Positions 1 through 64,000 of a stretch of 64,000 bases of DNA are shown here, one piece after another. The position numbers and the translations under genes were made by a program. A model generated the notes under the pieces. That model did not search any database. It saw nothing but the letters and a program-made list of their open reading frames with translations, and had not been told where the DNA came from. This stretch comes from an uncultured Gammaproteobacteria bacterium (GTDB lineage: Bacteria > Patescibacteriota > Microgenomatia > Woykebacterales > RBG-16-39-9b). The stretch covers positions 9,334 to 73,333 of the forward strand of contig CAYHXX010000001.1 in NCBI GenBank assembly GCA_964360785.1, read 5' to 3'. Within the stretch, counting starts at the first letter, position 1; each line of letters starts with the position of its first letter.

Positions 1-594
1 ACTGCGAGTTTAGTAGTTGACCCCTATGATTCCTCAGTTGGACCAAAGTTTCCAAAAGTTGAAGCGGATATTGTCGCAGTTACACACGAACATTTTGACC
101 ACAATGCAGTCTCTAGTGTCGGAGGTGAGCCTTTTGTGGTCTCCGGACCAGGAGAGTACGAAGTCAAGGGTATTGAGATTGTGGCTGTCAAATCATTTCA
201 TGACAACAAACAAGGAGCAGAACGCGGTTTAAATACTATTTACAATTTTAAGATTGATAAAATAAACATCTGTCATCTTGGTGATCTCGGCCAGAGCACA
301 CTTTCTGAAGCTCAAGTAGAGGAAATTGGGAATGTTGATGTTTTGCTCCTGCCAGTTGGTGGTCATTTTACAATCGATGCAGCCGAAGCCAACAAAATTG
401 CTTCACAACTTGAACCTAAAATAATAATTCCGATGCATTTCAAAGATACCGAGACGAAAATAGAGGAGCTCGCTCCAGTAGAAAAGTTTCTCAAAGAAAT
501 TGGAAAAGAAAATCTCGAACCAGTAAACAAATTAACGGTTACTCCTGATAAACTACCAGAAGAAACTCAAGTAGTACTAATGTCGAGAAGTTAG
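1..594 (+). CDS. MBL-fold metal-dependent hydrolase (UPF0173-like), 5' end outside window
   Basis: Frame 1 is open from nt 1 (..VTHEHFDHNA.. HxHxDH metallo-beta-lactamase motif) and is continuous with track ORF 136..594; stop at 594. Confidence 0.8.
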   Translation, partial: TASLVVDPYDSSVGPKFPKVEADIVAVTHEHFDHNAVSSVGGEPFVVSGPGEYEVKGIEIVAVKSFHDNKQGAERGLNTIYNFKIDKINICHLGDLGQSTLSEAQVEEIGNVDVLLLPVGGHFTIDAAEANKIASQLEPKIIIPMHFKDTETKIEELAPVEKFLKEIGKENLEPVNKLTVTPDKLPEETQVVLMSRS

Positions 595-619
595 AACGTT
601 TTAGAGTTTATACAACCCA

Positions 620-1972
620 ATGCCAGCAAAACCCACATCCACTAGGGTGGAAACCAAAATTAGTTTCGAGGGTAAAGTTCCACCACAAAATATTGAGGCC
701 GAACAATCTGTTCTCGGAAGTTTGCTGATCGACAAAGACTCAATTATCAAGATTGCCCAAGATCTTAGACCAGAGTTTTTTTACCGCGAGCAACATGCCG
801 AAATCTATCGTGCTATTCTGACTTTGTATGAAAAAAGACAGCCAGCTGATCTGGTCACAGTCACGGATGTATTGAAGAAAAATGGGGTTTTGGAACTCGC
901 CGGTGGGGCCGGGTACTTATCTGGATTGGTAAACTCAGTTCCGACCAGTGCTCATATTGAGCACTATGCAACTATTGTCAAGGAAGCAGCAACCAAAAGA
1001 GCTCTGATCGCAGCGGCAGCCAAAATCACAGAGGAAGCTTTCCAAGATAAAATTGAAGTTAAGGATTTGCTTGATTCTTCGGAGCAGCAACTTTTTGGGA
1101 TCTCCCAGCAACAACTCAAACAAAACTTTATCCCACTTAAAGACGCCCTTGCTGATAGTTTTGATCGTCTTGATGAACTTCACAAGAAAGGTAGTGGTCT
1201 GCGTGGGGTTCCAACTGGGTTTGGGGATGTTGATAAAAAACTGTCTGGTTTGCAGGATTCGAGTTTAATTATCCTCGCAGCAAGGCCATCCATGGGTAAA
1301 TCAACTTTTTGTATGAATGTTGCCCAGCATTTGGGTGTTAAGGAAAAAATCCCAGTTGGAGTCTTTTCTCTGGAAATGAGCAAGGAGCAACTAGTAGATT
1401 TGATGCTGGCCAGTCAATCTGATGTTGATGCTTGGAAGATTACTACTGGAAATCTGAAAGAGGAAGATTTTGAAAAGCTCTCAGAAGCAATGGGAGAATT
1501 AGCTGAAGCACCAATCTATATTGATGATACCCCGGGAATTTCAATCATGGAAATGCGGACAAAAGCACGGCGATTGCAGATGGAGCACGGATTAAAACTT
1601 TTGATTGTTGATTACTTGCAGCTTGTCCATGGACGAAACTTGGAAAACCGAGTCCAGGAAGTTTCGGAAATTTCTCAAGCACTGAAAAATCTTGCACGTG
1701 AGTTAAAAATCCCAGTCTTAGCTTGTTCCCAACTTTCGCGGGCAGTAGAGTCTCGACAGGCAAAAATTCCTCAACTTTCGGATCTACGTGAATCTGGAGG
1801 TATCGAGCAAGACGCTGATGTTGTCATGTTCTTGTATCGTGAAGATCAGGAGGATTTTGAAAACGTAAAACTCAACATTGCCAAGCACCGCTCCGGCCCC
1901 TTAGGTGAAATTGACCTGAAGTTCAAGGGGGAGCGCCGCAAATTCTTTGCTCTCGAGAAAGCTCGAGCCTGA
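620..1972 (+). CDS. dnaB: replicative DNA helicase DnaB
   Basis: N-terminal NIEAEQSVLGSLL motif, Walker A GxxxGKS (ARPSMGKSTF), C-terminal IAKHRSGPLGEI; 450 aa. Confidence 0.95.
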   Translation: MPAKPTSTRVETKISFEGKVPPQNIEAEQSVLGSLLIDKDSIIKIAQDLRPEFFYREQHAEIYRAILTLYEKRQPADLVTVTDVLKKNGVLELAGGAGYLSGLVNSVPTSAHIEHYATIVKEAATKRALIAAAAKITEEAFQDKIEVKDLLDSSEQQLFGISQQQLKQNFIPLKDALADSFDRLDELHKKGSGLRGVPTGFGDVDKKLSGLQDSSLIILAARPSMGKSTFCMNVAQHLGVKEKIPVGVFSLEMSKEQLVDLMLASQSDVDAWKITTGNLKEEDFEKLSEAMGELAEAPIYIDDTPGISIMEMRTKARRLQMEHGLKLLIVDYLQLVHGRNLENRVQEVSEISQALKNLARELKIPVLACSQLSRAVESRQAKIPQLSDLRESGGIEQDADVVMFLYREDQEDFENVKLNIAKHRSGPLGEIDLKFKGERRKFFALEKARA

Positions 1973-2021
1973 AAATAATCTACTCTAGAATCAAGTATTG
2001 TTTAGAGTTATTATTAATTCA

Positions 2022-2816
2022 ATGCCAAGACGCAAATCCATTCTTTCTTCCCGAAAACGATATCTTCAGGTTGCTCTAAACAGCACGCTGGATGATGCTC
2101 GAAAAATAATTTTTCAACTTCCCCGAAGTGACCGTATTCTCGTTGAAGCCGGAACACCCTTAATCAAGCGTTACGGACAGGAAGGTATTCGCCAAATATT
2201 TAGCTGGTATCAACAACATTTGCTTGGTCAATCGTCTTTCCTACCTTTTATTGGAGAGAACTCTTTGGAGAGCGTTTTATTTGGAAGAACATTTCAAAAA
2301 CCAGTTTCTCAACAGTGGTCGAATGGATCAACTGCATTTTTTCCTTATATTGTGGCGGATTTAAAAACTATGGATCGGGGAGAGACTGAAGTTGAGATTG
2401 CCTCTTCAGCTGGGGCGAGTGCAGCAATTGCCTTAGGTAACGCTCCAATAGAAACAATCGATTCTTTCATTGAAAATTGCGAGAAATTTGGATTGGACAG
2501 CATGGTTGATATGATGAATGTTGATTTTCCTTTATCAGTTTTGCGGAAACTAAAAAAACAGCCAATTGTAGTACTTCTTCATCGTGGGGTAGATGAAGAA
2601 AAGTTCAACCGCGAGAAACAGATACCTTTGCATGAGATCAGAAGAATTAAAGGCAATTATGATATTTTGATTTCAATTGCAGGTGGAGACACCCCTAGGG
2701 AAGTTCAAAGTTCTGTTTTCAATGACGCCGATATAGTCGTGATTTGGAAATCAGTTTTTCAGAGTACCGCTGAAACAGTTGGATTAGTTGAAAGTTTTTT
2801 GAAAGAGATTAAGTAG
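2022..2816 (+). CDS. 3-hexulose-6-phosphate synthase / OMP-decarboxylase (KGPDC) family protein
   Basis: LQVALN..EAGTPLIKRYG and ADLKTMDRGE (DxKxxD) motifs typical of the HPS/OMPDC fold. Track ORF starts at TTG 1998; ATG at 2022 preferred. Confidence 0.6.
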   Translation: MPRRKSILSSRKRYLQVALNSTLDDARKIIFQLPRSDRILVEAGTPLIKRYGQEGIRQIFSWYQQHLLGQSSFLPFIGENSLESVLFGRTFQKPVSQQWSNGSTAFFPYIVADLKTMDRGETEVEIASSAGASAAIALGNAPIETIDSFIENCEKFGLDSMVDMMNVDFPLSVLRKLKKQPIVVLLHRGVDEEKFNREKQIPLHEIRRIKGNYDILISIAGGDTPREVQSSVFNDADIVVIWKSVFQSTAETVGLVESFLKEIK

Positions 2817-2840
2817 AATGAAATTTTTTAGTCTACCGAA

Positions 2841-3626
2841 TTATTTTTTTAAGAAAGACGAGAGAGATTTCAGTCCTTCCATGAATTCGATTGGAAGAGC
2901 AAAAATGACGGTTTTTGAAGGGTCTGGGTTAATTTCCTCGATCGTTGCTAGAGTTCGTAAAGACATACCTCCAGGTACTTGACTGAGTCGTTCTGCGGCT
3001 TGTGCAAGTTTTTCAGATGCAGCAAATTCACCTTCAGAGCGAATAATGACGGCTCGTCGTTCACGCTCCGATTCAGCTTGTTTGGCCATAATTCTCTTCA
3101 TATCTGCAGGAAGCTCAATGTCTTGGATTTTGATGTCAGTAACATCGATACCCCAATTGGACGTAGTCGCATCGACAATCTTTTTTATTTCCAGCGAAAT
3201 TTGGTCTCTTTCTGAAAGGAGGGTATCTAGCTCAACCCCACCAATGACATCGCGAAGGGCAGCTTGTGCATATTGGGATACAGCTAGCTGGTAGTTTTGA
3301 ATATTCAAAATTGACTTGGCGGCATCAAGAACTTGGAAATAAACTACAGCGTTGATTCCAACCGGAACATTATCTTTGGTAATAACTTCTTGCTGAGGAA
3401 TGTCGAAAGTAGCAACACGCATATCGATTTTGATCATGCGTTGAATTCCAATGAAGTTAAAGATCCAGGTCAGACCGGGTTCTCTTTGTCCGGAGTATTT
3501 ACCCAAAGTTAGGATAACTGCTCTTTCGTATTGATTTACAACCCTAAGTCCGCCGATGATAATACCGACACCAATAATCAATAAAATGGGAAAGCTACCA
3601 AAAATTAAGGCAAGAATGAACTCCAT
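2841..3626 (-). CDS. SPFH/band-7 (stomatin/prohibitin-like) membrane protein
   Basis: N-terminal TM then LRVVNQYERAVILTLGKY...; A/E/R-rich coiled segment RIMAKQAESERERRA; 261 aa. Confidence 0.9.
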   Translation of the reverse strand: MEFILALIFGSFPILLIIGVGIIIGGLRVVNQYERAVILTLGKYSGQREPGLTWIFNFIGIQRMIKIDMRVATFDIPQQEVITKDNVPVGINAVVYFQVLDAAKSILNIQNYQLAVSQYAQAALRDVIGGVELDTLLSERDQISLEIKKIVDATTSNWGIDVTDIKIQDIELPADMKRIMAKQAESERERRAVIIRSEGEFAASEKLAQAAERLSQVPGGMSLRTLATIEEINPDPSKTVIFALPIEFMEGLKSLSSFLKK

Positions 3627-3768
3627 AAAACTAATATATCACAAAAATCTAACTTGCAATAGGGAATTGCTGTTATTGAAAAGCGAACGCTGAAAATATT
3701 CATCATAGAAAAAGTTCGAACCTAGAATAAAGAGAAACCGTTGAACGAGTGTGTCCAACGGTCGAAGT

Positions 3769-4209
3769 CTAGTTATTTTTCTCAATGATTTTAGTTCTAT
3801 CTCTGGGATCTACACGCTTCAGATGTCTGCTCGAAAGTTTCTTTGCAAGTAAATCCAGCTGATCTCTGACCCAATTGTATCCCAAGATATTTCTCTTGTT
3901 CAAATCTTCAGGTGTAGAGTGTATTGTCTTCGTCGCTACACTTATGCGATCAGTTAAACCGCTAACTATCTCAGCTGAGACTGTCAGATTACAGGAGCCA
4001 TCAGGATTAAGAGCAAAGCATTCCCGAGAGAACGGAATGTCATCTCGTGTTGTCTCGATTGTTACAGTGATCACATCTCCATCGCTATTTACCAAAATGA
4101 AACAATTTGGTCTCACACGGTATGCCGCCGGGTTCTGTGAATTCTTGCCAAGTTTATTTTGTGCAATTTCCCAGAGTGGGTGACTCTCTTGCTCAGGAGT
4201 TGTTGTCAC
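3769..4209 (-). CDS. hypothetical protein
   Basis: GTG start preceded by AGGAGGAG at 5-nt spacing; 4-nt overlap with upstream 62-aa ORF 4206..4394; no recognisable domain. Confidence 0.5.
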   Translation of the reverse strand: MTTTPEQESHPLWEIAQNKLGKNSQNPAAYRVRPNCFILVNSDGDVITVTIETTRDDIPFSRECFALNPDGSCNLTVSAEIVSGLTDRISVATKTIHSTPEDLNKRNILGYNWVRDQLDLLAKKLSSRHLKRVDPRDRTKIIEKNN

Positions 4210-4443
4210 TTTATCTCCTCCTTACACCATGGTGCTGAGCCAATTCGGGTTGGTGGTTGTGTTGTGCTGTAGATAGGCATCTTCTTGATCTCTTCGTCTC
4301 GATTGCCAAGATAGGCGGGTGGGTACAACACAAGAACGTAATACACCGTGATCACCTCCAGTGCAAAGGATTTTAGCATATTTGGCCCGAGCAATTAACT
4401 TTTGAAAAAATAGCTTTGAAATTGTATAATGGGAGGACCTTTT

Positions 4444-4530
4444 GCCGGGGTGGCGGAACTGGCAGACGCGCGGGACTCAAAATCCCGTGATCGCAAGATC
4501 GTGGGAGTTCGACCCTCCCCCTCGGCACCA
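4444..4530 (+). tRNA. tRNA-Leu (anticodon CAA), type II with long variable arm, CCA encoded
   Basis: GCCGGGG acceptor, D-arm GCGG..CGC, anticodon loop CUCAAAA, variable arm UGAUCGCAAGAUCGU, T-arm GGGAGUUCGACCCUCCC, 3' CCUCGGC-A-CCA. Confidence 0.9.
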
Positions 4531-4564
4531 AAAGAGAAACCCTAAGTTGCATTTGAACCTAGGG

Positions 4565-4876
4565 TCATTTGACACTTGTTTTGCGTTTCTTTGAAGAGAA
4601 TCGGAAATTAATTCGATACCTGCGTAAAGCTTCAAAAGCCTCATCTTTTATATCGTTATCGATACACTCAAGTACACAAGCGAAGGCGGACCGTTTGACC
4701 AACCAGACCACCTCTTCACTCCAGTCTCCCTGCTGTTCTCTACTCATTCTAAGCAACCGAATTAGTCTTGATAAGTAACCCTGTTGGATATCAGATTTGC
4801 GCTGAATCCAGACAGTCACTGATTTGAGATCCTTTGGCGCCTTTGTCCGCTTGGGTTTGCGGCCCATTGTCCCCAC
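4565..4876 (-). CDS. hypothetical basic small protein
   Basis: 103-aa ORF immediately 3' of tRNA-Leu on the opposite strand; K/R-rich termini; no domain recognised. Confidence 0.35.
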   Translation of the reverse strand: MGTMGRKPKRTKAPKDLKSVTVWIQRKSDIQQGYLSRLIRLLRMSREQQGDWSEEVVWLVKRSAFACVLECIDNDIKDEAFEALRRYRINFRFSSKKRKTSVK

Positions 4877-4945
4877 ACTCCTTACTTGAGGGAATTGTAC
4901 TCCTTATTTCTTGAGACTTGAACTTGTCTGTATAATAGTCCAGTT

Positions 4946-5509
4946 ATGTTAAACGTTAACGAACTGCGAAATGGTACAACTTTTCAAGAAGATGGAAACC
5001 TTTTTGAGGTTTTGGAATATTCTCACACCAAGATGGGGCGGGGAACTGCAACTATTCGCGTTAAAGTCAAAAATCTAAAATCCGGTTCAACTACTGAGAA
5101 AACATTTATTTCCAGCGCAAGGGTGGAAGAAGCCGAGCTTGATAAGGTGGATGGGCAATTTCTATACAAAGATTCCAAAGAAGTGACTTTCATGAATCCG
5201 AAGACTTACGAGCAATTTGCAGTTCCAACCTCAGTAATGGGCGGTCAAGAAAAGTATCTTAAGGAAGGTGAAAACTATTCACTGAATACTTTTGAAGACA
5301 AAGTTTTGAGTGTCGATCTACCCCGAACAGTTATCCTGAGAATCGTCGAAGCACCTCCTGGTGTCCGAGGCGATACAGTTTCCAATGTCTACAAAGAAGC
5401 CCTCGCGGAAAATGATATCAAGGTGAGAGTTCCGCTTTTCATCAACGAAGGTGATAGTGTCAAGATCGATACGCGTTCAGGGGAATATATCGAGAGGGTT
5501 AAGATTTAG
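4946..5509 (+). CDS. efp: elongation factor P
   Basis: MLNVNELRNGTTFQEDGNLFEVLEYSHTKMGRGTA...; KOW plus OB domains; TATAAT at 4931-4936. Confidence 0.95.
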   Translation: MLNVNELRNGTTFQEDGNLFEVLEYSHTKMGRGTATIRVKVKNLKSGSTTEKTFISSARVEEAELDKVDGQFLYKDSKEVTFMNPKTYEQFAVPTSVMGGQEKYLKEGENYSLNTFEDKVLSVDLPRTVILRIVEAPPGVRGDTVSNVYKEALAENDIKVRVPLFINEGDSVKIDTRSGEYIERVKI

Positions 5510-5557
5510 TTTTCAATCTTGGACAGCAGAGTGTGAGCCAAATTTCCAAAAGGGTTA

Positions 5558-5998
5558 TTAGGTAGTTAAAATTAAGAGGCAGATTGTGCAGGTTACGGCT
5601 GTAATTGCAAGTCCGGGCCAGAAAGTTACATTTCTTTGGATGCTCATGTGGAAACGGTTTGGGATAGCAACAAGAGCGTATTTTTCGAAGTAACTCGTAA
5701 AGTGTCGGTAAGTCCCCAAAATAAAATCAGGTAAAGTCCCCAAGAAACCACCGACAAAAAACAAATATTGGTTCTGTAGCCCCGAAGTCGCGATAAAAAG
5801 TAAGCTCAAACCAACTAAGTAATCTACAATGATCCCAAAACTTGTTTTTTTGTTAAAAGGAGTTTTGGGGGAGCCGTCCCAGTGAGGGATAGAGTCCAGT
5901 GCAAAGTGGGACAAGTATGCTAGTGGAAGTGAAATCGTTGGTTCCGGAATGATCTTCACGATTACGGCTCCAACTAGTAAATGAGGTGTAGATAACAT
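5558..5998 (-). CDS. membrane-bound metal-dependent hydrolase-like protein (YdjM/DUF457-like)
   Basis: Four hydrophobic helices with conserved-looking His residues (LSHFALDSIPHWDG). Confidence 0.4.
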   Translation of the reverse strand: MLSTPHLLVGAVIVKIIPEPTISLPLAYLSHFALDSIPHWDGSPKTPFNKKTSFGIIVDYLVGLSLLFIATSGLQNQYLFFVGGFLGTLPDFILGTYRHFTSYFEKYALVAIPNRFHMSIQRNVTFWPGLAITAVTCTICLLILTT

Positions 5999-6103
5999 TT
6001 TGTCAAAAAATATCCCGCCAGAGTTGATAATTTACCCCTTGACGGGAACCTATATTTTGATTATATCATCTATCAGTCAAGCGAGCAAAGGATTTAAGCA
6101 CAT

Positions 6104-6724
6104 ATGGCCGAATTAATTTCATTTTTATCAAATTCTCTAGTCAGCATTATTTTGCTCTTCTATGTTATTGTTGTTTGGGTGGCACTGGTGGGTTGGACTG
6201 CTATCGATGTTTTCAATCGAACCAACAACTGGATCTATCGTATCCTAGCTATAATTCTGGTGGGGATAGGTACTTTATTTGGATTTGTTCTTTACCTCCT
6301 TGTGCGCCCACAGTCTACAAAAGAAGATCGTCGCTTCCATGAGTTGGAAGAAAAACTGCTTGAGACCCAAGCCCGTTCTTTTCTATGTCCGCAATGTAAA
6401 GATATTGTTCGCGAAGATTTTCTGTTTTGTCCAAGTTGTGGCTTGGTTCTGAAGAGAGAGTGCCCATCTTGCCAGAAGGGTTTAGAGATTGCATGGACAC
6501 AGTGTCCGTATTGCGGTTACAAAACTGGTCCAGCGCAGTTACCTGCTGTTACTGAGGTGGCCGTGGAAAAAGGTATTTCTTTGTTAAAGAGAATAAGTGG
6601 CTTATTTGTGGGTAGGGTACAAAAAGGAGAGTTAAAAAGAGGTCGTGGTCGTCCCCGCAAAAATCCAATTCCAGAATTACCTATTGTCAAACGTCCTCGT
6701 GGCCGCCCGAGAAAAAATGCCTAA
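6104..6724 (+). CDS. membrane protein with double zinc ribbon and two AT-hook motifs
   Basis: Two N-terminal TM helices; CPQC..CPSCG and CPSC..CPYCG zinc-ribbon pairs; C-terminal GRGRPRKNP and RPRGRPRKN AT-hooks. Confidence 0.6.
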   Translation: MAELISFLSNSLVSIILLFYVIVVWVALVGWTAIDVFNRTNNWIYRILAIILVGIGTLFGFVLYLLVRPQSTKEDRRFHELEEKLLETQARSFLCPQCKDIVREDFLFCPSCGLVLKRECPSCQKGLEIAWTQCPYCGYKTGPAQLPAVTEVAVEKGISLLKRISGLFVGRVQKGELKRGRGRPRKNPIPELPIVKRPRGRPRKNA

Positions 6725-7811
6725 CCTTTCAATTAGTTATCGATTAGAACTTCTGCGGGAACAGCTTTCAAAGGAAAAACTTGACTTTATCTTGGTTTCT
6801 TCAACCATTAACCGCCACTATTTAACAGGTTGGATGGGGGATTTTGAATCTGGCTATCTTTTGATCACTTTAAAAAAAGCGTTTCTAATCACTGACAGTC
6901 GTTATACTGAAGAAGCGGTGGAAAAATCCCCACATTTTGAGTTAAGAGAATATGGGTTGGACGAGAAGTTCTGGAACAAGCTCTTTATCGAAGCTGCCGG
7001 TAAAAGAGTCGGTTTTGAAGCCAACGATCTTGCATTTGCCGAATTAAAAAACTTTAAACGCCAGGGGAGAAGTATAAACTTTATTCCCACGACAAATTTA
7101 ATCGAAAAATTGCGCGCAATTAAAGAAGCGAAGGAAATTAAGCTTCTTCAAAAGGCGGCTATTATTTGTGACCAGGCTTTTCACTTTGTTTTGAAAAATG
7201 TAAAACCTGGTTTGACTGAGCGCGAAGTTGCTTGGAAAATGGAAAAGTTTATGCGCGAAAAAGGGGCTCAAAAAAACGCTTGGGATCCTTTTATTGTTGC
7301 CGCTGGGGAAAATTCTTCTAAAGTACATTACGCTGCTGGAGAGCGAAAGCTCAAAAAAGGTGACCAGGTTTTACTTGATTGGGGGTGTTACTACCAAGGC
7401 TATGCTTCTGATATTTCCAGGGTTATTTTTCTTGGGGCCCCGACCGAAAAACAATCTAGTGTTTATAACTTGGTTTTAGAAGCCCAGAGATTGGGGATGA
7501 AGCAGATTAAGGTTGGCGGATTGACTAAGAAGGTTGATTTGGCAGCTCGTAATTTTCTTGTTTCGAAATCCAAATTCTCTTTTGGTCACGGTGTAGGGCA
7601 TGGAGTTGGTTTACACGTTCATGAACTGCCAAGAGTTAACTCAAAATCAAAAGAAAAATTCTCTGTTGGCAACGTTGTCACAGTTGAACCCGGAATTTAT
7701 GAACCAGGTTGGGGAGGGGTAAGAATCGAAGATATGGTGCTGGTGAAAGAAAAGGGTTTTGAAGTTTTAACCAAATCGCCAAAAGAGTTAGAACAAATCA
7801 TTGTCAAATAA
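6717..7811 (+). CDS. Xaa-Pro aminopeptidase, M24 family
   Basis: Creatinase-like N-domain plus pita-bread C-domain (HGVGHGVGLHVHE, VEPGIY). ATG at 6717 overlaps the previous stop by 8 nt; the track ORF extension from 6645 is probably spurious. Confidence 0.85.
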   Translation: MPNLSISYRLELLREQLSKEKLDFILVSSTINRHYLTGWMGDFESGYLLITLKKAFLITDSRYTEEAVEKSPHFELREYGLDEKFWNKLFIEAAGKRVGFEANDLAFAELKNFKRQGRSINFIPTTNLIEKLRAIKEAKEIKLLQKAAIICDQAFHFVLKNVKPGLTEREVAWKMEKFMREKGAQKNAWDPFIVAAGENSSKVHYAAGERKLKKGDQVLLDWGCYYQGYASDISRVIFLGAPTEKQSSVYNLVLEAQRLGMKQIKVGGLTKKVDLAARNFLVSKSKFSFGHGVGHGVGLHVHELPRVNSKSKEKFSVGNVVTVEPGIYEPGWGGVRIEDMVLVKEKGFEVLTKSPKELEQIIVK

Positions 7812-7839
7812 ACTCTCGTTTGCTAGAATCGGGATCAGT

Positions 7840-9270
7840 ATGAAAGTTGTCGTGACAGAGCAGCCAATCGAAGAACTCCAAACCGAGGCCCTAGTAATTC
7901 CAGTTTTCGAGGGTGACAAAAACTTTTCAGATAGGGTTCCAGACAATCTCACCGAAAGTGATTTTTCTGGAAAATTGTATGAAACCTTTTTAATTCCTCC
8001 TTCTGCAGAAACTCCGAAGATATTGCTTGTTGGCGCCGGTAAGAAAATTGATTTTGATGCTCGTTTGGCGCGTAATGTCGCTGGAGCAGCAACTCGAAGA
8101 TTGCTTAAGAGCAAGGTCAAAAAGATTGCTTTTGACGCCGCTATTTATGACAAACCCAGCCTGATTATTGAGGGAGTCGGCCTAGCCGAGTTTGACCCGG
8201 GGATTTACAAAACTGGTAAGGATAGACCAGGGAAAATCGATGAGCTGACAATTTTAGGCAAAATCTCGAATTCGGAAATCAGAAAATCTCAAAATATTAT
8301 TGAAACTACAAATTGGGTTAGGAGGCTCGTTTCAGAACCAGCAAACCTTTTGACACCAAAACATATTGTTAATGAGGCCCGCAGTATCGCAAAAACTAGC
8401 AACCTCGGTATTGAAATCTACGACGAAAAGCAGGCAGCCAGAGCGGGCATGGGGGCTTTTGTTGGAATTGCTAAAGGGAGTCATGAACCTTCCTACATGC
8501 TGGCATTGAAATATCTTTACAAAAAAGGCGCCCCAACTTTGGGTGTGGTCGGAAAAGGGATAACTTTTGATTCTGGTGGGATTTCGATAAAACCTTCAGA
8601 CAAAATGCACGAGATGAAAATGGATATGGCTGGAGCTGCGGCAACTATTGGTTTTATGAAGCTAGTTGGTGAACTCAAACCAAAGATGAATGTTGTCGGG
8701 GTTACACCTTTGACTGAAAACCTTCCCGGTGGTGGTGCGCTGAAGCCTGGGGATGTGGTTAAAGCCTTAAACGGAAAAACTATCGAAGTACAAAATACCG
8801 ATGCCGAAGGGCGGGTTGTTTTGTCCGATGCACTTGTCTACGCTCAAAAGCTGGGAGCGACAAAGATAGTTGATTTAGCAACCCTCACTGGCGCGGCGAT
8901 TGTTGCGTTAGGTGCTGAAGCAACGGCTATTTTAGGTAGTAACCAAGAATTTACTGATAGAGTAATTAAATCTGGAAGTGAGGTTGGAGAGCGCATGTGG
9001 CAACTGCCAATTTATCCGGAACACAAAGATTTATTGCGTTCTGATATTGCTGATATGGCGAATATTGCACCGACTCGGGGGGCAGGAGTTATCGCCGGAG
9101 CGGTTTTCTTACAAGAATTTATCGAGCCAAAGAACTCTTGGGTACACTTAGATATTGCTGGAACAGCCTGGCTGGACAATGAAAAAACCTACATGACAAA
9201 AGGAGCTACTGGAGTCGGAATCAGAACTTTGCTGAATTTACTAGACAATCTGCAAGCAGAAATTAACTAG
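7840..9270 (+). CDS. pepA: leucyl aminopeptidase (M17)
   Basis: MKMDMAGAAA and NTDAEGRVVLSDAL signature motifs; the track ORF begins at TTG 7801, ATG 7840 (MKVVV) preferred. Confidence 0.9.
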   Translation: MKVVVTEQPIEELQTEALVIPVFEGDKNFSDRVPDNLTESDFSGKLYETFLIPPSAETPKILLVGAGKKIDFDARLARNVAGAATRRLLKSKVKKIAFDAAIYDKPSLIIEGVGLAEFDPGIYKTGKDRPGKIDELTILGKISNSEIRKSQNIIETTNWVRRLVSEPANLLTPKHIVNEARSIAKTSNLGIEIYDEKQAARAGMGAFVGIAKGSHEPSYMLALKYLYKKGAPTLGVVGKGITFDSGGISIKPSDKMHEMKMDMAGAAATIGFMKLVGELKPKMNVVGVTPLTENLPGGGALKPGDVVKALNGKTIEVQNTDAEGRVVLSDALVYAQKLGATKIVDLATLTGAAIVALGAEATAILGSNQEFTDRVIKSGSEVGERMWQLPIYPEHKDLLRSDIADMANIAPTRGAGVIAGAVFLQEFIEPKNSWVHLDIAGTAWLDNEKTYMTKGATGVGIRTLLNLLDNLQAEIN

Positions 9271-9308
9271 TATTTCCTAAAAAGACAAAAACTTCATATA
9301 ATAAAAAC

Positions 9309-10151
9309 ATGCATCCTGTCTTATTTGGTCTTGGTCCAATCACAATCTACTCCTATGGTTTTTTTCTTGCGCTAGCTTACATGTTTGCTACCTATGTGTT
9401 TTGGCGTGAGGGAAAGAAACAGGGTTACCAAGAAGAGAAACTTTTGGACTTTTCTATCATTTCCTTGCTCGCTGCTTTGGTGGGTGGAAGAGTGTTTTAT
9501 GTGCTTATTAATCTAAAACAGTTTTCTGGGGATTTAAAAAGCGCTTTATATGTTTGGGAAGGCGGTTTTGCCTATTACGGTAGCTTAGTATTTGTTTTTC
9601 TAACTTGCATTTATTTTATTCGAAAATGGCGTTGGAGTTTTCTGCAGGTAGTGGATATAGGTTCATTGTCTGTTCTTGTCGCGATTATTTTTGCAAAGAT
9701 TGGTAGCTTTCTGTCTGGGAATGACTATGGAACACTGACAAAATTGCCTTGGGGGGTAACCTTTTCATACCTTGAGGGTAAGCGTCATCCAGTACAGCTT
9801 TATGAAGCGGTTTTCGCAATTATTCTGCTAATTACCATTTATTCTTACTACAAAAGAAATATAAAATCCGTAAATTTCCGGAGTGGGGCAGTGTTTTTCT
9901 ACTTTCTGCTTTTTAATAGTTTGGGTAGATTTGCTTTTGAGTTTTTCCGTGGTGACTCGAGTTACTTGGGGCCGGTGAAACTAGCAAACGTTATAAGTCT
10001 TATCCTTGCGGGAGTTGCTTTGTTTTCATTATACTTCTATCAGTTTAGAAATTTCGGTGAGGATAAACACAAAATTACAAAATATATTTTTGGTTTGGGA
10101 AGAATCAAAAGCCGTTTTAGAAAGGGAATAAATGAACCTAGAGCATTTTAA
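9309..10151 (+). CDS. lgt: prolipoprotein diacylglyceryl transferase
   Basis: ITIYSYGFFLALAY...GGRVFYVL; multi-TM; Lgt-like signature. Confidence 0.85.
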   Translation: MHPVLFGLGPITIYSYGFFLALAYMFATYVFWREGKKQGYQEEKLLDFSIISLLAALVGGRVFYVLINLKQFSGDLKSALYVWEGGFAYYGSLVFVFLTCIYFIRKWRWSFLQVVDIGSLSVLVAIIFAKIGSFLSGNDYGTLTKLPWGVTFSYLEGKRHPVQLYEAVFAIILLITIYSYYKRNIKSVNFRSGAVFFYFLLFNSLGRFAFEFFRGDSSYLGPVKLANVISLILAGVALFSLYFYQFRNFGEDKHKITKYIFGLGRIKSRFRKGINEPRAF

Positions 10152-10473
10152 ATCAAAGTTAGTATCCCAGAAGGAAAAGTTAGAAAAAGAAATTCTTCAG
10201 TATCAGAAAGAAGATCCCTACAAAAAGAATTTGAGAACGACCGAAGTCCTGGATGATGCTATTACTGAGATTGAGGAACATGATCGTTTGGTTGCAACTT
10301 CGGAAGAATTAAAAAAGGACTTGAAAGCAGTAGAAAAGGCCCTTGAAGGAATAGAAACTCAAAAATACGGAGTTTGTATCTCCTGTGGGAACAAAATCGA
10401 AGAAGAAAGGCTTGAAGTTATGCCTACGGCGACGATGTGTCTTTCTTGCCAAAAAAAGTCTAAAGAGCGATAA
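10132..10473 (+). CDS. DksA/TraR-family C4 zinc-finger protein
   Basis: C-terminal CISCGNKIEEERLEVMPTATMCLSCQ; coiled-coil N-terminus. Confidence 0.8.
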   Translation: MNLEHFKSKLVSQKEKLEKEILQYQKEDPYKKNLRTTEVLDDAITEIEEHDRLVATSEELKKDLKAVEKALEGIETQKYGVCISCGNKIEEERLEVMPTATMCLSCQKKSKER

Positions 10474-10485
10474 TATAAATTACAT

Positions 10486-10890
10486 ATGGCACAAAGAATT
10501 CTTGTAGTTGAAGATGATGAGTTTTTGAGAGAGCTTTACGACGAGCTGCTCAAAGGGGAAGGGTATGAAGTTTCCTTAGCTCCAGATGGAGAACAAGGGC
10601 TGAACCAAATCTCAGAAGGTGGGTTTGACTTGGTTCTACTTGATATTATGCTTCCAAAAATGGATGGGTTGGAAATTCTTCGTCGTGCAAAAGCAACTCC
10701 ACCAAAGCAGAAGAACGGTCCAGTAGTGCTTTTGACTAATCTTGGGCAGGACTCAATCATTAAGGAAGGTTTTGCTCTTGGTGCTTCGGGATATCTGATC
10801 AAGTCCGCAATGAATCCAGATCAAGTGCTTTCGGAAGTTAAAGTGTTTCTAAACAAAAATACTCTCAGTGGCAACAGTACTACTAACTGA
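10486..10890 (+). CDS. single-domain response regulator (CheY-like receiver)
   Basis: ILVVEDDEFLRELY..DLVLLDIMLPKMDGLEIL..LTNLGQ...GASGYLIK receiver motifs (D, D, T, K). Confidence 0.85.
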   Translation: MAQRILVVEDDEFLRELYDELLKGEGYEVSLAPDGEQGLNQISEGGFDLVLLDIMLPKMDGLEILRRAKATPPKQKNGPVVLLTNLGQDSIIKEGFALGASGYLIKSAMNPDQVLSEVKVFLNKNTLSGNSTTN

Positions 10891-11774
10891 TGCAAGTTCT
10901 TGTAGTTAAAGTTAAACCTCAAAAAGATCGGCTCGATCAGTATGCCTCCGACTCAATCAAAAACTTATCACGTTCCAAAGCAAATAAATTAATCAAGGAA
11001 GGTAGTATTCTCGTAAACAAAGTTGCACTTACTCCGGACTACCGTGTCAAAAAAGGGGATAAGGTAACCGTAGAGATACCACTTGATACACAGGTTTCAC
11101 TCAAAGCCGAGGATATTCCCCTAAAAATAGTCTTTGAGGATCAGGATATTATGGTCATTGATAAGCAACCTGATTTGGTTGTCCATCCAACACTTGATCA
11201 TCCAACCGGAACTTTGGTCAATGCTGTAATTTCACATTTAGGGAGTTTCGAAGACGAGTCTTTTCGACCGGGGATTGTCCATAGACTTGATAAAGATACT
11301 TCTGGTTTGATTGTGGTTGCCAAAAACCAAGATAGTTTGGACTCTCTGAAGAAACAATTTAAATCTCGGGTAGTGGAGAAACACTATATGGCCTTGGTAG
11401 TAGGAGTCGTCCCCAAAGAAAAAGGAACAATAGTTGGATCAATAGATCGGCACCCAAAATTCAAGCAAAAATTTGTAGTCAGTCCAGACGGCAAAGAGGC
11501 AACGACAGAGTATAGGGTGGTAAAACGTTTCCCAAAATATACTTTGTTGGAACTCACGCCCTTAACCGGTAGGACGCACCAGCTGAGGGTACACCTTTCT
11601 TTTTTGGGTTACCCAATCGTCGGTGACAAACTCTATAAGGGGAAAATGCTTCTGGGAAGGCAGTTTCTCCACGCCTCACAGCTTTCTTTTGATCATCCTA
11701 GAACCGGTAACAAAATGAACTTTAATTCTTTATTGCCAGAGGATTTACAGAATTTACTTGATAAACTGGATTAG
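10890..11774 (+). CDS. RluA-family 23S rRNA pseudouridine synthase (RluD-like) with S4 domain
   Basis: N-terminal S4-like region; catalytic HRLDKDTSGLIVVAKN; TGRTHQLRVH; start overlaps previous stop (TGATG). Confidence 0.85.
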   Translation: MQVLVVKVKPQKDRLDQYASDSIKNLSRSKANKLIKEGSILVNKVALTPDYRVKKGDKVTVEIPLDTQVSLKAEDIPLKIVFEDQDIMVIDKQPDLVVHPTLDHPTGTLVNAVISHLGSFEDESFRPGIVHRLDKDTSGLIVVAKNQDSLDSLKKQFKSRVVEKHYMALVVGVVPKEKGTIVGSIDRHPKFKQKFVVSPDGKEATTEYRVVKRFPKYTLLELTPLTGRTHQLRVHLSFLGYPIVGDKLYKGKMLLGRQFLHASQLSFDHPRTGNKMNFNSLLPEDLQNLLDKLD

Positions 11775-11802
11775 CACCGCCCTTTCTTTATATAATTGAA
11801 TT

Positions 11803-13503
11803 ATGTCCGCAGCTGACCCACTATTGGCCTTGGGAATTGTAGTAGCCTTTGCTGCTTTGCTTGGAGCCTGGGCGTCTTTCCTGCGTCTACCGCTAATTAT
11901 TTCTTACATCTTGGCCGGACTGATTCTTGGCCCAGTACTCATAAACAATTCGCATATCGAAACTTTTACTCTGCTGCGAGACTTGGGACTTTCTTTTTTG
12001 CTGTTTTTGGTAGGGTTGGAAATAAAAACAGGGGAATTGAAATCTTTTGGTAAACAAGCTCTTATAATTGGAGCGATCCAAATTGTTGTAACCACCATTC
12101 TAGGATTTTTGCTCGCTCTTTGTTTGGGTTTTTCCTCAGTAGCGTCCCTCTACATTGCAATCGCTTTGACCTTCTCAAGTACGGTAATTGTGGTCAAACT
12201 CCTAACTGAGAAAAGAGACTTCGACTCACTATATGGAAAATTAGCGGTTTCAATATTGCTACTTCAAGATGTAGCTGCAATTTTTGTTCTGATTTTGTTA
12301 CCAGCTATTGGGAAAGAAGGGGAGTTTGGTTTTGGAAAGTTTTTCATAACAATTGCTGTTGGGTTAGTATTGGTTGGTTTGGTTTATTATCTCAGCAAGA
12401 AGGTATTACCACATTTATTTGAAAGACTTGCCCGAAATCTAGAATTACTGTTTCTTACCAGTTTGGCGTGGTTATTATTGATCTCGGCAATCTCCGGAAA
12501 ACTTGGATTTTCAATTGAAATAGGTGCTTTCTTAGCTGGATTGGGTCTGGCTTCACTCAAAGAGGAGCATCAAATAGCCGCTCGCATTCGGCCCTTGCGG
12601 GATTTCTTCATTGTAATCTTCTTTATTATTCTTGGGAGCCAACTGGTTGTAGATTTCAGTGTAGCCACTATTGGTATCGCCATTATCTTGAGTGGTTTTG
12701 TACTTTTTCTAAAACCATTACTTGTTATGTTTGTGGTGGGTAGGCTGGGTTTTCGTCGAAGGACTGCTTTTATGACTGGGCTGACCCTTTCTCAAATTTC
12801 AGAATTTTCATTGGTGATAATATTCCTAGGTTCCCGCCAAGGTTTACTCCCAGATAGTGTTGTAGCGATACTTACATTGACTGCGTTTATCACCATTGCG
12901 TGTTCTTCCTATCTACTTTCTTTTGCAACCAAGATTTATCGTAAATTTGAGAAATATCTAAAATTTGTTGAGAGAAAAGGAGAGCAACTAGAGACAAATC
13001 TAGAATTAAACCTAGACGGACACACAGTATTGATTGGCTGTAACCGATTGGGGTGGGAAATACTAAAGCAACTACAAAAGCAAGCTAAGGACATACTTGT
13101 TGTTGATTTTAACCCAACAGTCGTAAAAGCACTGCAAGAGCTGAAAGTTAATTATTTATTTGGTGACATTACCGACCCTGATATTTGGAGAGGGGCGAAC
13201 ATTGAAAAATCTGAAGTTGTTATCTCAACAATTTTTGATCCAGAGGATACTTTGGAGTTATTGGATAGCCTCAAGGCTCTTCCAAACTCACCAATTGTCT
13301 TTGTCACCGCAGCGGAAAGAGAATGGGCGGTCAAATTTTACCAAGGTGGGGCCGACTACGTAATTGTGCCAAGAGTACTTTCTGGTCACCAGGTAGCCCA
13401 TCTTCTCACAAACCAGAAACTAGAAGAAATCCGAGAGGGAAAGCTAAAACATGAACATCTTGAGGAGTTGCGAGAAGCAATGGATAAGCTTTCACTGCAA
13501 TAA
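11803..13503 (+). CDS. cation:proton antiporter (CPA2, KefB-like) with C-terminal RCK/TrkA-N domain
   Basis: About 12 TM helices then HTVLIGCNRLGWEIL...DFNP (Rossmann GxGxxG-like). TATAAT at 11791. Confidence 0.8.
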   Translation: MSAADPLLALGIVVAFAALLGAWASFLRLPLIISYILAGLILGPVLINNSHIETFTLLRDLGLSFLLFLVGLEIKTGELKSFGKQALIIGAIQIVVTTILGFLLALCLGFSSVASLYIAIALTFSSTVIVVKLLTEKRDFDSLYGKLAVSILLLQDVAAIFVLILLPAIGKEGEFGFGKFFITIAVGLVLVGLVYYLSKKVLPHLFERLARNLELLFLTSLAWLLLISAISGKLGFSIEIGAFLAGLGLASLKEEHQIAARIRPLRDFFIVIFFIILGSQLVVDFSVATIGIAIILSGFVLFLKPLLVMFVVGRLGFRRRTAFMTGLTLSQISEFSLVIIFLGSRQGLLPDSVVAILTLTAFITIACSSYLLSFATKIYRKFEKYLKFVERKGEQLETNLELNLDGHTVLIGCNRLGWEILKQLQKQAKDILVVDFNPTVVKALQELKVNYLFGDITDPDIWRGANIEKSEVVISTIFDPEDTLELLDSLKALPNSPIVFVTAAEREWAVKFYQGGADYVIVPRVLSGHQVAHLLTNQKLEEIREGKLKHEHLEELREAMDKLSLQ

Positions 13504-13519
13504 TAAAAGCAATTATTGA

Positions 13520-14227
13520 TTAGTTCTTTATTTTTGTTAGGGTTTCGTAATCCTTCTGGAGCAGTGGGTTTAGTTCGTGGAAATCAAGAATAGTAGCATA
13601 GTCTTTGTAAGAAAATTTCTTTAGGGGCCAGTTTATCTTGGCACTAGTTGCTCTCGAAACTTGAAGTTTAAGAGCTGCTTGATCGGGTTGTCCGAATTTA
13701 TCGGTAAATTTCGTTGCGTAGGTAGTGACATTGAGTCTAGTCACAGTGGAGATATTAAAGACTTTGATTGCAAAGTCAGCAAAATTCTCATAAGAAGTTT
13801 TGATCACTGTTTGTCCCTCACTCGAGGGTATGGTGTATTCAATAGTGGCAACTCCTGAGTCATTTATTTCCAATTTCCTTTTGACACTATCCGAACCGAT
13901 TACGTCGGTATAGGCACTTTGTAATTGGTTGATTGGGGTGGAAGCAGAAGCCTCTTTTTGCTGTTTCTCGGCTTGTTGTTTCTTTGTCTGCTCGAGTGTT
14001 TCTTGGGGATTTGTTTCAGGGGTCAACTTTTTATCTTTATTTAAACCGTTAACAATAGCAATAATACTAATAATTACTATCAGTACGACAAGAAATGCCC
14101 CGCCTAAAAAAGCAACTTTCAAAGGAAGAGAAAGGCTCTTGAAAGAGAACTTAGGTTTTGGGGGAGTAGGTGTCTGGGCCGGTTCAATAGAAGAAGTTTC
14201 GTTGGAAACCTCGTTGGGCAGTTCCAT
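13520..14227 (-). CDS. membrane-anchored hypothetical protein
   Basis: N-terminal TM, Q/E/K-rich linker, about 130-aa C-terminal domain; no family recognised. Confidence 0.5.
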   Translation of the reverse strand: MELPNEVSNETSSIEPAQTPTPPKPKFSFKSLSLPLKVAFLGGAFLVVLIVIISIIAIVNGLNKDKKLTPETNPQETLEQTKKQQAEKQQKEASASTPINQLQSAYTDVIGSDSVKRKLEINDSGVATIEYTIPSSEGQTVIKTSYENFADFAIKVFNISTVTRLNVTTYATKFTDKFGQPDQAALKLQVSRATSAKINWPLKKFSYKDYATILDFHELNPLLQKDYETLTKIKN

Positions 14228-14310
14228 GATAGATCAATGGTAGATGAGCACTTATCTTGATGTCAAGCAAACTGTGCTAAAATTATTCTTATAGTAACAA
14301 ATTTCCCCTT

Positions 14311-15390
14311 ATGACTTTCTTTGGAAAACAAAAAAGCTTCTCACTTTTTGATCAGCAAGCCTATCACCGCAACAATGAACAAAAAGTTAAAAGAAGAAGA
14401 AACTTTGCTAGTAACTTGGTTAGGTTGGGTATTGTAGTAGTGACGTTAGTTGTTTTTGTAGCTATTGCGGTTCGTGTACCTTCACTTTACACAAAAGTTA
14501 CCAAACCATTCAAAAGTATCAATAGCGAGTTCTATAAAGGGAACAGTCTAAACTTTGAGCGCAGAACAAATATTTTACTTGCAACAGTCAGAGAAGATAA
14601 ATTAGAAGAACTTGCACTAGCGAGTTTTGAATCGGGAAAAAAGAAAGTAATAATTCTGAAGCTTGATCCTTCCACGCTCGTGAATGGACAAAAAGGCCCA
14701 AAGAAACTTTCCGACCTAGTGATTTATCAGGCAGGAAAGGTTAGTGATATCGATCAGCTATCAGTAGCTGTGCTGGAGGTTGTAAATTACATTCCAAACG
14801 GTTATGTAATAGTAGAGGCGAGCCAAGATTGGATAAATATAGAAAGTTTGGGCTCTTTGGTAGAACGCTCATCCTTTTCTCCAGCCTTGCTGCTAAATCT
14901 AAGAGAAAACAAAAATTATTTAGATGGGCACTTATTAACCAGTCTATCTACAAATGAATTTTACAAATTGGTCACCAGTGTCAAGAAAATTCAGCCAGAG
15001 AGGTTTGAACTAGTAGATACTGAGCGGTACAAATCCCAATCTGGCTTTGTCGATAGCAAAGCCCTTACCAACGAGATTGGTGCGAAAATGAATGATTCTA
15101 AGGTTGTGGATGGTAACTACGCAGTCGAAATCGTTAATTCCAGTGGAGTGGAGGGTTTAGGCCAGATTTTGAAAAGTGTGGTTGCGAACCTTGGTGTAAA
15201 CATTGTTCAAATTAGTACTACCGAAGATTTGGAAGAAAAGAGCACAGTTTTCGTAAGGGAGAGGAGCAACTTTCTTGCAGAAACTTTGCAGAGATTCCTA
15301 AAATCGAAATTGGAGAAGAATGCCGACACTGGTTCCGTAGACATTAAGATTGTTATTGGTAAGGATTTCGGGAAGTTTTTTGACTACTAG
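14311..15390 (+). CDS. LytR-CpsA-Psr (LCP) family protein with LytR_C domain
   Basis: N-terminal TM; C-terminal AVEIVNSSGVEGLGQILKSVVANLGVNIVQI resembles the LytR_C attenuator domain. Confidence 0.55.
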   Translation: MTFFGKQKSFSLFDQQAYHRNNEQKVKRRRNFASNLVRLGIVVVTLVVFVAIAVRVPSLYTKVTKPFKSINSEFYKGNSLNFERRTNILLATVREDKLEELALASFESGKKKVIILKLDPSTLVNGQKGPKKLSDLVIYQAGKVSDIDQLSVAVLEVVNYIPNGYVIVEASQDWINIESLGSLVERSSFSPALLLNLRENKNYLDGHLLTSLSTNEFYKLVTSVKKIQPERFELVDTERYKSQSGFVDSKALTNEIGAKMNDSKVVDGNYAVEIVNSSGVEGLGQILKSVVANLGVNIVQISTTEDLEEKSTVFVRERSNFLAETLQRFLKSKLEKNADTGSVDIKIVIGKDFGKFFDY

Positions 15391-15506
15391 AGATTTACTC
15401 TTGCGAAGAGAATTCATTGACTTTTGGGGGGTTTTATGCTACTATTTCTCCGATCTCTCTCCTTTCTTCCGAGGAGGGGCCAAAATAGCCTCTCCTAAAG
15501 ACAAAA

Positions 15507-15535
15507 GCTCCCTTCGGGGAGCTCTTGTCATTTTT
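15507..15535 (+). terminator. putative intrinsic terminator after the LCP gene
   Basis: GCTCCC-ttcg-GGGAGC hairpin then cttgtcaTTTTT. Confidence 0.4.
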
Positions 15536-15642
15536 AGACTAACTTTTTGCGTCTAGCAAATGCAAACTTCTTAGGTTGACTTTCCAGGCTAAATCAAAGT
15601 AAAATATTAAAGTATTAGAAGGAGTAGAGAAAAGGTAGCCGC

Positions 15643-18600
15643 ATGTTACTTATTGTCGGTTTAGGGATCATCGTCATAATTGCTTTCTTCTTCGCTTACC
15701 GTGCTGCTTTGCAGCAGGAAACTGGGGGAAAGAAAAAAGAATCAATAAGTGAGGGAGTTCTCCTCTCTATTCGTCTTCCCAAAGAAAATGAAAAACTACC
15801 AACAGCCGCTGAGCAAATGTTTGCTTCGCTTCATGGTTTGCTAAAATTCACCCCTTCAGTTCAAGAACATATTTCTCTTGAGATGGCTAGCTCTGATGCT
15901 GGAATCAATTTTTATTGCTTTACACCCAGAGCATTCAAAAGTTTTGTTGAAAGCCAAATATATGCTCAATACCCAGATGCAGAAATTAGAGAGTCAGTCG
16001 ACTATTCCCAAAGTGTTGGCGAAGATTCCGTGGTTGTGGGGACAGAGCTGGCATTAGCCAAAGATTTTATTTTTCCTTTAAAAAGTTTTCGGGACTTTGA
16101 GGTCGACCCACTAGCGGCGATCACCAGTGCTTTGGGAAGTGTGCGTAAAAATGAACAAATTTGGATACAAATACTGGTTCGGCCAATTGATGATTTTTGG
16201 CAGGACCGTGGTCATGACTATGTGAAAATGGTCCGTGATGGTAAGCATCCCATTAGTCTTAACCCCCAAGAGATTGCCTTGGATGTGGGAAAGCAGATAC
16301 TTTCTGTGGGTGGAAATATTATTCCCTATATGATGGCTGGGCCGAAGGAGATTGTACCAGGCAGGCCAGAGCTACCACCCAAGCTGTCTGCCGGTCAGGA
16401 ACTAGACCTGAAGACAATTGAAAACAAACTTTCCAAAATTGGTTTTGAAACCAAAATAAGAATTGTTGCTGTGGCTGCCGATAAAGAAAACGCTCAGCAA
16501 AAACTTTCCTCAGCAATAGCGTCTTTTAAACAGTTTGCAACCGCGTCCCTAAACGCTTTTGAGCCTGACCCAGACAGCCCAACCACATCTTCGTTGGTAA
16601 AAAGTTATCGCGAACGTCTTTTTCCTGAGGGGGAGGGTGGAGATTATGTTTTGACAATCGAAGAGTTAGCTTCCATTTTTCACCTACCAAATATTTCAGT
16701 TGAGACGCCAACAATTGCTTGGACGAGAGCCAAAAAAGGCGAACCGCCACTCAACCTTCCTTCAACGGATGTTACTTTTATTGGTAAAAGCTATTTCAGA
16801 GATCATGAACAGGTATTTGGTATCAAAAAAGCCGATCGTCGCAAGCATATGTATTTGATTGGGAAAACTGGTACCGGAAAATCAACTTTGATCAAAAACA
16901 TGATTATTCAAGATATGCGCAATGGGGAAGGGGTAGCGGTTTTGGATCCCCATGGCCAACTAATCGATGAAATACTGGAGTTCGTTCCGGAGAACCGGTT
17001 GGATGATGTGGTTATCTTCAACCCAGCGGATGCTGATAACCCAGTGGCTCTAAATATGTTGGAGATGTTTGACCCAAGACAACGTACTTTGATGGCAGAC
17101 ACCTTGGTTGATGTTTTCAAGAAATATTTTGCCAATAGTTGGGGTCCACGACTTGAGTATATCCTCAAAAATTGTATCCTTACCCTTCTGGAGGTACCAA
17201 ACACCTCGCTTTTGTCGATTACGCGACTTTTGGTTGATAAAGGCTATCGCAGGTTTATCGTTGGTTTGATCAAAGATCCACAGATGAAAGATTTCTGGAC
17301 CACCGAGTTTGCCCGTCTTGAGCAAAACGACCGTCTAATTACTGAGGCAATTTCGCCAATCCAAAACAAAGTTGGCCAGTTTCTCAACAGTGAGCTGATC
17401 AGAAACATTGTCGGCCAACCAAAATCGACAATCAAAATTGATGATATCATCAACAACAAAAAACTTTTCTTTGTAAACTTGGCCTCTGGTAGAATTGGGG
17501 CGAACAATACTTCTTTGCTGGGAGCAATGATCGTTTCACAGCTTCAGTTTGCGGCCATGCGTCGTGTTGATATCCCCGAGGAAACTCGGAAAGATTTCTT
17601 TCTTTACGCTGATGAGTTCCAAAACTTCGCCACCGAGAGTTTTGCTGTGATTCTTTCTGAGGCGAGAAAATACCGACTTGACTTGACGATTACTCACCAA
17701 TACATCGAACAAATGCCTGAAGAGGTTCGGGATGCCATCTTTGGAAACGTTGGTACTTTGATTTGTTTTGGGGTTGGAAACCAGGACGCCCACTTCTTGG
17801 AACGTGAGTTTAGCCCCGTTTTTCTTGAGAATGACTTTATTAACCTTGGTAGGTTTGAAATGTATTTGAAGTTGCAAATTGATGATCAAGCTTCCAGACC
17901 ATTCTCAGCTATATCACTGGCACCACCAACTGATTCGACAAATCTCAACTCGAGGGCAATTCAACTTTCTCGACAGAAATACGGTAGAGAGGTTGAGAAA
18001 GTTGAGAAACTAATCAAGAAATGGACTGAAACCAAATTTGTACCTGGCCAGCCACCACAGCCTCCTCTCTGGGCGATTGAGGAAGCCAAAGCCGCGGCTG
18101 CTGCTGCTCCAGCGCAACAAGCAGTTACCCAACCAAGTAGTCAAGTACAAACGACAGTTCCACAAGCGTTTCCAAATCAATCACCTTTGGCTGATTTATT
18201 GGTTGGAGATTCCGGGCAGAATCAAGTATCCGTAGAGCAAAACGTAGTTTCTCCAGCTAGTCAAGAGCAAGCTGCGCCGGTTCAAAAGCCAGCTAGTCAG
18301 GTACCAGCAACCCAACAGCTGCAACAATCACCCACAGCGATTCCTCAGAGTGTCGATACGAATTTTATACCTTCAGAAGAACCAGTTATTCAAACAGAAC
18401 CAGAGCAACCAGCGGTGCAGAAATTTGAGGCACTAGATGAAAATTATGAAGGATCAGAAGTTTACCAAAACCCAGTTTCGCCAAAAACAGAAGCTACTTC
18501 TCCAGAGCAAAAAGTAGAACCACAACCTATCAATCGTGAAAATTTGAATCAAAACCTACCAACTGGATTAGTTAGCACGGAAGAATCGGAAAAATCACAA

Positions 18601-18681
18601 GAAGTTAATGTGGAACAAAAGCCACAAAGTGGGGAAGTGGAGATTTTCCGTTTTCCACCAAGTAATATTAATAAACCATAA
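15643..18681 (+). CDS. type IV secretion coupling-protein-like (TraD/TraG/VirD4, FtsK-HerA superfamily) P-loop ATPase with disordered Q/P/A-rich C-terminal tail
   Basis: N-terminal TM; Walker A LIGKTGTGKST; Walker B FFLYADEFQNF; final ~300 aa are low-complexity PQ-rich. Confidence 0.65.
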   Translation: MLLIVGLGIIVIIAFFFAYRAALQQETGGKKKESISEGVLLSIRLPKENEKLPTAAEQMFASLHGLLKFTPSVQEHISLEMASSDAGINFYCFTPRAFKSFVESQIYAQYPDAEIRESVDYSQSVGEDSVVVGTELALAKDFIFPLKSFRDFEVDPLAAITSALGSVRKNEQIWIQILVRPIDDFWQDRGHDYVKMVRDGKHPISLNPQEIALDVGKQILSVGGNIIPYMMAGPKEIVPGRPELPPKLSAGQELDLKTIENKLSKIGFETKIRIVAVAADKENAQQKLSSAIASFKQFATASLNAFEPDPDSPTTSSLVKSYRERLFPEGEGGDYVLTIEELASIFHLPNISVETPTIAWTRAKKGEPPLNLPSTDVTFIGKSYFRDHEQVFGIKKADRRKHMYLIGKTGTGKSTLIKNMIIQDMRNGEGVAVLDPHGQLIDEILEFVPENRLDDVVIFNPADADNPVALNMLEMFDPRQRTLMADTLVDVFKKYFANSWGPRLEYILKNCILTLLEVPNTSLLSITRLLVDKGYRRFIVGLIKDPQMKDFWTTEFARLEQNDRLITEAISPIQNKVGQFLNSELIRNIVGQPKSTIKIDDIINNKKLFFVNLASGRIGANNTSLLGAMIVSQLQFAAMRRVDIPEETRKDFFLYADEFQNFATESFAVILSEARKYRLDLTITHQYIEQMPEEVRDAIFGNVGTLICFGVGNQDAHFLEREFSPVFLENDFINLGRFEMYLKLQIDDQASRPFSAISLAPPTDSTNLNSRAIQLSRQKYGREVEKVEKLIKKWTETKFVPGQPPQPPLWAIEEAKAAAAAAPAQQAVTQPSSQVQTTVPQAFPNQSPLADLLVGDSGQNQVSVEQNVVSPASQEQAAPVQKPASQVPATQQLQQSPTAIPQSVDTNFIPSEEPVIQTEPEQPAVQKFEALDENYEGSEVYQNPVSPKTEATSPEQKVEPQPINRENLNQNLPTGLVSTEESEKSQEVNVEQKPQSGEVEIFRFPPSNINKP

Positions 18682-18704
18682 ACTTATTAGGAGGTATTTA
18701 AGAA

Positions 18705-19637
18705 ATGGATAGTAATAAATTTGAACTTATCAGACAGTCGTTGGGGGCAGCGGAATCAAGTATCAGATTAGCCAAACAGCTGCTTTCTGAACTTGAATCT
18801 GGGAATGTTAGCAGTAAGGTTGCTACTAAGCCGAATGGGGCTGATTTGCCTGGAATCGCTGGTATATTTGATGGTGAAAACATGGTTTCCGAATCAGGGG
18901 AAGTTTTTCCAGTACCGGCAAACTATGCTAGCAAGAGTATGTTGGTTGTTGGAGATACTTTAAAGTTGGTGGAAGAAGGCAAGAATAAGGAAAAACGGTT
19001 TAAGCAGATTGAACATGTCAAAAGACACAAGAGTACTGGTATCCTGACCAAGAAAGACGGTAAGTGGAAGGTCGCAACCCCAGAGGGCTCTTATAAGGTA
19101 CTAGGAGCGGCGGTAGAGCACTTTGGCGCAGATATTGGTACAGAAGTCACTCTACATCTACCCGCTACAAATTTGACAGTAGCCTACGGTGCAATTGAGT
19201 CTATTAATAAAGGAGCAGAAAAGAAAGAGGAAGATAGAAAAGTTGAGTCTAAAGAACCACCACAGTCTGCGGTTGTCGAACAAAAGGAGCAGCCCAAACA
19301 ACCAGAACCAAGAAAAGAAGAAAAACCAGAAGAGGTTGTTCACAACTCAAAAGAAGTTAAAAAGGAACCAGAGAAGTCAAAACATGAGCCTAAACTAGTG
19401 GTGAAGCAGCCAGAGGTGGTTGCGGAGCCAAAGAAAGAAGTAGTCATAGCTCCAGTGGCCAAAGTTGAAAAAGAGGTGGTAGAGAAAGTTATCGCAACAC
19501 CACCAGCACCAGCCCCAAAACCTGTGGTGGTTGCGACTGAAGTTCCAGAGCCAAGCAAACCAGCAACAGTTCCAACTGCCCAACCAACACCAGAAAAGTC
19601 TATGGAAGTTGCTTCTGAAGAGGAAGAACTGACCTAG
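18705..19637 (+). CDS. hypothetical protein with K/E/P/V-rich repetitive C-terminal half
   Basis: AGGAGG RBS; ~170-aa N-domain then KEEKPEEVV.../PAPAPKPVVVATEVPEP low complexity. Confidence 0.5.
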   Translation: MDSNKFELIRQSLGAAESSIRLAKQLLSELESGNVSSKVATKPNGADLPGIAGIFDGENMVSESGEVFPVPANYASKSMLVVGDTLKLVEEGKNKEKRFKQIEHVKRHKSTGILTKKDGKWKVATPEGSYKVLGAAVEHFGADIGTEVTLHLPATNLTVAYGAIESINKGAEKKEEDRKVESKEPPQSAVVEQKEQPKQPEPRKEEKPEEVVHNSKEVKKEPEKSKHEPKLVVKQPEVVAEPKKEVVIAPVAKVEKEVVEKVIATPPAPAPKPVVVATEVPEPSKPATVPTAQPTPEKSMEVASEEEELT

Positions 19638-19643
19638 CACAAC

Positions 19644-20495
19644 CTACTTTAGTTCTTGGAATTCTTCTTCATCCTCAACCAGGTCTTGAGTTGGGACAAA
19701 TTCAGCCGCTTCTTGAGGAATATCTTCTTGGGGAGTTTCTTCTTGGTCAACCGCTACCTCTTCTTCAGAATTTTCTGGATTTCCAGCAGTACTAGAAGTC
19801 GTTTCGTTCAGATGCGAGAAAGTATCCTCACGTACGTAAGGGGTGAAGTTGGTATCAATTGGGAAAGTCGGGTGGGCAAGTTTTTTTGATCGTTTGGTTT
19901 CCTTCAAGAATACCGAAAGAGCAGAATCCCTAGGATCTTTACCGACTTTTACTGATTTTACAACGGCTGAAAAGCTACTTCCGAGATTTATAGCCTGAGC
20001 CACTTCTGTTCCCCAGACACTTTCCAGTTTGCCCAGCCTTTTGTTGTCTTCAGAGACGATAGTTACATCATCTTTAGCAACTTTTAACTCAACGCTATCA
20101 CCGACACGTAGTTGTATCAGTACTGTGGGCATTGCCAGGTCTGTAAGGTCAATCGCTCTGGTTTTACCTGGTTCTTCCAAAAACATGTCGGGGTCTATCG
20201 TTCTCGCTTCCTTTGGTTTGAAGCTGCTGCCTCGCAAAGTAGAGAGTTTGTCAATGTTTCGAGTCGCTATTGGATTGTAGGGGTCAATCTCGAGGACTTT
20301 TTTGTAGGTAGAGCTAGCTTTATTGACTTGTCCGAGCTCAGTATAGGCATGACCAAGACGATTGAGTATGGTTATGTCTTCTGGGTACTCTTCGTAAAGA
20401 GCGTTGTTGAGCTCTACTGCTTTCTCCCAGGAACCAGCTAGGGCGGCTTCGATAGCTTCTTGATATCTTGGATCGAGTTCAGATTGGTTAGACAT
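19644..20495 (-). CDS. TPR-repeat protein with acidic C-terminus
   Basis: N-terminal TPR-like helices (AYTELGQVNKASSTYKKVLEIDPYN); C-terminal D/E-rich tail. Confidence 0.6.
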   Translation of the reverse strand: MSNQSELDPRYQEAIEAALAGSWEKAVELNNALYEEYPEDITILNRLGHAYTELGQVNKASSTYKKVLEIDPYNPIATRNIDKLSTLRGSSFKPKEARTIDPDMFLEEPGKTRAIDLTDLAMPTVLIQLRVGDSVELKVAKDDVTIVSEDNKRLGKLESVWGTEVAQAINLGSSFSAVVKSVKVGKDPRDSALSVFLKETKRSKKLAHPTFPIDTNFTPYVREDTFSHLNETTSSTAGNPENSEEEVAVDQEETPQEDIPQEAAEFVPTQDLVEDEEEFQELK

Positions 20496-20545
20496 ATTGT
20501 TTGTTTCTAGAATTTATTACAGTGTATTTATAAACTACCTGTCAA

Positions 20546-20570
20546 GTCTTGATTTAATCAAGACTTGCAT
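20546..20570. promoter_or_regulatory. perfect 11-bp inverted repeat (CAAGTCTTGAT-tta-ATCAAGACTTG) in a divergent promoter region
   Basis: Read directly; lies between the divergent starts of 19644..20495(-) and 20716..21012(+). Confidence 0.4.
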
Positions 20571-20715
20571 TCGCTCCGCGAAAGTTAATTCCTTGACTTA
20601 AGATATTGTTACAGAAATCAACTTCATCAACCAACTCGTAGATGGTTAAGTAACCCATAGTTGCATTAGGTATTGGAAAAGTGTAAAATATTTTTCATTC
20701 TGAGGAGGAGGTCCT

Positions 20716-21012
20716 ATGTCCAAGCCGCGGATTCCGAACTCGCATAAAATTCAGTTCATATATTCCGATGAGCAATGGCGTCGGTTAGAACGGCTCTGTG
20801 AGCTATCGGAGAGAACTTCAAAGGTGGATGCCGATAGAGAAGCTCAGCGTGTATATGAGCACATTCTCGAAGCAGTTCTGGAAGGAAAAAGAGTTCTTGT
20901 TGAAGACACTGCCACTGGGGAACGTGTTGAACTCTTAACCACTGACATGATGTCCCTGCGTTTGAAAGTCGAAAGAGGGGAAGCAGACCATTTTCGAAGA
21001 CCACCATCCTAA
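20716..21012 (+). CDS. hypothetical small protein
   Basis: GAGGAGGAGG RBS 5 nt before ATG; 98 aa; stem-loop terminator follows. Confidence 0.5.
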   Translation: MSKPRIPNSHKIQFIYSDEQWRRLERLCELSERTSKVDADREAQRVYEHILEAVLEGKRVLVEDTATGERVELLTTDMMSLRLKVERGEADHFRRPPS

Positions 21013-21036
21013 CAGCGGTGGTCTTCTTCTTTCTGT
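20997..21036 (+). terminator. intrinsic terminator
   Basis: AAGACCACC-11nt-GGTGGTCTT then CTTCTTTCTGTGTT; the stop codon lies in the loop. Confidence 0.45.
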
Positions 21037-21055
21037 GTTAAAATAATGCCAAATT

Positions 21056-21814
21056 ATGTCAGGACACAGCAAATGGTCAACAATCAAGCGTGCAAAGGGG
21101 GCTAACGACGCTAAACGCGGTCAGGCTTTCACAAAGGCTTCTAAACTCATTACCATAGCAGCTCGAGATGGAGCTAGCCCAGACAACAACTTCAAGTTAC
21201 GTTTGGCTGTTGAAGCCGCTCGGGCAATCAATATGCCTAAGGAGAATATTGAACGGGCGATTACTCGGGCAACTGGGGCGGATGGCTCAAAAGTACTAGA
21301 AGAACATGTCTATGAGGGCTATGGTCCGGCTGGTGTGGCTTTATTGATAGAGGTGGTTACTGATAACAAAATGCGCACCGGTTCAGAGATACGCTCGATT
21401 CTTGACAAGAGTGGGGGAAACCTCGCTGGTCCGGGAAGCGTCGCTTACAATTTTAAAGCAATTGGTGCAATTTCTGTCAATATTGCTGGAAAAGACCCCG
21501 ACGAGCTGTTTTTGTTGGCGGCTGATAGTGGAGCAGAAGATATCATAACCGAGTCTGAAGAATCCACAGTTTATTGTAAACCAGAAGATCTTGTGAAAGT
21601 CAAAGAGGCGATAGTTACCGCTGGTTATGATATAACTAGTGCTGAGGTTATCAAGGAAGCCACGAATACAATTAAGATTACTGACGAGGGCCAAGCCAAA
21701 AGTATTCTCAACTTAATTGAAAAACTAGAGGACTCAGATGACGTCCAAAAAGTTTACGCGAATTTTGACATTTCTGAGAGTCTTCTACAACGGAATGCAG
21801 AGCTTATTAGCTAA
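21056..21814 (+). CDS. yebC: YebC/PmpR-family transcriptional regulator
   Basis: MSGHSKWSTIKRAKGANDAKRGQAFTK... canonical N-terminus. Confidence 0.95.
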   Translation: MSGHSKWSTIKRAKGANDAKRGQAFTKASKLITIAARDGASPDNNFKLRLAVEAARAINMPKENIERAITRATGADGSKVLEEHVYEGYGPAGVALLIEVVTDNKMRTGSEIRSILDKSGGNLAGPGSVAYNFKAIGAISVNIAGKDPDELFLLAADSGAEDIITESEESTVYCKPEDLVKVKEAIVTAGYDITSAEVIKEATNTIKITDEGQAKSILNLIEKLEDSDDVQKVYANFDISESLLQRNAELIS

Positions 21815-21833
21815 AGACCTACATCTTTAATTT

Positions 21834-22358
21834 ATGTTAATCCTTGGAATTGATCCTGGAACTGCCACTACAGGTTGGGGAGTTCTCAAAGTCGAGGGTA
21901 CAAACGGAAAAACCAAATTTATTGCCCGCAATTACGGTTGTATTCTGACTGACAAAAACCGGGAAATGCAGTATCGATTACTTACTTTGAATGATGGTAT
22001 TAGCAACTTGGTCAAAGAATATAGGCCAGATATCATGGTGGTTGAACAGATTTTCTTTGGAGCCAACGCGACAACTGCGATTTCAGTTGGACAGGCGAGG
22101 GGCGCCATACTCCTAGCCGCAGCGCAGAGCCATGTTCCGGTTTTTGAGTACACCGGCCTAACGGTCAAATTGATGGTAGCTGGTCATGGTCGTTCTGATA
22201 AACAGCAGGTTCAAGATGCGGTTTTGAAACATTTGGGTCTAAAGGAACTACACACTGCAAAGAATCAGGCTGGCAAGGAAGTTTTCCGTTTTCGTGATGA
22301 TGCCTACGACGCTCTCGCACTAGCTATCTGCCATGTGCTAAAATCAAACGCACTCTAG
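21834..22358 (+). CDS. ruvC: Holliday junction resolvase RuvC
   Basis: MLILGIDPGTATTGWGVL...; catalytic D/E/D/D positions present. Confidence 0.95.
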   Translation: MLILGIDPGTATTGWGVLKVEGTNGKTKFIARNYGCILTDKNREMQYRLLTLNDGISNLVKEYRPDIMVVEQIFFGANATTAISVGQARGAILLAAAQSHVPVFEYTGLTVKLMVAGHGRSDKQQVQDAVLKHLGLKELHTAKNQAGKEVFRFRDDAYDALALAICHVLKSNAL

Positions 22359-22360
22359 CT

Positions 22361-23137
22361 ATGTTTCTAACAAAACGAGTAAAAATTTCCATCATTACAG
22401 TCCTTCTCAGCTTGTCGTTATTTTGTTTTCCTTTTGTCGATGCTAATCTAAAAATTTATTATTTGGGAGCAATTGTAGTTGCTAGTTATTTGCTTTCTGT
22501 TTGGTCGATCTATCGGGATCTGCATGGCTTTGAATTTATCAATTTGTTTGTCCTACCAGTACTTTTGACACTTAGTTTTGGTCTATTCATCTATCAATTC
22601 ACACCCGGACCTGAGATTAGATTGTTACTTTCTATAGTTTATGGAGTCGTTGTTTATATAAATCTACTGGCCGAAAATATTTTCAATGTTTCAGCGGAGA
22701 GAAATATACCTTTGCTGAGGGCGGCAAGAACAGTCGGTTACCTGGTAACTCTTTTTGTTTCCTTTGCATTCTTTTCTTTGCTTTATGGTTTGGGTCTTTC
22801 TTGGTGGGTTTTAACTGTAGTATCTTTTCTGATCGGAATACTTATTTTTGCCCAAGCTGTCTGGCAAGTCGAACTTGAAGAAACTTTAAGTAGAGAACTA
22901 ATTATCGTTAGTTTAGTTTCCGGACTGCTACTTTCCCAACTTGCTGCTGCCTTGGCGTTTTGGCCGCTGACTCCACCAAAAGTCGGGCTTGCAATGACAG
23001 CAATGGTATACGTGACTTTGGGTATACTGCAACATATGATTCAAAAAGATCTGACAAAGAGAGCTGCCTTTGAATATGTCTTTCTGGCTCTTAGTGTTTT
23101 CCTCTTTCTTATCGTCACCACTACTTGGGGAATCTAG
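22361..23137 (+). CDS. polytopic membrane protein, function unknown
   Basis: Seven to eight hydrophobic helices; no motif recognised. Confidence 0.55.
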   Translation: MFLTKRVKISIITVLLSLSLFCFPFVDANLKIYYLGAIVVASYLLSVWSIYRDLHGFEFINLFVLPVLLTLSFGLFIYQFTPGPEIRLLLSIVYGVVVYINLLAENIFNVSAERNIPLLRAARTVGYLVTLFVSFAFFSLLYGLGLSWWVLTVVSFLIGILIFAQAVWQVELEETLSRELIIVSLVSGLLLSQLAAALAFWPLTPPKVGLAMTAMVYVTLGILQHMIQKDLTKRAAFEYVFLALSVFLFLIVTTTWGI

Positions 23138-23323
23138 AACTTCTTATTTGACCAAATTGCTCTGACAAACTATAATTCGAAATTAGTGAGCCACACTACG
23201 GAGTGAGGCTGCTTTGGGTGAACAGGGAGGTGCGATTGGGCGAAGAAAGAACGAGTCGCAACACAGACAGGGGGAGTACCGTCTAGTGTGACGGTCGGAT
23301 CTCAACTCATGGAGGAGTTGACC

Positions 23324-23536
23324 ATGACGGCGTATCCGTTTAAGCCGGGTCCAGGACTGCCACTATCAGGGCAGCCAGGCAGATCATCGAGTTCTCAAAG
23401 TGGTGGAAACTGCTCCCAGCAGTTGCCCACCTACGTCAGGTCCCTTCGAGATGGTATCGTGCTCGGTCGCGCTACCACACAGGAAGAACTCAGCGCCCTC
23501 GAATTGAGCCGCGCCGAGTACGACAAAAAGCCTTAG
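23324..23536 (+). CDS. small GC-rich hypothetical ORF (70 aa)
   Basis: GGAGGAG 6 nt before ATG; markedly higher GC than its flanks; terminator about 60 nt downstream. Confidence 0.35.
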   Translation: MTAYPFKPGPGLPLSGQPGRSSSSQSGGNCSQQLPTYVRSLRDGIVLGRATTQEELSALELSRAEYDKKP

Positions 23537-23592
23537 GACAAAAACCTGCAGGTTGTCCTAGTGCTCACCACAATCGAATAGCTCATCTTTTT

Positions 23593-23635
23593 GCGGTCCG
23601 GGAACTTCGAGAGTCTCGGACCGCCATCTTTTTAT
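23593..23635 (+). terminator. intrinsic terminator
   Basis: GCGGTCCG-16nt-CGGACCGC then CATCTTTTTA. Confidence 0.6.
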
Positions 23636-24729
23636 CAAGTAGAGCAGTGTGATCCAGAAACCAGAAATATAGAATATCAGATTCGCTATAGTTGTACATA
23701 CAAGTGGGAGTGAAAAACATTGTTAGTCAATACAACAAACTTGTAACAAAAATTAACGATATTAAAAGTCAGAGTGGAGGAGTGGGATGAGTAGAGAGAG
23801 AAATTTTATAACAATACTATAAGACTAGGTGATATAGTATGATATAGTCTTTCCACGTGTGGAAAGAATACTATAGGGTCTAAGTCTGGTGGGAAAGTCG
23901 ACTCGTAAAAAACCCGAAAGACCTTTCGGTTGCTGTTGAACCATGCAAAGAATCTTGTCCCTCCACCCTTCTCTCCAAAACTACTGGGATAGTAATTTTT
24001 ATTGCACACTCCTTTCTCTTGGTATCGGTGGTAAATTGTGGATAACTTTTGCACAAGCCGAAGTCGAGTGCTAAGTCCATATTGGTTTTAGCCTCAAATT
24101 TACATTTATCTAATGCAATTTGTACCTATAGAACAAGCAATTTCGGATCTCCTCGCATCGTCTTCAAGGACGTTACTAGGTTTAGTTAAAGCAATACTTT
24201 TGCCTTGGTTATAGTCGAGCCGCTGTAAGGCCCTAGAAGGCATTTTTATACTTGGAGTAATAAAGTAAGTAGTCTGTGCAAAAGAGAGTGTAAAGAAAGT
24301 TTTGTGTAAATGTTATTTTGATAGACCTGGTAATACCTCTTCTCCCGGTCAGTAAGGCGCCTCAGCTTCAAATGTTAATACGTCGCACAATGTATCTTAT
24401 GCGACGTCAGATAGAGCTCCCTACCGATCGATGTTTTTAAAATTTTCTGTGCTTTCCTACTGCGCCTTGACTACAAAAGAATTAAATCAAAAAATGTTTT
24501 CTAAATTCTCTATTTTCTGGTTGGTCTAAAATTTATAAATTTCCAGTTGTGGCTGAAAATTACTAATTGGCTGCTATAGAAGGCAAAAACTTAAATTTGC
24601 TCATTTTAACCCCTTCCCCGTCCTTTAGGAAAAATGGACCTATAATTATCAAAATAGACTGACATACCAAGCAAAAATACCAAAATTAGCCTCAAAAATA
24701 AAAACGCCCGGTTCCGGTTTAGCCGTGAA

Positions 24730-24816
24730 CTAGGCGTTCAGAGACGCAATTTTCCATGTGTCAGACCAGATTTCCGCCAGTTCAAGCTTCAAGAGGTCGT
24801 CGCGCAAGGGTTTCAT
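24730..24816 (-). CDS. candidate 28-aa micro-protein (MKPLRDDLLKLELAEIWSDTWKIASLNA)
   Basis: AGGAGG 8 nt upstream of ATG; immediately followed on the minus strand by a stem-loop plus TTTTTATTTTT. Confidence 0.35.
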   Translation of the reverse strand: MKPLRDDLLKLELAEIWSDTWKIASLNA

Positions 24817-24923
24817 CCGCCTTGCCTCCTAGCTGAGATCTCTACCTCGTGCCAATTACAACAAAGTTTTACAAATTTTGCAAGATTGCTTTCCAAACAT
24901 GTTTTGTCTATTCTTAAATTTCT

Positions 24924-25304
24924 ATGAAAAGTTTTAAACAAAACTATTTGATAAAAGCTCCAGTTGAAAAAGTTTGGCAGGCACTGGTTGCTCCGAAGAT
25001 CATTGAACAGTGGTCGGGTTCCAAAGCAGTGATGTCAGATCAGGTTGGTGCAAAGTTTGAGCTATGGGATGGCGATATGTTTGGTACCAACGCTGAAGTT
25101 ATTGCAAATAAAAAATTAGTCCAAGACTGGTTCGGTGGTGATTGGCCGGAACCGTCGAAAGTGACTTTCAACCTTTCAGAAAAGGATGGTGTTACCGAAG
25201 TTGAGTTGGTGCATGAAAATCTGCCTGATAAGGAAGCCTCTGATTTTGAGTCTGGTTGGCGTAATTATTATCTCGGCTCAATTAAGAAAATGCTTGAAGG
25301 ATAA
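24924..25304 (+). CDS. SRPBCC-superfamily protein (AHSA1/Activator-of-Hsp90-ATPase-like)
   Basis: Starts KAPVEKVWQALVAPKIIEQW; 126 aa, typical size and fold signature. Confidence 0.7.
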   Translation: MKSFKQNYLIKAPVEKVWQALVAPKIIEQWSGSKAVMSDQVGAKFELWDGDMFGTNAEVIANKKLVQDWFGGDWPEPSKVTFNLSEKDGVTEVELVHENLPDKEASDFESGWRNYYLGSIKKMLEG

Positions 25305-25337
25305 AGAGAATCGCTTGCCCAGGTTCTGAACAAGCGA

Positions 25338-26099
25338 TCAGCAGTCAATGTTACCGGCAAATACTTGTGTGTAGTAGTACTTATCTCCAACCTTTGCTAC
25401 ACCAATTCCCAACTTTTCATAGTGACAACCGAGAATGATTTCCCTATGACCATCGCTTTTCATTAAATCATCCATGGCAGCTTCAATGGTCTCGGCATTT
25501 ATGTAGTTGTTCATGGCAAGGTTTTCACCTTCCCATCCGCCTAGATACTGAGCATAATCTAGTAGGCAGAAAGAAGGACAACCGTTGGGTGGGTTATGGC
25601 TGAAATAGTTGTTTTTGGCCATGTCTTCTGATCTGTAGATTGCTACTTTTGTCAAAACTGGGTCAACCTCAAGAGGCTGAAGGTTGTTGAGTTCCCGTTG
25701 ATAGTTGACCAGCTCGACCATATCTTTTTCCAACTCCTCTTCTCGTGTTACTGTTGGTGTCGGAGTAGCTGTTGGAGTTGGAGTCATCGTAGATACTTCT
25801 GGGAGGGTGGTCTTTTGCAGGCTCTCGACGATTACCCCTCCATCATTGGATTGGTTGCTCTGTTCACCAGCAATTGCAGCGACTAGGTTTGGTATCCCAA
25901 CCAGTACAATGAGGAGCAAACATACAAACGACAACAGGTAGTCCGTAGTCGGTGTGTCCCGGCTCTTATCTCTCAAGTTGTATGGATACGACGTTTTCTT
26001 CTTGGCTGCAGAAGCTGTCGCTTGCTCTTCTACTTTCCTCTCTTCTTCCGGTCTCTTCTTTGGTTCCTTGGGCATTCGTGGTGGACGCAAGAAAGCCAA
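25338..26099 (-). CDS. CAP/SCP/PR-1-domain secreted protein with TP-repeat linker
   Basis: N-terminal TM; TPTPTATPTPTV linker; C-terminal CAP-like domain (DGHREIILG..YEKLGIGV..YYYTQVF). Confidence 0.7.
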   Translation of the reverse strand: MAFLRPPRMPKEPKKRPEEERKVEEQATASAAKKKTSYPYNLRDKSRDTPTTDYLLSFVCLLLIVLVGIPNLVAAIAGEQSNQSNDGGVIVESLQKTTLPEVSTMTPTPTATPTPTVTREEELEKDMVELVNYQRELNNLQPLEVDPVLTKVAIYRSEDMAKNNYFSHNPPNGCPSFCLLDYAQYLGGWEGENLAMNNYINAETIEAAMDDLMKSDGHREIILGCHYEKLGIGVAKVGDKYYYTQVFAGNIDC

Positions 26100-26177
26100 A
26101 GTGCACCTCCTTGATTGAAGTTATTATACCTAAACTGAACAAGTAAACAAGGGAAAAAAGTTTGAATTATCCAGGGA

Positions 26178-26750
26178 TTACTTGGTTGGATTTGGTTGAG
26201 GGTTGCTACGACCAATTTCGTAAAAATAAGTTGGTCCCCAGGGTGTGTTTAGTTCTGGATTTTCGTCAACAAATATTGGTGTCCAGTTTGTAAAAGGAAA
26301 AGAAGGAGCGATTACTAGAGTTCCAGGTTTTAGTTCAGTAAGTAACTTCTCCTCCAGCAATTCATTTGTTTGTTCTGTCAGGTAAATCAGGCAAACTGTC
26401 GCCTCGGAAAGGTCAACATCAAACAAATTTTTATTGAGAAAAGTTACTTTGTCGGAAAGGCGCAGAATAAAGCTTTGGTACAGACTGTAGAAATAGCGGA
26501 GTTTGTCGATCTCGATCCCAACTGCTTTGCAATGGTAGGTTAGTGCGGTAGCGATTGGTATTCGCCCATCCCCGCTTCCCAAATCGTAGAGAATATCCCC
26601 TTCTTTTAGTTTCGCCAAACGCAAAATACGCTCTACCACCGGATGTTCCATCGCAACATACGGGGCGCCATGATCGGAAGCATTGTATTTCCAATATTGG
26701 TAGACGAAAAATCCAATGACGATAGCTATGAGGGCAGTGATTGCGTACAC
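26178..26750 (-). CDS. membrane-anchored class I SAM-dependent methyltransferase
   Basis: N-terminal TM; motif I ILYDLGSGDGRIPI. Confidence 0.7.
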   Translation of the reverse strand: MYAITALIAIVIGFFVYQYWKYNASDHGAPYVAMEHPVVERILRLAKLKEGDILYDLGSGDGRIPIATALTYHCKAVGIEIDKLRYFYSLYQSFILRLSDKVTFLNKNLFDVDLSEATVCLIYLTEQTNELLEEKLLTELKPGTLVIAPSFPFTNWTPIFVDENPELNTPWGPTYFYEIGRSNPQPNPTK

Positions 26751-26761
26751 AACTATTAATA

Positions 26762-26935
26762 TACTACTTCTTTTGTTTCGGCAAAAGAAGTATCAAGAAA
26801 ATCCGACCCTTGCACTTCGTCAGCGGTTGAACATAAGCAAAAAAGCTCGGAAACTTCTGGAATTCCTTAACAGTCAGTTCCAGCTTTCTCTTCGCTTTTT
26901 TACAAGTTCAAAAAGGCTGACTTTGCTAGAGGGCT
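26762..26935. repeat. copy 1 of a hairpin-rich ~175-bp repeat element
   Basis: Shares TACTTCTTTTG..CAAAAGAAGTA hairpin, identical 27-nt core AAAAAGCTCGGAAACTTCTGGAATTCC, GTCAGTTCCAGCTTTCTCTTCGCTTTTT and AGTTCAAAAA..ACTTTGCTA with the reverse complement of 38861..39036. Confidence 0.7.
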
Positions 26936-27042
26936 TTACGCTGCTCGCAATGGCGGTATAAGTTCAAAGACGCTGACTTCGCTATAGGGGTTAATTTTGG
27001 AAAAAAGAAACCGTCGGGGTGGCGACGGTTGTTAGATTCTGA

Positions 27043-27294
27043 TTAGTATCCCAAGTATATAGCCAAGGTGACTGTACTTGCCACAATGCAGAAGATTGTT
27101 GCTTGGTTGGCAGTGAGTTTGGATTTTTTGGCCAGAGTTACACCGATTAGTATGTATAGATCCACTGTTCCAATCCAGAAGTTAAATACATTACTATATA
27201 CAGAGGCTGTAACGAAGCTGGCTAGAGTCATCCCGAGTAGGATGTACATCCATGCCCAGACGTCTCCCCACAATCTTCTACCTAGAGATTGCAT
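27043..27294 (-). CDS. small membrane protein
   Basis: 83 aa, two hydrophobic helices. Confidence 0.35.
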   Translation of the reverse strand: MQSLGRRLWGDVWAWMYILLGMTLASFVTASVYSNVFNFWIGTVDLYILIGVTLAKKSKLTANQATIFCIVASTVTLAIYLGY

Positions 27295-27364
27295 TTCTCA
27301 CCTCCAGACTTCTCCAACTGAGTTTAGCAAATATAGATTTTTGAGTAAAGAAAAACCGCTGTGG

Positions 27365-27820
27365 TCAGTCAGCGGCTGGTGGGGTTTGCTTTGCGGCCTC
27401 GAACTCATGAAGAGCTTGTGCCAAATCATCTATATCTGTGAACAGCTTGCCTTCTTCTATTCTTGCGATTCGAAACGGTGTTGTCACGTTGATTGAGGGG
27501 AAGACAAAACCGTAAACAGGTATCTTGTGTATCTCAGCTAGTATCTGCTCGTTGGTACGGCCGTCTGAAGCAGTTGAGAGGTCGGCAACCACGACATCAA
27601 AGTCGTGTGTTGCGAAGAAATCTTCTACTTCAGCCAGAATTCTTCTTGCTCCCGCATGATCCGTTTTCCAGTCCCTTTCCTCGTAGACTCCTCGGTCCAA
27701 CGCGCTGGTGACATTGAAACCCCGGTTTCTCAACGCATTTACTGCGTATTCGATTCTCTCATTTTGTCCAGGTCTGCCGATGCGGCCGATGACGTAGATC
27801 CGTAGCATGGTCGCCTCCAA
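27365..27820 (-). CDS. hypothetical GC-rich protein, possibly nucleoside 2-deoxyribosyltransferase-like (DUF4406-like) Rossmann fold
   Basis: MLRIYVIGRIGRPGQNERIEYAVNALRNRGFNV pattern; about 57% GC. Confidence 0.3.
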   Translation of the reverse strand: MEATMLRIYVIGRIGRPGQNERIEYAVNALRNRGFNVTSALDRGVYEERDWKTDHAGARRILAEVEDFFATHDFDVVVADLSTASDGRTNEQILAEIHKIPVYGFVFPSINVTTPFRIARIEEGKLFTDIDDLAQALHEFEAAKQTPPAAD

Positions 27821-27987
27821 TCATGCTCGGGATTATAGCAGTAAAGTGTAGAATTGTGAACACAGCTGAGTAATTCCTATAGCTCTTTAATATCCGACTT
27901 ATAACTATTGACAAGAAGTTTGGAAGTGGTTTAGACTAATTGGTAAGGAGGACCTCTGACACTGCCTAGTCACGTTATTTTTAAACC

Positions 27988-28479
27988 ATGAAAATCTCAA
28001 ACCGAGAAATTATTATTGCAGCCATAGCCATCCTAGTACTACTTGGTATAGGATACTTTATAAACAACAATTCCAAGGACAACAAAAAAGAAGAGACCAA
28101 GCAAGAAGACAAGGTAAACTTGGATGACTCTGGTAGTACTGACGAAAACAAGGACGACCAGAGCAAAGACGAAGAGGAAAAAGAAGCCCAAGGTGTCATT
28201 TCGACTGATCCAAAATCCGGTGCTGAGGTTACCCTCGCTTCTGCTCCAAAAGATGTTGTGATCAAGTTTGATAAAGAAATCGCTGGCGGATCAGAAATAA
28301 CGGTAGTTTCAGACAAGAATGTCGATGTCGTGACTGCTGGGAACAAAATCACCGCTGACTTGAAGCAACTCTCTGCGCCAGTGAGTATTTCTGTTGCTGG
28401 TACCTACACAGTAGCCTACAAGATCAACTGGAAAGACGGAACTAAGAGTGACGGAAGCTACAAGTTCACAGTCAAGTAA
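27988..28479 (+). CDS. membrane-anchored secreted protein with D/E/K-rich linker and beta-sandwich-like C-domain
   Basis: N-terminal TM, acidic low-complexity linker, ~90-aa C-terminal domain. Confidence 0.5.
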   Translation: MKISNREIIIAAIAILVLLGIGYFINNNSKDNKKEETKQEDKVNLDDSGSTDENKDDQSKDEEEKEAQGVISTDPKSGAEVTLASAPKDVVIKFDKEIAGGSEITVVSDKNVDVVTAGNKITADLKQLSAPVSISVAGTYTVAYKINWKDGTKSDGSYKFTVK

Positions 28480-28507
28480 GTAAGCTGACTAAATTTGGGC
28501 ATATAAA

Positions 28508-28534
28508 AAGCTCCTTCTGATGAGGGAGCTTTTT
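28508..28534. terminator. bidirectional intrinsic terminator between convergent genes
   Basis: AAGCTCC-10nt-GGAGCTT flanked by an A-run (left) and TTTT (right). Confidence 0.5.
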
Positions 28535-28637
28535 GGTTCTACAGATAAGTTCTTTCGGATATATTTTCGGGAGTTTATTTGGGTCGTGTGGGGCGGCAGC
28601 GTTGCTGGTTTAGCTTTGCTGCCTGCCCCTGAGACCT

Positions 28638-29390
28638 CTACTCCTTCTGAAATTCGCTCGGTGTCCAGAAGACGGTGTCTGTCGGCAGATCAATGTACTC
28701 GGCCATACTCGCAGAAGTGAATCCTGAGTAGTAGTGGCCGTCTGGGGCCATGGTCGATTCGGTAGCTATTGTGACTTTCATGCCGCCGTAGCCGAGTTGC
28801 GCACCTCCGTATTTGCCGATGAACCAGGGATCTCCGGCAGGGCTGCGACGCAAGACGAAATTGTAGGCCAGCTTGGCTTTATCACCTGGCTGGAAGTCGG
28901 GCTTGTAGCGCTCGCCGACTTCTGAGATTCGGAACAGGAGAAACTGCTTGTCGTCGAGCCCGAAATCATAACCCTCGGTATAGACCGACCCTTGTACAAC
29001 ATGGATTGGCAGGACCCAGTAGCCTTTGGTCTGATCGTTATGGCCGTGCAGGGTTGGTTCGCCAATAAGCTGAACGATGTCATGGTCCTGGACGCGATGA
29101 CCCTCGAAAGTGCAGTGCTTGAGAACGGGCATGTCCTTGTAGCAGTCAATCTGACCGGTGCCGAAAACCTCGTAATAGGCGCCGACGACGTACTTTTGCG
29201 TCAGTGCCGGTGTCGTTGCATCAGGCGCTGCTGTTGGTTCTGCACTTAATGCAGTTGTGCCATTGTCCTTGCCTAGGTTCTTCGTATCGTCATGGACGCC
29301 GATGGCAAAGGCAGCGATAAGGACGATTGCCACTACCGCCGCAATGATTCCGAAGACAGCTTCCCCTGGGGTTACCCGTCTTAGTCTCAT
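28638..29390 (-). CDS. GC-rich membrane-anchored secreted hypothetical protein
   Basis: MRLRRVTPGEAVFGIIAAVVAIVLIAAFAIG TM anchor, A/P/T linker, ~200-aa domain; about 58% GC; the antisense ORFs look spurious. Confidence 0.5.
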   Translation of the reverse strand: MRLRRVTPGEAVFGIIAAVVAIVLIAAFAIGVHDDTKNLGKDNGTTALSAEPTAAPDATTPALTQKYVVGAYYEVFGTGQIDCYKDMPVLKHCTFEGHRVQDHDIVQLIGEPTLHGHNDQTKGYWVLPIHVVQGSVYTEGYDFGLDDKQFLLFRISEVGERYKPDFQPGDKAKLAYNFVLRRSPAGDPWFIGKYGGAQLGYGGMKVTIATESTMAPDGHYYSGFTSASMAEYIDLPTDTVFWTPSEFQKE

Positions 29391-29552
29391 AATCCCCTCC
29401 TTGGGCTAGAGTTGATCCTTCCCGATTTCTTGGTTGAATTATAACTTATGGAGTAAAGTTGGAGTAATTAAATTTTAGTAATTTCAATTTTGAGTGTAGG
29501 TAAAAAAGAAGGTTCTCTGAGGCAGCCGAGCTGTTTGCTCAGGATGGCAACC

Positions 29553-30467
29553 TCAGAGTTTAATCTTGCCGTGCGAAGGTGAGCGCCGGCGTTGTCTATA
29601 GGGTTTCCCGTTCTCCTCTTCAACATTGATTGGTGGGCCACTAACTAAATCATGTACATAACCGCAGCAGATGCAGGTCGCGTAGACGCCGTACCAATCT
29701 CTTTCGTGAATCATCGAACCACGACAGCGAGGGCATGTTCGGGGTAGGTTCGTCTTCGGCGGAACTACACCGTTAGAATTCGGTGTGGCGACAGGCTTCA
29801 CCTTTACCGGTGTTGGTTGAATCGGTGCGGGTTTTGGTTCTTCCCAGGCTGGTTTCGGCGCTCGAACTGTTGGACTCGAAGGTACTTGTTCTCGAGCAGT
29901 GGCTTGTTGGAGCATAAGCTCGATCGCTTGCCTTCGGTCCTCTCTACGACGGAACCGTTCCGCTTCTCGTTCCTGTTTCGCTTGCTTTTCGTCCTTCTCT
30001 TGTCGGATTTTCTCCCCGACGCCGAAATCGTCGACCCTGTTTGTGGAAGCAGGTTTTCGCGGAGTTGCACCAAGACGTGGCTTTCCCCTTGGGATCGAAA
30101 ACTCGGCGGCCCACTTTTCGGAAAGAATCAGCGGATCCTCCGTTAGTAGGTTCTGCCAGAGTTGCCAGTTCGGTGCGGTTCGTCGGCCGGGCGAATGTCT
30201 TCTTGTTCGAAAATGGTGTATCGAGATCTTGGGCCCGAGAGCATAGATCTTTCGACTGGACTTTTCACGCACAGCTACAAGCCAGCGCTGACCTTCCTCA
30301 GCAACAGAATCTTCGAAGTAGATTTGGGCGGTTTGGGTAAACGGTCGCCCATACCCAATCATCTCGTAGATAACTGTCAACTCCAATGGGTTGTAACCCC
30401 AGGGATTCGTATCAGCGCACAGGTACAACCCCGGACGTAGGTTCCGAACCAGATTACTGAGACTCAC
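29553..30467 (-). CDS. GC-rich hypothetical protein with C-terminal C4 zinc ribbon
   Basis: CPRCRGSMIHERDWYGVYATCICCGYVHD; R/E/K-rich charged middle; P-rich linker. Confidence 0.5.
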   Translation of the reverse strand: MSLSNLVRNLRPGLYLCADTNPWGYNPLELTVIYEMIGYGRPFTQTAQIYFEDSVAEEGQRWLVAVREKSSRKIYALGPKISIHHFRTRRHSPGRRTAPNWQLWQNLLTEDPLILSEKWAAEFSIPRGKPRLGATPRKPASTNRVDDFGVGEKIRQEKDEKQAKQEREAERFRRREDRRQAIELMLQQATAREQVPSSPTVRAPKPAWEEPKPAPIQPTPVKVKPVATPNSNGVVPPKTNLPRTCPRCRGSMIHERDWYGVYATCICCGYVHDLVSGPPINVEEENGKPYRQRRRSPSHGKIKL

Positions 30468-30574
30468 TGGTCACCTCCTTTCCTCGGGTGCTCTCTCGAA
30501 GTGGAAAAACCTAGGCTGATATTAACAATAATATACTAGGAAAACAATTGTTGAGTTGCGAACGATTATATTTT

Positions 30575-31249
30575 TTATTTTCTGATTCTGATCAGAGAGG
30601 GATTGTCGACTCCTCCACCGGCGCCGGCATACATGCCAAAAAGAAAATCACTGATCTTATACTTGTGTTTGCCTCCCCGCTCGTCCCAAAGCGGATCATT
30701 GACGTAAACGAATTTACGGTCGATTCCGGTGACAACATTAAAATGAAAGTTGAAGCGTGGGTTTTTGGCAAAAAGAAAACTGGAGGTAAGAACTACGATC
30801 GATGGGTTTTTACTCTTTAACTCTTCGCGGATGTCCTCTTCAGTTGGAATTTTTACTTCGACTACTCCCCCATCTTTCATGAACTGCAAAAAGAATTTCA
30901 CCGCTCTTTTGTCGTTCGAAGTTTTGATACCGTATCCAGCAATTGCTTTGCTTTTTGTATTAGAAATTTTTTCTAAGTGGTTTTTTATTTTGTCTTGAGA
31001 AGCACCGATTTCGTTAAGCGTAAAGAGCCCAGGGTTAAAAGTGGTAACTGTTACTTTGAACCCATTTTTGATTAAGAACGAACCCAGTTGAGGACAGTAA
31101 GTTCCAAATTTATCAGCCTCTAAATTTTTCTGGATTTGTTCAAAGGTAAACGGCAGTTTCCAAAACTTTGTAATCATGTTGACCGCAGCAATTCCGCAAT
31201 CAACAGAATCTTTTTCTTGACGAACAATTGGAACGTTTAATGGTTTCAT
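30575..31249 (-). CDS. peptidase C39-like (papain-fold) domain protein
   Basis: VRQEKDSVDCGIAAVNMITKFW catalytic Cys context; start set at MKPLN (31249). The track ORF extends to 31546 through GC-rich foreign sequence and is probably spurious. Confidence 0.6.
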   Translation of the reverse strand: MKPLNVPIVRQEKDSVDCGIAAVNMITKFWKLPFTFEQIQKNLEADKFGTYCPQLGSFLIKNGFKVTVTTFNPGLFTLNEIGASQDKIKNHLEKISNTKSKAIAGYGIKTSNDKRAVKFFLQFMKDGGVVEVKIPTEEDIREELKSKNPSIVVLTSSFLFAKNPRFNFHFNVVTGIDRKFVYVNDPLWDERGGKHKYKISDFLFGMYAGAGGGVDNPSLIRIRK

Positions 31250-31419
31250 TTTGAGGGAATTGTACAGGTAGGTTTGAAAGTTGTCAAAAAGTTTGGGAAA
31301 ATTAATAAGTAAATTAAATGTCAGAGGACTCCCGCCGGGTTCGAAAACCTGGTGGCGGGAGTCCCTGTAGCCCACGTAGTGGTCGCAGAGCGCGGAGCGA
31401 TCTATCTCCGTTCCATGTG

Positions 31420-31962
31420 CTAGTGGAATCGGCTGATGTCGATCACCTGGATGCGTGGATCGCTGCTGCTCTCCTCGTTGTCGTAGTCCACCGGTTGGAA
31501 GTGGAGGTGACGTTCCGGGTTGAAGCTCGGGTGCTTCTCCACCCACTCCCTGTAGGCCTCTTCGTCGTCCTTGGTGATCTCGCCGATGAAGGCCATCTCG
31601 ACCTCGTGCTGGGCTTGCACTCGGAGAGCTCGCAGGCAGTGGAGTGCGAGCAGCTGCATCACTTGGATGGGCTGCTCAGTGAACGCGCCGTCCTTGTATT
31701 TGCGCGCGACCTGGCGGTAGAGATTGAGGACCAACGCTTTGAGCTCGTCGAGGTCTTTCGCGACGACGAACTGATCCACCTCGGGATCGCTGGCTGTTCT
31801 CCGCATCTCCCGGGCGAACGCGTCCTTGTAGTTGGAGTGCGCATAGGCAGCTTCCATCTCTCCGAGCACGATCCCGGGAAAGAAGCTCCAGACGGTGTAG
31901 TGCAGGTCGTACGGGTTTTCCCGTAGCCTTGCCAGGGTGTAGTTTTCCACGGCGGTGACCAT
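31420..31962 (-). CDS. GC-rich hypothetical protein
   Basis: 180 aa of balanced composition; the antisense ORF 31318..31926 is R/V/L-rich and typical of a shadow ORF. Confidence 0.45.
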   Translation of the reverse strand: MVTAVENYTLARLRENPYDLHYTVWSFFPGIVLGEMEAAYAHSNYKDAFAREMRRTASDPEVDQFVVAKDLDELKALVLNLYRQVARKYKDGAFTEQPIQVMQLLALHCLRALRVQAQHEVEMAFIGEITKDDEEAYREWVEKHPSFNPERHLHFQPVDYDNEESSSDPRIQVIDISRFH

Positions 31963-32016
31963 TCCTTTCGTTCCCTCCCTTGCTTCTGAATGATTGATGG
32001 GAATATTTTACCACAC

Positions 32017-32931
32017 TCAGTCTACTATAGGATTTCTTGAAGGTAAAACTCTAACTAACGACCAAGCGGTTTGGGTTGAAGATGGTTTGGTGAAGATTTT
32101 GTAGGACTTAAAGTCCGTTTTTGAGCTGCCAAACAAAAATTGACCAGGATCAGAAATAACCTCAATGTCGCCTACTCCAATGTTTCTTCCACCTTCATAC
32201 CATAAGAAAAAAGGTCCAAAAAAAGTCTTTTCTTGGTTTAAAGAATAGGAAACTGCCCTTGCTTGCTTTGTTGTTGCCAAAGATATGGCCATGCAGTTTT
32301 TTCCAACTCCATAACTATTGGGTTTAGATGCGACTATTCTTATCGCCTTAACCAAGGCTTTTTCTATCTCATCAACAGTATTTGCCTTACGAAGTGATGC
32401 TTGTAAAATCCTTCTGTCGTTTCGATCAAAAGGTTGCGTTGGTGGAATTATGATAACTTGTGGTCGAGATGAATCAAGCGACTCAACTTTAAATTCTTTT
32501 TCGACAGAACCATTAGTTGAGACATTAGAAATAGTTCGAACATATGGTTTAAGGATTGTATCATTTTTCTGTTCCCATCCGGCAATTACGAAAACGTGTC
32601 GTTTTTCTAAATGATCTGGAAAAGTTCGAAACAATTCCGTAGCCTTTTTTGCTAACACTTCAACCGCTATCTGTACCTCAAGTTCGCATAAACCTTCTTC
32701 TTGTATTGTCTCTGTTAACCAATGATCAATCCGCTTATCATTTACCCTACCTATCCCTGCAAAAGTTATTGTTAACAATGCATTCTCACAAGAAAAGACT
32801 AAAGCTTTGTTTGCCTGATCGTTGACGGTAATGCCAGTCGCCATATCAGTAAACATTCGATCTGACACTTGTACTATTAAATTCTTTGTCACCGCAGTTA
32901 AATTTAGTGTCATGCTTGAGAATATTAGCAC
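32017..32931 (-). CDS. hypothetical protein
   Basis: 304 aa, low GC, no motif recognised. Confidence 0.5.
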   Translation of the reverse strand: MLIFSSMTLNLTAVTKNLIVQVSDRMFTDMATGITVNDQANKALVFSCENALLTITFAGIGRVNDKRIDHWLTETIQEEGLCELEVQIAVEVLAKKATELFRTFPDHLEKRHVFVIAGWEQKNDTILKPYVRTISNVSTNGSVEKEFKVESLDSSRPQVIIIPPTQPFDRNDRRILQASLRKANTVDEIEKALVKAIRIVASKPNSYGVGKNCMAISLATTKQARAVSYSLNQEKTFFGPFFLWYEGGRNIGVGDIEVISDPGQFLFGSSKTDFKSYKIFTKPSSTQTAWSLVRVLPSRNPIVD

Positions 32932-32951
32932 TTGGAAAAGGAGCGGGCAAA

Positions 32952-33290
32952 TTATTTTTTCTTGGGGATTTTCTTTTCTACAAATCTGACAAAGTGATAA
33001 GACTTCTCTACGATTGGCCAGGTATTTTCAATCTCCTCAACAGAGGTGATTTCAGCTGTAACCCAAGTCTTTCCAAACTCAAACTTTTCGAAAAAACCAG
33101 TTTCCCTAGCTTCTTCAAAATCCTCTGCCGAAAGACGAAGTAAAAGTTGGAAGAGATTATCGTCGATTTTTTTATACCCACCAAAAAACTTCCTCTCCGG
33201 AGTGTGCGCGATCGTCCAGCCAAATTCTTTGCGCCAGGTTATAGGACCGAGATTTTCGATTTTTTGGATCAAGATTTCTTCAAGTGACAT
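32952..33290 (-). CDS. hypothetical protein
   Basis: 112 aa, low GC. Confidence 0.45.
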   Translation of the reverse strand: MSLEEILIQKIENLGPITWRKEFGWTIAHTPERKFFGGYKKIDDNLFQLLLRLSAEDFEEARETGFFEKFEFGKTWVTAEITSVEEIENTWPIVEKSYHFVRFVEKKIPKKK

Positions 33291-33403
33291 GTGAGTAACT
33301 TAACACTTTGAAAAGAAGTGGGCAAATAAGATAAAAGAAACTCCCGTCGAGGTTTGCTCGGACGGGAGTCGGTGGTTCTTACATATGTTGCTGCGTTGAG
33401 TCT

Positions 33404-33751
33404 TCAGGAAACGATCTCCTCGTGGCTCGATTCGGTCGGCTTCGTCTCGCCGATAACCGGTGGTGCGTCCTTGCTGATTGTCACCGGAGTCGTAAGGCCC
33501 TCGTACTCGAAGACCAGTTCGACCTTGTGGTTCTCGGCAAGGCGGATGTCCACAAGACTTGACCATTCGAGGCGGTACAGCACGACGCTGCCGAGGGTGG
33601 TTCCCTTGTACCTCAGGATGTTGCCGTTGGCCTGATGCAGGCTGTAGCGAACGCCTTTCCGTACCCACGTCACGACGCCGTGAATGATTTTCGCCTGAAA
33701 ATGGGCGGCGACTTGATCGGTCCACTTCTCTTCGAGCAGAACTGTTGCCAT
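33404..33751 (-). CDS. GC-rich hypothetical protein, paralog A of 36410..36760
   Basis: KW..QVAAHFQAK / LAENHKVELVFEYEGLTTPVTISKDAPPVIGE aligns with KW..EVAGHLQAE / IAGHKVALVFKRDGHKRMVTISKDSSPVIVGE. Confidence 0.5.
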   Translation of the reverse strand: MATVLLEEKWTDQVAAHFQAKIIHGVVTWVRKGVRYSLHQANGNILRYKGTTLGSVVLYRLEWSSLVDIRLAENHKVELVFEYEGLTTPVTISKDAPPVIGETKPTESSHEEIVS

Positions 33752-33770
33752 GACGCCCTCCTTCGCTGTG

Positions 33771-34223
33771 CTAGTTGCTGAAGAACTCGCCGAGCATCGT
33801 ACCGCCGGGTACGATCTTGGCGAACAAGTCAGTCGTACTCTCGTCCCGGTGCTGGCTGTGGCAGATTGGGTGGATTGCCGGTGGTTGGTTGAACAGCCTA
33901 CCGATGGCTACCTCAGCCCGTTTGATCTCTGCCAGACCAGCGCGATTGGCCGGATTGTTGTTGTCCCTCGATAGGACCGTGACGATGTGCAGAACCCTTC
34001 CAGTCGGAAGGTGGCCGAAGATGACCCCTGCCTGGACTTCCCGCTTGCGCAGTTCGTCCATGAATGCACCCGCGGCCCGTGTGAGAGTGTCGGCCCGGTC
34101 CTCGCCGACCCCGACTTCAACCAGCTTCTGCTGTAGCCAACTGATTCCGTGAAAGACCAAGATGACCTCCTGCTTCCTGCAGATCCCTGCTGTGGGGTGC
34201 TTTCTTTGCAGCGATTTTAGCAA
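33771..34223 (-). CDS. GC-rich hypothetical protein, operonic with paralog A
   Basis: 150 aa; 20-nt gap to the downstream gene; the antisense ORF is spurious. Confidence 0.45.
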   Translation of the reverse strand: MLKSLQRKHPTAGICRKQEVILVFHGISWLQQKLVEVGVGEDRADTLTRAAGAFMDELRKREVQAGVIFGHLPTGRVLHIVTVLSRDNNNPANRAGLAEIKRAEVAIGRLFNQPPAIHPICHSQHRDESTTDLFAKIVPGGTMLGEFFSN

Positions 34224-34623
34224 TATTGTTGGATTTAGGCAAATAGAGCTACATTTTTTTGAAATTGAGAAAAAAAGAATTGCCGCCGATCAACAGGGAG
34301 AGTGACCGGCGGTTCGAAGACACTGATTCGAGATAGCCGTGCGCCCAGTACGTTAGGCGATCTTGCCGTTCTCGAAGAACAGGTGCGCAGTCAGAACGAC
34401 GCCAAATGCGGTGAGGAGGACGAGAGCCTTCTCTACCGTACTGAGTCTTTGCGGTTGAAACCGTTCGGATGACTGATCCCTCATGGAAATTTCTCCTGCT
34501 AACTCCCTGCAGGGATAATTATATTTATTTTTCGTTTGGAAATAAATGGACAATTAAAGCGGATTAAAAAGTGGGTTGTGATCTCTCTCCGGAGAACACT
34601 ACCCGAAAGCTGAGTTTCGCTAG

Positions 34624-35073
34624 CTACATTGGATACTCCTCAGCTTCCTCTTCCCGTCGTTTATCAAGAGCAAAGAGTTCAAATGAACGCCGAACATTCT
34701 TCGCAATCTGTTTCGGATCCTTACTGCTCTCGCATTTGAAGCCATGCCACCTGCGATACTTTTCGCGTGCCTCTGGAGTAATGATTCCGGTGGTCGCCAC
34801 CAAAGTTATCACAAAATGGGGCTCTTTCCTTTCGATGTGACCAATCGCCCACTCGATATCAGTTTGTGTAATCTGTTCATTAATACAGACCCAGACCATC
34901 CCATCTTTGTTTACAACAATGATCTGTGGCCCACGTGCTAAACCAGATTGAATCTGTATATTCAGATCTGTGGTCTGTAGTTCTCTGGCAATACTTCGGA
35001 TACGAGCTGGTAAGCTCATATCAGCTGGGATGCCAGGGAGCATGAGGACAAGAGTGTCGAAGAACCGAGGCAT
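34624..35073 (-). CDS. hypothetical protein
   Basis: 149 aa; acidic C-terminus. Confidence 0.4.
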   Translation of the reverse strand: MPRFFDTLVLMLPGIPADMSLPARIRSIARELQTTDLNIQIQSGLARGPQIIVVNKDGMVWVCINEQITQTDIEWAIGHIERKEPHFVITLVATTGIITPEAREKYRRWHGFKCESSKDPKQIAKNVRRSFELFALDKRREEEAEEYPM

Positions 35074-35192
35074 CAGACTCCTCCTTCTGAAAGTAGCGAT
35101 CTCTGGTTCGCGAGGTGAGATTATATCAAATTGGGAAAAAGAAAGACTCCCTTTGGTTTACGCCGTGGGGAGTCTGAGATCTCTAGTTTGTT

Positions 35193-35561
35193 TCATTTGC
35201 TGATTACTCTAAACCGTTTGGACCTTTCCCGATGTTGCCATCTGAGTCTGTGCCACTCGTATTTTGACCAAAGACACGACAGCAGTGTCACCGTCAGAAT
35301 GAACACTGGTAGAACTATGGTCGGGATGACGAAATTGGCTGTCCATTGAAAATGCGTTGTTGGGAACAACAGTAGAACTGTTCCGACATAAGCTGGTCCA
35401 ATAATGAATAGTGCAATTCCACTGATCAATATGTCGCCCGTCTTCCAGAAAGCAACCGATTGTCTGATCTTTCGAATTCTCCCACTCTGTCCTGTTCGGT
35501 TGCGGCGATTACTCTTGAGCAGACGAAGCGTTGGTTTGGGTTGCTGATTCCCATAACCCAT
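35193..35561 (-). CDS. small membrane protein
   Basis: 122 aa, two TM helices, basic N-terminus. Confidence 0.35.
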   Translation of the reverse strand: MGYGNQQPKPTLRLLKSNRRNRTGQSGRIRKIRQSVAFWKTGDILISGIALFIIGPAYVGTVLLLFPTTHFQWTANFVIPTIVLPVFILTVTLLSCLWSKYEWHRLRWQHRERSKRFRVISK

Positions 35562-35678
35562 GAATCACCCTCCTCTTTTTTGTCTTTGGTTTTTATATGT
35601 TAGCACTGGGGAAAGAAGTGGGCAAATTTATAAATAAGAAAAAGAAAGACCCCCTTGGTTACCCGTAGGAGTCTGTGG

Positions 35679-36254
35679 TCAGTTGATAATCGTGCCTTGA
35701 GCGTTGATTGGCACTTGGACCGATCTTACTTGAGATTTTCTACTTTTTCTTGTTCGCGATCTTCTCCTGTTGTTTTCAAACATTTTTTTCGGAAAGACTC
35801 CAGCAGAGATACTCAGGAATACTCTATCCAGGCTGGGGTATTTCGTTGTCGATCTTTCCATCAGTTTCCAGAAGCCCTTGATATGTTCGTTTAGCATTTT
35901 GCCAAGTATTGTCTTTTGTACATGCAGCGGTAGATTTGACAGGACAATAATGGCAACCGCTACTGCGTGGGCATAAGCTATTTGGTGCGGAACTGAGTTG
36001 TTTCCTGGCATCGCGCTGTAGAACATGTGATAGCAGTGTTCCACATGGTCCTTCAAATCTTCGACAGGTAACGCTAACAGTTTCGGATCGCCCGCTATTT
36101 CCTTTCTGGTTTCTTGAAGGCAGCCAGCAATTTCTGGTGTATCAAGTGTTTCTTGTTTCCAATTGACCCGAGGGAACTTTCGGCGCACCATAGCCAGGAC
36201 GGGTGTTGGGTCAGACAAGAGACTGACGAGAGTGTACAGCTTGGGTGGTGGCAT
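35679..36254 (-). CDS. hypothetical protein with basic C-terminal tail
   Basis: 191 aa; C-terminal RRRSRTRKSRKSQVR. Confidence 0.4.
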   Translation of the reverse strand: MPPPKLYTLVSLLSDPTPVLAMVRRKFPRVNWKQETLDTPEIAGCLQETRKEIAGDPKLLALPVEDLKDHVEHCYHMFYSAMPGNNSVPHQIAYAHAVAVAIIVLSNLPLHVQKTILGKMLNEHIKGFWKLMERSTTKYPSLDRVFLSISAGVFPKKMFENNRRRSRTRKSRKSQVRSVQVPINAQGTIIN

Positions 36255-36409
36255 CCTATTCCTCCGTGAACTCGTCCTTTCGTGATGAGGATTTTATCAC
36301 ATCTTATAATTCATAGTAAATTGGAGAAGGATTTTAGAAATGAAAGAAGGGAAGGTCCGGTGTGGATCTTCCCTTTGGGGTGCAGAGCTGGGTGTTGGTT
36401 TCACGAGCT

Positions 36410-36760
36410 TTAGGAGACAGTACCCTCTCTGCTGGTCGGTGTTGCTGGTGGTTCTCCAACGATGACCGGCGAGCTGTCCTTGCTGATCGTCACCATTCGC
36501 TTGTGGCCATCACGTTTGAAGACCAGGGCAACCTTGTGACCGGCGATCCAGAGGATTTCCGTCAGGCCTTCCCAGTTGAGGTCACTGAGGCTGGATCCGG
36601 ACGTGGTGACCTCGGTTAGGGAGACACTGTCGCCGGTTCGGTCCAGCGCGGTGTGAACTCCCTGGTGATCCCAGCGGATCCTGCCGTTGGAGGTTTCCGC
36701 CTGCAAATGGCCGGCGACCTCCATCCACTTACTTGCGCGTTCTTCAGGCGTCATTTGCAC
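36410..36760 (-). CDS. GC-rich hypothetical protein, paralog B of 33404..33751
   Basis: See paralog A alignment. Confidence 0.5.
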   Translation of the reverse strand: MQMTPEERASKWMEVAGHLQAETSNGRIRWDHQGVHTALDRTGDSVSLTEVTTSGSSLSDLNWEGLTEILWIAGHKVALVFKRDGHKRMVTISKDSSPVIVGEPPATPTSREGTVS

Positions 36761-36890
36761 TTACTCCTCCTGCTAATATCGTTCCGTTAGGGGCTATTTT
36801 AGCATATAGTTAATAAAAATGGGATTTACTTGAGGATCTTGGCAATGAATTTGTGGGTTGAAACAACCATGTAGAGTGTTGTTTTCCTGA

Positions 36891-37433
36891 TTAGTCCCAA
36901 AAGATCGGGTCAGAGATAAACGGGCCAAAAGCAAAAATTATTCCGTGTGAATAAGCTAGATCGCGAGGCAGGTGCTTGTTGCTGATTAGACCCATCACAC
37001 CTTCCTCCTGATAAATATTTGGGTTACCCGAAAGCCCAATCACAACGTCTCTTAGTTCTTTTCCAGCCAAAAGTTGCTTGGAGATTTTGTCTGATACCTG
37101 CCAGTGTGCTGAAGTACCCAGTCCCAGATTACCTTTCCTATCGACTACGGCAATCCAGCCACTTTCGAACCAGCGCTCCCCCACTTTGTGCATGCCACCT
37201 TCCATACCGATTGCATAATCTGCTTTGGTTTTTTTCAGCGCGTTTTGGGCGCGGTTTATTGCTCCTTTCAGGCTTATTTCAGCAGACTTGGGTTGATTAT
37301 CTACACCGGAATCAACTTCAACTCCTGTTACTTTAGTTCCAGGGAAAAGTTTATCAATGGCTAGTTGGGCGGCACGAATCTTGGCCTCATTTGTACTGCC
37401 GACAACGATTTTCATCCTATCTTCTTGATCCAC
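36891..37433 (-). CDS. non-canonical purine NTP pyrophosphatase-like (YjjX / inosine-xanthosine triphosphatase family)
   Basis: MKIVVGSTNEAKIRAAQ..., WFESGWIAVVD; true start probably the internal MKIVV. Confidence 0.65.
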   Translation of the reverse strand: MDQEDRMKIVVGSTNEAKIRAAQLAIDKLFPGTKVTGVEVDSGVDNQPKSAEISLKGAINRAQNALKKTKADYAIGMEGGMHKVGERWFESGWIAVVDRKGNLGLGTSAHWQVSDKISKQLLAGKELRDVVIGLSGNPNIYQEEGVMGLISNKHLPRDLAYSHGIIFAFGPFISDPIFWD

Positions 37434-38187
37434 TGATCAAAAATATTTTTAATTTCAGCTAAATGTTCTGGTGCTTGGAAAGTGTGGGGTGCACCCTTGA
37501 TTACATGAAGTTCTTTTTTGTCACCTGGAATTGTTTCAAAAAGCACCTGTGACTCATAGAGATGTTCGTCTTTTTCGCCAACAATCAAAAGTACTGGCAT
37601 GGTTAATTTTTCTGCTTGCGGAAGCAAGTCATATTTCATCCGATCTTCAATATGAGACCATTTCAATTTCTTGATTAAACCAGGAATGGACCCACTTTTT
37701 TGTTCTCGCCAACCAGTTTTCTCCCATTGTTCAGCTACCCTTTTGTGGCGCGGGGTTTCAACACTTAACTTTCCGGAAACAACTGTTGAAATTGGGGCTA
37801 AGGCTTTTACCAGTTCAGGATGACGTTCGGCGTACAAAGCAGTTGAAATTCCTCCAAGACTGTGACCGGACAGGCAAAAAGGTTCTTGATACCAGCTTTG
37901 GGTTTTCGCCAGCTAATGACATCTTCGAGATCTTCGTAATAATTTGTTGTGGTGGCATCCGCGTAATCTCCCTCGCTTTCACCATAAGTATTGGTAGTAT
38001 CAAATCTGATAACTGTGTAGCCGGCGTCAGAGAAAGCTTTGGCAAAGGTTTCGATGTGAGGTTGCTCTTTGAAACCGCCTAGTCCGTGGGCTACGAAAGC
38101 AAGGCCTTTTTGGTTCTCGGCCTTCTCAAGAATTAAAACAATCTTTTGCTTTTTGCGGTTTTGGATCGTGATTTTTTCCATAATCAA
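37412..38187 (-). pseudogene. alpha/beta-hydrolase gene disrupted by a 1-nt frameshift
   Basis: N-half (ORF 37807..38187: VAHGLGGFKEQPH...EDLEDVISW) and C-half (37412..~37900: AKTQSWYQEPFCLSGHSLGGISTALYAERHPE... with GHSLGG nucleophile elbow) lie in frames offset by -1 at ~37895-37905 (att agc tgg | gcg aaa). Confidence 0.6.
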
Positions 38188-38636
38188 AGGTTGAGTTCCT
38201 GTCTGGAGTTTTCTGGAAAGTTCACTACATCAAAAAGGACAAATTGGGTTGGTTTGATTTTGTAAAACCGATGTGGTTTATCCTTTAAAGCCATAAAGTC
38301 GGCAATTTGTCTTTTTGAAAATATTCTTTTGGTAAAGAGTAGAATTGCTTGGGAAACATCTTTTGGACTTGAAACTATTTCAGCTATTCCCTGCAATTGC
38401 AAACCTCGAGGTGGATCAGCTGGAGTGTGAGGAAGGACAATAGCCGCGGCGACCTTATTATTCTTTTCAACTTCTTTGGAATGTCGGCGTGAAGTTGCGG
38501 AAAACCAGTAAATGTTAAGATCGGAGTCAGCGGCAAACCAAACATTGCAAACCCAAGGTTGATCGTTCACTGAAGTAGCTAGCTGCATAAGCTTGGCCTC
38601 ATTTAAGTAGTCTTTAATTAACTGTTTCAAATTCAT
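38184..38636 (-). CDS. pyridoxamine 5'-phosphate oxidase-like FMN-binding split-barrel protein
   Basis: LMQLATSVNDQPWVCNVWFA...; 150 aa. Confidence 0.7.
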   Translation of the reverse strand: MNLKQLIKDYLNEAKLMQLATSVNDQPWVCNVWFAADSDLNIYWFSATSRRHSKEVEKNNKVAAAIVLPHTPADPPRGLQLQGIAEIVSSPKDVSQAILLFTKRIFSKRQIADFMALKDKPHRFYKIKPTQFVLFDVVNFPENSRQELNL

Positions 38637-38860
38637 ATTACGTAGACGTTAGTAAAAGGGTTTTCATGGAAATATTTTACCACCTTTGGCAGCAAAGGTG
38701 GCACCAAACTGCCGCAAAACTGCGCGTGCTAGAAAGATTTAAGTCACTCAAGCAAAATTGCAAACTCATCCGCCGGTTGGCGGACTCAAACAAGCAATTT
38801 GTGCTAATTCGCTTGGTCAAATCTTTCCTATACGCATGCTCGTAAAGCGGGGCTGAAATG

Positions 38861-39036
38861 CCTTAGCAAAGTTGGTGTTTTTGAACTAGCTAAAAAGCGA
38901 AGAGAAAGCTGGAACTGACCCGCCAGCTGGCGGGGAATTCCAGAAGTTTCCGAGCTTTTTCGCGTAGCTTCAAAAGCCAACACAGCGGAGGCTCTGCTTT
39001 TCTTGTTACTTCTTTTCGCAGAAGCAAAAGAAGTGG
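38861..39036. repeat. copy 2 (inverted) of the hairpin-rich ~175-bp repeat; contains an extra perfect palindrome CCCGCCAGCTGGCGGG
   Basis: Reverse complement matches 26762..26935 block-for-block; the 27-nt core is identical. Confidence 0.7.
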
Positions 39037-39037
39037 A

Positions 39038-39394
39038 TTAAAACAGTTTTCCTCCAATTTTTGCATCGTGGTCAGCCTTGCCTGCCGGCAGGCAGGGTCG
39101 TACTAATACTACTCTCCCCTGCTCATCCGGTACGCCCAGTGTCAGGCACTCAGATACAAATGGTCCGATTTGTTTGGGTGGGAAATTCACTACTCCAAGC
39201 ACAAGTGTGCCTGTGAGCTCATCCTTATTATATAGTTCAACTATCTGGGCACTACTCTTTTTAATCCCGATTTCACTTCCGAAATAAATTTCTAGTTTGT
39301 AAGCTGGTTTACGAGCCTCTGGAAAATCCTCGACCTTAACTATCTTTCCAACCCGAATTTCGACCTTAGAGAAATCTTCGTAGTTAATTTTCAT
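39038..39394 (-). CDS. tRNA-binding domain protein (CsaA/Trbp111/EMAP-like)
   Basis: MKINYEDFSKVEIRVGKIVKVEDFPEARKPAYKLEI... Confidence 0.8.
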   Translation of the reverse strand: MKINYEDFSKVEIRVGKIVKVEDFPEARKPAYKLEIYFGSEIGIKKSSAQIVELYNKDELTGTLVLGVVNFPPKQIGPFVSECLTLGVPDEQGRVVLVRPCLPAGKADHDAKIGGKLF

Positions 39395-39695
39395 TGGTTT
39401 CTTTCTCTATCCAATCTAAATATGGCTGATTAACTTTTTCTGGTTTGACGCTGACAATTTCCGGAACTTCATAACCAGAATTTTCTTTGAGGAAAGTTTC
39501 GATTTTATCAAAGTTCTCTTCTTTGGTTTTGAGAATCATCAGAGCCTCAGTTCCCATCTTGATCTCCCCTTCCCACCAATAAGAAGACTCAACTTCAGTC
39601 AGGTTGTAACAAGCGATAAGTTTCAGCTCAAGGAGTTTGCGACCGAGTTTATAAGCGATTACTTTGCTGGTGATAGTTGTAAAGATAAGTATCAT
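39384..39695 (-). CDS. cutA: divalent-cation tolerance protein CutA
   Basis: ILIFTT..KLIACYNL..SSYWWEGEI..ALMILKT; start taken at the internal Met. Confidence 0.7.
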   Translation of the reverse strand: MILIFTTITSKVIAYKLGRKLLELKLIACYNLTEVESSYWWEGEIKMGTEALMILKTKEENFDKIETFLKENSGYEVPEIVSVKPEKVNQPYLDWIEKETNEN

Positions 39696-39924
39696 TGAGG
39701 AAGATTTTAGCACTTGTTTTGTCAAGAGAAAAGATATTGCTGAAAAGAAAACTCCCGGCTTTTGCGGGAAGTGGTGAGTTAGTAGGAAAAATCAGCAGAC
39801 TTGTTTTAAGAATACCACAACAGTCAAAAAGGAAACAAGGAATTGATTTTGCTCTTGGGCACTTACATTATTAAAGTACGCCCTTTAACAACCGAATTTA
39901 GCTGATTACCCGGAGGGAGGGGTC

Positions 39925-41169
39925 ATGTCAGCAACTGGGTTAGTCCTGTCGACCGACCAATCGGACAGCAAAATAGTTGATATATATACAAAAGGTGAGC
40001 ACAAGTCGCACCTTGTGTCGGCATGGTTGCCGATCCGTCGAATCAATGCCTTGAGGCAGATGCGCACGACATTTGACCCGGAAGAGTTGCGGAGTCTGGC
40101 AGATAGCATCACTGTCCAGCATCTGCTCCACCCACTGGTGGTGGCGCAATTTACCTCTGAACAGGCACTTGAGCACCTGCGGGTTATAAACAGAGCTTGG
40201 GGAACACACTACACAATCAACGACCTCAAGGCTACCGAGACTGAGGAGGGTTTGTTCTACTTCATTCTGGCAGCTGGGGAAAGAAGGTTGCGGGCAGTCC
40301 TATGGCTTTGGGAAAAAGGTTGCGAAGCTCATCGTGAAGAATATTCTCCGCAACCGGTTCCAGAAGGTTTCTGTTACATCAGTCACTTTGGAGACGACAG
40401 GATTCCGGTAAGAATCCGCACGGACGCAACTCCAGATATCGTACTAACAGTACAACTGGTAGAAAACACAGCGGTCCTGCCGCTACCACACGAAACTGCA
40501 ATGGCCTTTTCGGAGTACCACCCGATTTGGCAAGTATTCAACCCGAAAACAACTCTGAAAGATTTTGCCAAACAGGTGAATCGTTCATCAAGTACAGTCA
40601 GCGATTACCTGCGTTATGCCAAGCTTCCGGAATCGATCCACGAAGAAGTAAAGCAAGGGCTCATCCCATTCGGGATTGCGGTAGAGATCTCTCGTTTGCA
40701 CGAAGACGGTATGGGTGAGGAAGAGCTGGGATATTGGGTGTTGAAGGCCAAGGCCGGCAACTTCCCGATCCCGGACTTTCGTGAGATGGTCTCAAACACA
40801 CTCAAGGAAAGACACTCCGGACAAACAAGCATGTGGGATATGATGACGGCAAACGCTGTCGCCGCTGCCAACATGCAAGATATCCGACTGATACTGGAAC
40901 GGCAGCAAAGCCGTGGGTGGCACGTTGCGATTGGGGTAAGAAAGCGAGTGATAGCGCTGGTGAGAGATGGAAAACTGGGATTTAGAGACTCGCCCTTCTC
41001 CTCGAGAAGCGTAGTCAGACAGATGCGAATCGATCTCGAACTAGCTCGAGAAGAGAATGAACTTCTCAAACACTTGCTCGGTGCAGAAGGTTACCAGCAA
41101 GCTACTGAGATACTGGCAGAGCGGGATAGCCTGACTTTGCAATTATTTGAGAGAGCGGAAAGAGAATGA
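39925..41169 (+). CDS. ParB/Srx-like nuclease-domain protein
   Basis: GGAGGGAGG RBS; LPIRRINALRQ..ELRSLADSITVQHLLHPLVV...FILAAGERRLRAV (ParB N-domain box II-like); GC-rich. Confidence 0.65.
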   Translation: MSATGLVLSTDQSDSKIVDIYTKGEHKSHLVSAWLPIRRINALRQMRTTFDPEELRSLADSITVQHLLHPLVVAQFTSEQALEHLRVINRAWGTHYTINDLKATETEEGLFYFILAAGERRLRAVLWLWEKGCEAHREEYSPQPVPEGFCYISHFGDDRIPVRIRTDATPDIVLTVQLVENTAVLPLPHETAMAFSEYHPIWQVFNPKTTLKDFAKQVNRSSSTVSDYLRYAKLPESIHEEVKQGLIPFGIAVEISRLHEDGMGEEELGYWVLKAKAGNFPIPDFREMVSNTLKERHSGQTSMWDMMTANAVAAANMQDIRLILERQQSRGWHVAIGVRKRVIALVRDGKLGFRDSPFSSRSVVRQMRIDLELAREENELLKHLLGAEGYQQATEILAERDSLTLQLFERAERE

Positions 41170-41516
41170 GATCAAATGGAGAAAATCTAGAAGCCGTAGA
41201 CACCCTGTCGCCGGCTTCTTTTTATATCTCTCATTTCTCGTAGCCGATTGGATGCTTGAAGTCTCGAATACAACCTTGATCATCCCGATCATGTGGTAGA
41301 GACAGGTGTTCTCCGGAGCTTTCCACAACATGGCTCTTGATACACGGGCTGGTGAAAATCGCAATTGTCCCCAAAAATATCATGAATAGTATTATACCGG
41401 TTACAACTGCTGCTGTGCTTACAAGGTACAGTAGGCGCAGAGTACCCTCATCCATCCAGCTGCTTTTTGGAACAGTGCCGAAAACTTCGATGTGATCTTG
41501 ATGTTCGAAGTTGCCG

Positions 41517-41786
41517 TTACTTTCCATGATCATTCTCCTCCGTGTCCCTCCAAGTCCTTTGAGCTTCTTTCCCAAAAGTTGGGTGAGGCCAATCCTCGAC
41601 AAATATCCAGCCAAGGATGAAAATTGCCACTGACAATGGGATCCACGCTATTGTCAGATATAAGAATCTCTCTGATGAAATCTCTAGTACAGACCAGCCT
41701 TGAAATAGTGTTACTAGAACAAGGGCTAGTAGACAAGAAATCCAGATGCCGGGAGAGGTGATCAGCCTTACTGCGTGCTTAACCAT
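41517..41786 (-). CDS. small membrane protein
   Basis: Two TM helices; the overlapping ORF 41231..41614 encodes a second two-TM protein. Confidence 0.35.
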   Translation of the reverse strand: MVKHAVRLITSPGIWISCLLALVLVTLFQGWSVLEISSERFLYLTIAWIPLSVAIFILGWIFVEDWPHPTFGKEAQRTWRDTEENDHGK

Positions 41787-41842
41787 AGCACTCCCCTTTC
41801 ACAAAAAAGATTATACAGCTTCAGGTCAAAGAATATTCGATT

Positions 41843-44299
41843 TTAGGAGATTTGGATTTGATTGTCTTGAACGGAAATGTTTACTTTTGAGCCCCGAGCA
41901 ATTTTTTCCTCGAGAATTCCTTGGGAGATTTTCGCTTCCACTTGGTCTTGAATTGCTCGTTGCAGCGGTCGAGCGCCGAAAGTTGGGTCGTAGCCGATTT
42001 TGGCCAGAAAGCTGGTTACTTCAGGAGAAAATGTAACCGTCAGGTCTTGCTTGGCCAGACGAAGGGAGAGTTTCTTCAACATAAACTCAACCACTTGTTC
42101 TACTTCTTGCGGGTTGAGTGGTTTGTAAACAATGACATCATCAAAACGGTTGATAAATTCTGGTCTAAAGATATGTTCAGTCAGAAGTTTTTCGATCAAG
42201 GGTTTTTTCAGGTCAGTTTCTGGATCGGCTTTTATTTGCTCGCGAATAAATTCCGCTCCGGCATTGGAGGTGGCAACAATGATAGTATTGGTGAAGCTTA
42301 TCGGTCTTCCCGAAGAGTCGGTAATTCTTCCCTCATCAAAAATTGCTAGAAAGATTTCAAGTATTTTTGGGTGGGCCTTCTCAAGCTCATCAAGCAAGAT
42401 AAGACTAAATTGATTGGCGCGGACAGCCTCGGTGAGCTGTCCCCCTTCCTTGTAATCGGAAAGCCCTGGAGGAGCTCCAATCAAGCGGTAAACAGAATTT
42501 TCTTGATTGAATTCGCTCATATCAAGCCGGATGATACTTCCTTCGTTACCGAAGTAAACCTCAGCCAAGGCTTTCGCCGTTTCAGTTTTCCCAACTCCCG
42601 TTGGGCCCAGAAAAAGAAAGACACCGATGGGTTTCTTGCTGTCGCGTTTTAAGGTTCTGGCGCGGCGAACTGCCTGAGAGATAGCACTGATAGCAGTATC
42701 TTGGCTGACAATCCGTTGGTGTAGCGTTTCTTCGAGTTTGATCAATTTGCCTTTTTCCTCGCTGTCCGCAAGACCAGCCGGGACTTTTTCTTTTTCGGTT
42801 ATTACCTGCTCGATGTCAGTGCTTTCCAGCAAGGTTTTGCCTGAGAGTGCGATGGCCGCGGCGGCCTGGTCTACCAAATCTATTGCCTTTCCAGGTAGAA
42901 CTTTGTCAATCATGTAACGCTCAGAAAGCTCGACGGCTTTCTTGATTGCCTGATAAGTAACAATTGTTTTGCTTTTTCCCTCTATCACCGTTGTTGCTTC
43001 CTCAAGTATTCTGATCGCCTGGTCAGTATTTGGTTCACTTACCTCGACTACCTCAAAGTTATCCGCAAACACCGGCTTGTCTTCAATAAATTTGTGGTAA
43101 GAAGCTCTTGTGGAGGTACCGATAATCTGCATATTTATATTTTTTAGGTTTTGCGAAAGAAAGCCAGTAATATCAAATTTACCACCCTGCAAAGCACCAG
43201 CAAGATTTTCTATGTTGGGAATGAACAAAACGACATCGCCCGCATGGCTCACCTCAACTAGAATATTTTTGAGTCTTTGCTCCATCTCTCCTTCAGAGGC
43301 AGAGGCATTTATTGCCGTGAAATCCATTTCTAAAAATCTTTTGTAAGAAAGTTCTGGCGATATCTTTCCGAGAATTGAGTTTCGTGCCAGTGAATATACA
43401 ATTGTAGTTTTTCCCAAACCTGGCTCCCCGATTAAAATGGCATTTTTCTTACCTGTTCGTATCAGAACCTCTTCGATTTGATTTACTTCTTTTTCCCGAC
43501 CAACCAAGAAATACTCATGGCCTGCTCTCAAGACTTCGCTGTTTATATCTTTGGTATATCTTTCTGTCTCTAGAGTCCAACCACCCATCCAAACGTCGGC
43601 AATCCCCAGACCCAAAGATGAGGTTGGGTTTTTCCAGAATGGGATTTTGTCCAAGTCAGCAGAGAAGACTTTGTGGGCCCAGTGAAGAATGTTTTCAAGA
43701 TCATTTTGCCGTAGCTCTTTGTCAAAGAGTATTTTTTTCAGTCCCTCAGATTCGGCGAAGAGTGCTGCTATTAGTGATAGCTCATCGATAGACGCTCTCC
43801 CCTCCTTTTCTGCTATTCCCTGGGAGAGCTGCATGAGAGAATCCATGCTGACCTTTTCTTCCGGAGAAAGCTCTTTCTTTAAGTCATACCCGGTTATATC
43901 TGCCTTGGCAAAGACAAACTTTACTTTACTATCAGAAAGCAAAGCTGAAACTAAATGTTGAGTGTTGCTCCAGCTTGGGTGGGCCAGCAAGGTCTTGGCA
44001 AGTCTAAAGCTGACCAACTCGGCAAGATTAGTGTTCTCTGTAATCCCAGCCAAGTTTCCTTTTGGTTGCGGCTTTGTTAGATGGAAGCGGTAGAAAGCCT
44101 CAAACATCAGAAAAATTCCAAAAAGAGAGAAGATGAAGTATGGCAAGTTCTCTGACCCGGCAGTTAGTAGTAGAACTATCGTCATCGAAAACAATACAAA
44201 AATGGAAAGGCGAACAATCACTCCAAGAGTTGATGAATAGACTAGGCTAAAAGCAGCTTGCTGCCAAAGCCTACTCTCACTAGGCGAAAATGGCAGCAT
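41843..44299 (-). CDS. ClpC/ClpB-like double-AAA+ ATPase, apparently with an N-terminal two-TM extension
   Basis: D1 Walker A GEPGLGKT, D2 GPTGVGKTETAKALA, sensor and arginine motifs; a Clp_N-like region after two hydrophobic helices. The start is uncertain. Confidence 0.85.
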   Translation of the reverse strand: MLPFSPSESRLWQQAAFSLVYSSTLGVIVRLSIFVLFSMTIVLLLTAGSENLPYFIFSLFGIFLMFEAFYRFHLTKPQPKGNLAGITENTNLAELVSFRLAKTLLAHPSWSNTQHLVSALLSDSKVKFVFAKADITGYDLKKELSPEEKVSMDSLMQLSQGIAEKEGRASIDELSLIAALFAESEGLKKILFDKELRQNDLENILHWAHKVFSADLDKIPFWKNPTSSLGLGIADVWMGGWTLETERYTKDINSEVLRAGHEYFLVGREKEVNQIEEVLIRTGKKNAILIGEPGLGKTTIVYSLARNSILGKISPELSYKRFLEMDFTAINASASEGEMEQRLKNILVEVSHAGDVVLFIPNIENLAGALQGGKFDITGFLSQNLKNINMQIIGTSTRASYHKFIEDKPVFADNFEVVEVSEPNTDQAIRILEEATTVIEGKSKTIVTYQAIKKAVELSERYMIDKVLPGKAIDLVDQAAAAIALSGKTLLESTDIEQVITEKEKVPAGLADSEEKGKLIKLEETLHQRIVSQDTAISAISQAVRRARTLKRDSKKPIGVFLFLGPTGVGKTETAKALAEVYFGNEGSIIRLDMSEFNQENSVYRLIGAPPGLSDYKEGGQLTEAVRANQFSLILLDELEKAHPKILEIFLAIFDEGRITDSSGRPISFTNTIIVATSNAGAEFIREQIKADPETDLKKPLIEKLLTEHIFRPEFINRFDDVIVYKPLNPQEVEQVVEFMLKKLSLRLAKQDLTVTFSPEVTSFLAKIGYDPTFGARPLQRAIQDQVEAKISQGILEEKIARGSKVNISVQDNQIQIS

Positions 44300-44642
44300 A
44301 TATCCCCCAGATTACAAAAAACGGAAACACTAACCAGGTTACTAAAACCAAGCCTTCGATAAATACAAGAGCCGAGAAGAAAAGAATGTCGAAAAACAAA
44401 AAAACTGTCTTGATAAACATTCCCATAAACAAAGCAAACCGAGTAAGACCTTCACGGTACTCATTTTTCCACGGTTTAAAGTATGTTTTGAAGATTAGGC
44501 TTACTCCCAGGAATCGAAAGGCAGCGGAAAGAATAAAACGCAGAATTTGCAGAAGGTTGAAAGTAGCTTCAATAAACCACCAATGAAGGAACTCAAAAGG
44601 TAAGCTTACAAGGTAAGCAGTAAAAGACACGGCAGGCTGCAT
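44280..44642 (-). CDS. small polytopic membrane protein
   Basis: 120 aa, three to four TM helices. Confidence 0.35.
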   Translation of the reverse strand: MQPAVSFTAYLVSLPFEFLHWWFIEATFNLLQILRFILSAAFRFLGVSLIFKTYFKPWKNEYREGLTRFALFMGMFIKTVFLFFDILFFSALVFIEGLVLVTWLVFPFFVIWGIYAAIFA

Positions 44643-44678
44643 ATCTAAAGTGTACCTAATACGGCGGTTTTTCTCAAA

Positions 44679-45413
44679 TTATTTGCTTGGGGCGTTGGAA
44701 ACCTCAGTCAAACTGACCACACCATTGGTGATTTTTATTCCTTTGGCAGGGATTTGTGAGCCTGAAAGGGTTAGACCCACTTGTGCTAGGTAGCTATCGA
44801 CCAGGTTGCTAGCAACAAAAGTTGGTATCTGCACTTTTCCGAATTTTGCAGAAACCAGCTCAACACTGGCAACCAGACCGGAAACATCTATTCTGCCCAC
44901 TACTTCGATCGGGGCGTTAGTTTGGGCCAGTTTGCCGGTGAAGGTAAATTCGTTTTCACCCAATTTTATTTTTGGGTCAACAATTGGGAACTCGTTAGAG
45001 CTAGCTACTTGTTTTTGAAACAAGGCATTTATTTCCTCTTCATCAAGGGCAACACTTTTCAATGTTTGTCCCCCAGCTAAAGTTGAAATTGTATTTAGTT
45101 TTTCCTGGGCATTCTCAAGGGCGTATGCATCGACATTGTCCGCTGCTTTTACAGGCAAGCCAAAGAATTTTTCCGAGACCAAAGGTACTTTCACAAGCCC
45201 AGTCGATCCTGCCGCGATGGCGATTCCGGTAGACGCAACCGCAAGAAGTATCAAATTTCCAAAAAACCAACCAGCGATCAAAATACCAAAAGTTGCGAAT
45301 ACCCCGCGACTGTTAGTATTTTCAGATAATTTCTTTGTGTCTGACAATCCTGGATTGAGGATAATTGGCTCTTGAGGGTGTGGCGGTACCTCAGATGTAG
45401 CAGTTTCTTGCAT
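44679..45413 (-). CDS. membrane-anchored hypothetical protein
   Basis: TM at about residues 38-70, then a ~170-aa extracytoplasmic domain. Confidence 0.45.
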   Translation of the reverse strand: MQETATSEVPPHPQEPIILNPGLSDTKKLSENTNSRGVFATFGILIAGWFFGNLILLAVASTGIAIAAGSTGLVKVPLVSEKFFGLPVKAADNVDAYALENAQEKLNTISTLAGGQTLKSVALDEEEINALFQKQVASSNEFPIVDPKIKLGENEFTFTGKLAQTNAPIEVVGRIDVSGLVASVELVSAKFGKVQIPTFVASNLVDSYLAQVGLTLSGSQIPAKGIKITNGVVSLTEVSNAPSK

Positions 45414-45499
45414 AGGTATAGTTATAGCCTAGCGAAAAACTGTTCCTAGTGTCAACTTTTTCTTGAAAGTTGTTTGCACTAGACATATAATAATCTGTC

Positions 45500-45892
45500 A
45501 TGAACATTGTTGTTAAAGGTAAACATTTGCAAGAAAACCAAGCCTTGGAAGATTTTGCTCTCAAAAAAGCAACTAAGTTCTACCACTTTTTCCCAGAGAT
45601 AATAAAAATCGAGATTGAGCTCAAGTCTGAAACCGGCCATCGTGGTAAGGAAACGGACTTTTTCGCTGATCTCATGGTGAAAGTTCCAGGAAAGACTTTC
45701 AAAGTTACAGACACCGAGCGTGACATGTACAAAGCGATTGATCGAGCAGTGGATCGAATGAATGAGACTTTGAGACGCGAGAAAGACTATCAGAAAGGGC
45801 GAGCCAAACGTAGCTTGAGAAGATTTTCACTTCGAAATGTGGACTTTCTCGCTCCTTTTAAGGTGGTTAACAAAAGATTGTTTAGGCGGTAA
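45500..45892 (+). CDS. hpf: ribosome hibernation-promoting factor / RaiA family
   Basis: MNIVVKGKHLQENQALEDFALKK...; TATAAT upstream. Confidence 0.8.
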   Translation: MNIVVKGKHLQENQALEDFALKKATKFYHFFPEIIKIEIELKSETGHRGKETDFFADLMVKVPGKTFKVTDTERDMYKAIDRAVDRMNETLRREKDYQKGRAKRSLRRFSLRNVDFLAPFKVVNKRLFRR

Positions 45893-46469
45893 TTTTTTCG
45901 GCGGAAACGAATTTGTTATTTTCGTCAAAAACAAAATCCATCACTCCTCCGGTTGGCAAATGATAGGTCTTTACTCCGGATAGCTGTTTCTTTTCGAGAA
46001 AGAATTTCAGTGCTAGGATTGGAAACTCGTGGGAAACACAAACTACGTTTTTTCCACCATGACTTGAAAGTATCTGTTGTATTACACCCATCATTCTCGC
46101 AGCGATTTGGTTCAGGTTCTCCGTACCAAAGTCAGCATTGGGGTCATTGATAAAAGTTTCATAGTCATTGTTTGTAAATAATTGCTCGGCAGGTAAACCC
46201 TGCCAACGGGTTGATTCTGTTTCATTGAGATCAAAAACGTGTTCTATTTTCGCTTCGGGGATAGCCTGGGAAATTATTTCCGCCGTTTCAAAAGAACGCT
46301 GCAGCGGTGAAGTAAATATCTGGGTAATATTTTTTGTCCTTAGTAGTTCCCCAGTCTTGGTAGCTTCTTCTCTACCTGCTACACTCAGGGGATAACCAGG
46401 CATGCGTCCATAACTGATATTGCCTTCATTTTCTGTTCGACCGTGGCGCACAAAATAGATATGGGTCAT
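45882..46469 (-). CDS. histidine phosphatase (phosphoglycerate mutase) family protein
   Basis: IYFVRHGRTENE RHG motif; a second His-containing motif (CVSHEFP). Confidence 0.8.
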   Translation of the reverse strand: MTHIYFVRHGRTENEGNISYGRMPGYPLSVAGREEATKTGELLRTKNITQIFTSPLQRSFETAEIISQAIPEAKIEHVFDLNETESTRWQGLPAEQLFTNNDYETFINDPNADFGTENLNQIAARMMGVIQQILSSHGGKNVVCVSHEFPILALKFFLEKKQLSGVKTYHLPTGGVMDFVFDENNKFVSAEKITA

Positions 46470-46700
46470 TGGTTCTAAGTGTCTCAGAGTTGCTCTAGTA
46501 AATCAAGTTTTTAACTGCCTCCAAGAAATTGCAGTATGGTGTACAAAGCACCAAATAGGATAAGTATAAAGACGATAAAAGCGAGAAGACCTATGAAAAC
46601 AGAATTGTTTTGTTGGCCGTTGCTAGGATGCATGTTACATATATCATATAACAAATGAGCTGGAGAATTAAGTTTCAATTATGTCATAATAACGTTGGCT

Positions 46701-48572
46701 ATGACTGAGAAACTTTTCAGTAGTTTTTTTCCAAAATCGCCTAATTTTCTTTTGCGTTACCCGGTATTTATTTTTTCCTCTGTACTGTTTGGTTTTGGCC
46801 TGTTTGAGCTGTATCTTGGCCAACAAGAAACTGCAAACTTGGTTTTTCAGCTAGTACTGATTTTTGGAGGTATCCCCCTTGCCTATGGAACAATTAAGGA
46901 ACTTCTGAAGAAAAATTATGGTGCCGACATAATAGCTGTCTTGGCGATTATCACCTCCCTATTGTTAAAGGAGTATCTTGCCGGAGCAATCATAATAATT
47001 ATGCTTTCTGGCGGTCGGGCTCTTGAGGATTTTGCACTTCAGAGTGCTTCGGATGCTTTAAAAAAGTTGGCCGAAGCTGCTCCTAGTATCGCCCACCTGG
47101 TGAAGGGGAAAGAAATTAGTGATATCAAAGTTGAGTCGGTTCGTGTTGCTGATACCTTGTTGGTGAAGCCAGGAGAATTAATTCCAGTTGACGCTGTTAT
47201 CATCAAAGGTGAGACATCAATCAACGAGTCTGCTCTGACTGGGGAACCCGTTCCAACCCACAAAACTTACAACAGCGCGGTATTGTCTGGAAGTGTAAAT
47301 CTGGACAACCCAATCCAAATCAGGGCCATTCGCAAAGCTTCAGAAAGTAAGTACGAACAAATTGTGAAATTAGTTCGCGATGCCCAGGCCACCAAAGCCC
47401 CGCTTCACCGGTTGGCCGATCGTTACGGAGCCATTTTTACCCCAGTGACTTTGTTCGTTGCCGCTGCTACCTATATATTTACACAAGATTCTATCAATGT
47501 ATTGGCGGTTTTGGTAGTGGCTACTCCCTGTCCCCTAATCTTAGCAACTCCAATCGCCATCATGGGTGGGATCAACCGTTCTGCGAAAAAAGGAATTATT
47601 GTTCGTAACGGTGGGGCTATAGAAAGAGTTGGGCAGGCAGAAGCAGTGGTGTTTGATAAGACTGGGACCCTAACTTTCGGTTTACCAAAAATAGTTGAGA
47701 TCAAGCAATTTGATATGACTTCGACAAAAGAAATCCTGCGCTACGCTGGTAGTGTCGAGCGTTTATCGGCTCATATACTCGCCAAGTCAACTGTAAATAT
47801 TGCTCACGAGCAGAGCATTGATTTGGTGTTCCCAGAAAATTTTAAAGAAACATTCGGGAAAGGTGTTGCAGGAGAAGTTGATGGAAAGCAGATAGCAGTT
47901 GGTAGCCAAGGTTTCATTAAGGACCATGGAGGTGAAATTTTTCCAGAGTTAGAGGGTTTTAAAAAAGAACAAAACGAACTGGGAAGGATAGTCAGTTTTG
48001 TTGCAATTGATAAAAAAGTTAATTCCGCTTTAGTATTTGGGGATGAGATCCGACCAGACATCAAAAAGACAATTTCTGAACTTCGAAACTTGGGTATAAA
48101 GCAAATTGCTATGCTTACCGGGGATTCGAAGAAAGTTGCCGACCAAGTCGCTGCCCAAACTGGTATTGATCTGGTCAAAGCCCAGACACTACCTGATGAG
48201 AAGGTAGAGTTTATCAATAAACTAAAAGAAACTTACTCCCATGTTGTTATGGTTGGTGATGGTTTCAATGACGCTCCGGCTTTGGTTTCAGCAACGGTTG
48301 GGATCGCTCTGGGGGCTTCGGGGAGCAGTATTTCCAGCGAATCAGCAGACATTGTCCTTGTCGAAAACAATATTGAGAAAGTAAACCAAGTTATTGGTAT
48401 CGGTAGGAAAGTGCTGTCAATTGCTCGTGGTGGGATACTTTTTGGAATGGGGGCTTCTTTTGTTGCCATGCTTTTTGCAGCTTTTGGATTTATTTCTCCG
48501 GTGAAAGGCGCAATCTTGCAAGAAGCTATTGACATCGTTGTGATCTTGAATGCTTTGCGCGCCAGCCGCTAA
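46701..48572 (+). CDS. P1B-type heavy-metal-translocating P-type ATPase (TPCP motif, no N-terminal MBD)
   Basis: DKTGTLT, GDGFNDAPAL, TM6 ATPCPLILATP; the track ORF starts at TTG 46695, ATG 46701 preferred. Confidence 0.85.
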   Translation: MTEKLFSSFFPKSPNFLLRYPVFIFSSVLFGFGLFELYLGQQETANLVFQLVLIFGGIPLAYGTIKELLKKNYGADIIAVLAIITSLLLKEYLAGAIIIIMLSGGRALEDFALQSASDALKKLAEAAPSIAHLVKGKEISDIKVESVRVADTLLVKPGELIPVDAVIIKGETSINESALTGEPVPTHKTYNSAVLSGSVNLDNPIQIRAIRKASESKYEQIVKLVRDAQATKAPLHRLADRYGAIFTPVTLFVAAATYIFTQDSINVLAVLVVATPCPLILATPIAIMGGINRSAKKGIIVRNGGAIERVGQAEAVVFDKTGTLTFGLPKIVEIKQFDMTSTKEILRYAGSVERLSAHILAKSTVNIAHEQSIDLVFPENFKETFGKGVAGEVDGKQIAVGSQGFIKDHGGEIFPELEGFKKEQNELGRIVSFVAIDKKVNSALVFGDEIRPDIKKTISELRNLGIKQIAMLTGDSKKVADQVAAQTGIDLVKAQTLPDEKVEFINKLKETYSHVVMVGDGFNDAPALVSATVGIALGASGSSISSESADIVLVENNIEKVNQVIGIGRKVLSIARGGILFGMGASFVAMLFAAFGFISPVKGAILQEAIDIVVILNALRASR

Positions 48573-49708
48573 ATAGGTAATTCTTCTTGTTCTGGATCGG
48601 AGGTTGGTCCTTCGAGAGTTTTAATAGTTGGAAGGTCCTCGCCAGCAATTCCTTGTAGTTCTCCAAAAATATTAGTCGTGTTCTTTTCCAACCTAGATAG
48701 TTGGGTTTCTCTTTTTGCCCAGACTCGTTCCATCGATCTTTTTTCACTATCAAGATCGGTTTTCATAGCAATGAAACTTTCAATCTGCGATTCTATTCGG
48801 TGGCGGAAATTGTCTGAAGTTATATATTTATAGAGATCTTCTAGCTTCTCATCCTTATTTTCAGCAGCGGATTTGGCAGCAGCTACTTTCATCAACAGAA
48901 GTCTTAAAGTTGAGGCGACAGTTAGTATATCTTTATAAGAAGTCACCCAAACGCCATTTACCAGTCCAGAATTTCTTACTTTTTCGGGTAGATCCTCAAC
49001 CACTAACACAGCTTCAGAAGAGCCGGCAGTGCGCATATCCTCTTTGAGTTTTTGCAACCAGTTCTGATTCCACTTTGCTCTCTTGGCTTCCCAGATGATT
49101 GAACCGGCGACACTGCCCTGTTTGTTTCTGACAATTTGTAGGACATCGGCCCCACGAATTCCTTTGGGGACTTCTTTAATTTGGTCATCGGGGAAAGTAT
49201 TTTGCAGTTGAGTTTCAAGATCAAGTTCGAGAACTTCGCCTTGCAATTGCTGACTCCCCTGCTTGGTTTTGCGTTGGGCTTCGTCAAGTGCTTTTTGAGT
49301 GTCGGTTAATTTCTTCTCTAGCTCAAGCTTTTCCATCTTGGCTCGTTGTTCAAACTCTTGTTGGAATTTACCTAGCTGCTCTGTCAGCAGTTTTTCATTC
49401 TCTAGTTTGGATTTTTCATTCTGATCGAGAAGTTCTCGGATTCGTTTATTAAGTTCCAGGAGTTGTTCCTGCATTTGTCTATTTCGTTCCTTAAGTTCTT
49501 TGGATTCGTTCTCAGCGTTCCTGATCTTAAAATCAATTTCCGATTCAAACTTTTTCTTAGCTTCAACTAAGGTTTGTTCCCGGATTTTTTCAAGTTCTGC
49601 TTTTTGGTTGGCTTTTAACTCTTTGGAAAGCTTTTCCTCAACTTCATGAAACAAAGCTTGGGAGAGTTCAACTTCTTTAGAACAGTGGGGACAAATGATT
49701 TTTTCCAT
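48569..49708 (-). CDS. DUF2130-family protein (N-terminal zinc ribbon, long coiled coil, C-terminal nuclease-like domain)
   Basis: MEKIICPHCSKEV..; extensive E/K/Q heptads. Confidence 0.6.
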   Translation of the reverse strand: MEKIICPHCSKEVELSQALFHEVEEKLSKELKANQKAELEKIREQTLVEAKKKFESEIDFKIRNAENESKELKERNRQMQEQLLELNKRIRELLDQNEKSKLENEKLLTEQLGKFQQEFEQRAKMEKLELEKKLTDTQKALDEAQRKTKQGSQQLQGEVLELDLETQLQNTFPDDQIKEVPKGIRGADVLQIVRNKQGSVAGSIIWEAKRAKWNQNWLQKLKEDMRTAGSSEAVLVVEDLPEKVRNSGLVNGVWVTSYKDILTVASTLRLLLMKVAAAKSAAENKDEKLEDLYKYITSDNFRHRIESQIESFIAMKTDLDSEKRSMERVWAKRETQLSRLEKNTTNIFGELQGIAGEDLPTIKTLEGPTSDPEQEELPI

Positions 49709-49781
49709 CTGGGTTGAAATTCTACTCTAAGAGGAGTTTTTAGGCAAGAAAAGTTCTGGGGGGAAAAACACCTTAGATGAG

Positions 49782-51056
49782 CTATTCGTTCTTGATTGCT
49801 CGAATAGGATCGATGTTTGAGGCTCGGAATGCTGGCCAAAATGCTGAGAAGAGAGAAACAAAGGTTGTAACCGCAATAACGATCAGCGGAATGGTAGTAT
49901 TGTATGGAAGTATATTTACAGTTGGCAGGTCCTTCAAAAAAGTCTGATGGGTGTAAAAGTTAATAATGCTAAACCATCCAAGGGAAAGAATTGAAGCCAA
50001 GATACCAGATCCAAACCCAATCATGATTGCCTCCGTTGAAAACAATATTCTGATAGTACCTTTTGTTGCGCCAACTGCCTTCATAATCCCTATTTCCCGT
50101 GTTCTATCTTTGACCGCTACTGACATTGTCGTAAAGATAAATAGAGCTGAGATCACAAAACCGATAATTGCCAAGACTCGGAAGAACCACTCCACTGCCC
50201 CGCTAATTCCTTGGCTGATTTCCTCGGCAGTTGTAGACTCAAAACCCAGCTTCTCAATCGCTTTGTCGACATCACTAATTTGGTTTTTGTCCTTAACTTT
50301 CACCTTGATACCACTTCCAAATTGAGTTTTGTAGAGTTCTGGATTGCCATAATCGTCACGCGCCATTTGAACAGCGTCTTCGTAACCAACAACAAAGTCT
50401 GGATTTTCCGACACAGCATTGTCCGATACCCCAAGTATCTGGAAACTATAGTTTTGCTGACCATCGATAATTACCATCTTCCCAACCAAATCATCTGGTT
50501 TATCAGCACCAAAAACCTTCTGGTATTTGGCTGAGATTATTCCTACACCTTGGTCGTTTTTCTGCAAGTCTCGGCCAGCTACAATCTTTAATTTGTCCTT
50601 AGTTTCAATCGAGTTGTACGCTGTTATAGCAACGTATTTCTTACCACCACTGACAAGTTGTATGGCTTTAGTTATGGTTGCAAGATCAATTTCGTAATCG
50701 ACCTCTGCTACTCCAGAAACTTTTTTGATTTTCTCAATATCATCTTTCTTAAATAAAACTATCTCCATTCCATAAAGATTTAGTGTGTCTTGCTTGACCT
50801 CAACAGGTTCTTTGCTAGAGGTTGGTCCAGTGAAACTAATATTTATGTCAGGCGATTTTGGATTTACTCTCACTATGTCATCGGCTGGCAAAAATGATAG
50901 TTGTTCTTTAAGGAAACCACTAAACCCTGACTGTAAAGCCAATAGTGCGCTTAGAAGAATAGCTGCAATACACAGTGCAATCACTGTGAAAATATTGCGG
51001 AATTTACGCCGGAAAAGATTACGAAACGAAAGTTTGAAATAATACTTTAGTTTCAC
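49782..51056 (-). CDS. ABC transporter permease, FtsX/MacB-like
   Basis: TM1, large periplasmic loop, three C-terminal TM helices; stop overlaps the ATPase gene. Confidence 0.8.
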   Translation of the reverse strand: MKLKYYFKLSFRNLFRRKFRNIFTVIALCIAAILLSALLALQSGFSGFLKEQLSFLPADDIVRVNPKSPDINISFTGPTSSKEPVEVKQDTLNLYGMEIVLFKKDDIEKIKKVSGVAEVDYEIDLATITKAIQLVSGGKKYVAITAYNSIETKDKLKIVAGRDLQKNDQGVGIISAKYQKVFGADKPDDLVGKMVIIDGQQNYSFQILGVSDNAVSENPDFVVGYEDAVQMARDDYGNPELYKTQFGSGIKVKVKDKNQISDVDKAIEKLGFESTTAEEISQGISGAVEWFFRVLAIIGFVISALFIFTTMSVAVKDRTREIGIMKAVGATKGTIRILFSTEAIMIGFGSGILASILSLGWFSIINFYTHQTFLKDLPTVNILPYNTTIPLIVIAVTTFVSLFSAFWPAFRASNIDPIRAIKNE

Positions 51057-51715
51057 TGTATTCTCCCATCTTTAATTCGAATAATTTTGGAAGCAAGTGA
51101 AGCTATTTCTTCGTTGTGAGTTATCATCACCAAGGTGATACCTTTTTCCTTGTTGAGTTTCATCAAAAGATCGATAACTTGTTTTCCGGTCTTTGTGTCT
51201 AGGTTTCCTGTTGGCTCGTCGGCGAGAATAATTTGTGGGTCTGTGATCAAGGCACGGGCAATGGCGACTCGTTGTTGTTCTCCCCCGGAAAGCTCTTTTG
51301 GTAGATGCTTAGCTCGGTCACCAAGATCAACCTCACGCAGCACTGTTTCAGATTTTTGGTTGATATTCTGATCGGAGTCTTTGGCTAGGATCAGTGGTAA
51401 GGCCGCATTTTCTTTGGCGTTGAAGATAGGATGCAAATTGTAGGATTGGAATACGAAACCAACTTTTTTGTTGCGGAATTGAGACAGTTTCTTATCAGCT
51501 AGTTTTGCTAGGTTTTGATCATCAACTAAGACCTCGCCTGAAGTTGGCCGATCGAGACCACCCATTAGATGCATGAGAGTGGATTTACCACTGCCCGATG
51601 GTCCCAGGATAGCAACAAACTCACCCTTTCTTATCTCAACATTTACCTGGTCAAGGGCTTTGACCAAGTTTTTACCGATCTTGTAGATCTTGGAGACGTT
51701 TTTAAACTGGATCAT
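51053..51715 (-). CDS. ABC transporter ATP-binding protein (MacB/LolD-like)
   Basis: [35 protein letters not shown]. Confidence 0.9.
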
Positions 51716-51721
51716 GAAATC

Positions 51722-51907
51722 TTAGCAAAATTCGCAGACTTCGGCTTTTTTCTTCATATCAGGGGTGTTGACCTTGCAGCAATTTTCGCAGCAAAATTTC
51801 TTGCCGTCCATGGTGTAGTGTTCTCCTGCTTTGATTTCTTTGCCACAGTTTTCACAAACATGTTTTTCAGAATCTGTTTCTGGACCCATTCCAAGTATTT
51901 CACTCAT
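51722..51907 (-). CDS. Cys-rich small metal-binding protein (TRASH/YHS-like CxxC-x17-CCxxCC)
   Basis: 8 Cys in 61 aa: CENCGK...FCCENCCK...CEFC; first gene of the ABC operon (6-nt gap). Confidence 0.55.
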   Translation of the reverse strand: MSEILGMGPETDSEKHVCENCGKEIKAGEHYTMDGKKFCCENCCKVNTPDMKKKAEVCEFC

Positions 51908-51938
51908 ATATTTTAACTTTAAAGTAAAAGGAAAAAGC

Positions 51939-52010
51939 TGTCAAACGCTAAGGCGTTTCGCAAGTAGGAACTAGTCAAACGCTAAGGCGTTTCGCAAGTA
52001 GGAAATAGTC
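51939..52010. repeat. 2.2 tandem copies of a 34-nt unit GTCAAACGCTAAGGCGTTTCGCAAGTAGGAA(C/A)TA, each with an AAACGC-taag-GCGTTT hairpin
   Basis: Read directly; 32 nt upstream of the TRASH-ABC operon start codon. Confidence 0.7.
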
Positions 52011-52021
52011 AAGAAAAAGAG

Positions 52022-52063
52022 AAAAGGCAGCGGGCGCTAGTTGGTAGGAAACCAATGCCCGCT
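52022..52063 (-). terminator. intrinsic terminator (minus strand)
   Basis: AGCGGGC...TTGGT-aggaa-ACCAA...GCCCGCT, then on the minus strand GCCTTTTCTCTTTTTC. Confidence 0.5.
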
Positions 52064-52202
52064 ACCTTGATGAGGACAACTTATCTAATCGGGACTGCCG
52101 CCTGGCTACAAGAGTTATTTGTCGGTTAACCAGAGGTTACCGCAGGACATCAGTGCCGTTGGTCCTGGGTGGGCTTACAGACCCCTGCGCTGCTGTGTCG
52201 CG

Positions 52203-52376
52203 CTAGGTCGCCGAGATCGCCACCGCTGCCGCGCCGGCCACGTTGTGGTCGAGCGCTGCCTTCTTCCGCCCGGTCTTCAGGCCGATCTTCGCTCGTGTCG
52301 GCGTCTTGTCGAACGCTGCAGCCGCCTGCTCGGGGCTCGCGCGCGTTGCGCCGGTGAACATGGAGATGCTTCGCAT
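52203..52376 (-). CDS. candidate 57-aa Ala-rich ORF in a ~65% GC islet
   Basis: GGAGG 10 nt upstream of ATG; MRSISMFTGATRASPEQAAAAFDKTPTRAKIGLKTGRKKAALDH...; could instead be a gene remnant or non-coding. Confidence 0.2.
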   Translation of the reverse strand: MRSISMFTGATRASPEQAAAAFDKTPTRAKIGLKTGRKKAALDHNVAGAAAVAISAT

Positions 52377-52580
52377 AGGCTACTTGCCTCCGCTGTTGGT
52401 TCCTTCCGTTGTCGTTCCCAGCACTGCTCCTACCTCAGTACTAGTATGACTGCAGCTTGCCTCAAGCTTTGCACCTCTCGGTTGCCTGCTTGTTCACTTT
52501 TCGTGAAAGGCTCACTACATGAGAAGAATTTTACTACTAGCCAGAAAGCCTGTCAATATAATTGCACTTTAAAAAAAAGA

Positions 52581-52609
52581 AACAGCAGGTTGTTAAGACT
52601 GCTGCTGTT
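52581..52609. terminator. bidirectional intrinsic terminator
   Basis: AACAGCAG-13nt-CTGCTGTT flanked by A8 (T8 on the minus strand) and TTTTCTTGATTT. Confidence 0.55.
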
Positions 52610-52865
52610 TTCTTGATTTGATTTTTTCGTATAAGAAAAACGCTGGGATAGATATTGGCCAAGTTAGACTAAAGCCAACTCCAATTGGCACGTACTCTTG
52701 GAATTCCATCTTCAAGTGGCGTTTCTCTTTTCTCTTTCTCTCCTGTATTAGCCACCATCCTAGATCGATTATGAGCCAGGTGAAGGTAGCTAGCGTACCT
52801 AGTATATAGATTCGTCTCAAGACGATCTCGTTCGTAGAAGACCACTTCTTTCTTTCAGTCTCCAC
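52593..52865 (-). CDS. small membrane protein
   Basis: Two hydrophobic helices; overlaps the upstream gene, so the true start may be internal. Confidence 0.3.
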   Translation of the reverse strand: METERKKWSSTNEIVLRRIYILGTLATFTWLIIDLGWWLIQERKRKEKRHLKMEFQEYVPIGVGFSLTWPISIPAFFLYEKIKSRKQQQS

Positions 52866-53083
52866 TCAGCAGCATGTAACTCTTTGGCGGTTTTTGAATC
52901 TTCACCTAATATTGCGGTGATGAGTTCGATCTGCTCTTCTAAGTCTGAACAGTCGTTAAGTGAACCAACGTTGTCGATTCTGTCCTGAAATTCAATTGCC
53001 CCTTCCACTTGGGCTCTCAGCATTCTGGCTGTTTGATATATACCAGCGAGCTGTGCTACTGCGGTGTTGAGTGCTTCAGCCAC
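52817..53083 (-). CDS. CsoR/RcnR/FrmR-family (DUF156) metal-sensing transcriptional repressor-like protein
   Basis: AGGGAGG RBS + GTG start; all-helical 88 aa; ARMLRAQVEGAIEFQDRI..DCSDLEEQI resembles the RLKRIEGQVRG..YCIDILTQI core with Cys and His at fingerprint positions. Confidence 0.5.
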   Translation of the reverse strand: MAEALNTAVAQLAGIYQTARMLRAQVEGAIEFQDRIDNVGSLNDCSDLEEQIELITAILGEDSKTAKELHAAEWRLKERSGLLRTRSS

Positions 53084-53158
53084 AGTAAACCTCCCTTTCC
53101 AAGTCTAAATTATAAGCTAGGATAGCAAATTTTGAGGTTTTTGATTATAATTTTCTTA

Positions 53159-55840
53159 ATGCCTGAACAGGATTTTTACAAACTTTCCCAAGAAGAACTT
53201 TTTGTCCAACTCGAAACCAGCAAAAAAGGACTCTCCGCAGAGGAGGTCCAAAGGCGGTTGGAAAAGTATGGGCAAAACAAACTAACTGCCAAAAAGAAAA
53301 TTTCTCCGTTTGAAATCTTTCTTTCTCAATTTAAAAACAACCTCATACTGATATTGATTGCTGCAGCCTTCTTGGTGTTTTTTGTCTATTTCTTTGGCAA
53401 AGAACAGGATTCTTCTGATCTGATCGAGGGCAGTTTGATCTTGGCAATTGTTTTGATGATTACAATCCTTGGTTTTGTTCAAGAATACAAAGCCGAGAAA
53501 GCCGTTGAAGCTCTCAAAAAGTTGCTTGCCTTCAATGCCAAGGTGGTTCGTGATGGTAGCGAGCACCAAGTTGATGTCACAAGTTTGGTCCCTGGAGATG
53601 TTGTGGTACTTGAAGAGGGTGAGAAAGTTCCGGCAGACATCCGGCTGTTTCAAGTTTCCAACATCACTACTCTCGAAGCTTCATTGACTGGCGAATCAAC
53701 CCCCGTGAGCAAAAATACTGACCCAATAGATAAGGCTGTTCAGATTGGTGACCAAAAGAATATGGTTTTTTCTAGTACTATCATTGCTTCTGGACGGGGT
53801 TTGGGAGTAGTGGTCAAAACTGGAGATCTGACAGAAATTGGAAAAATTGCCAACTCTGTTGCTAGCGTTGAGGACGAGGAAACCCCAATTCAAAAAAGAC
53901 TGGATGATATTGGCAAAGCCCTTGGTTTTATTGTCCTGGGTGTTTGTGCGGTTGTTTTTGTCTTCATTGTTTTCTTCGCCGGAGAATTTCAAAAGCTAGA
54001 CCTGTTTACTAGAGTCATAACATCGTTTATTGCCGCTATCTCACTAGCCGTGGCTGCGATTCCGGAAGGTTTACCGGCTGTGGTAACAATCGCACTTGCT
54101 TTGGGAACACAGCGAATGTTGAGACGGAAGATTTTGGTTAGGAAGCTGAATTCGGTTGAAACCCTCGGGTCAACGGATGTGGTTTGCTCAGACAAGACTG
54201 GAACTTTGACGAAAAACGAGATGACTGTTCAGGAACTTTATTTTAATAACCAGATCTACTCTGTTACCGGAACTGGCTATGAGCGACAAGGTGACTTTTT
54301 GCTCGAAGGAAAGAAAGTGGATCCAAAGGAGCTCGAACTGCTGCTCGCGATTGGACAAATCTGTAACGATGCAAACTTTGAGGGTGAGAAACTCTTGGGA
54401 GACCCGACCGAAGGCGCCCTGCTCGTCAGTGCAGCCAAAGCAGGTGTCGAGAAAAAAGTAGAAAGAGTCAAAGAGATTCCTTTTAGTTCTTCACGTAAGA
54501 TGATGTCAGTGGCCGATGAGGATGCTGGCAAAATCCTTGTTTATGCCAAAGGGGCTCCAGAAGTTCTCCTGGAACACTGTGAAAAGCTATTGGTTGCTGG
54601 TAAAGGGATCGAACTTTCAAAATCTGATAAAGAACAAATCCTCAGAACAGTTGACCAGATGTCCCACAAAGCCCTGCGGACACTTGCCTTTGCTTACAAA
54701 GAAACTGACAAAATTGAAGAGGATGAGCAGATGGAAGCGGGTCTGGTTTTTGTTGGGTTGCAAGGAATGATCGATCCTCCAAGAGTCGAGATCGAGCCTT
54801 TGATCAATGCCTGTAACAGCTCAGGAATTCGCACGATCATGATCACTGGCGACCATCAAGCCACAGCCGAGGCAGTTGCCCATCAGGTTGGTATTGATGG
54901 TAAAAGTATTTCCGGCACCGAGCTTGATAAACTCAGCCCAGAGGAGCTCGACAAAGTGGTCCAAGAGGTTGATATCTATGCTCGAGTCTCTCCTGACTTT
55001 AAGATGAAGATTGTCGATATCCTCCAGAAACACGGGCACATTGTGGCAATGACGGGTGACGGGGTCAACGACGCTCCCGCAGTCAAAAGGGCTGATATTG
55101 GGATTGCCATGGGAATCACCGGCACTGATGTGGCCAAGGAGGCTTCTGACATGGTCTTGCTTGATGATAACTTCTCTACCATAGTAGCGGCTATCGAAGA
55201 AGGACGCGGGATTTTTACTAATATCCGAAAATTTGTAGATTATTTGCTTTCTTGTAATATTGCTGAAGTCTTGGTTGTCTTCTTTGCTCTGATGCTCTTT
55301 CAACATCTGCCCCTGACAGCAATAATGCTGCTTTGGATAAATGTGATCACCGATGGTCTACCAGCAATAGCACTGGGACTAGATCCAGCGGAAAAAGGGA
55401 TCATGCGCTACTCCCCCAAGAAATTTCAGGAGCAAATTATCAACAAACGTCTTTGGGTGGAAATGGTTGTTTTTGGAGTACTGCTGACAATCGGAGTGCT
55501 TGGAATTTACTGGCACAATATTCCCGAGGGTTTGGCTGAAGCTCGAGCAGCGGCTTTTATGGCAATTGTAATTTTCGAATTAGTCAGGTTGCTAATCATC
55601 CGAGCAGATCACAAAACTTCAATCTTTTCAAACGGTTGGTTGATTGTGGCCGTGGTTGTATCGGTTCTGCTTCAGGTAGCGCTTGTTTATATCCCCTTCT
55701 TGGCAAACCTCTTTGAGATCAAACACATTGATCTTTTTGACTGGGTTTATATTGTGATTGGGAGTGGTATTATCTGGGGTAGTTTTGAGTTGATACGGCG
55801 TGTGACCAATCAGCTTTCAATATTAGACGAGAAAGCTTAA
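53159..55840 (+). CDS. P2-type cation-transporting P-type ATPase (Ca2+/Mg2+ pump-like)
   Basis: PEGLPAVVTIALA (TM4), DKTGTLTKNEM, TGDHQATA, GDGVNDAPA; the track ORF starts at TTG 53132, ATG 53159 preferred. Confidence 0.9.
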   Translation: MPEQDFYKLSQEELFVQLETSKKGLSAEEVQRRLEKYGQNKLTAKKKISPFEIFLSQFKNNLILILIAAAFLVFFVYFFGKEQDSSDLIEGSLILAIVLMITILGFVQEYKAEKAVEALKKLLAFNAKVVRDGSEHQVDVTSLVPGDVVVLEEGEKVPADIRLFQVSNITTLEASLTGESTPVSKNTDPIDKAVQIGDQKNMVFSSTIIASGRGLGVVVKTGDLTEIGKIANSVASVEDEETPIQKRLDDIGKALGFIVLGVCAVVFVFIVFFAGEFQKLDLFTRVITSFIAAISLAVAAIPEGLPAVVTIALALGTQRMLRRKILVRKLNSVETLGSTDVVCSDKTGTLTKNEMTVQELYFNNQIYSVTGTGYERQGDFLLEGKKVDPKELELLLAIGQICNDANFEGEKLLGDPTEGALLVSAAKAGVEKKVERVKEIPFSSSRKMMSVADEDAGKILVYAKGAPEVLLEHCEKLLVAGKGIELSKSDKEQILRTVDQMSHKALRTLAFAYKETDKIEEDEQMEAGLVFVGLQGMIDPPRVEIEPLINACNSSGIRTIMITGDHQATAEAVAHQVGIDGKSISGTELDKLSPEELDKVVQEVDIYARVSPDFKMKIVDILQKHGHIVAMTGDGVNDAPAVKRADIGIAMGITGTDVAKEASDMVLLDDNFSTIVAAIEEGRGIFTNIRKFVDYLLSCNIAEVLVVFFALMLFQHLPLTAIMLLWINVITDGLPAIALGLDPAEKGIMRYSPKKFQEQIINKRLWVEMVVFGVLLTIGVLGIYWHNIPEGLAEARAAAFMAIVIFELVRLLIIRADHKTSIFSNGWLIVAVVVSVLLQVALVYIPFLANLFEIKHIDLFDWVYIVIGSGIIWGSFELIRRVTNQLSILDEKA

Positions 55841-55852
55841 AGTATCTTAAAT

Positions 55853-57211
55853 ATGGCTTATGATTTTGATCTGATTGTGATCGGTTCTGGAGCTGGGGGT
55901 TCGGTTGGGGCCCACCACGCTGCTTCTTTGGGTAAGAAAGTTGCTGTTTTTGAAAAAGGTGATGTTGGTGGAGAGTGTCCAAACTGGGCCTGTGTCCCAA
56001 CAAAAGCTCTGTTAACAGCCGCCGAGGCCTATGAAACTGCCAAGCTGAGTGGTAAGTTTGGGATCAGCACCGGTGAGGTCTCGTTTGATTACTCAAAAAT
56101 TAGGGACTGGAAGAACTTGGTCGTTTCGCGTACTGGGGCCGCCCACGGAGAAGAATCTCTCAAAGAAAATAATATTACACTTATCAAAGAAAAAGCGCAG
56201 TTTGTCTCTGCCCACGAGGTACTCGCAGGAGAGAAAACTTATTCTGCAGAGTATCTACTGATAGCCACAGGCTCGGACGTCTTTATCCCCCCAATTCCTG
56301 GAATTGAAGAATCTGGTTATATCACTTTCAGACAGGCGGTTGATTTTGACCATCTGCCCAAATCTATTTTTATCCTTGGTGGTGGGCCGATTGGTTGTGA
56401 ATTTGCCCAGATATTTTCAACTTTAGGATCAGAAGTTTACCTTGCCGATACTCTACCCGCTTTGATGGCGCGGGAAGAAAAAGAAGTTGGTGCCTTGTTG
56501 CAAGCTTTGTTTGAGCACCGCAAAGTCAAAGTAAAGGTTTCCTGTCAGGTGAGCAAAATTGAAAAAACTGGAACCAGCAAAAAAATAACCTACACTATCC
56601 ACGGCAGGGAAGAAACAGCCGAAGTTGAGGAAATACTTGTGGCTACCGGCAAAAAACCAGTTACTGATATTGATATGGAAAAAGCTGGTGTTACCTATGA
56701 CAAAAAGATGATTCATGTGAATGAATTTCTGCAGACAACCACGCCAAACATTTACGCTTCTGGTGATATAGTTGGACCGTTTCTTTTCACCCACACGGGC
56801 AATTACCAAAGCTATATTGCAGTTAACAATATGTTCTCGGAAAACAAAATCTCACCTGACTATACGGTCGTCCCTCGTTGTGTCTTCACCGAACCAGAAG
56901 TTGGTACTGTAGGAATTACTGAAGCTGCAGCTATCGAAAAAGGAATCAAAATCAAAAAAGCCGCAGTTCCAATTTCTATCCTGGGTCGAGCCAACACCGC
57001 GGACGCTTTTGATGGGTTTGTCAAAGTCATTACCGATGAAAATGAAGTAATTTTAGGAGCGGCCATTGTTGCTCCCCGTGCTGGCGAAATGATTCACGAA
57101 CTTGCCTTGGCGATGAAGTTGAAAGCGAGAGCGAGCGATGTTGCAGAAATGATCCACGCCTACCCGACTTTCTCAGAAGCAATAAAAATTGTCTGTGCGA
57201 ATGTGGAATAA
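55853..57211 (+). CDS. class I pyridine nucleotide-disulfide oxidoreductase (dihydrolipoyl dehydrogenase-like)
   Basis: GSGAGG FAD motif, redox-active GGECPNWACVPTK, C-terminal HAYPTFSE dyad. Confidence 0.85.
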   Translation: MAYDFDLIVIGSGAGGSVGAHHAASLGKKVAVFEKGDVGGECPNWACVPTKALLTAAEAYETAKLSGKFGISTGEVSFDYSKIRDWKNLVVSRTGAAHGEESLKENNITLIKEKAQFVSAHEVLAGEKTYSAEYLLIATGSDVFIPPIPGIEESGYITFRQAVDFDHLPKSIFILGGGPIGCEFAQIFSTLGSEVYLADTLPALMAREEKEVGALLQALFEHRKVKVKVSCQVSKIEKTGTSKKITYTIHGREETAEVEEILVATGKKPVTDIDMEKAGVTYDKKMIHVNEFLQTTTPNIYASGDIVGPFLFTHTGNYQSYIAVNNMFSENKISPDYTVVPRCVFTEPEVGTVGITEAAAIEKGIKIKKAAVPISILGRANTADAFDGFVKVITDENEVILGAAIVAPRAGEMIHELALAMKLKARASDVAEMIHAYPTFSEAIKIVCANVE

Positions 57212-57223
57212 AAAAAGGAGCGA

Positions 57224-57601
57224 TCAGTTATAGACCGCTCTGGGGTAACTTGGACACGGACAAATTTGACTCCAGCACCCTGTTCTCTTAATCGTATAGA
57301 CATCAGCCCGAACCTTCTGTCTTGAATGATCCCAAACCTCCCTGTCTAACTTTTCACCCATCGTGAATGAAAACACATGGTTTCCGTTTGGGTCAAATAC
57401 CTCTCCGCCTTGAATTCCAATTGTAATCCTTACTGATTTACCAGTCTTCTCCCTCAGAGCACTAACTACGACCGATCGTCGAGCTTCGAGGGTAAAGCTT
57501 TGATCCGATTCGTTGTGATCCGAACGGATCTCAAATTCGATCGTCTCATTTGGATATGGTATCTCTAGTTTCCCAAAAGGCAGGTCTAGAACTCGCATCA
57601 C
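57224..57601 (-). CDS. hypothetical protein
   Basis: 125 aa; C-terminal CWSQICPCPSY Cys cluster. Confidence 0.4.
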   Translation of the reverse strand: MMRVLDLPFGKLEIPYPNETIEFEIRSDHNESDQSFTLEARRSVVVSALREKTGKSVRITIGIQGGEVFDPNGNHVFSFTMGEKLDREVWDHSRQKVRADVYTIKRTGCWSQICPCPSYPRAVYN

Positions 57602-57710
57602 GACTCTCCTTCCAAGACAAATTATACTCTAGCTTAGCAAAAAATTGGATTAAGGTTTTAGTTTCTGGATTATTCTGCCGAATAAACTGTGGCGTTTGGT
57701 GCGGCGACGT

Positions 57711-58262
57711 TCAGTTTCCTTCAAGTTTGAAAGTTGAAAGACGGGTGTATTCGGAAGCTCCTTCGATTGGTTTGGATTCAAAGAGGCTGATCTGATCTAC
57801 CACAAACTTTTTTTGCTCTAGCTCAGGTTGGGCCAAAGAGCTTTCTTCAAGAACTATTCCCTGTTTGATTCTCGCTAAAGTTATGTGCGGAATGCGCTCA
57901 GTTCGAGTTTGTTCAGTGATGTACGGTTTCACATTAGAGTAAATTTTTCCAACCAAATCGGAATATTGTTCGCTTGGTGCTAGTTTGGCCCAGATCATGC
58001 TGGCATCCTTCCCAGGCGGAGCCAAGATTACTCTATCATAGTGAAGTTCAAATTGTTTGGTAATACCAGCGATAAGAGAAATTTCTTTTTCGACACTTGG
58101 AATATTTTCCTCTGTAACGTAGCCGAGAAAAGCAACCGTGAGATGAAAATCCTCTTCTCTGGTCCAGGAGACTTGGTTTATAGATAGGGTTTTTTGGTAG
58201 GCGGAAAACCCAACGGCTAGACTTTTAGGGATATCGGCTGCAACAAATAGACGCCTCTTCAT
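57711..58262 (-). CDS. thpR: RNA 2',3'-cyclic phosphodiesterase (ThpR/LigT, 2H family)
   Basis: Two HxT motifs (HLTVAFLG, HITLAR) at the spacing typical of this family. Confidence 0.75.
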   Translation of the reverse strand: MKRRLFVAADIPKSLAVGFSAYQKTLSINQVSWTREEDFHLTVAFLGYVTEENIPSVEKEISLIAGITKQFELHYDRVILAPPGKDASMIWAKLAPSEQYSDLVGKIYSNVKPYITEQTRTERIPHITLARIKQGIVLEESSLAQPELEQKKFVVDQISLFESKPIEGASEYTRLSTFKLEGN

Positions 58263-58933
58263 TTGCTGGTTGTTTGTTTATTAGGGAACATTCTGGAAAG
58301 ACGCAGGAAGGCTGAGATCGCAAATGTCAGTAAAAAGAAGTACCAAAGCTGATCCAGTATCGTTCCTTTGATATCCGATCCCAGATTTCGAGAATGGATA
58401 AATATCAGAATGAAAACCAAGTAATTTGCTATATGAATGTAACGCCAATACTTTTGTAAAAACTTTGCTTTGCGAAACAAAGCGGCGGAAGCGGCTAAGA
58501 TCAACAAAAAGAGAGCAGTAGTTCCCAATAAAGCAAAGACTCGCAGGTTTTCTGGCAGGAATTTATAGCCGATATAGAGTTGAATCGTGTAAATGAGTGG
58601 AACTGCAGCTGCGTGTGTAACTGCAAATAACAATGCAAAGAGTCCTTGAGTACGGTGAAAGTTTAGGATCTTTGGGAAAACACGGACCAGCAACGCCATG
58701 TTCATACCAATAATTGTCTGTGCCCAGACCAGGGTGAAGGCGTAGAGACCAAAAACTGGGAATATCAACGAAGCAAAAGTTTTGAAGTTGTCCGTTTGGT
58801 AAAAGTCAAAGCCACCTCTTTGGGAAAAGAAAATATAGCCTGGGAGGAAGACGATTACCAAATAGAGCAATAGGATACTCGGTCGCAGCCAAGATTTATT
58901 TATTTCCAGGAAGTTATTCATTCTAGTACCCAC
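58259..58933 (-). CDS. ferric-reductase-like transmembrane domain protein
   Basis: Six TM helices with paired His residues (NFHRTQG, THAAAV, YIHIANY, FIHS). Confidence 0.5.
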   Translation of the reverse strand: MGTRMNNFLEINKSWLRPSILLLYLVIVFLPGYIFFSQRGGFDFYQTDNFKTFASLIFPVFGLYAFTLVWAQTIIGMNMALLVRVFPKILNFHRTQGLFALLFAVTHAAAVPLIYTIQLYIGYKFLPENLRVFALLGTTALFLLILAASAALFRKAKFLQKYWRYIHIANYLVFILIFIHSRNLGSDIKGTILDQLWYFFLLTFAISAFLRLSRMFPNKQTTSK

Positions 58934-58944
58934 TCTACCATACT

Positions 58945-59340
58945 TTAGCCTGCTTTGACCTGGACTAGTTGGAAGTAGTTGCCGTCGAGATCTTCAAAAG
59001 TAGCCACATAGCCGTAACCTTCCATGTGGTATTTGTCCTGAATTTTCTTTACACCAGCTTTGTCTAGGTTTCCTACAGCTTCATCAATGTCATCCACCTC
59101 AAAATTGACAATTATTCTTTGTGGTTCGGTTGCTTTACCTTTTACCTCTGAGTGAGAGTTTATATAAAAAGCACTTTTATCCCCTACCTTCATCTCAAAA
59201 ACACTACTATCTTCCCCCATCTCATATTCCTCCCCAATCTCAACTCCGACTTTCTCAGAGTAAAATTCTGCCAATGCTTTGGCGTTACCAGAACCGATTA
59301 AAACTGCTTCAATACCTTTAATCATTTTAATGTCCTCCAA
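58945..59340 (-). CDS. VOC/glyoxalase-bleomycin-resistance family protein
   Basis: Two beta-alpha-beta-beta-beta modules; 131 aa. Confidence 0.7.
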   Translation of the reverse strand: MEDIKMIKGIEAVLIGSGNAKALAEFYSEKVGVEIGEEYEMGEDSSVFEMKVGDKSAFYINSHSEVKGKATEPQRIIVNFEVDDIDEAVGNLDKAGVKKIQDKYHMEGYGYVATFEDLDGNYFQLVQVKAG

Positions 59341-59490
59341 ATTTTAAAAATAATGTTGAAAATTCTAACAATGCCGAATTCTAAAAGCAACACTCAAGCG
59401 GGCCTTTTGGTTAGTAAGATAAGACGTGAGATTAATTTTGCAGTTTGACAAACTAGCCGCAACTACGAAACAATCCTTTTAGGAGGACTT

Positions 59491-59721
59491 ATGCCCAAAT
59501 TTATCTATCATCAGGACGGTGAAAAGAAGAAAATCTTAACTGAAGATATGAAAGGTGAAGAGTCGTTTGCCGGAAGCATGCCGGATATGGAAGATGCCGA
59601 TGACACAACTAAGGCCGAGCACGAGATGGGATTGTATACCCGTGAGGACGAGAACCACCCCAAAGAGTCTGGTTTAGGCGAGGAAGTCGAAAAGGGAGAA
59701 AGAAAGTGGGAAGAAGATTAA
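59491..59721 (+). CDS. small acidic hypothetical protein
   Basis: AGGAGG RBS; 76 aa, E/D/K-rich. Confidence 0.4.
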   Translation: MPKFIYHQDGEKKKILTEDMKGEESFAGSMPDMEDADDTTKAEHEMGLYTREDENHPKESGLGEEVEKGERKWEED

Positions 59722-59751
59722 AAGACAAAATAAAAAACCAACTCGCACCAA

Positions 59752-60579
59752 CTAGTGGATTCCGAAAAGTATTTTGCTAGCTTCAAATATACCCCAAATA
59801 GCGATCAAGACAAAAGCTATACTACCTGCAAAGGAAATATAAGGATTCTTTACTAGTGTAATTGTTCTACTTGGAGAAATGAATAAGAATGCGTTTAGAA
59901 TTGCGTGTCCAGCAAAGACACCAATTGCAAATCCAAAAACATTTATGATATCGAATAGTGGCACATAACCGGCGAAATCATCCAAACCCAGTATAAATGG
60001 AATGCTGAAAGAAACACTGATCAACGCCCAAAAGTTGAAATTTTTTACTTGACTCAGCCGGTGCGGTATCAGTTTATTTAGAATTGGTCCAAAGATATTG
60101 TTAAATTTGGTCAGTACCACATCTGACTGATCCACAAGGCTGTTAAATGTTTCAGGCAAGTGAACTTGGGAACTTTTAGCATGATCAAGACCGTCTTGAG
60201 CCAATCTGAAAAGTACCAAGGAAGCAATAATTATCATTGCTGCTAGCAGAATATCTACCTCTTTAAAGAAACTCCAAATTATTAAAATTAAGAAAGTACC
60301 AAGGGCGTTACCTAACGCCGTACCTGTTTCGATAGCAATCCGTTTTTTCCAACCAGGGTTGGAATTCATTAGGTTGCCAATAAAGATAGCAAAATCGACT
60401 GAGGTTTTAAGGTAAATCGTCAGTCCAATAATAATATCTTGACTTCGAATCTGCAGAATTATCTTTTCTGAGCTAAAGGTATTTAGAACTCTAATAAGCA
60501 AAAACAAAAGGCTGCTCAGGAATATAAAGATCACTACAGTTAATATGAGTGGTAGAAACTGCTCTTTAAAGAATTTCAT
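59752..60579 (-). CDS. polytopic membrane protein (possible cation-transporter-like)
   Basis: About eight TM helices; internal repeat motifs (ETGTALGNALG / LGLDDFAGYVP). Confidence 0.45.
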   Translation of the reverse strand: MKFFKEQFLPLILTVVIFIFLSSLLFLLIRVLNTFSSEKIILQIRSQDIIIGLTIYLKTSVDFAIFIGNLMNSNPGWKKRIAIETGTALGNALGTFLILIIWSFFKEVDILLAAMIIIASLVLFRLAQDGLDHAKSSQVHLPETFNSLVDQSDVVLTKFNNIFGPILNKLIPHRLSQVKNFNFWALISVSFSIPFILGLDDFAGYVPLFDIINVFGFAIGVFAGHAILNAFLFISPSRTITLVKNPYISFAGSIAFVLIAIWGIFEASKILFGIH

Positions 60580-60582
60580 TTT

Positions 60583-61581
60583 TTACTGGAATTTAACCTT
60601 GATTGTGACTTTGTCTTGGTCAGAGCCATCGCTGGTAGCGGCATTGTAGATTTCGATAGTGCCGTTCCCACTTTTTGGTTTGTCAAAGGTTACACTACCA
60701 GAGAATGCTGATCTCTCGGTTCCCGAAGCTGTTTTTAGCGTCGTCTCAGTCAGTGTCTTACCATTACCATCCTTGATCCTGACACTAACCACTCCTTCAA
60801 ACGCTAACGCTTGCCCAGAAATCGCTACGGGGCTGGCAACAGTACTGTCCGGCCAGGGCTCATCCACGATAATGTTTCTTGAGTCTGACCAGGGAGGATT
60901 GACTACTTCATCAATAAACTCCACAGAAGCAAGGAAATCTTCATAAATTTTTGTATCGGCCTCGAAATCCGCATCAGTTGAGTTGAGAGTAAATACATAA
61001 GTGCGGTTGTTGGTTGAGGTAGCGGTGATGATAGCGCGTGGATAGGCAATCAGCGGATCATCTTTTGCTCGTGTGATCACCAGTTGCGTGCCTTTAATTT
61101 TTCCGGCAGTTACCTTGCCGAATTCAAACTTGGAAGAGTTGTTGCTCTGATTGGTAGTTACCAGCTCCTCAGACCTATCAGTAATTGAAATATTTATTAT
61201 ACCGGGAAAATCTCCACTAAAATCTTTGTTTGAAAGACCAACTTCCAAACCGGAAACTTTAATTTCTTTTTCTTTCCACCCGGCTTCAAAACAAGCTTGA
61301 TAACCCTGTTTGTTATTGTTGAGATCTTGTTTCGGCTTACAGCGCTCAGTCAAAACTTTGGCTGATATAGTCGCTTCTTTCTTAGCACCTTCAGTTGTTT
61401 TCTTTGAGTTGGAAGTTTCTTTTTTGTTAATTAAAGATGACACACCAAAGATTAGCAAAGCAGCAACTGCTATCAAGGTTACAAAAAAGAGTATTTTTTG
61501 CCAGAAAGGTCGCGAATGTGGACTAGCTACTTCTACTATTTTGTGTGGTTCATTGTCCAAGTCTGAGGAGAATTCCATCAA
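60583..61581 (-). CDS. membrane-anchored secreted hypothetical protein
   Basis: N-terminal TM; S/T-rich beta-rich ectodomain. Confidence 0.5.
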   Translation of the reverse strand: MMEFSSDLDNEPHKIVEVASPHSRPFWQKILFFVTLIAVAALLIFGVSSLINKKETSNSKKTTEGAKKEATISAKVLTERCKPKQDLNNNKQGYQACFEAGWKEKEIKVSGLEVGLSNKDFSGDFPGIINISITDRSEELVTTNQSNNSSKFEFGKVTAGKIKGTQLVITRAKDDPLIAYPRAIITATSTNNRTYVFTLNSTDADFEADTKIYEDFLASVEFIDEVVNPPWSDSRNIIVDEPWPDSTVASPVAISGQALAFEGVVSVRIKDGNGKTLTETTLKTASGTERSAFSGSVTFDKPKSGNGTIEIYNAATSDGSDQDKVTIKVKFQ

Positions 61582-61849
61582 TTTTACTCTAATCCAATTG
61601 AGTTTGGCTTGTCAAACAAAACCTACTTTAAGCCTGCTTGTTTGTTGACCAAAACTTTTTAAAATAATATAAATTGTTTAAGCAGCTCATCCAAAGCACG
61701 AATTCCAAAGTTCGTATTCTGGATCACATCTGGACATGCAAGGTGGGCTGCTCTACGAAAGCGATCTCGAAAGAGGTCGTTTTCTTTTTTGCTTCAAAAA
61801 CGATGAGGACCGGCATTACTGTCGGTCCTGCGATCGTCTCTCGTTTCCT

Positions 61850-62596
61850 CTAAGCAGTTAGGGTGAGCTCGTTGTTCATTGCCCACAGAATCAAAAGGGC
61901 TTTTGGACCTTCTTCGTCTGCGGGAGTTCGAGCGTCCGCCAGGGCGTCTCTCCACAGACCGATGTTCCAAGGTGGGTCGCTGCCGATGACCTTGGACGCG
62001 AGGTACGGGATTGCAGAAACCACCCTATACTTGACCAGTGTCTGGTACTGACGCAGGTCGACGAGAAGAGCGTTGATGTCCTGCTTCAATGAGACGCGGA
62101 CCGGGTCGTTCAAGTGCCAGTTGAAGTCGTAGATCCCTGTTGACCAGGCTGCCAGCCGTTCACAAAACTCAGCAACGTACTGGTCGTAAGGCTTCACGAC
62201 GTAGTTGGCTCCGATCCTAATGGTGGATAGAACACCCAGCCAGGTGTTGAACGCCAGAGCATGGCTGAAGTAGGCGCTGCTGTCGGCATGGAAGGCCCTG
62301 AGTAGGCACTTGCACGCCTCGTGGGCTAAGACCGGTCTTCCCCCGTCCTCCTTTCTGTAAAATTGCGCTACTCGGGTGATGATCCCAAGCAACTGGATTG
62401 CCCGCTCGCACTGGACAGGATCCTCGATTGGCTGCTTCCGGGGGTAGTCCACTTTGGCGGGGTCTGGGCGTAGATCTTGCTCCCCGTTGTAGAGCAGGCC
62501 ACAGATTTCCGGCACGTTGTCGGCCGCAGACAACTTTGTAATCAGGTCGCTAAGCGTCAGATGGGGTTTGACATTGGTGAGCATGGTGTCCTCCAA
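61850..62596 (-). CDS. GC-rich hypothetical protein
   Basis: 248 aa, about 58% GC in low-GC flanks; stem-loop terminator downstream. Confidence 0.45.
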   Translation of the reverse strand: MEDTMLTNVKPHLTLSDLITKLSAADNVPEICGLLYNGEQDLRPDPAKVDYPRKQPIEDPVQCERAIQLLGIITRVAQFYRKEDGGRPVLAHEACKCLLRAFHADSSAYFSHALAFNTWLGVLSTIRIGANYVVKPYDQYVAEFCERLAAWSTGIYDFNWHLNDPVRVSLKQDINALLVDLRQYQTLVKYRVVSAIPYLASKVIGSDPPWNIGLWRDALADARTPADEEGPKALLILWAMNNELTLTA

Positions 62597-62718
62597 AAAT
62601 ACCGGTACATGGCCCCGGTCTAGGCCGTTTGGATAGACACACCTTTGGTGATTCTCTCTGTGCTCCTTTCAACCACAGAGTTACCTATATTATAGGATAA
62701 GATGTCAATTGAAGATGT

Positions 62719-63927
62719 TTATTTAAGAATCAAGGCGTTGGGAAGTGAGCGGCCGGGGTCGACTTTATAACCATTGTAGTAAAGTGCGGACGAACCTCCT
62801 CCGTCAAGATTGAGTGCGTGGGTGACTCCGAGAGCAAGCATAATATTTGCTAGATCTGTAACACTTGCCGAACTGGCCACTACCAAATATATAGTACTAC
62901 CTTTCACCGCTACTCCCCCTCGGGCGCCTTTAGTATTCTGGGCACTGGTTAGTTCGTATTGACCAACAATACTTTGGCCGTTCTGGACTAGTCCCGGGAA
63001 ATTAACGATCCCCGCCCGGATACCGCTCAAACCTGAGTAACTATTTGCCTGAGAGTAAAAGTACGCTCCCGAGCTGGTAAAAGCCATCATGGCACGGTTG
63101 GTCCAAAGCATTTTGTCTTCATTGATCCATTTGGAAAGGTTGGAGTTGTAAACTGGCATATCGTAGGAGTTTACCTTACCTGCACAGGATCCGTAATCTG
63201 GAGGGCAAAAATAAGTTCCGTTGATACCGGCAAAACCACCGTTACTACTAACGTAACTCTGTAAACTTTTTGTAGAGCAGTTGTCAGAACAATTTTCGGA
63301 ATTTCCCGTGTCAGTTCGTACCGAGCTCACACTTCCAGCCACTACATAGACTGTGAAACTCCCGCCGTTGGCAGTTTTAATCGTTGTCTTACAATAGCCA
63401 GAAGATGGAATACTGCTGCAGGTTGAAGAAGAAGTTGAAGTCGTAGTTTTTTTGGCGGCGTCCGCTGCTTGCTTGGCTTTTAATGCGGTCTCAAGATCAA
63501 TATCGAGTTTAGAAAGAAGGGCGTCAGCGTCGTTATATTTTTTGGCAAGCAGTTGATCTACGACAGTTGGGAACTGGGCGTCAACCGCAGTTGTGTCCAC
63601 TCCGGAGGCTTTGTAACTGGTACTTTTGTCTTTAACCAGCAGATACTTGTCCAAAGTGTTATTCGCAAGTGTTAGTTGGGCCCGGGTGTCTTCGTTGCGC
63701 AAAATATCGTTTTCTTTAAGGACACTTTTTATCTGAGCTGAAAGGGACGCAATTTGAGCTTCCTTACTCGAGAGGGTTTTGCTATTTCTTGCTGAGTCCT
63801 GACTTGTCCGGGTCAAGAAATAAAGTGAAAGCAAGCTGAGTGCTACCAACAACGCACCGAGAACAATGGCAATTCTCTTGTTTGTCAAAATACTTCGTAC
63901 AGGAATGTTTGGAAGTGAGAACTTCAT
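62719..63927 (-). CDS. membrane-anchored phosphodiester glycosidase-family (NAGPA-like) protein
   Basis: N-terminal TM, coiled coil, S/T linker, C-terminal LNLDGGGSSALYYNG motif. Confidence 0.5.
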   Translation of the reverse strand: MKFSLPNIPVRSILTNKRIAIVLGALLVALSLLSLYFLTRTSQDSARNSKTLSSKEAQIASLSAQIKSVLKENDILRNEDTRAQLTLANNTLDKYLLVKDKSTSYKASGVDTTAVDAQFPTVVDQLLAKKYNDADALLSKLDIDLETALKAKQAADAAKKTTTSTSSSTCSSIPSSGYCKTTIKTANGGSFTVYVVAGSVSSVRTDTGNSENCSDNCSTKSLQSYVSSNGGFAGINGTYFCPPDYGSCAGKVNSYDMPVYNSNLSKWINEDKMLWTNRAMMAFTSSGAYFYSQANSYSGLSGIRAGIVNFPGLVQNGQSIVGQYELTSAQNTKGARGGVAVKGSTIYLVVASSASVTDLANIMLALGVTHALNLDGGGSSALYYNGYKVDPGRSLPNALILK

Positions 63928-64000
63928 AAAACTAATCAGTTTTTTCTGGCTTGCTCAAGTGATGGTTTGAGTTTTCCTTGACACGCATTTGGTCAAGGTC

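Follow-up and report, generated by a model that had tools for sequence, protein, structure and literature searches.

The stretch of DNA analysed here (64,000 nucleotides, hereafter the window) contains a ∼12-kb segment bracketed by two inverted copies of an intergenic repeat, and the question it raises is whether these copies delimit a mobile or invertible piece of DNA or have a role of their own. The first-pass annotation had offered a composite mobile element, an invertible segment, or a MITE/REP-like repeat family. Its description of the repeats held up well: the ∼175-bp copies at 26762-26935 (plus strand) and 38861-39036 (minus strand) are 77% identical over 172 nt (E = 4e-33), they share the identical 27-nt block AAAAAGCTCGGAAACTTCTGGAATTCC (26840-26866 and 38934-38960), an AU-rich hairpin is present in both (26765-26792 and 39006-39036), and the palindrome CCCGCCAGCTGGCGGG at 38919-38934 is found in the right copy and absent from the left. 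We observed a second perfect block of 28 nt, GTCAGTTCCAGCTTTCTCTTCGCTTTTT, at 26873-26900 of the left and 38892-38919 of the right copy. Divergence between the copies is uneven, with 54 of 54 positions identical in the two blocks compared to 78 of 109 in the rest (Fisher p = 9e-7). The left element reaches further than first described, to ∼26956.

The two copies belong to a larger set. A covariance-model search of the 64-kb window with filters off gave a total of three copies, the third being more diverged and lying back-to-back with the right copy, so that their 5' ends abut. All follow one plan, consisting of an irregular long hairpin (HP2, ∼130-160 nt), a ∼10-nt spacer and a short AU-rich hairpin (HP1), 175-195 bp overall. 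The members and their immediate surroundings are as follows.

26765..26956, minus strand: left element (member 1), 77% identical to the right copy and co-directional with the methyltransferase gene
26765..26792, minus strand: HP1 of the left element, TACTTCTTTTG-CCGAAA-CAAAAGAAGTA
26840..26900, no strand assigned: apical arms of the left copy, equal to 38892-38960 of the right copy except for the loop
26957..26987, minus strand: duplicate of the left 5' basal arm (cf. 26901-26931), just outside the left element
27001..27030, minus strand: canonical intrinsic terminator of the upstream 83-aa ORF (terminator scan), which parts that ORF from the left element
38680..38852, minus strand (sense): third element (member 3), folding at -70 kcal/mol (z = -4.3) and aligning with the elements of the related contigs L032 and L034
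38860..39036, plus strand (sense): right element (member 2), 77% identical to the left copy, with HP2 and HP1

In the left element, HP2 is a long imperfect hairpin (∼26803-26956) followed by HP1; the whole folds at -61 kcal/mol (z = -4.8), and L032 and L034 share homology with the base of the element, CCGCCATTGCGAGCAGCGT / GCAAGGGTCGG. The adjoining duplicate of the basal arm is direct, 31 nt long and identical at 26 of 31 positions. The right element comprises HP2 at 38860-38992, topped by the apical palindrome, and HP1 at 39006-39036, which stops 1 nt short of the csaA stop codon (39038-39040). Its sense strand being the plus strand, it faces the 3' end of csaA, and no plausible plus-strand ORF was found downstream. 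In the third element, HP2' (38712-38852) carries the apical hairpin TCCGCCAACCGGCGGA, and HP1' (38680-38701; CCACCTTTG-CTGC-CAAAGGTGG) is directly followed by TGGTAAAAT and the PNPOx gene region. In every member the inner hairpin is enclosed by arms that are rich in A on the 5' side and in U on the 3' side, and in the left and right copies it lies between A- and T-tracts (A5-6 / T5-6). The GC-rich apical palindrome is ancestral: the right and third copies carry it, as does L032, and it has been lost from the left copy.

The kinship of the three was also apparent from a covariance model (R2) trained on the third copy, L032 and L034 alone, which align with a mean column identity of 77%. This model picked up the left copy at full length (17.7 bits, E = 2e-3 in 64 kb) and the element of a further relative, L033 (38 bits, E = 7e-9), and gave a weak full-length match (4.7 bits) to the right copy, placed on the plus strand at exactly 38855-39034. 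Alignments of the members have base, spacer and HP1 blocks in common, and HP2 forms a long imperfect palindrome in all six, as in the body of a MITE.

In the related Saccharimonadales contigs L032, L033 and L034 the element lies directly upstream of the orthologous methyltransferase gene (78-89% identical). The left copy is orthologous to the element that sister lineages have at this site. Four lineages retain the element at the same place, with its sequence diverged to the detection limit and its apical sequence differing between species. No partner copy was present in the three related contigs, which reach ≤1.6 kb upstream. Its orthologues in related contigs make the left copy older than the right one.

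Fold z-scores across the elements range from -3.4 to -4.8. Among three aligned sequences, 15 of 45 pairs had changed on both sides and 94.8% of cells were paired; shuffled alignments gave 6.0 ± 1.8 double changes, with none of 500 reaching 15, and slid controls gave 0 to 1. Based on only three sequences, this covariation is suggestive in depth rather than in breadth. Between the left and right copies we counted two double changes, five wobble-compatible single changes and no broken pair. In these alignments, compensatory change maintains the predicted pairing in both hairpins, and we infer that the hairpin itself matters as a single-stranded nucleic acid.

The elements are found immediately upstream of gene promoters. 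HP1 adjoins the -10 box of the gene that follows, and its tip bears a -35-like TTGCCG in the left copy. There, TATATT/TATTAAT occupies 26755-26763, the methyltransferase starts with GTG at 26750, and the motif TTGCC[CG]-N15-TATATT spans 26758-26784, within and beyond HP1. The third copy is placed likewise before the PNPOx gene, and the position of the -35 relative to HP1 varies across members. The same methyltransferase gene in an element-free relative (L022) has TTGCCT-N17/18-TATAAT-N6-GTG. Generally, a TATAAT-like box precedes the start codon by 6-8 nt (∼9 at one locus) in orthologues with and without the element, and a TTGCCC-N17-TAAnnT-N6-8-ATG pattern occurs at other genes as well, and in L036. 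With its start codon just 6-8 nt after the -10 box, the gene next to HP1 appears to be leaderless. The left copy and L032 lie directly behind a canonical terminator or T-rich tail, which makes their transcription on the sense strand doubtful.

The reading we favour, to which we assign a probability of about one half, is that the repeats are paralogues in a small, lineage-specific family of intergenic imperfect palindromes, 175-195 bp long, of groundwater Saccharimonadales (CPR), resembling ERIC and Correia elements, situated on the promoter side of genes and most likely acting in cis at the promoter. Such a family would be passed on at fixed sites, with occasional duplication or loss, and would never have formed the terminus of the 12-kb segment; fixed-site inheritance is suggested by the orthology of the left copy in sister lineages and by the like placement of the third copy before PNPOx. 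The right copy would be an intragenomic duplicate of a left-type element, back-to-back with the third copy and with no gene of its own, whose apical arms would have been kept identical to the left ones, gene conversion being the simplest way. HP1 would be built around the -35 and spacer of the promoter. HP2 may serve as an upstream insulator or a structure-forming block; it would do so either in read-through transcripts, as an RNA hairpin, or in DNA, as a cruciform that can be extruded, as in ERIC/Correia-type elements. A more far-reaching proposal, which we regard as speculative and rather improbable, is that these are a new class of promoter-coupled structured element in CPR bacteria, in which the long hairpin and the -35/spacer hairpin would gate initiation or read-through of apparently leaderless genes, as RNA or as a supercoiling-sensitive cruciform, with paralogues kept in step by gene conversion.

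Among known systems, the ERIC/IRU sequences of enterobacteria are ∼127-bp imperfect palindromes, typically co-transcribed with flanking genes and present in tens to hundreds of copies. Like the family described here, they are non-coding palindromes of 100-200 bp that are strictly intergenic, occur in either orientation, are present or absent at orthologous sites and lack recognisable transposition hallmarks; no sequence similarity is expected. Here, however, only three copies were seen in 64 kb, two of which follow a terminator, and every gene-associated copy is fused to a promoter via HP1. Correia elements (CREE/NEMIS) of Neisseria are intergenic palindromes of ∼100-155 bp that can carry promoter boxes at their ends, alter expression of adjacent genes and form long RNA hairpins; their terminal inverted repeats are 26 bp long, they duplicate a TA target and they number in the hundreds. 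Our family shares the palindromic, intergenic nature and the promoter boxes at the element end, but such terminal repeats, TA duplication and copy number were not found here.

Other assignments were rejected. REP/BIME sequences are likewise extragenic palindromes with a conserved hairpin, but have units of 20-40 bp, high copy number and an associated RAYT, as against 175-195 bp and three copies per 64 kb here; membership fails on unit size, copy number and the lack of a Y1 transposase in the Pfam-scanned 24.9-44.3 kb. Integron attC sites also conserve structure rather than sequence and lie between small co-oriented ORFs without assigned function. The core order GTTGAAC...GTTCAAA nevertheless misfits RYYYAAC...GTTRRRY, no IntI was found, and there are three sites, two in opposite orientation, rather than one per cassette. 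Bidirectional intrinsic terminators resemble the left and right copies in having an inner hairpin between A- and T-tracts. This hairpin is too long and irregular, its base beside the T-tract is weak and it was not called by the consensus scan; moreover, the left copy already lies behind a canonical terminator.

It is fairly unlikely that the elements are functionless: duplicated promoter-upstream quasi-palindromes, paired through template-switch repair and with apical arms made identical by gene conversion. Template-switch repair in a DNA quasi-palindrome can yield compensatory change without selection, and a structure-free comparison of the arms gave 12 G-T and 12 A-C mismatches, that is, wobble-type differences with no strand bias. 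Two copies also sit in apparently untranscribed DNA between terminator and promoter, the right copy serves no gene, and several close relatives do without the element. What argues against neutrality is retention at the same site in four lineages despite sequence divergence to the detection limit, the 94.8% pairing with 15 double changes, and the consistent placement of HP1 on the promoter.

The presence of the element is patchy on the methyltransferase tree, which fits repeated loss but also mobility. We therefore considered an active or recently active non-autonomous MITE, moved by a transposase that acts in trans from another part of the genome. Consistent with this are the long imperfect palindrome, the intergenic location in both orientations, at least one intragenomic duplication (left/right), and two metagenome contigs of relatives (L030 and L031) that begin inside HP1, the kind of break seen at repeats and palindromes. 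Yet none of the six copies has a recognisable target-site duplication, the copy ends not being sharply defined because the copies have diverged. There are only three copies in 64 kb, strongly diverged from each other, orthologous copies stay at the same site, and Pfam revealed no transposase in 24.9-44.3 kb. An exact 20-mer of the core found no true copy in 185,579 GTDB species genomes or in JGI metagenomes, only chance matches of 20-22 nt. We consider such a MITE improbable. Of the three options first offered, a MITE/REP-like family nevertheless comes nearest to what was observed, in that the repeats form a small intergenic family of imperfect palindromes in a variable region; hallmarks of transposition (target-site duplication, partner transposase, many dispersed copies) could not be demonstrated.

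Two or three independent genes for paralogous ∼180-nt RNAs, acting in trans or binding a protein, would account for the strong covariation and for apical arms that are perfectly conserved between paralogues, as if for a common binding partner. Three members have an invariant G-U pair at each of two positions, and the sense strand gives the more stable fold in six of six elements and in both consensus folds, a strand test that is nonetheless weak, with G-U counts of just 12 versus 9 and 8 versus 5. However, consensus scans found neither a promoter ahead of HP2 nor a U-tract terminator behind HP1. There was no Rfam 15 match at gathering score across the window, and the elements and their orthologues gave only noise (E up to 5-10). 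Taken with an apical sequence that is not conserved between species and with relatives lacking the element, this makes independent sRNA genes distinctly unlikely.

That a 12-kb composite transposon or invertible segment has the inverted copies as its ends or recombination sites is very improbable and already largely refuted. In its favour are the inverted orientation, identical tracts of 27-28 nt that might permit rare inversion by homologous recombination, and a gene content that differs among relatives; these are outweighed by the lack of a recombinase in the scanned 24.9-44.3 kb, a single orientation in ten contigs, conserved genes inside the bracket, a left copy older than the right, and a third copy that spoils the simple two-end picture. 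Ten contigs from several samples cross a repeat (six the right, four the left), and all match the reference junctions at 100% across repeat and flanks, with no recombinant or hybrid junction among them. The outer flanks of the bracketing pair (ending in CTATTAATATAC on one side and beginning with GGATTAAAACAG on the other) have only a short palindromic ATTAA in common and no clear direct repeat. No transposase, integrase or invertase was detected by Pfam on 30 ORFs of 24.9-44.3 kb or by PHROGs on 10 ORFs of the segment, in agreement with the first-pass annotation as to the segment itself, and no phage or plasmid match was obtained. Two gene groups within the segment can be distinguished.

27043..28479, no strand assigned: h83, h151 and CopC, inside the bracket and syntenic with the methyltransferase in relatives
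about 28600..36800, minus strand: lineage-specific accessory-like block (tblastn against relatives' loci, Pfam, PHROGs, GC profile)

Matches to h83, h151 and CopC in L022, L028, L029 and L034 (tblastn) keep the same relative order and orientation, including that of CopC with respect to the methyltransferase; being syntenic, these genes are not accessory. Gene content between ClpB/CsaA and the methyltransferase varies among relatives, but the non-homologous genes are confined to ∼28.6-36.8 kb, where ten ORFs had no homologue in the fetched relatives' loci by tblastn (one has a C39 peptidase domain, nine no credible Pfam match). With CopC, h151 and h83 conserved inside the bracket, the repeats do not mark the limits of the variable DNA. 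The synteny of these genes, together with the left-repeat orthologues, speaks against a segment present or absent as a unit bounded by the repeats. The GC-rich ORFs fall in the accessory-like block, the edges of which match no repeat copy. In a 414-aa protein next to the segment, Pfam gave no more than weak matches to ParB_N and HTH_ParB. Consistent with the original description, the enclosed ORFs are all on the minus strand except CopC at 27988-28479, GC content alternates between 0.37 and 0.59 in 500-nt windows, and a frameshifted alpha/beta-hydrolase pseudogene is broken into the overlapping ORFs 37412-37837 and 37807-38187.

The window is DNA of a groundwater CPR bacterium. Proteins on both flanks of the repeats show 100% identity to contigs from the 0.1-um filter fractions of Hainich well H52, and the nearest named homologue of the flanking methyltransferase lies in a 'Candidatus Saccharimonadales bacterium' MAG. 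On one 27-kb contig, Hain_H52_01um_R2_925, both repeats lie as they do in the window. To our knowledge, the non-coding DNA of Saccharimonadales is almost unexplored. The following features are needed for the analysis:

26178-26750, minus strand: DOT1-like methyltransferase gene, GTG start
26765-26956, minus strand: left copy of the element, before the methyltransferase gene
37412-37837, minus strand: C-terminal part of a split alpha/beta-hydrolase
37807-38187, minus strand: N-terminal part of the same hydrolase, with a 31-nt overlap
38680-38852, minus strand: third copy of the element
38860-39036, plus strand: right copy of the element

As the first-pass annotation had proposed, the left copy matches the reverse complement of the right copy (blastn: 77% identity over 172 nt, E 4e-33), and blastn gave no comparable match to this pair elsewhere in the window. 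The 27-nt core described as identical is indeed so (26840-26866 and 38934-38960), and both the AU-rich hairpin and the palindrome CCCGCCAGCTGGCGGG of the right copy are present; a 28-nt block (26873-26900 and 38892-38919) is also perfectly identical. Divergence between the copies is strikingly uneven, with these two blocks identical at 54/54 positions and the remainder at 78/109 (Fisher p 9e-7). The right copy is an intragenomic duplicate, and its apical arms match the left copy exactly; we infer gene conversion as the cause of this identity, since between species these arms show poor conservation. Small ORFs overlapping the repeats (26716-26961 on the plus strand and 38890-39066 on the minus strand) were rejected as coding since an 8-nt indel between the copies breaks their frame.

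The 12 kb between these two copies had been suggested to be a composite mobile element or an invertible segment. Its described content was confirmed: all ORFs except CopC lie on the minus strand, GC content alternates between 0.37 and 0.59, and neither Pfam nor PHROGs revealed a transposase or integrase. An alpha/beta-hydrolase is present as two overlapping ORFs; the same split occurs in all four metagenome contigs that fully cover the junction, which makes it a fixed feature of the population rather than an artefact of assembly. The gene content between ClpB/ParB-like/CutA/CsaA and the methyltransferase varies among relatives: one locus (L022) has a different 7-kb gene set there, another (L028) is without CutA and CsaA, and in L034 and L035 GNAT and DUF84 NTPase genes adjoin the methyltransferase. 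CopC, on the opposite strand, adjoins the methyltransferase together with the small ORFs h151 and h83 in L022, L028 and L029, and does so also in L034, with the same relative orientation in all of these. ORFs without any homologue in the relatives' loci are confined to about 28.6-36.8 kb. The borders of gene-content variation are not the repeats. Furthermore, all 10 contigs crossing a repeat, from several samples, match the reference junctions along the entire repeat and its flanks, and none is a hybrid. Given the mismatch between repeat and gene borders, the single junction form, the CopC orientation kept in relatives and the lack of a recombinase in the scanned 24.9-44.3 kb, both readings are therefore unsupported. 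This removes a tempting wrong annotation, a mobile or invertible 12-kb island with inverted repeats as its borders.

Two further observations concern genes of this region. The lineage-specific block contains two paralogous hypothetical proteins of 115 and 116 aa (33404-33751 and 36410-36760, both minus strand; 41% identity, E 1e-19), neither of which has a Pfam match. Adjoining the right and third copies is a 414-aa protein (39925-41169, plus strand) with weak ParB_N and HTH_ParB matches only. This ParB-like protein is kept beside CutA/CsaA in L022, which is without any element, and a parS-like role of the element was therefore rejected.

The repeat is instead part of a family. The third copy was recognised in the sequence that separates the right copy from the PNPOx gene. 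Among relatives' contigs, fetched because they encode close homologues of the DOT1-like methyltransferase, three carry the element directly upstream of the methyltransferase GTG start (L032, protein 89% identical; L033, 86%; L034, 78%). All three share one order: a long hairpin, a spacer of about 10 nt, a short hairpin and then a TATAAT-like box, 6-8 nt from the start codon (about 9 in L034). The orthologues and the left copy have in common blocks such as the 5'-basal CCGCC-NTTGCGAGCAGCGT and the 3'-basal GCAAGG-GG. These orthologues are too diverged for blastn, and a model trained on the left and right copies only (R1) was too sequence-specific, missing them and finding no further copy. A covariance model (R2), built from the third copy, L032 and L034 only, recovered the untrained L033 (38 bits, E 7e-9) and, at full length and with filters off, the untrained left copy (17.7 bits, E 2e-3 in 64 kb), and placed a weak full-length match exactly on the right copy; it detected no more copies in the window or in about 100 kb of relatives' loci. 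The six elements are thus homologous, and the element has been retained orthologously in four lineages. It is absent in at least five similarly close lineages, interleaved with the bearers on the methyltransferase tree. We infer mostly vertical inheritance of the family, with loss and occasional duplication.

Searches farther afield gave no additional members. In 185,579 species genomes and in JGI metagenomes the exact core 20-mer gave only chance matches: the 10 obtained were each just 20-22 nt long and lay in unrelated taxa. A gapped two-arm pattern had 0 matches in IMG/VR, and distant-mode blastn with the right and third copies found none in phage and plasmid collections. Rfam gave no match at gathering score over the whole window, and only noise at permissive E-values for the left copy, the right-third locus and two orthologous loci. 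PNPOx orthologues were of no use as anchors for the third and right copies, as elsewhere they lie in unrelated contexts with no element upstream. Two independent metagenome contigs of an 89%-identical relative, L030 (1-33) and L031 (1-17), start inside or just past the short hairpin upstream of the methyltransferase, and the palindromic element appears to break short-read assemblies.

Each copy consists of a short, AU-rich hairpin of 10-11 bp (HP1) and an irregular hairpin of about 130-160 nt (HP2). Folding energies of the left and right copies are far under those of shuffled sequence on either strand (z -3.8 to -4.8). The apical part of HP2 is identical in these two copies, and changes in the basal stem preserve pairing: two pairs are changed on both sides and five show wobble-compatible single changes, with no broken pair. 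The third copy, with a folding energy of -70 kcal/mol (z -4.3), gives a good alignment with L032 and L034. A MAFFT alignment of five members was structurally inconsistent, RNAalifold retaining only HP1, and the consensus was therefore derived from an alignment of these three sequences. It comprises 45 pairs with 94.8% of cells paired; 15 of the 45 are changed on both sides, compared to 6.0 +/- 1.8 in column shuffles (0/500 reach 15) and 0-1 in slid-alignment controls. Pairing is conserved with compensatory change. Template switching at the quasi-palindrome could in principle maintain such pairing without selection. A GC-rich apical mini-hairpin, found in the right and third copies as well as in L032, is therefore ancestral and was lost from the left copy.

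The element occupies a fixed position on the promoters of two different genes. Element-free loci have a plain promoter before the methyltransferase, TTGCCT-N17/18-TATAAT-N6-GTG in L022 and similar in L035, L026 and L029. From the 6-8-nt spacing of -10 box and start codon alone, the methyltransferase mRNA is probably leaderless. In the left copy a -35-like TTGCCG sits at the HP1 tip, with the 3' arm of HP1 as the promoter spacer, and in the third copy the corresponding hairpin runs directly into TGGTAAAAT. HP1 abuts the -10 box in every gene-associated copy and carries a -35-like box in the left one, and is thus tied to the promoter. Other genes of the segment, and PNPOx in L036, have TTGCCC-N17-TAAnnT-N6-8-ATG; the spacer contains a small dyad, of which HP1 appears to be an enlarged form. 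The right copy has weak promoter-like boxes only, pointing into the 3' end of csaA, with no ORF downstream on its plus strand.

The motif ATTTGCCC-ACTT..AAGT-G-TAAnnT, which combines a -35 TTGCCC, a 17-nt dyad-containing spacer and a -10 box, occurs in the window at 32925-32952, 33300-33327 and 35600-35627 (minus strand) and in L036 at about 575-610. An ATG follows 6-8 nt past it at two of the three window sites, whereas the site at 35600-35627 has no ATG within about 40 nt. The pattern suggests that a large number of genes here are leaderless and that one promoter type is common across species. Behind the third element, a 9-codon mini-ORF ATGAAAACCCTTTTACTAACGTCTACGTAA (38637-38666, minus strand) begins 6 nt past a TAAAAT box and terminates in TAATATG, overlapping the PNPOx start region. 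This may represent an upstream ORF that is leaderless and coupled to PNPOx, whose homologues favour a 150-aa start at 38636.

In all six elements the better-folding strand is the one co-directional with the downstream gene, and both consensus folds favour it (-40.5 vs -31.7 and -43.8 vs -35.0 kcal/mol). G-U counts differ modestly between strands (12 vs 9 and 8 vs 5), and a structure-free comparison of the arms gave 12 G-T vs 12 A-C. The left copy and L032 lie directly behind a canonical terminator or T-rich tail, which argues against routine sense transcription. The hairpins, whether as RNA or as DNA, would work in cis, either at the promoter or on transcripts formed by read-through. We consider it unlikely, at roughly one chance in seven, that the element is a promoter-gating structure specific to CPR bacteria.

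The nearest known kinds in behaviour and form are ERIC/IRU and Correia-type elements, imperfect intergenic palindromes of 100-200 bp that lie in either orientation, are present at some orthologous sites and absent from others, and in some cases supply promoter boxes. The elements described here are unusual in being tightly fused to promoters of genes that appear leaderless, and in their CPR host. No target-site duplication, defined terminal repeat or partner transposase was recognised for them, and high copy number was not seen in 64 kb. The earlier suggestion of a MITE/REP-like family was right in that the repeat family is real, but the defining features of REP/BIME are lacking. A simple terminator is contradicted by the hairpin, which is far longer than a terminator stem and is not called by a consensus scan. 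An attC site was rejected on a misfit in core-site order and no IntI, and 6S, SRP and riboswitch readings on the lack of a model match, large central bubble or conserved loop. We rate the family as a new lineage-specific member within the general class of palindromic intergenic repeat elements, and claim membership in no named family. They provide a concrete, testable object: a palindromic element family of Saccharimonadales with conserved structure, fused to promoters whose genes appear to be leaderless. Should the hairpins affect promoter use or read-through, they would rank among the first cis-regulatory structures reported from CPR bacteria; as selfish or neutral palindromes, they would still mark break points of metagenome assemblies of these genomes and show turnover of intergenic DNA in very small genomes.

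Several minor features were also observed. Two tandem 34-nt units GTCAAACGCTAAGGCGTTTCGCAAGTAGGAAMTA, 97% identical and each with a small hairpin, lie at 51940-52007. Three intergenic copies of GAAAAAGAAAGACNCCC..GGTTT (35135-35159, 35638-35662 and 42610-42634) read on the minus strand like hairpin-plus-T-tract terminators. Finally, a 750-nt stretch upstream of the methyltransferase in L028 (9250-10000; GCA_035480955.1) has no called gene; its sequence resembles a Cys-rich ORF in which CxxC-like codons recur, and it may encode an unannotated zinc-ribbon protein.

Follow-up and report, generated by a model that had tools for sequence, protein, structure and literature searches.

The question raised by this locus is whether its GC-rich genes are recent imports into a low-GC genome. 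The first-pass annotation had proposed an actinobacterial partner of an epibiotic CPR host, or the phages of that partner, as a plausible donor. A CPR host is confirmed, and the window, that is, the whole 64-kb stretch of DNA analysed here, belongs to the chromosome of a groundwater (Hainich) member of the Patescibacteria; among genomes with long-range context, the closest (L007) has a protein identity of only 47-58% to it, so that finding a gene present or absent at this site says little. The annotation is partly supported, but the GC-rich genes appear to be either orphans or long-standing, lineage-specific genes that are GC-rich in related genomes too, and not recent actinobacterial imports.

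The overall GC content of the window was found to be 43.4%, and among its 67 open reading frames (ORFs) of at least 100 aa the median GC was.429 (robust sd 0.038) and the median GC3.399 (robust sd 0.059). A maximal-segment scan, with a model of 58% versus 42% GC, returned seven segments of 53-61% GC compared to 43% for the window, all with log-likelihoods of 17-48, while the top value in 200 random 64-kb control sequences was 16.8. Six genes were strong joint outliers in GC, GC3 and codon score, with GC3 of 0.63-0.83 compared to the median of 0.40 (Table 1). The excess was mostly at third codon positions, where C3 exceeded G3, and three-base periodicity was strong in the larger genes (for example, GC1/2/3 of.64/.33/.83 in 31420..31962). 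The rise in GC ended at gene ends, neighbours in the same array being at background GC, and five independent assemblies agreed across the island boundaries (two ENA assemblies and three Logan runs, 99.97-100% identity). These findings show that the GC islands in this lower-GC genome are real and sharply bounded. The first-pass annotation is supported in that the GC-rich genes are compositionally unlike the core and are part of the accessory, fast-turning genome. Antisense shadow ORFs rich in R, V and L were also present, such as 31318..31926(+) with 202 aa (V.15, L.14).

The original list of GC-rich genes held for the six strong outliers, whereas 27365..27820 (GC.50), 29553..30467 (GC.53) and 39925..41169 (segment score 11.6) were raised only moderately (z ~2). 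The supposed single gene 35193..36760 was found to be three ORFs (35193..35561, 35679..36254 and 36410..36754), the first two at background GC (.46), and 33404..34223 to be two genes in different frames. The ORFs named in the islands at 23190-23625 and 52026-52489 are doubtful because codon periodicity is inconsistent there. No clear periodicity was seen in the first of these, at whose site L097 has a different GC-rich stretch and other relatives have none; in the second, neither a consistent reading frame nor an Rfam match nor excess folding energy was found. The statement that none of the genes could be assigned to a family was too strong, since 39925..41169 is ParB-like, a small SH3b-like family includes 28638..29390, and relatives of the Zn-ribbon domain are numerous; no family match was found for 27365..27808, 33771..34160 or the array genes.

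Table 1. Coordinates and composition of features in the window (GC and GC3 as fractions).
Feature	Coordinates	Strand	GC	GC3	Details
GC-rich segment	23190-23625		.56		maximal-segment scan; between DUF5656 gene and conserved element 23829-23887
GC-rich segment	28581-30498				maximal-segment scan
GC-rich segment	31326-31979				maximal-segment scan; takes in terminator hairpin of 31420..31962
GC-rich segment	33343-34200				maximal-segment scan
GC-rich segment	36349-36750				maximal-segment scan
GC-rich segment	52026-52489		.61 (peak.71)		maximal-segment scan
GC-rich segment	61807-62627				maximal-segment scan
Hairpin element, left copy	26757..26935	+			~180 nt; upstream of methyltransferase-like gene 26178..26750
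Hairpin element, right copy	38857..39043	-			inverted; directly past tRNA_bind gene stop codon
Mildly GC-rich gene	27365..27808	-	.50		147 aa
SH3b-like protein gene (outlier)	28638..29390	-	.546	.625	250 aa
Zn-ribbon protein gene	29553..30467	-	.531	.51	304 aa
C39-family peptidase gene	30575..31249	-	.39		background GC; Peptidase_C39_2, E = 3.7e-10
Outlier gene, most extreme	31420..31962	-	.599	.829	z = 7.3; 180 aa, predicted helical
Array of short single-gene units	31963..36409	-			GC-rich and background-GC genes mixed
Members of array	32017..32913, 32952..33290, 34353..34484, 34624..35073, 35193..35561, 35679..36254	-			
Outlier gene, orphan	33404..33751	-	.575	.741	115 aa; paralogue of 36410..36754
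Outlier gene	33771..34223	-	.585	.728	
GC-rich gene	33771..34160	-	.59	.73	129 aa; TTG start, AGGAGG ribosome-binding site
Outlier gene	36410..36760	-	.593	.701	
GC-rich orphan	36410..36754	-	.59	.70	114 aa; paralogue of 33404..33751
ParB-like gene	39925..41169	+	.50	.53	414 aa
Outlier gene, outside main region	61850..62596	-	.565	.707	248 aa

The genes with detectable relatives (SH3b-like, Zn-ribbon and ParB-like, together with the low-GC C39 peptidase) occur together in a common neighbourhood in other Patescibacteria. These related genomes have similarly low GC and a conserved gene order, which speaks against recent import. The product of 28638..29390 is predicted to have an N-terminal membrane anchor, which a linker rich in Pro and Thr joins to two SH3b-like beta-barrels; these contain conserved cysteines. 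It belongs to a small family of Patescibacteria, for which 25 representatives were found among 1.84 billion. Pfam SH3 families gave no sequence match; the AF2 model of the family (pLDDT 89) matched in structure comparison the teichoic-acid-binding domain of SlpA (8alu, 7qfg) and the SH3b domains of NlpC/P60 proteins (6bim, 3npf) with E = 5e-4 and low TM-scores of.22 and.40. As in those modules, the extracytoplasmic part would consist of two SH3-like barrels, whereas the conserved cysteines and the membrane anchor are peculiar to this family. Members adjoin a 120-aa gene and ClpB in L087, L093 and L094. In L093 and L095, as in the window, the Zn-ribbon gene is a neighbour; in L087 a member occurs with the C39 and ParB-like genes, L089 and L092 have one close to DUF5656-RuvC-YebC and L090 has one close to CutA1, and all contexts examined were CPR-like.

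The GC3 of SH3b-like family members was.52-.64 compared to.35-.46 in their neighbours, an excess of.12 to.25 in 10 of the 11 testable copies, the exception being P0022 in L097, the closest relative sampled, which is at background GC3 (.32). Four-fold sites between orthologues matched at.22-.35 compared to.28 expected by chance, so that synonymous sites are saturated. Since the excess is kept despite this saturation, the opposite of amelioration, it appears from these comparisons to be maintained and not to be the fading scar of a transfer.

In the Zn-ribbon protein, a long charged linker connects a conserved domain at the N-terminus to a 4-Cys zinc ribbon at the C-terminus, and its orthologues in Patescibacteria are 32-38% identical. 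The last 67 residues share 64-75% identity with a small protein found in high-GC Chloroflexota, compared to 55% with the CPR orthologues. This domain appears to be the sole link outside CPR, it leads to Chloroflexota and not to Actinobacteria, and it is not recent, since the Chloroflexota genes match at a nucleotide identity of only 0.60-0.67. The Chloroflexota relatives all follow a c-di-AMP (ydaO) riboswitch aptamer (RF00379, 89-99 bits), whereas the CPR gene lacks a riboswitch and its product is longer by the 237 residues of the N-terminal domain and linker. The ParB-like orthologue in L087 is 32% identical and GC-rich as well. GC stays apart within the neighbourhood both in the window and in L087, being high for the ParB-like gene (.50,.52) and low for the C39 gene (.39,.38), a conserved member whose L087 orthologue is 53% identical. 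As had been suspected, the C39 ORF was artificially extended: 30575..31546 runs 99 codons upstream of the true start, the ATG at 31249, over the terminator hairpin of 31420..31962 and the promoter. That ATG lies ~10 nt past a near-consensus promoter (TTGACA, 17 nt, TACAAT at 31287-31259).

Searched against 5.8 billion proteins, 31420..31962, 33404..33751 and 36410..36754 proved to be strict orphans. The search with 31420..31962 recovered only the protein itself, and the profile built on the other two, which are 41% identical to each other (E = 2e-17), recovered that pair alone. For 61850..62596, neither the family search nor PDB gave a match, and IMG/VR contained no close relative. The strict orphans may be the youngest or fastest-evolving of the GC-rich class, and 33771 and 61850 probably belong with them.

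The GC-rich genes are predicted to be separate transcription units, each having a promoter region rich in AT, GGAGG as its ribosome-binding site and a terminator hairpin. Within the array each unit has its own ribosome-binding site and terminator, and several share a module (GACTCCC...GGGAGTC, TTTCTTTT, then ATTTGCCCACTTC...AGTGYTAA; repeat families D2, D4 and D7) common to GC-rich and ordinary genes. The repeated module comprises a terminator and a promoter, and therefore each array gene would have its own promoter. Judged by these signals of their own and by the intergenic modules shared with ordinary genes, the GC-rich genes appear to be fully naturalised.

With about even confidence, we favour a hypervariable accessory region that either draws on a GC-richer pool of Patescibacteria genes or owes its high GC to a bias acting on particular genes. 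Apart from the two short segments 23190-23625 and 52026-52489, the GC-rich stretches are real protein-coding accessory genes, located in a rearrangement-prone variable region between a YebC-RuvC-DUF5656 block and a ClpB/CutA1/tRNA_bind block. At least three of them, those for the membrane-anchored SH3b-like protein, the adjacent Zn-ribbon protein and the ParB-like protein, are old residents of the lineage, since their orthologues stand in the same neighbourhood and are GC-rich there too. The GC excess would then set apart a class of genes, surface or accessory in role and evolving fast, that had no recent foreign donor. These would be exchanged within the GC-richer pool by allele replacement and gene-by-gene insertion, or else be held GC-rich by the bias; L095, with 50% GC over 3 kb, offers only a hint of a GC-rich Patescibacteria donor.

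Classical recent transfer, in which each gene came from a non-CPR organism or element of ~55-65% GC (Actinobacteria, Chloroflexota, or their phages and plasmids) and the GC3 series.83,.7,.6,.5 represents stages of amelioration, is rather unlikely. GC3 of.70-.83 with C3 above G3 is typical of 58-65% GC genomes and the boundaries are sharp and gene-scale, but those genes for which relatives were found keep both synteny and high GC in several Patescibacteria, even though synonymous sites are saturated. The GC-rich glycine-cleavage genes of L089 show that such genomes can hold GC-rich genes, and the Zn-ribbon domain is nearer to Chloroflexota than to CPR, although at the low nucleotide identity given above. 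An unsampled donor would fit the orphan status, and the orphans by themselves would look no different had they been imported recently from some high-GC organism or element outside the sampled range; yet no donor homologue of them was found even in a collection that includes the source metagenomes of this genome. Searches with the GC-rich genes gave no match among GenBank phages or plasmids and nothing close in IMG/VR, and no integrase, transposase or tRNA site was found at the region. An actinobacterial or phage donor is thus not supported by the sequences, nothing in which points there. Under the amelioration model of Lawrence and Ochman 1997, atypical GC3 is said to mark acquired genes and to decay toward host composition. 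The graded GC3 seen here could be read in that model as different ages, but the orthologues are still.12-.25 above their neighbours after saturating synonymous divergence.

We also consider unlikely an equilibrium reached in place, in which vertically inherited genes have had their synonymous sites driven toward GC, either by GC-biased gene conversion at a recombination hot spot in surface genes under diversifying selection, or by selection for G/C-ending codons, rare in the genome, that control translation or mRNA stability. It would account for third positions carrying most of the excess, and for a GC3 that is steady at.57-.64 while genome backgrounds span.35 to.46; the background GC of one SH3b-like member does not fit it. 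The best-characterised member is a predicted extracytoplasmic binding protein, and recombination appears active, as judged from rearrangement of the region among relatives, paralogues and duplicated intergenic modules. According to Lassalle et al. 2015, bacterial GC-biased gene conversion reportedly raises GC3 in frequently recombining genes with no need for a foreign origin, its effects being small (a few percent) and regional. In contrast, the shift here is ~.2-.4 in GC3 and limited to single genes, with array neighbours at background, a pattern that a regional process would not predict. For the codon-selection variant, we know of no mechanism that makes a subset of genes prefer codons avoided by highly expressed genes. 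Far less probable than either is an artefact of chimeric joins or of non-coding GC-rich DNA with ORFs arising from stop-codon scarcity. The two segments that lack periodicity have ORFs in several frames, and the single-sequence AF2 model of the orphan 31420..31962 is poor and uninformative (pLDDT 43), but for the seven larger genes this reading is largely refuted by the agreement of assemblies, by periodicity, ribosome-binding sites and terminators, and by paralogues and orthologues detectable at the protein level.

Genomic islands are common in 125 groundwater Patescibacteria genomes (PMC12455944, mSystems 2025), from the same habitat and phylum, and as here their accessory genes lie in regions of atypical composition. 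In that study 83% of inferred transfers stay within Patescibacteria, with 1 event from Actinomycetota, and transfers are mostly not recent (PMC12455944). Unlike those islands, the present region has no mobility gene, tRNA site or direct-repeat borders, and syntenic GC-rich genes that keep their atypical composition across genomes, as seen here, are not described there. The array resembles integron cassette arrays and phage morons in its short same-direction genes, mixed composition and repeated junctions, but an integron integrase, attC-like sites and phage hallmark genes are absent, and the repeat is a terminator plus promoter. The two copies of the hairpin element (inverted repeats I1 and I2) bound a 12-kb variable segment, and a third copy occurs in L097 upstream of the gene orthologous to the methyltransferase-like gene.

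The region was found to be compositionally heterogeneous. The GC content of the window was 43.4%, and the 67 ORFs of at least 100 aa had a median GC of.429 and a median GC3 of.399. Six genes (marked as outliers in the table) departed jointly in GC (z = 3.1-4.4), GC3 (.63-.83; z = 3.8-7.3) and codon-usage score (z = -3.1 to -5.1), so that the atypical composition and codon usage by which genomic islands are recognised were found in these six. This was also the outcome of the codon-usage comparison with the other genes that the first-pass annotation had called for, with deviations of up to z = 7.3 in GC3. A maximal-segment scan gave seven segments with scores of 17-48, whereas none of 200 random sequences scored above 16.8; the segment of the ParB-like gene (39994-41011) scored 11.6 and was marginal. 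The claim that the GC-rich islands are distinct from the core was therefore borne out by the outliers and the scan together, and the antisense "shadow" ORFs described for them were present. Several gene models had to be changed. The ORF 35193..36760, taken as one gene, consisted of three separate genes, the GC-rich one being 36410..36754 only, and 33404..34223 consisted of two. The GC of 27365..27820 and 29553..30467 was indeed raised, but moderately and not markedly as had been stated, and the small ORFs at 23.2-23.6 kb and 52.0-52.5 kb were doubtful, their segments having no consistent codon phase. An alternative genetic code was not needed to explain the broken "genes", since each piece is a gene by itself, equipped with a ribosome-binding site and a terminator.

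The island boundaries lay approximately 30-95 nt from the coding ends, and the overhang beyond the stop codon corresponded to a GC-rich terminator hairpin. The larger GC-rich genes showed strong three-base periodicity (GC3 > GC1 > GC2), and each of them was preceded by GGAGG and an AT-rich region containing -10-like boxes, and ended in a terminator made of a hairpin and a T-run. Short single-gene units followed one another in one direction from 31.9 to 36.4 kb, GC-rich ones mixed with ordinary ones, and a terminator-plus-promoter module was common to several junctions in this row (repeat families D2, D4 and D7). Since GC-rich and ordinary genes have these junction modules in common, both are wired into the same native regulatory scaffolding. 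These findings show that most of the GC-rich islands are genes, and that they are naturalised. Two of them, 33404..33751 and 36410..36754, were paralogues (41% identity, E = 2e-17); 32952..33290, considered as a low-GC paralogue of this pair, showed no similarity to it.

The suspected artificial extension of the C39 peptidase ORF was confirmed. The true start is the ATG at 31249, and the longer ORF extends back across the gene's own promoter and the terminator of its neighbour. This promoter was near-perfect (TTGACA-17 nt-TACAAT) and ended approximately 10 nt upstream of the ATG. The C39 gene had no ribosome-binding site while its neighbours carry GGAGG, a sequence arrangement that suggests a leaderless C39 mRNA, unlike those of the neighbours. 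At 37412-38187, an alpha/beta-hydrolase was apparently split into the overlapping ORFs 37807..38187 and 37412..37837, the second with a faint Hydrolase_4 match; a frameshift, pseudogene or assembly error is likely.

Coordinates of GC-rich segments, genes and elements in the window, and of corresponding features at related loci
Feature	Coordinates or locus	Strand	Remark
GC-rich segment	23190-23625		maximal-segment scan
GC-rich segment	28581-30498		maximal-segment scan
GC-rich segment	31326-31979		maximal-segment scan
GC-rich segment	33343-34200		maximal-segment scan
GC-rich segment	36349-36750		maximal-segment scan
GC-rich segment	52026-52489		maximal-segment scan
GC-rich segment	61807-62627		maximal-segment scan
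SH3b-like gene	28638..29390	-	outlier
Zn-ribbon gene	29553..30467	-	304 aa
C39 peptidase gene	30575..31249	-	
Orphan gene	31420..31962	-	outlier
Orphan paralogue	33404..33751	-	outlier
Gene	33771..34223		outlier
Orphan paralogue	36410..36760	-	outlier; gene 36410..36754
Gene	61850..62596		outlier
ParB-like gene	39925..41169	+	
C39 promoter	31259-31287	-	
Split alpha/beta-hydrolase	37412-38187	-	
Hairpin element, left copy	26757-26935	+	
Hairpin element, right copy	38857-39043	-	
Hairpin element, third copy	L097 22-193		upstream of orthologous methyltransferase-like gene
Conserved short element	23829-23887		gene-poor gap downstream of DUF5656
34-nt repeat pair	51940-52007		
SH3b-like family member	L087		ParB-like, C39, Zincin_1, family member, 120-aa gene, ClpB; DUF5656 further on
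SH3b-like family member	L093		CutA1, tRNA_bind, CAP, Zn-ribbon orthologue, family member, 120-aa gene, ClpB
SH3b-like family members	L094		two family members, 120-aa gene, ClpB
SH3b-like family member	L089, L092		few kb from integrase, DUF5656, RuvC, YebC
SH3b-like family member	L095		Zn-ribbon orthologue, then family member
GC-rich genes beside low-GC ones	L087 59-8742; L089 13903-15435; L093 1352-2906		
c-di-AMP (ydaO) riboswitch and 68-aa gene	about 4818-5201 in each of L103, L119, L120, L131, L135, L141		high-GC loci

The host was confirmed as a CPR lineage by its gene neighbourhood (DnaB, EF-P, YebC, RuvC, DUF5656, ClpB, CutA1 and a tRNA-binding protein) and by the nearest matches of ClpB, which were in genomes titled Patescibacteria, Parcubacteria or Microgenomates. 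When the ClpB domain was used as a probe for related genomes, 80 loci were obtained, and the gene order was common only to L007, a 915-kb chromosome labelled Gammaproteobacteria that also held the best ClpB match; the NTPase gene used as a probe gave no matches. At the L007 locus (OZ246414.1, 681633-702133; 43% GC), YebC-RuvC-DUF5656, ClpB, CAP and PNPOx were shared with the window (41-58% protein identity), and L007 appears to be a Patescibacteria genome under a wrong label. Proteins identical to those of the region were encoded on contigs of the 0.1-µm filter fraction of Hainich groundwater, well H52 (ENA ERZ1292618 and ERZ1292616), as well as in three assemblies of Logan runs; across the GC boundaries, these sequences were 99.97-100% identical to the window.

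Relatives of the GC-rich proteins were few. Among 5.8 billion protein clusters, the orphan 31420..31962 found only itself, and the profile of the paralogue pair found only the pair. With nine GC-rich proteins joined in one tblastn query, no match was obtained in 50,697 phage or 72,556 plasmid records, nor was the ParB-like protein alone matched by tblastn in the phage records. In Pfam, PHROGs, NCBIfam, PADLOC and PDB sequence searches, only the ParB-like protein received a name, and weakly: it fell below the curated cut-offs of ParB_N (22.4 vs 26.3), HTH_ParB (21.3 vs 22.6) and TIGR00180 (42.7 vs 58.45), with a PHROG ParB-like match at E = 3e-8 and PDB Spo0J at E = 6e-4. An exhaustive HMMER search with the SH3b-like protein identified a small family, with 25 representatives (24-43% identity) among 1.84 billion. 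The AF2 model built on this 25-sequence alignment (pLDDT 89.3) showed an anchor and a linker followed by an all-beta part, and the two SH3-like beta-barrels expected of the extracytoplasmic part of an SH3b protein were found in this predicted structure. In the PDB, it best matched the teichoic-acid-binding domain of SlpA from Lactobacillus and SH3b domains of NlpC/P60 enzymes (E = 5e-4 to 4e-2, probability.8-1.0, low TM-scores). The protein had no match in Pfam or NCBIfam, their curated SH3 families included; the model is consistent with a membrane-anchored, cell-wall-binding-like protein. With such a protein among them, the GC-rich genes would be candidates for a role in host-cell contact.

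The surroundings of eleven other members of the SH3b-like family, on nine contigs, were then compared at the DNA level. All contexts examined were CPR-like, and many repeated the neighbourhood seen in the window. The SH3b-like, Zn-ribbon, C39 and ParB-like genes stood in the same neighbourhood in relatives that are distant (42-79% protein identity); at that same distance, no counterpart of the orphans was found in the related genomes or anywhere else. The GC3 of the family members was.57-.64 compared to.35-.46 for their neighbours, an excess of.12-.25 in 10 of the 11 copies with usable neighbours, the exception being the divergent member in L097 (GC3.32). The C39 gene was low in GC both in L087 (.38) and in the window (.39), and the ParB-like gene was high in both (.52 and.50, respectively). 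At conserved residues, four-fold sites of the family members matched at.22-.35, where.28 is expected by chance, indicating that their synonymous sites are saturated. The recurrence of the GC excess, with C39 low and ParB high, thus shows a GC mosaic common to genomes that diverged long ago, and the lineage as a whole seems to have this mosaic. Other GC-rich genes stood beside low-GC ones in the relatives, such as an HbpS-like and a Flp-pilin-like gene, glycine-cleavage T and H (.55-.59), and TetR and CAP (.53-.54). In L087, mean GC3 was.55 for genes without a Pfam match vs.46 for those with one.

The relatives of GC-rich genes outside CPR were in Chloroflexota only. A metagenome scan with the Zn-ribbon alignment gave 50 loci. 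In 49 of them the match (52-76% identity) was confined to residues 216-304 or a smaller part, for the most part 238-304, and the contigs had 57-69% GC. These loci encode a highly conserved four-cysteine zinc-ribbon protein of approximately 68 aa, for which exact look-up gave two clusters (64 and 219 sequences) with Chloroflexi bacterium RBG_16_68_14, Chloroflexota and Dehalococcoidia as named members. The 68-aa protein is unnamed by Pfam and NCBIfam. A c-di-AMP (ydaO) riboswitch preceded its gene in all six long loci tested (89-99 bits), and the protein may belong to the c-di-AMP regulon as a member not yet described. The Zn-ribbon domain of the window, at the C-terminus of 29553..30467, was 64-75% identical to the Chloroflexota proteins vs 55% to its CPR orthologues; the nucleotide identity to the Chloroflexota genes was.60-.67, and the GC of the domain (.52) was no higher than that of the rest of the gene. 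The link is a lead toward Chloroflexota, not Actinobacteria. It may reflect shared ancestry or an exchange of the domain long ago, and is no evidence that transfer was recent.

Insertion of the 12-kb stretch as a mobile unit was not supported. Integrase, transposase, conjugation and phage genes were not found in or bordering the region by Pfam on all called genes at 21.4-41.3 kb and by Pfam, PHROGs and PADLOC scans, and no tRNA or tmRNA insertion site was found there, the only tRNA of the window being at 4444-4530. The segment is flanked by inverted copies of an approximately 180-nt hairpin element and not by direct repeats. A transposon-like island with terminal inverted repeats was rejected as the main reading, since the left copy is conserved in L097 and neither a transposase nor a target-site duplication was seen. 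The two copies were 77-88% identical long hairpins (folding z = -3.4 to -4.1), each with a short stem (CTTCTTTTG...CAAAAGAAG) and, after it, a long imperfect hairpin, with 7-8 covarying pairs among the three copies and no match to an Rfam family. The retention of a copy upstream of the orthologous methyltransferase-like gene in L097, together with the covariation, indicates a conserved structured element and not a transposon end, and a role as small RNA, regulatory leader or recombination site is conceivable. An integron cassette array was likewise rejected, because the region had no Phage_integrase match and no attC, the repeated junctions were terminator hairpins plus promoter boxes, and every gene had a promoter-like region. 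For a prophage or moron cluster, the only significant PHROGs match among ten proteins was that of the ParB-like one, and three GC-rich proteins had no close relative in IMG/VR. A defence island was rejected as well, PADLOC giving only a weak C39-to-Cmr5 match (E = 3e-4), taken as chance. Gene order differed among all relatives, with CAP adjoining PNPOx in L007 and the ParB-C39-SH3b block on the other side of ClpB in L087, and the stretch is best regarded as a variable region that is prone to rearrangement.

The first-pass annotation had regarded the GC-rich genes as likely acquired horizontally and had suggested, as a speculation, a high-GC (for example actinobacterial) partner or its phages as the source. 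Recent import of this kind was not supported, given the phage and plasmid records without a match, the CPR-like family contexts and the confinement of outside relatives to Chloroflexota. Closeness to a donor at the DNA level was not seen either, at the four-fold sites or in the identity to Chloroflexota genes. One old transfer is argued against because a single old import would have ameliorated, and recent import into each genome needs a donor pool, none of which was found in 15 billion proteins. For the orphans, classical import from an unsampled high-GC source is possible. These findings show that several GC-rich genes are old, CPR-specific residents that are GC-rich in relatives too, and that no actinobacterial, phage or plasmid source is detectable in the searches made. 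The GC-rich genes may form an accessory class whose members are either passed around in a GC-richer pool of Patescibacteria genes or kept at high GC by a gene-specific force; in a study of groundwater Patescibacteria, most transfers were within the phylum (PMC12455944). It is conceivable, though we think it unlikely, that the SH3b-like, Zn-ribbon and ParB-like genes, and probably the orphans, are a lineage-restricted class with its own compositional equilibrium, GC3 staying approximately.2 or more above the chromosome despite saturation. If so, a force on single genes would set codon composition within a streamlined genome; candidates would be very strong GC-biased gene conversion at hyper-recombining surface genes or rare-codon selection for expression control. 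An excess generated in place would offer a natural test of the strength of recombination or codon selection on single genes in tiny genomes. Atypical GC is routinely taken as a sign that genes came recently from elsewhere and, for CPR bacteria, as a hint of which host they have. This shortcut fails here: those atypical genes whose relatives could be traced are old, CPR-specific and syntenic, and have kept their composition. In this lineage, island callers based on composition, and inference of the host, would give misleading results.

The two short segments without codon phase were not convincing as structured RNAs: neither had an Rfam match even at E = 1, and folding z-scores were modest (-0.7 and +0.3 for the segment at 52.0-52.5 kb, and -2.2 to -2.5 on both strands for that at 23.2-23.6 kb). 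A pair of adjacent copies of a 34-nt unit (GTCAAACGCTAAGGCGTTTCGCAAGTAGGAAMTA), 97% identical and each with a small palindrome, directly adjoined the former. Near the latter, an element of approximately 60-120 nt without an Rfam match was found at 72-84% DNA identity in every relative (L007, L087, L089, L092 and L097), and is a candidate for a control region or a non-coding RNA. Unrelated GC-rich inserts of approximately 400-500 nt separate this element from DUF5656 in the window and in L097.

Follow-up and report, generated by a model that had tools for sequence, protein, structure and literature searches.

A fast-evolving family of about 115 residues with two paralogs in the variable island of a probable CPR bacterium, and its possible likeness to a CdiI immunity protein

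Introduction

The closest solved analogue of the small proteins described here is CdiI-Kp342 of K. pneumoniae 342 (PDB 6CP9), from a CdiA-CT/CdiI BECR tRNase system. In its published topology an alpha helix is joined to nine beta strands, and the resulting beta-sandwich obstructs the active site of the toxin. The protein falls in the ~115 aa length class and is encoded directly downstream of its partner, the C-terminal domain of the large CdiA. There is also published precedent for homologous toxins that are paired with unrelated immunity proteins. Type II toxin-antitoxin operons likewise consist of two small genes that lie close together in an accessory region and share a promoter, and their pairing is conserved. 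A third point of comparison is the orphan immunity gene, or polymorphic toxin-immunity island, a concept attributed to Zhang et al. 2012, in which fast-evolving small proteins occur as paralogous copies in a variable island, some of them solitary and without an adjacent toxin.

Coding Status and Paralogy

The window, that is, the whole stretch of 64,000 nucleotides analysed, carries both ORFs of a preliminary description, and both are on the minus strand. Copy A (33404..33751) specifies 115 aa, with a Shine-Dalgarno sequence, AAGGAGG, 5 nt before its ATG. Copy B (36410..36754) most likely starts at ATG 36754, giving 114 aa as in every ortholog; if GTG 36760 serves as the start, the product is 116 aa. 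The two proteins share 41% identity over 108 residues (BLASTP, E 1e-19), and the N-terminal helix and C-terminal blocks said to be common to them were found in both sequences, so that the paralogy first noticed by eye is borne out. When all 446 window ORFs were compared against one another, A and B were the strongest small-protein pair (E 4e-17), and the antisense frames reached just 8e-4. The genes are GC-rich, as had been described: GC3 is 0.70-0.74 in them (0.74 in copy A) versus ~0.38 in the rest of the window, and the GC excess is concentrated at third codon positions.

GC-rich DNA produces long ORFs in several frames here, which could make A and B chance ORFs, but this explanation is effectively refuted. 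Protein conservation is far stronger in the A/B frame than in the others, GC content is periodic by codon position, Shine-Dalgarno sites, promoters and terminators are all present, and the fold prediction is confident. The family has dN/dS values of 0.26-0.5 and, because these are below 1, the A/B frame is coding. The idea of an assembly chimera was dropped, as data from two other ENA samples and from a Logan run of this site gave three more assemblies that match within two mismatches. A and B are genuine, selectively maintained genes of a lineage-restricted, fast-evolving and soluble family of ~115 residues.

Distribution and Descent

Searches of ~5.8 billion protein clusters found only six members of the 115-aa family, all of them metagenomic. 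With an A+B profile, a word-indexed protein search recovered nothing beyond the two window proteins. A full HMMER scan of 1.8 billion representatives yielded three more true relatives amid repeat-protein noise, and a repeated search with the five sequences found one further member. A scan of a genome collection (P0002) found no relative of the family. Far from being a common housekeeping domain, one of the two outcomes that would have refuted the earlier proposal, the family is an almost unique orphan. In this probable CPR genome (Hainich groundwater) and its relatives, all members lie where a syntenic island of genes without annotation begins or ends: orthologs of copy B occur at the syntenic island edge in contigs L004, L007 and L008, and one more is found in P0013. 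In the phylogenetic tree, copy A forms a long branch beside the clade of copy B and the L008 protein. The ancestral member of the family is copy B, which is monocistronic. Copy A arose later as a faster-evolving, lineage-specific duplicate and is now the distal gene of a bicistron behind a gene of an equally rare 129-aa family.

Comparison of copy B with its L008 ortholog gave a dS of 0.94, the same as for the adjacent NTPase gene, and a dN/dS of 0.32. Since this dS equals that of the neighbouring housekeeping gene, copy B appears to have been inherited vertically. Its dN was 0.297 versus 0.055 for the adjacent housekeeping gene at the equal dS of 0.94, so that it evolves ~5x faster. Rapid evolution under purifying selection is typical of conflict genes.

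Copy B is solitary, as originally noted. An extended -10-like box, TGCTAAAAT, read directly from the sequence, lies upstream of it (36796..36804, minus strand) and was missed by the promoter scan because of its poor -35. Downstream is a terminator hairpin (36347..36375, minus strand; RNA fold -19.7 kcal/mol, z -3.9, equally stable shuffles 0/200). The neighbours of copy B change in every lineage, and it therefore behaves as a stand-alone gene. The family is accompanied by another in all three lineages with enough flank: a 191-aa ORFan with a basic C-terminal tail (35679..36254, minus strand) has homologs in L007 (47-50% identity) and in L004 (33% identity over the N-terminal 72 aa), the latter 26 nt upstream of the 114-aa ortholog. 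Invariant polar positions in the 115-aa family are H16, D93, E110 and S114.

These features would suit a non-toxic accessory module, in which the 115-aa protein is a small adaptor or regulator that docks a conserved partner via its C-terminal tail, the 129-aa operon specifies the two subunits of an ordinary complex, and copy A has been sub- or neo-functionalised after duplication, with no poison and no antidote. The partner could be the 191-aa family that co-occurs with the 115-aa one, or else a housekeeping machine. The monocistronic state of copy B, with its own promoter-like box and terminator, its single syntenic position and its changing neighbours all agree with such a role, as do the constancy of the 191-aa companion, the four invariant residues, a conserved terminal motif placed after a disordered linker, and the fact that a toxin signature was found nowhere. 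However, a core regulatory adaptor would not usually evolve so fast or lie in an island, only a few closely related lineages have the family at all, and its best structural analogue is an immunity protein. An adaptor role is possible, if doubtful.

The Operon of Copy A

The partner gene (33771..34160, minus strand) most likely starts at TTG 34160, giving 129 aa, because AGGAGG stands 5 nt upstream of this codon and the alignment with its sole homolog, in L004, begins there, at residue 1. The preliminary description placed a 150-aa unknown 20 nt upstream of copy A; the GC-rich neighbour gene stands, while its length is corrected to 129 aa and the spacing to 19 nt. The 150-aa version is the maximal ORF from TTG 34223, and a promoter-like -10 box (34214..34222) falls within the extension. 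The complete promoter-like site (34214..34242, minus strand) reads TTGCCT-17-TAAAAT with TG and came from a consensus scan which, taken whole, showed no enrichment over shuffles; the TTGCC...TGnTAAAAT type also precedes neighbouring genes and the L004 homolog of the 129-aa gene. Copy A is followed by an intrinsic terminator hairpin and U-run (33340..33370, minus strand; RNA fold -23 kcal/mol, z -4.8, equally stable shuffles 0/200). With its own promoter-like site, two Shine-Dalgarno sites and a terminator, the pair does form the compact operon that had been suggested, and in being a bicistron of two small genes, with a 19-nt gap containing a Shine-Dalgarno sequence, it has the layout of a type II toxin-antitoxin operon.

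The likeness to type II systems does not go beyond this layout. A and the 129-aa protein match no toxin or antitoxin family (Pfam, NCBIfam and PADLOC were empty), neither has a recognisable DNA-binding domain, and the 129-aa model has no PDB analogue. Their pairing, too, is not conserved. The only other known member of the 129-aa family is in L004 (12511..12936, 38% identity; dN/dS ~0.14, dS saturated); the protein-cluster search with the 129-aa protein returned only itself, and a metagenome scan for its family only re-found the L004/L005 contig. The L004 gene precedes an unrelated small acidic ORF of 119 aa, and on this ground the adjacency of A and the 129-aa gene is judged not to be conserved. 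The 119-aa product showed no relation to the 115-aa family in hhalign against the family profile. Of the six members of the 115-aa family, copy A alone adjoins a 129-family gene; none was seen beside the other five where flank was available (the L008 and P0013 contigs are short), and L007 has the 115-aa family and lacks a 129-family gene. The co-occurrence proposed earlier thus fails as adjacency, having been seen once only.

No match for either family was found in Pfam, PHROG, PADLOC or NCBIfam, the single PADLOC hit being an insignificant one to a neighbouring gene. No toxin, antitoxin, immunity or defence domain was detected in either protein in any library searched, extending the original remark that no toxin domain could be recognised by eye. 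PDB sequence searches with both proteins gave only noise. The 129-aa structure, modelled from a single sequence, was poor (pLDDT 69), and a resemblance to a degenerate minimal nucleotidyltransferase was by eye only and was dropped, the catalytic Asp residues being absent. The 129-aa product is a candidate toxin or binding partner.

Predicted Fold and Possible Function

The AF2 model of the 115-aa family has one helix and nine beta strands (pLDDT 84, pTM 0.72, obtained for copy B; one of five models confident). It opens with an N-terminal helix, continues as a nine-strand beta-sandwich or meander, and closes with a disordered tail whose last residues, E-x-[IT]-V-S, are conserved. Its top PDB match was CdiI-Kp342 (TM 0.55, and 0.52-0.56 across 6CP9 chains B, D and H; 104 aligned columns, full length, with a Foldseek E of only 9e-3). 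Tsi1 immunity proteins were also among the Foldseek matches, most of the others being generic beta-meanders or propeller blades. A MazF/CcdB-like toxin was dropped as an identity for the 115-aa protein, as no such fold was among the matches.

CdiI-Kp342 and the 115-aa protein agree in length class and may agree, to judge from the model, in the order of secondary structure, helix then nine strands in a beta-sandwich, and copy A likewise lies directly downstream of a partner gene. They differ in other respects. There is no detectable sequence similarity between them (no Pfam/NCBIfam match at E <= 1, and 6CP9 absent from the PDB sequence matches at E <= 10). The gene upstream of copy A is a free-standing 129-aa ORFan, not the end of a large CdiA, and no CdiA/CdiB-like genes were present among the window ORFs scanned. 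CdiI-Kp342 is from a proteobacterium, the present family from a probable CPR bacterium, and copy B and all its orthologs are solitary. The locus resembles orphan immunity islands in that its small proteins evolve fast, occur as paralogs in a variable island, and include a solitary copy with no adjacent toxin. Unlike them, it has no polymorphic toxin with trafficking domains in the window and no Imm-family Pfam match, and the solitary copy B is syntenically conserved and vertically inherited.

By analogy with CdiI of K. pneumoniae 342, the 115-aa family may be a protein-binding, immunity-like module. Copy A would bind and neutralise the 129-aa product of their shared mRNA, which would be an enzyme of unrecognised type, toxic or hazardous in some other way, and copy B would bind a different target, as an orphan immunity protein or inhibitor. 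This proposal is put forward tentatively. It draws on the A/B paralogy (E 1e-19), on purifying selection combined with a rate ~5x that of a housekeeping gene at equal dS, on a tight operon in toxin-then-immunity style (19-nt gap, two Shine-Dalgarno sites, one promoter, one terminator), on the modelled helix and nine strands with CdiI-Kp342 as best PDB match and Tsi1 among the others, and on a variable island with other accessory genes. The published pairing of homologous toxins with unrelated immunity proteins would fit L004, whose 129-family homolog has a small acidic ORF of another family behind it. Set against it are the lack of any toxin, antitoxin, immunity or defence family match for either protein, a fold match that is weak, stands among mostly generic ones and comes from one confident model in five, a 129-aa model that matches nothing, and a 129-aa protein without a delivery domain. 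The two families are adjacent only once, L007 has one without the other, copy B stands alone among neighbours that change by lineage, and conservation at polar residues and in the C-terminal tail speaks for a partner that is itself conserved, not for a polymorphic interface. Of the cassette first suspected (toxin/immunity, toxin/antitoxin or defence), the paralogy, the compact operon and now a CdiI as best solved analogue stand; because the pairing is unconserved and no toxin, antitoxin or defence domain is detectable, the toxin/immunity reading stays hypothetical.

If the 129-aa protein and copy A are a poison/antidote module, both protein families would be entirely new to the toxin-immunity repertoire, and an immunity gene would have been duplicated and then recruited to a new partner. 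To our knowledge, the conflict systems of CPR bacteria are almost uncharacterised. If the pair is no such module, the locus is one more variable island that carries lineage-specific ORFans, which is common in genomes of this kind and of limited general consequence.

The Variable Island

Both copies lie in a variable island (28638..36760, minus strand) whose genes are unannotated, mostly have promoters of their own, and form a patchwork of GC-rich and GC-poor composition. Its flanks are syntenic with L004, L007 and L008, its gene content differs, and it is a hypervariable, ORFan-rich part of a probable CPR/Patescibacteria chromosome. A Peptidase_C39 (30575..31249) was the sole Pfam match in the island to reach the curated cut-off, curated libraries gave nothing else convincing across the island ORFs, and the L004 counterpart of the island carries a patatin gene. 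GC3 deviation within the island is patchy (0.70-0.83 versus 0.38). A C-terminal ending, [IVT][IV][SNDE], is shared by four island families that are not related to one another and is absent from every other window gene (background 0.8%, P ~1.5e-4, for a pattern chosen post hoc). The persistent GC3-rich codon usage and this shared ending are the more unusual observations, each resting on little data.

Such an ending might mark exported cargo of an episymbiotic CPR cell: unrelated, fast-evolving effectors with a common C-terminal export or targeting tail, the 115-aa proteins being sent into a host cell as such effectors or as chaperones for them. Several island proteins have Arg-rich C-tails, a TrwB/VirD4-like coupling ATPase is encoded at 15643..18681, and the DNA comes from the 0.1-um fraction of groundwater at a site rich in CPR bacteria. 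The tail motif was defined after looking, however, the 115-aa tail is acidic or neutral and not basic, no other secretion-system genes were found next to the island, and there are no signal peptides, all of which makes export unlikely. Quite unlikely is a broader version, in which the island is a reservoir of unrelated fast-evolving proteins that share a short C-terminal tail (…[IT][IV][S/N/D]-COOH, in many cases preceded by a linker that is basic or Pro-rich) and long-kept GC3-rich codon usage, together forming a dedicated exported or specially handled class of an episymbiotic CPR bacterium, with copy A and the 129-aa protein as an effector/immunity or effector/chaperone pair within it.

The strong, patchy GC3 deviation, the ORFan content and a ParB-like gene near by (39925..41169) could also indicate that the genes came from a GC-richer donor with a prophage, since degraded, or with another mobile element, for instance as anti-defence or superinfection-exclusion genes. 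This origin is very unlikely. Beyond the empty PHROG search, no relatives of either family were found in IMG/VR contigs, INPHARED or phage and plasmid records, and BFVD gave no fold match for either. No integrase or flanking tRNA was present (an Rfam scan found only tRNA-Leu), and a repeat scan detected no att-like repeats or mobile-element boundaries around either copy. The promoters are of native type, and the dS of copy B, equal to that of the neighbouring housekeeping gene, points to vertical inheritance.

Two paralogous genes and their transcription units

Copies A and B are real genes of a tiny, fast-evolving protein family, here called the 115-family. Both were recovered as minus-strand ORFs at the coordinates of the preliminary description (33404..33751 and 36410..36760), and their paralogy was borne out by BLASTP (41% identity over 108 residues, E 1e-19), with the conserved motifs quoted there found in both. 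When the 446 mechanical ORFs of the window were compared with one another, no other pair of small proteins was significant, and antisense frames of the same DNA reached no better than 8e-4. The coding frame is fixed by codon-position GC (0.59/0.39/0.74 for copy A, 0.57/0.50/0.70 for copy B) together with dN/dS below 1, and the explanation that these are spurious ORFs is poorly supported. While the copy B ORF stood, its start was revised from 36760, and is probably the ATG at 36754 (114 aa), as in the orthologs.

Copy A forms a bicistron (33404..34160, minus strand) with the gene directly upstream, comprising a promoter-like site (34242..34214, minus strand; TTGCCT-17-TAAAAT with a TG extension), two Shine-Dalgarno sites, and a terminator hairpin after copy A (33340..33370, minus strand; -23 kcal/mol, z -4.8). 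The compact operon proposed earlier is upheld by these signals, with a gap of 19 nt instead of 20 nt. The 150 aa given for the upstream product correspond to the maximal ORF. Translation almost certainly begins at TTG 34160, for a product of 129 aa (33771..34160), as this codon has AGGAGG 5 nt upstream, is the point where the alignment with the sole homolog begins, and lies downstream of the promoter-like site, which overlaps the extension of the longer ORF. Copy B is, as described, solitary: it is monocistronic, with its own box TGCTAAAAT on the 5' side (36796..36804, minus strand), a preceding AGGAGG, and a terminator (36347..36375, minus strand; z -3.9). A 43-aa ORF with its own terminator (34353..34484) lies between the bicistron and copy B. 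Just 5' of three other minus-strand genes of the same gene block, or island, are 86% identical copies of a 28-nt element (32925..32952, 33300..33327 and 35600..35627), which probably contains a shared promoter (TTGCCC...TGTTAA); because this promoter-like element recurs there, the GC-rich island genes appear to share a promoter type with their AT-richer neighbours.

Rarity and evolution of the 115-family

When about 5.8 billion clusters were searched by word index, A and B alone were matched. Scanning 1.84 billion representatives in full with HMMER brought in three proteins of equal size (the remaining matches being repeat-protein noise), and a second round of profile searching yielded another. 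The family thus has six members, all metagenomic, and is not the common housekeeping domain that had been considered as an alternative. By exact-sequence look-up, the A and B proteins also occur on contigs from the 0.1-um fraction of Hainich groundwater well H52, which differ from the window by at most two mismatches; CPR/Patescibacteria, to which the window is tentatively assigned, are abundant at this site.

In metagenome loci L004, L007 and L008, the surroundings of the relatives' genes show synteny with the window. First comes a series of housekeeping genes (tRNA_bind, CutA1, PNPOx and/or NTPase_I-T) with 70-90% identity across lineages; next to it is the 115-family gene, and beyond that a row of ORFs without annotation. 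The far side of the L007 island carries the same CopC gene as the window. The window itself is chromosomal, with genes for DnaB, ClpB, RuvC, YebC, P-type ATPases and leucyl aminopeptidase, and a mobile-element explanation is poorly supported. Orthologs are B-like (identity to copy B of 60% in L008, 41% in L004 and 29% in L007), and copy A occupies a long branch adjoining the B/L008 clade in a neighbour-joining tree; copy B is therefore ancestral and solitary, and copy A, within the bicistron, a derived and accelerated duplicate specific to this lineage. Between the window and L008, where dS is below saturation, the B ortholog gave dN 0.297 and dS 0.94 (ratio 0.32), and the adjacent NTPase gene dN 0.055 and dS 0.94 (ratio 0.06). 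That dS is equal points to the two genes having been inherited vertically together, and the five-fold higher dN of B indicates protein evolution that is fast but constrained.

The partner family

The 129-aa family is even rarer: the word-indexed search matched only itself, and BLAST and profile searches of the fetched loci, with a metagenome scan, gave a single homolog (L004 12511..12936, 141 aa, 36-38% identity). The L004 115-family gene lies 2.2 kb upstream, with a 191-aa family member preceding it by 26 nt. Downstream of the homolog, after 67 nt, is instead a 119-aa acidic, GC-rich ORF, which was rejected as a 115-family relative (hhalign probability 0.3%). The 21-nt sequence GGACAGAGATCAGGGACTCCC occurs directly after each of these two L004 genes (12943..12963 and 13378..13398), each copy beginning a hairpin. 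The L007 island has a 115-family gene and, over its whole length, no 129-family gene, and the genes directly flanking the B-type copy change from lineage to lineage. The two families are adjacent once only, so the conserved co-occurrence by which the cassette idea was to be judged did not emerge and the idea is unconfirmed; the preliminary observation was confirmed, its interpretation supported in part. The 191-aa ORFan (35679..36254, minus strand) accompanies the 115-family wherever the flank suffices.

Predicted structure and possible function

From a six-sequence alignment, the best AlphaFold2 model of the 115-family reached pLDDT 83.9 and pTM 0.72 (the four other models, 56-62), and comprised a helix (residues 3-17) and nine beta strands, with the last ~10 residues disordered. 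Foldseek returned nothing below E 1e-3 against the PDB; the top matches, and the sole full-length ones, were chains B, D and H of 6CP9, the CdiI immunity protein of K. pneumoniae 342 (TM 0.52-0.56, 104 columns, target length 114-116). Further matches included Tsi1 immunity proteins, but also many generic beta-blade proteins. The model suggests, with moderate confidence, an immunity-like fold. For the 129-aa protein, the model came from a single sequence (pLDDT 69), with no meaningful structural neighbour. No viral structural analogue of the 115-family model was found, and a phage-cargo explanation is poorly supported.

We tentatively infer that the 115-family may be a protein-binding inhibitor, in which case copy A would neutralise the 129-aa product. 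This is favoured by the order and close spacing of the genes, the rate of evolution, the location in the island and the fold analogue; against it, no toxin signature or delivery domain was found, the pairing is not conserved, and copy B behaves as a stand-alone gene that is conserved, its polar residues invariant and its tail likewise conserved. These last observations fit equally well with the main rival, which is about as likely and in which the family would be an adaptor or partner protein without toxicity, possibly acting together with the 191-aa family. For the inhibitor, the documented precedent of related toxins carrying unrelated immunity proteins would explain the L004 arrangement. 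The closest known system, by fold and gene order only, is CdiA-CT/CdiI-Kp342, whose immunity protein has one alpha helix and nine beta strands and forms a dimeric beta-sandwich over the active site of a BECR tRNase toxin. The likeness in fold is only suggestive, profile libraries and PDB sequences gave no relation to CdiI at the sequence level, and the cdiBAI locus organization is lacking. Type II toxin-antitoxin systems resemble the 129-aa/copy A pair in bicistronic layout and differ in the remaining criteria. If it includes an inhibitor, the pair would bring two new families to an already known type of system; otherwise it would be a pair of lineage-specific ORFans of the ordinary sort.

The island and its surroundings

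Both copies lie inside a block at about 28.6-36.8 kb of the window, in which PHROGs, PADLOC and NCBIfam gave no convincing match and the only Pfam match at curated cut-off was Peptidase_C39 (30575..31249), a stand-alone protein of the bacteriocin-processing type whose gene, at GC 0.39, is AT-rich among GC-rich neighbours. Elsewhere, 15643..18681 encodes a 1012-aa protein with a TrwB/VirD4-type coupling-protein domain and a HerA-like ATPase domain (Pfam E 1e-11), around which no further secretion-system genes were recognised, and a stretch of about 1.8 kb (23137..24924) had no ORF of at least 100 aa and no Rfam match. An alpha/beta-hydrolase (37412..38187) seems to be divided between two ORFs of 124-126 aa and 141 aa that overlap, identically in independent assemblies, and may be a frameshifted pseudogene or reflect a programmed or assembly frameshift. 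In the L007 island, a 324-aa ORF (5686..6660) without a Pfam match shows C-G-E...P-C-P-R-C spacing, reminiscent by eye of the zinc motif in cytidine-deaminase-like enzymes.

Several ORFans of the island (28638..36760) and one further gene at 61850..62596 have GC3 values of 0.70-0.83 (0.63-0.83 as a wider range), against ~0.38 for the genome, and homologs in L004 (9429..13363), L007 (1882..3459) and L008 (1606..2216) are equally GC-rich. As the excess is kept despite dS of at least 0.94 and native-type AT-rich promoters, simple recent acquisition alone fails to explain its persistence.

Four unrelated island families, namely the 115-family (33404..33751, 36410..36754), the 191-family (35679..36254), the L004 119-aa gene (13004..13363) and a 298-aa gene of the window (32017..32913), end in [IVT][IV][SNDE]-COOH (for example REGTVS, HEEIVS, GTIIN, NPIVD and FEIVED), an ending also present at L007 3564..4142. 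Within the window, 4 of 71 genes, all in the island, have this ending, against a background of 13 in 1684 ORFs (0.8%); the ending might serve as a common tail signal, but is only a lead, since the pattern was picked post hoc. Many island proteins also have Arg/Lys-rich C-terminal tails, such as NNRRRSRTRKSRKS and GKKRRGRRRRNRR (window 29553..30467, 35679..36254 and 35193..35561; L004 11166..12301; L007 2260..2442), and the 304-aa protein among them (29553..30467) has a C-terminal CPRC...CxxC zinc-ribbon in common with L004 17226..18095.

Follow-up and report, generated by a model that had tools for sequence, protein, structure and literature searches.

The stretch of DNA analyzed here carries, directly in front of a gene for a 61-aa Cys-rich protein, a tandem 34-nt repeat with a palindrome in each unit, which raises the question of whether this array is a regulatory element and, if so, whether it would act as DNA or as RNA. 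The initial annotation had taken it for a textbook arrangement for an operator array or for tandem RNA hairpins in a 5' leader. Our analysis of the window, i.e. the whole stretch of 64,000 nucleotides, favors with modest confidence a different origin, namely a young, lineage-specific, TTGAC-bounded 68-bp insertion and tandem duplication at the upstream edge of a conserved -35 hexamer. The features on which the argument is built are the following.

49782..51056, minus strand: gene for an FtsX-type permease with a MacB periplasmic core domain (Pfam FtsX 6.9e-17, MacB_PCD 1.5e-11)
51053..51715, minus strand: gene for an ABC ATPase, LolD/FtsE/MacB-like (Pfam ABC_tran 1.9e-36, NCBIfam)
51722..51907, minus strand: gene for the 61-aa Cys-rich, zinc-ribbon-like mini-protein with six invariant Cys (codon differences, family alignment)
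51916..51921, minus strand: predicted -10 hexamer TAAAGT, following the -35 hexamer after a 17-nt spacer, with the ATG 8 nt further on (promoter scan)
51939..51944, minus strand: predicted -35 hexamer TTGACA, its first five bases being the last five of the proximal unit (promoter scan)
51940..52012: tandem array, composed of the proximal unit 51940-51973 and the distal unit 51974-52007 (Tandem Repeats Finder, shuffled pattern search, repeat finding)
51943..51958: proximal 16-bp palindrome, overlapping the predicted -35 hexamer by 2 bp, centre at about -42 to -44 from the predicted transcription start
51977..51992: distal palindrome of the same sequence, 34 bp upstream of the proximal one, centre at about -76 to -78 from the predicted start
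52014..52068, minus strand: predicted intrinsic terminator of the upstream unit, with an 18-bp interrupted stem (52068..52024) and the T-tract TTTTCTCTTTTT (52025..52014)
52069..52556, minus strand: putative transcription unit of a GC-rich islet, with a predicted promoter TTGACA-17-TAAAAT (52556..52528) and an SD-led 57-aa ORF (52376..52203)
53083..52817, minus strand: gene for an 88-aa protein, followed by a short membrane ORF and then a terminator (52619..52571)

The repeat was recovered as it had first been described, with two 34-nt copies, one mismatch and a partial third copy. Tandem Repeats Finder delimited it on the window to 51940-52012, with a period of 34, 2.1 copies and 97% matches, the partial copy comprising 5 nt (GTCAA, 52008-52012). 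Read on the minus strand, the unit is TA(T/G)TTCCTACTTGCGAAACGCCTTAGCGTTTGAC. The two units differ at one of their 34 positions (C or A at unit position 32 of the plus strand), which falls outside the palindrome, and none of the shuffles of the window gave a match to the unit pattern. Both units hold the perfect 6-4-6 palindrome AAACGC-TAAG-GCGTTT (AAACGC-CTTA-GCGTTT on the minus strand), and folding as DNA supported the annotated hairpin in each of them (-5.5 to -5.6 kcal/mol, z -3.0 to -3.75). The distance of 32 nt from the end of the array to the ATG of the mini-protein gene (51907, minus strand) likewise agreed with the earlier description. L001, an independent assembly from the same population (99.97% identical), agrees with the window in both units, including the mismatch that sets them apart, and the tandem repeat is thereby confirmed as real. 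Copy-number variation within this population was not observed, a single state being found in two assemblies; a higher copy number could have been collapsed by short-read assembly.

The 61-aa ORF downstream of the array is a real gene as judged by its codon-position differences from L002, a relative from a different sample whose mini-protein is 87% identical. These differences are distributed 4/4/20 over the three codon positions and result in 19 synonymous and 8 non-synonymous codons. In the window the gene has neither a Shine-Dalgarno sequence nor an alternative in-frame start. Every repeat unit ends in TTGAC, another TTGAC precedes the array, and the last TTGAC forms the -35 box TTGACA together with the next base. 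The same hexamer was found at the equivalent place in L002, L004, L006, and L008, with TTTGCA in L012 and TTGCTA in L005, and in all these homologous mini-protein genes a 17-18-nt spacer leads to a -10 box located 6-8 nt before the ATG. A -10 box 5-9 nt before the start codon, the lack of a Shine-Dalgarno sequence, and the retention of this arrangement among orthologues are the marks of a leaderless promoter. This type of start seems to be common in the window, where 17 of 62 genes have a -10-like hexamer whose end lies 6-10 nt ahead of the start codon, compared with about 1 at each offset elsewhere. As the conserved -35 and -10 elements, the latter 8 nt before the ATG, place the start at or beside the ATG and downstream of the array, we predict a leaderless or 2-nt-leader mRNA starting at 51907-51909. 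The repeats, at about -33 to -105, would then be promoter-upstream DNA and not leader RNA. Since the array would not be transcribed from the mini-protein promoter, any effect it has should be exerted on the level of DNA.

The age of the array is indicated by the two closest relatives, L002 and L012, both of which keep the promoter and the mini-gene and lack the 68 nt of the array. L012 (GCA_030841465.1), which was reached through its FtsX protein (67% identical), keeps the whole mini-protein/ABC/FtsX operon; its mini-protein ORF, 84% identical, was missed by the gene caller. In L002 the GC islet and its terminator are followed by ...TTCTTTTTTTA-TTGACA-17-TAGAGT-8-ATG with zero repeat units. 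The promoter of L012, composed of TTTGCA, the spacer ..CTTTTCCTTTTACTC, TAAAGT, 8 nt, and the ATG, contains zero units as well. In both relatives the -35 directly abuts a terminator T-tract, and both retain the spacer ..TTTTCCTTTTA.., the -10 hexamer TA(A/G)AGT, and a distance of 8 nt from there to the ATG. The palindrome was matched in no other fetched locus except L001 and L003, the latter a third assembly from the same population. Two outgroups with the promoter but without the 68 nt argue for a derived insertion in the lineage of the window, and the single mismatch in 34 positions argues for a recent duplication. In principle, a deletion between TTGAC repeats could also have produced the zero-copy state of the relatives.

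Rearrangement is not confined to the array. No two of the three lineages (window, L002, and L012) agree in what precedes the -35. Between the mini-gene and the DUF2130 gene, which lies downstream of the permease gene in the window, L002 has two small ORFs where the window has ABC-FtsX, and homology between the two resumes, with 98% identity, at the DUF2130 promoter. The differing sequence upstream of the -35 and the swapped segment between mini-gene and DUF2130 point to a mosaic of swappable cassettes with breakpoints at the -35 box, and this is of interest for the locus as a whole.

From these comparisons we infer a TTGAC-mediated origin of the array. The 34-bp unit would derive from a segment of 29 bp that contained the palindrome and was bounded by the pentamer TTGAC; TTGAC copies would then have served as the sites of slippage or of an unequal exchange by which the unit was doubled. 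Such an event does not destroy the promoter, since the TTGAC at the end of each unit restores the -35 hexamer TTGACA. The A/T-rich tail of the terminator, which abuts the -35 in the relatives, would have been pushed 68 bp away by the array, and 56%-GC repeat DNA in its place would probably result in a modest change in basal promoter strength. At the same time two identical 16-bp palindromes would come to lie at about -43 and -77, a placement that would bring a dimeric DNA-binding protein into contact with the -35 region. Most likely the array is a near-neutral structural variant that at most modulates the strength of the promoter, rather than a conserved regulatory module. Taken by itself, it would be a strain-specific promoter-upstream duplication of minor importance. 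One point against this reading is the palindrome, since a perfect 6-4-6 palindrome is expected by chance in a 29-nt insert with a probability of only about 0.003 according to our estimate. As for the source of the insert, only chance 8-11-mers came up when the unit was compared with the window and all loci by short-query blastn, and the 10-mer ACTTGCGAAA in the relatives' mini-ORF was rejected as a candidate (E=1.5, flanks non-matching).

The position abutting the -35 is the binding place of repressors and class II activators. The palindromes may alternatively be a newly acquired pair of operators through which a dimeric factor represses or class II-activates the mini-protein/ABC/FtsX operon, an explanation that we regard as rather doubtful. 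It is consistent with a dyad symmetry that is perfect and identical in both units, with the 2-bp overlap of the proximal palindrome and the predicted -35 hexamer, and with the location of the sole inter-unit mismatch outside the palindrome. Several observations argue in the opposite direction. The sites are missing in L002 and also in L012, which has the same operon and promoter. A search of the 64-kb window with the 34-nt unit at up to 3 mismatches returned only the two hits of the array, and the palindrome at up to 2 mismatches gave only 2 hits as well, with 3.4 expected by chance. Neither of the two P-type ATPase genes of the window, upstream of which further copies had been envisaged, has a copy of the unit or of the palindrome. 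The spacing of 34 bp from centre to centre corresponds to 3.2 helical turns and is thus non-integral. Moreover, the promoter already has a consensus -35 and hence does not look activator-dependent.

A regulator gene adjacent to the array was not found either. The 88-aa protein encoded at 52817..53083 had been annotated as CsoR-like, an assignment that did not hold: searches of Pfam and NCBIfam gave no match to CsoR (Trns_repr_metal), to DNA-binding families, or to any other family, and the protein has a single Cys, which is not conserved, its orthologue in L012 having none. With 68 nt missing from both relatives, a single pair of sites in the window, and no evident cognate regulator, the designation as a textbook operator array appears too strong, and an operator role of the array is possible but unsupported. 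Further palindrome sites and a cognate regulator may be located elsewhere in the genome, outside the 64 kb searched, the source contig having a length of about 497 kb.

NrdR was considered as a specific candidate. The idea was prompted by the two 16-bp palindromes together with the ATP-cone genes found near the mini-protein gene in L004, L005, and L009. NrdR boxes are spaced by 31-32 bp. The candidate was rejected, as the palindrome does not resemble an NrdR box, the spacing is 34 bp, and no NrdR or ATP-cone gene is located near the array.

Combining this alternative with the preferred origin, one can imagine the birth of an operator, in which microhomology-mediated insertion and duplication equipped a mobile mini-protein cassette, which carries its own promoter, with two identical dyad sites at its -35 and thereby put the type VII ABC operon under a putative regulator. 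We consider such a scenario improbable. It would place the event in one groundwater population, probably of Patescibacteria. The contig names (Hain_H52_01um_R1/R3) agree with an origin from well H52 of the Hainich Critical Zone Exploratory, namely from material collected on 0.1-um filters, and in fractions of this kind Patescibacteria accounted for approximately 68% of the reads (PMC8672522). According to the same scenario, translational coupling would allow the cassette to drive an exporter of type VII ABC in two lineages. Should a regulator turn out to bind the palindromes, the locus would offer a rare and datable example of the emergence of an operator.

A still smaller probability is assigned to a mobile origin, in which a small palindromic element of the REP, MITE or PATE kind landed at a TTGAC target and the units are its copies or its footprint. 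A short unit with one hairpin between 5-bp direct repeats TTGAC, in a locus built as a mosaic of swapped cassettes, would suit such an element. However, elements of this kind are dispersed in many copies, and no further copy was found in the 64-kb window, the 14 related loci, or public collections. For the latter, a 22-mer of the unit gave 0 exact hits in 596 Gb of genomes, JGI metagenomes, and IMG/VR, collections that evidently do not include the source genome. BLAST searches of the region, the islet, and the mini-protein against phages and plasmids returned nothing.

It is very unlikely that the repeats act as RNA, either in a 5' leader or by read-through from the GC islet, to control mRNA stability, termination, or translation. 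A 6-bp hairpin is possible in each unit, and folding of the 176-nt region with the terminator is more stable than that of shuffled sequences (z -4.6). Against this, the conserved -35/-10 elements set the predicted start downstream of the array, so that the hairpins previously assigned to a 5' leader would lie upstream of a leaderless transcript; the unit hairpins are not followed by a U-tract; and the promoter and gene of the mini-protein are present in L002 and L012 without the hairpins. Rfam scans at gathering thresholds and at E<=10 produced only noise for the array; covering the whole window as well as 51850-52700 and 23100-24950, the scans turned up one tRNA and nothing else.

Read-through from upstream is opposed by a strong terminator immediately before the array. 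It consists of the 18-bp interrupted stem and UUUUCUCUUUUU, and three of the stem pairs have changed in a compensatory manner among the three lineages (window, L002, and L012), which indicates that this hairpin with its T-tract is a genuine terminator. A genuine terminator before the array and a predicted start after it would leave the array in a non-transcribed spacer between two units. The terminator had correctly been seen as closing a GC-rich islet: hairpin, T-tract, covariation, and a GC content of the islet of 63-71%, compared to 43% for the window, are all in agreement. This islet, which adjoins the repeat and is not part of the array, has long 5' and 3' untranslated stretches and homologous units in L002 and L012. 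Folding of the whole islet as RNA gave an MFE z of only -0.93, and covariation outside the terminator was weak. RNase P, tmRNA, SRP, and 6S RNA were rejected as identities of the islet, and the Rfam scan gave no match. A search for relatives of the locus with the alignment of the islet peptide did not yield any.

The least probable explanation, an assembly artefact without a counterpart in the cells, can virtually be dismissed, for although short-read metagenome assemblies can mis-handle tandem repeats and L003 stops inside the first unit, the independently assembled L001 has the same two units and mismatch, and a break such as that of L003 is expected at a true repeat.

The gene downstream of the array turned out to represent a small, previously unannotated family of proteins of 49-61 aa with six invariant Cys, often missed by gene callers, and in the definition of this family lies much of the value of the follow-up. 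In the window and six further loci its members have their own predicted leaderless promoter, and the family is encoded beside differing membrane transporters. The 8-Cys ORF with the arrangement CxxC-x17-CCxxCC was found on the minus strand as annotated, its full pattern being C18xxC21-x17-C39C40xxC43C44 ... C58xxC61. In the family alignment C18, C21, G22, C40, C43, C58, E59, and C61 are invariant, and C39 and C44 nearly so, which suggests two Cys4 sites per mini-protein. A phmmer search of 1.84 billion cluster representatives gave 13 proteins at E<=1e-3, 6 of them free-standing with 49-60 aa, and a word-based search added a close relative (P0001; 61 aa, 87% identical). The single match of a degenerate DNA pattern of the mini-protein in genome contigs (L007) was located antisense inside a 715-aa ORF and was discarded as a chance hit.

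The label TRASH/YHS-like suits the Cys spacing, but as a family assignment it was not supported. The published TRASH motif is C-x2-C-x(19-22)-C-x3-C. The spacing C18-x2-C21-x17/18-C39/C40-x3-C43/C44 of the mini-protein comes close to it but is shorter than this range, whereas the TRASH, YHS, and zf-FCS HMMs did not match any of 8 family members at E<=10. No other Pfam or NCBIfam model scored above threshold. An AF2 model (mean pLDDT 66) predicts two beta-hairpins and a helix. Sequence and fold searches of the PDB retrieved only generic zinc fingers; the best Foldseek matches were of the treble-clef type with E>0.28, and a TRASH domain (2das) ranked 15th.

The ATPase and permease genes that follow are, by domain content, ordinary type VII ABC components, with best NCBIfam similarity to LolD, FtsE, and MacB below the equivalog cut-offs. 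PADLOC reported only generic ABC/FtsX similarity and zero defence systems. The tight spacing in the operon was confirmed: the ATPase gene starts 6 nt past the mini-protein stop, and the start of the permease gene overlaps the ATPase stop by 4 nt. As the ATPase gene has neither a Shine-Dalgarno sequence nor a promoter of its own at this distance, it probably relies for its expression on the mini-gene being transcribed and translated. The annotated translational coupling is therefore plausible, and the 6-nt gap is kept in L012.

The pairing of the mini-protein with a MacB-type exporter had been called unusual. It occurs in the window and recurs once, in L012. Seven other mini-protein loci do not show it, and the closest FtsX homologue (L011, 72% identical) is not paired with a mini-protein, its ATPase gene having its own predicted leaderless promoter. 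The recurrent neighbours elsewhere are a divergent Ca-type P2A ATPase (L004 and L005) and an MgtE-domain gene (L004, L005, and L008); in addition, an ATP-cone gene was found in L009 and a SIMPL-family gene in L010. In the window a P2A ATPase gene (53162..55840), itself predicted to be leaderless, is located 1.2 kb away, with the 88-aa gene and the GC islet inserted between. The neighbourhoods of the mini-protein are rich in cation transporters.

Among known systems, VNTR-type promoter-proximal duplications come closest to the array under the preferred reading. They likewise consist of a short head-to-tail unit, bounded by microhomology and located immediately upstream of the -35, with a copy number that varies among close relatives (here 0 versus 2) and with displacement of the upstream sequence. 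The array differs from them in that it was found in one state in two assemblies and carries a perfect palindrome, which simple slippage repeats do not need. With dyad-symmetric operators that overlap the -35, such as repressor sites of the TetR/MarR type or class II activator sites near -41.5, the array shares a perfect inverted repeat, here of 16 bp, that edges the predicted -35, and it has a second identical site upstream. In contrast to such operators, the array is not conserved in orthologous promoters, is represented by a single pair in 64 kb, and is not helically phased. REP/MITE-like repeats share with it the short hairpin unit, the position in an intergenic spacer beside a terminator, and the short flanking direct repeat, whereas the array is confined to a single locus, without dispersed copies or an organisation in inverted pairs (BIME-like).

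The mini-protein resembles treble-clef modules of the TRASH/YHS/LIM type in its CxxC ... CxxC/Cx3C spacing around a predicted beta-hairpin/helix core, with weak profile or fold similarity to LIM, the ClpX zinc-binding domain, PHD, and one TRASH domain. It is set apart from these modules by an invariant terminal CxxC (CEFC), doubled Cys (CCxxCC), and its occurrence as a free-standing protein of 49-61 aa. Finally, the ATPase and the FtsX/MacB permease of the window are like type VII (MacB/LolCDE/FtsEX-like) ABC transporters in domain content; what distinguishes the pair in the window and L012 is that it is fed by a putatively leaderless mini-gene located 6 nt upstream.

Upstream of the tandem array lies a self-contained GC-rich islet of about 500 nt. 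It is where GC content in the window peaks, reaching 71% against a mean of 43%, and it is kept across three lineages, represented by the window, its close relative L002 and the locus L012 of GCA_030841465.1:

Window 52014-52556 (minus strand); L002 61-612; L012 1630-2155: GC-rich islet unit
L012 1070-3057 versus window 52024-53083: syntenic cluster common to both loci

The unit has its own near-consensus promoter and a terminator backed by covariation. Between them, flanked by long untranslated stretches, lies a GGAGG-preceded ORF for a basic, Ala/Arg/Gly-rich peptide of 56-61 aa with the motif MR..GA[ST]RASP...TGR...AA..I. The coding signal is weak, with 18/13/22 substitutions by codon position between window and L002; frame, start context and motifs are maintained at 40% identity. 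No Rfam family, phage or plasmid was matched by the islet, and no homologue of the peptide was found among 5.8 billion protein clusters. In the cluster shared by the window and L012 the islet is accompanied by a helical protein of 88/94 aa and a two-helix membrane protein of 81-90 aa with the motif TWP[IV]SIPA. L012 differs from the window by two additional genes 5' of the Cys-rich mini-protein: one encodes a 113-aa HTH protein resembling DnaA domain IV, and the other is a GC-rich ORF of 127 aa.

A -10-like hexamer, TANN[AT]T, ending 6-10 nt 5' of the start codon in the absence of a Shine-Dalgarno sequence was found for 17 out of 62 window genes, about a quarter. Leaderless mRNAs thus seem to be frequent in this organism.

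Window 4946, 9309, 10486, 11803, 21056, 45500, 53162: example starts of the leaderless type

In contrast to these 'native' leaderless genes, those with a strong GGAGG Shine-Dalgarno sequence are grouped at about 28600-41200, where GC content is higher (0.46-0.52 per kb, islets up to 0.635), and at 52203-53083, the latter being the pair of the GC islet and the 88-aa gene called 'CsoR-like' in the initial annotation. This clustering in higher-GC DNA suggests that the GGAGG-led groups are horizontally acquired or integrated DNA. Elsewhere in the window, a stretch of about 1.8 kb (23138-24923) without any ORF of at least 120 aa contains only three ORFs of 66-82 aa and a 59%-GC patch (23311-23528); it had no Rfam match at E<=1.

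Downstream of the mini-protein gene the window and L002 carry different cassettes, and the window also has a second P-type ATPase:

Window 49709-51721 versus L002 838-1480: segment swapped between the mini-protein and DUF2130 genes
Window 46695-48572: second P-type ATPase, 625 aa

In the window the swapped segment consists of the ABC-FtsX genes (2.0 kb); in L002 their place is taken by a pair of short ORFs, of 76 and 57 aa. Homology restarts abruptly at the DUF2130 promoter with about 98% identity, whereas the mini-protein genes are only 85% identical. The second P-type ATPase, 3 kb from the mini-protein, has a CPx-like TPCP motif; an N-terminal metal-binding domain was not found by Pfam, nor was the array palindrome AAACGC-N4-GCGTTT found upstream of its gene.

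In L012 the mini-protein ORF (3151-3336) exists and was left uncalled as a gene in the NCBI MAG. Hence, the family is under-represented in protein databases and probably larger than searches indicate. In three further loci encoding family members, a free-standing ATP-cone protein recurs close to the mini-protein, in L009 directly upstream of it:

L004 479-748; L005 203-472; L009 55-327: ATP-cone protein, 89-90 aa

No sequence similarity was seen between the mini-protein and the NrdR ribbon. In domain make-up, an ATP-cone together with a zinc ribbon, this neighbourhood is reminiscent of NrdR.
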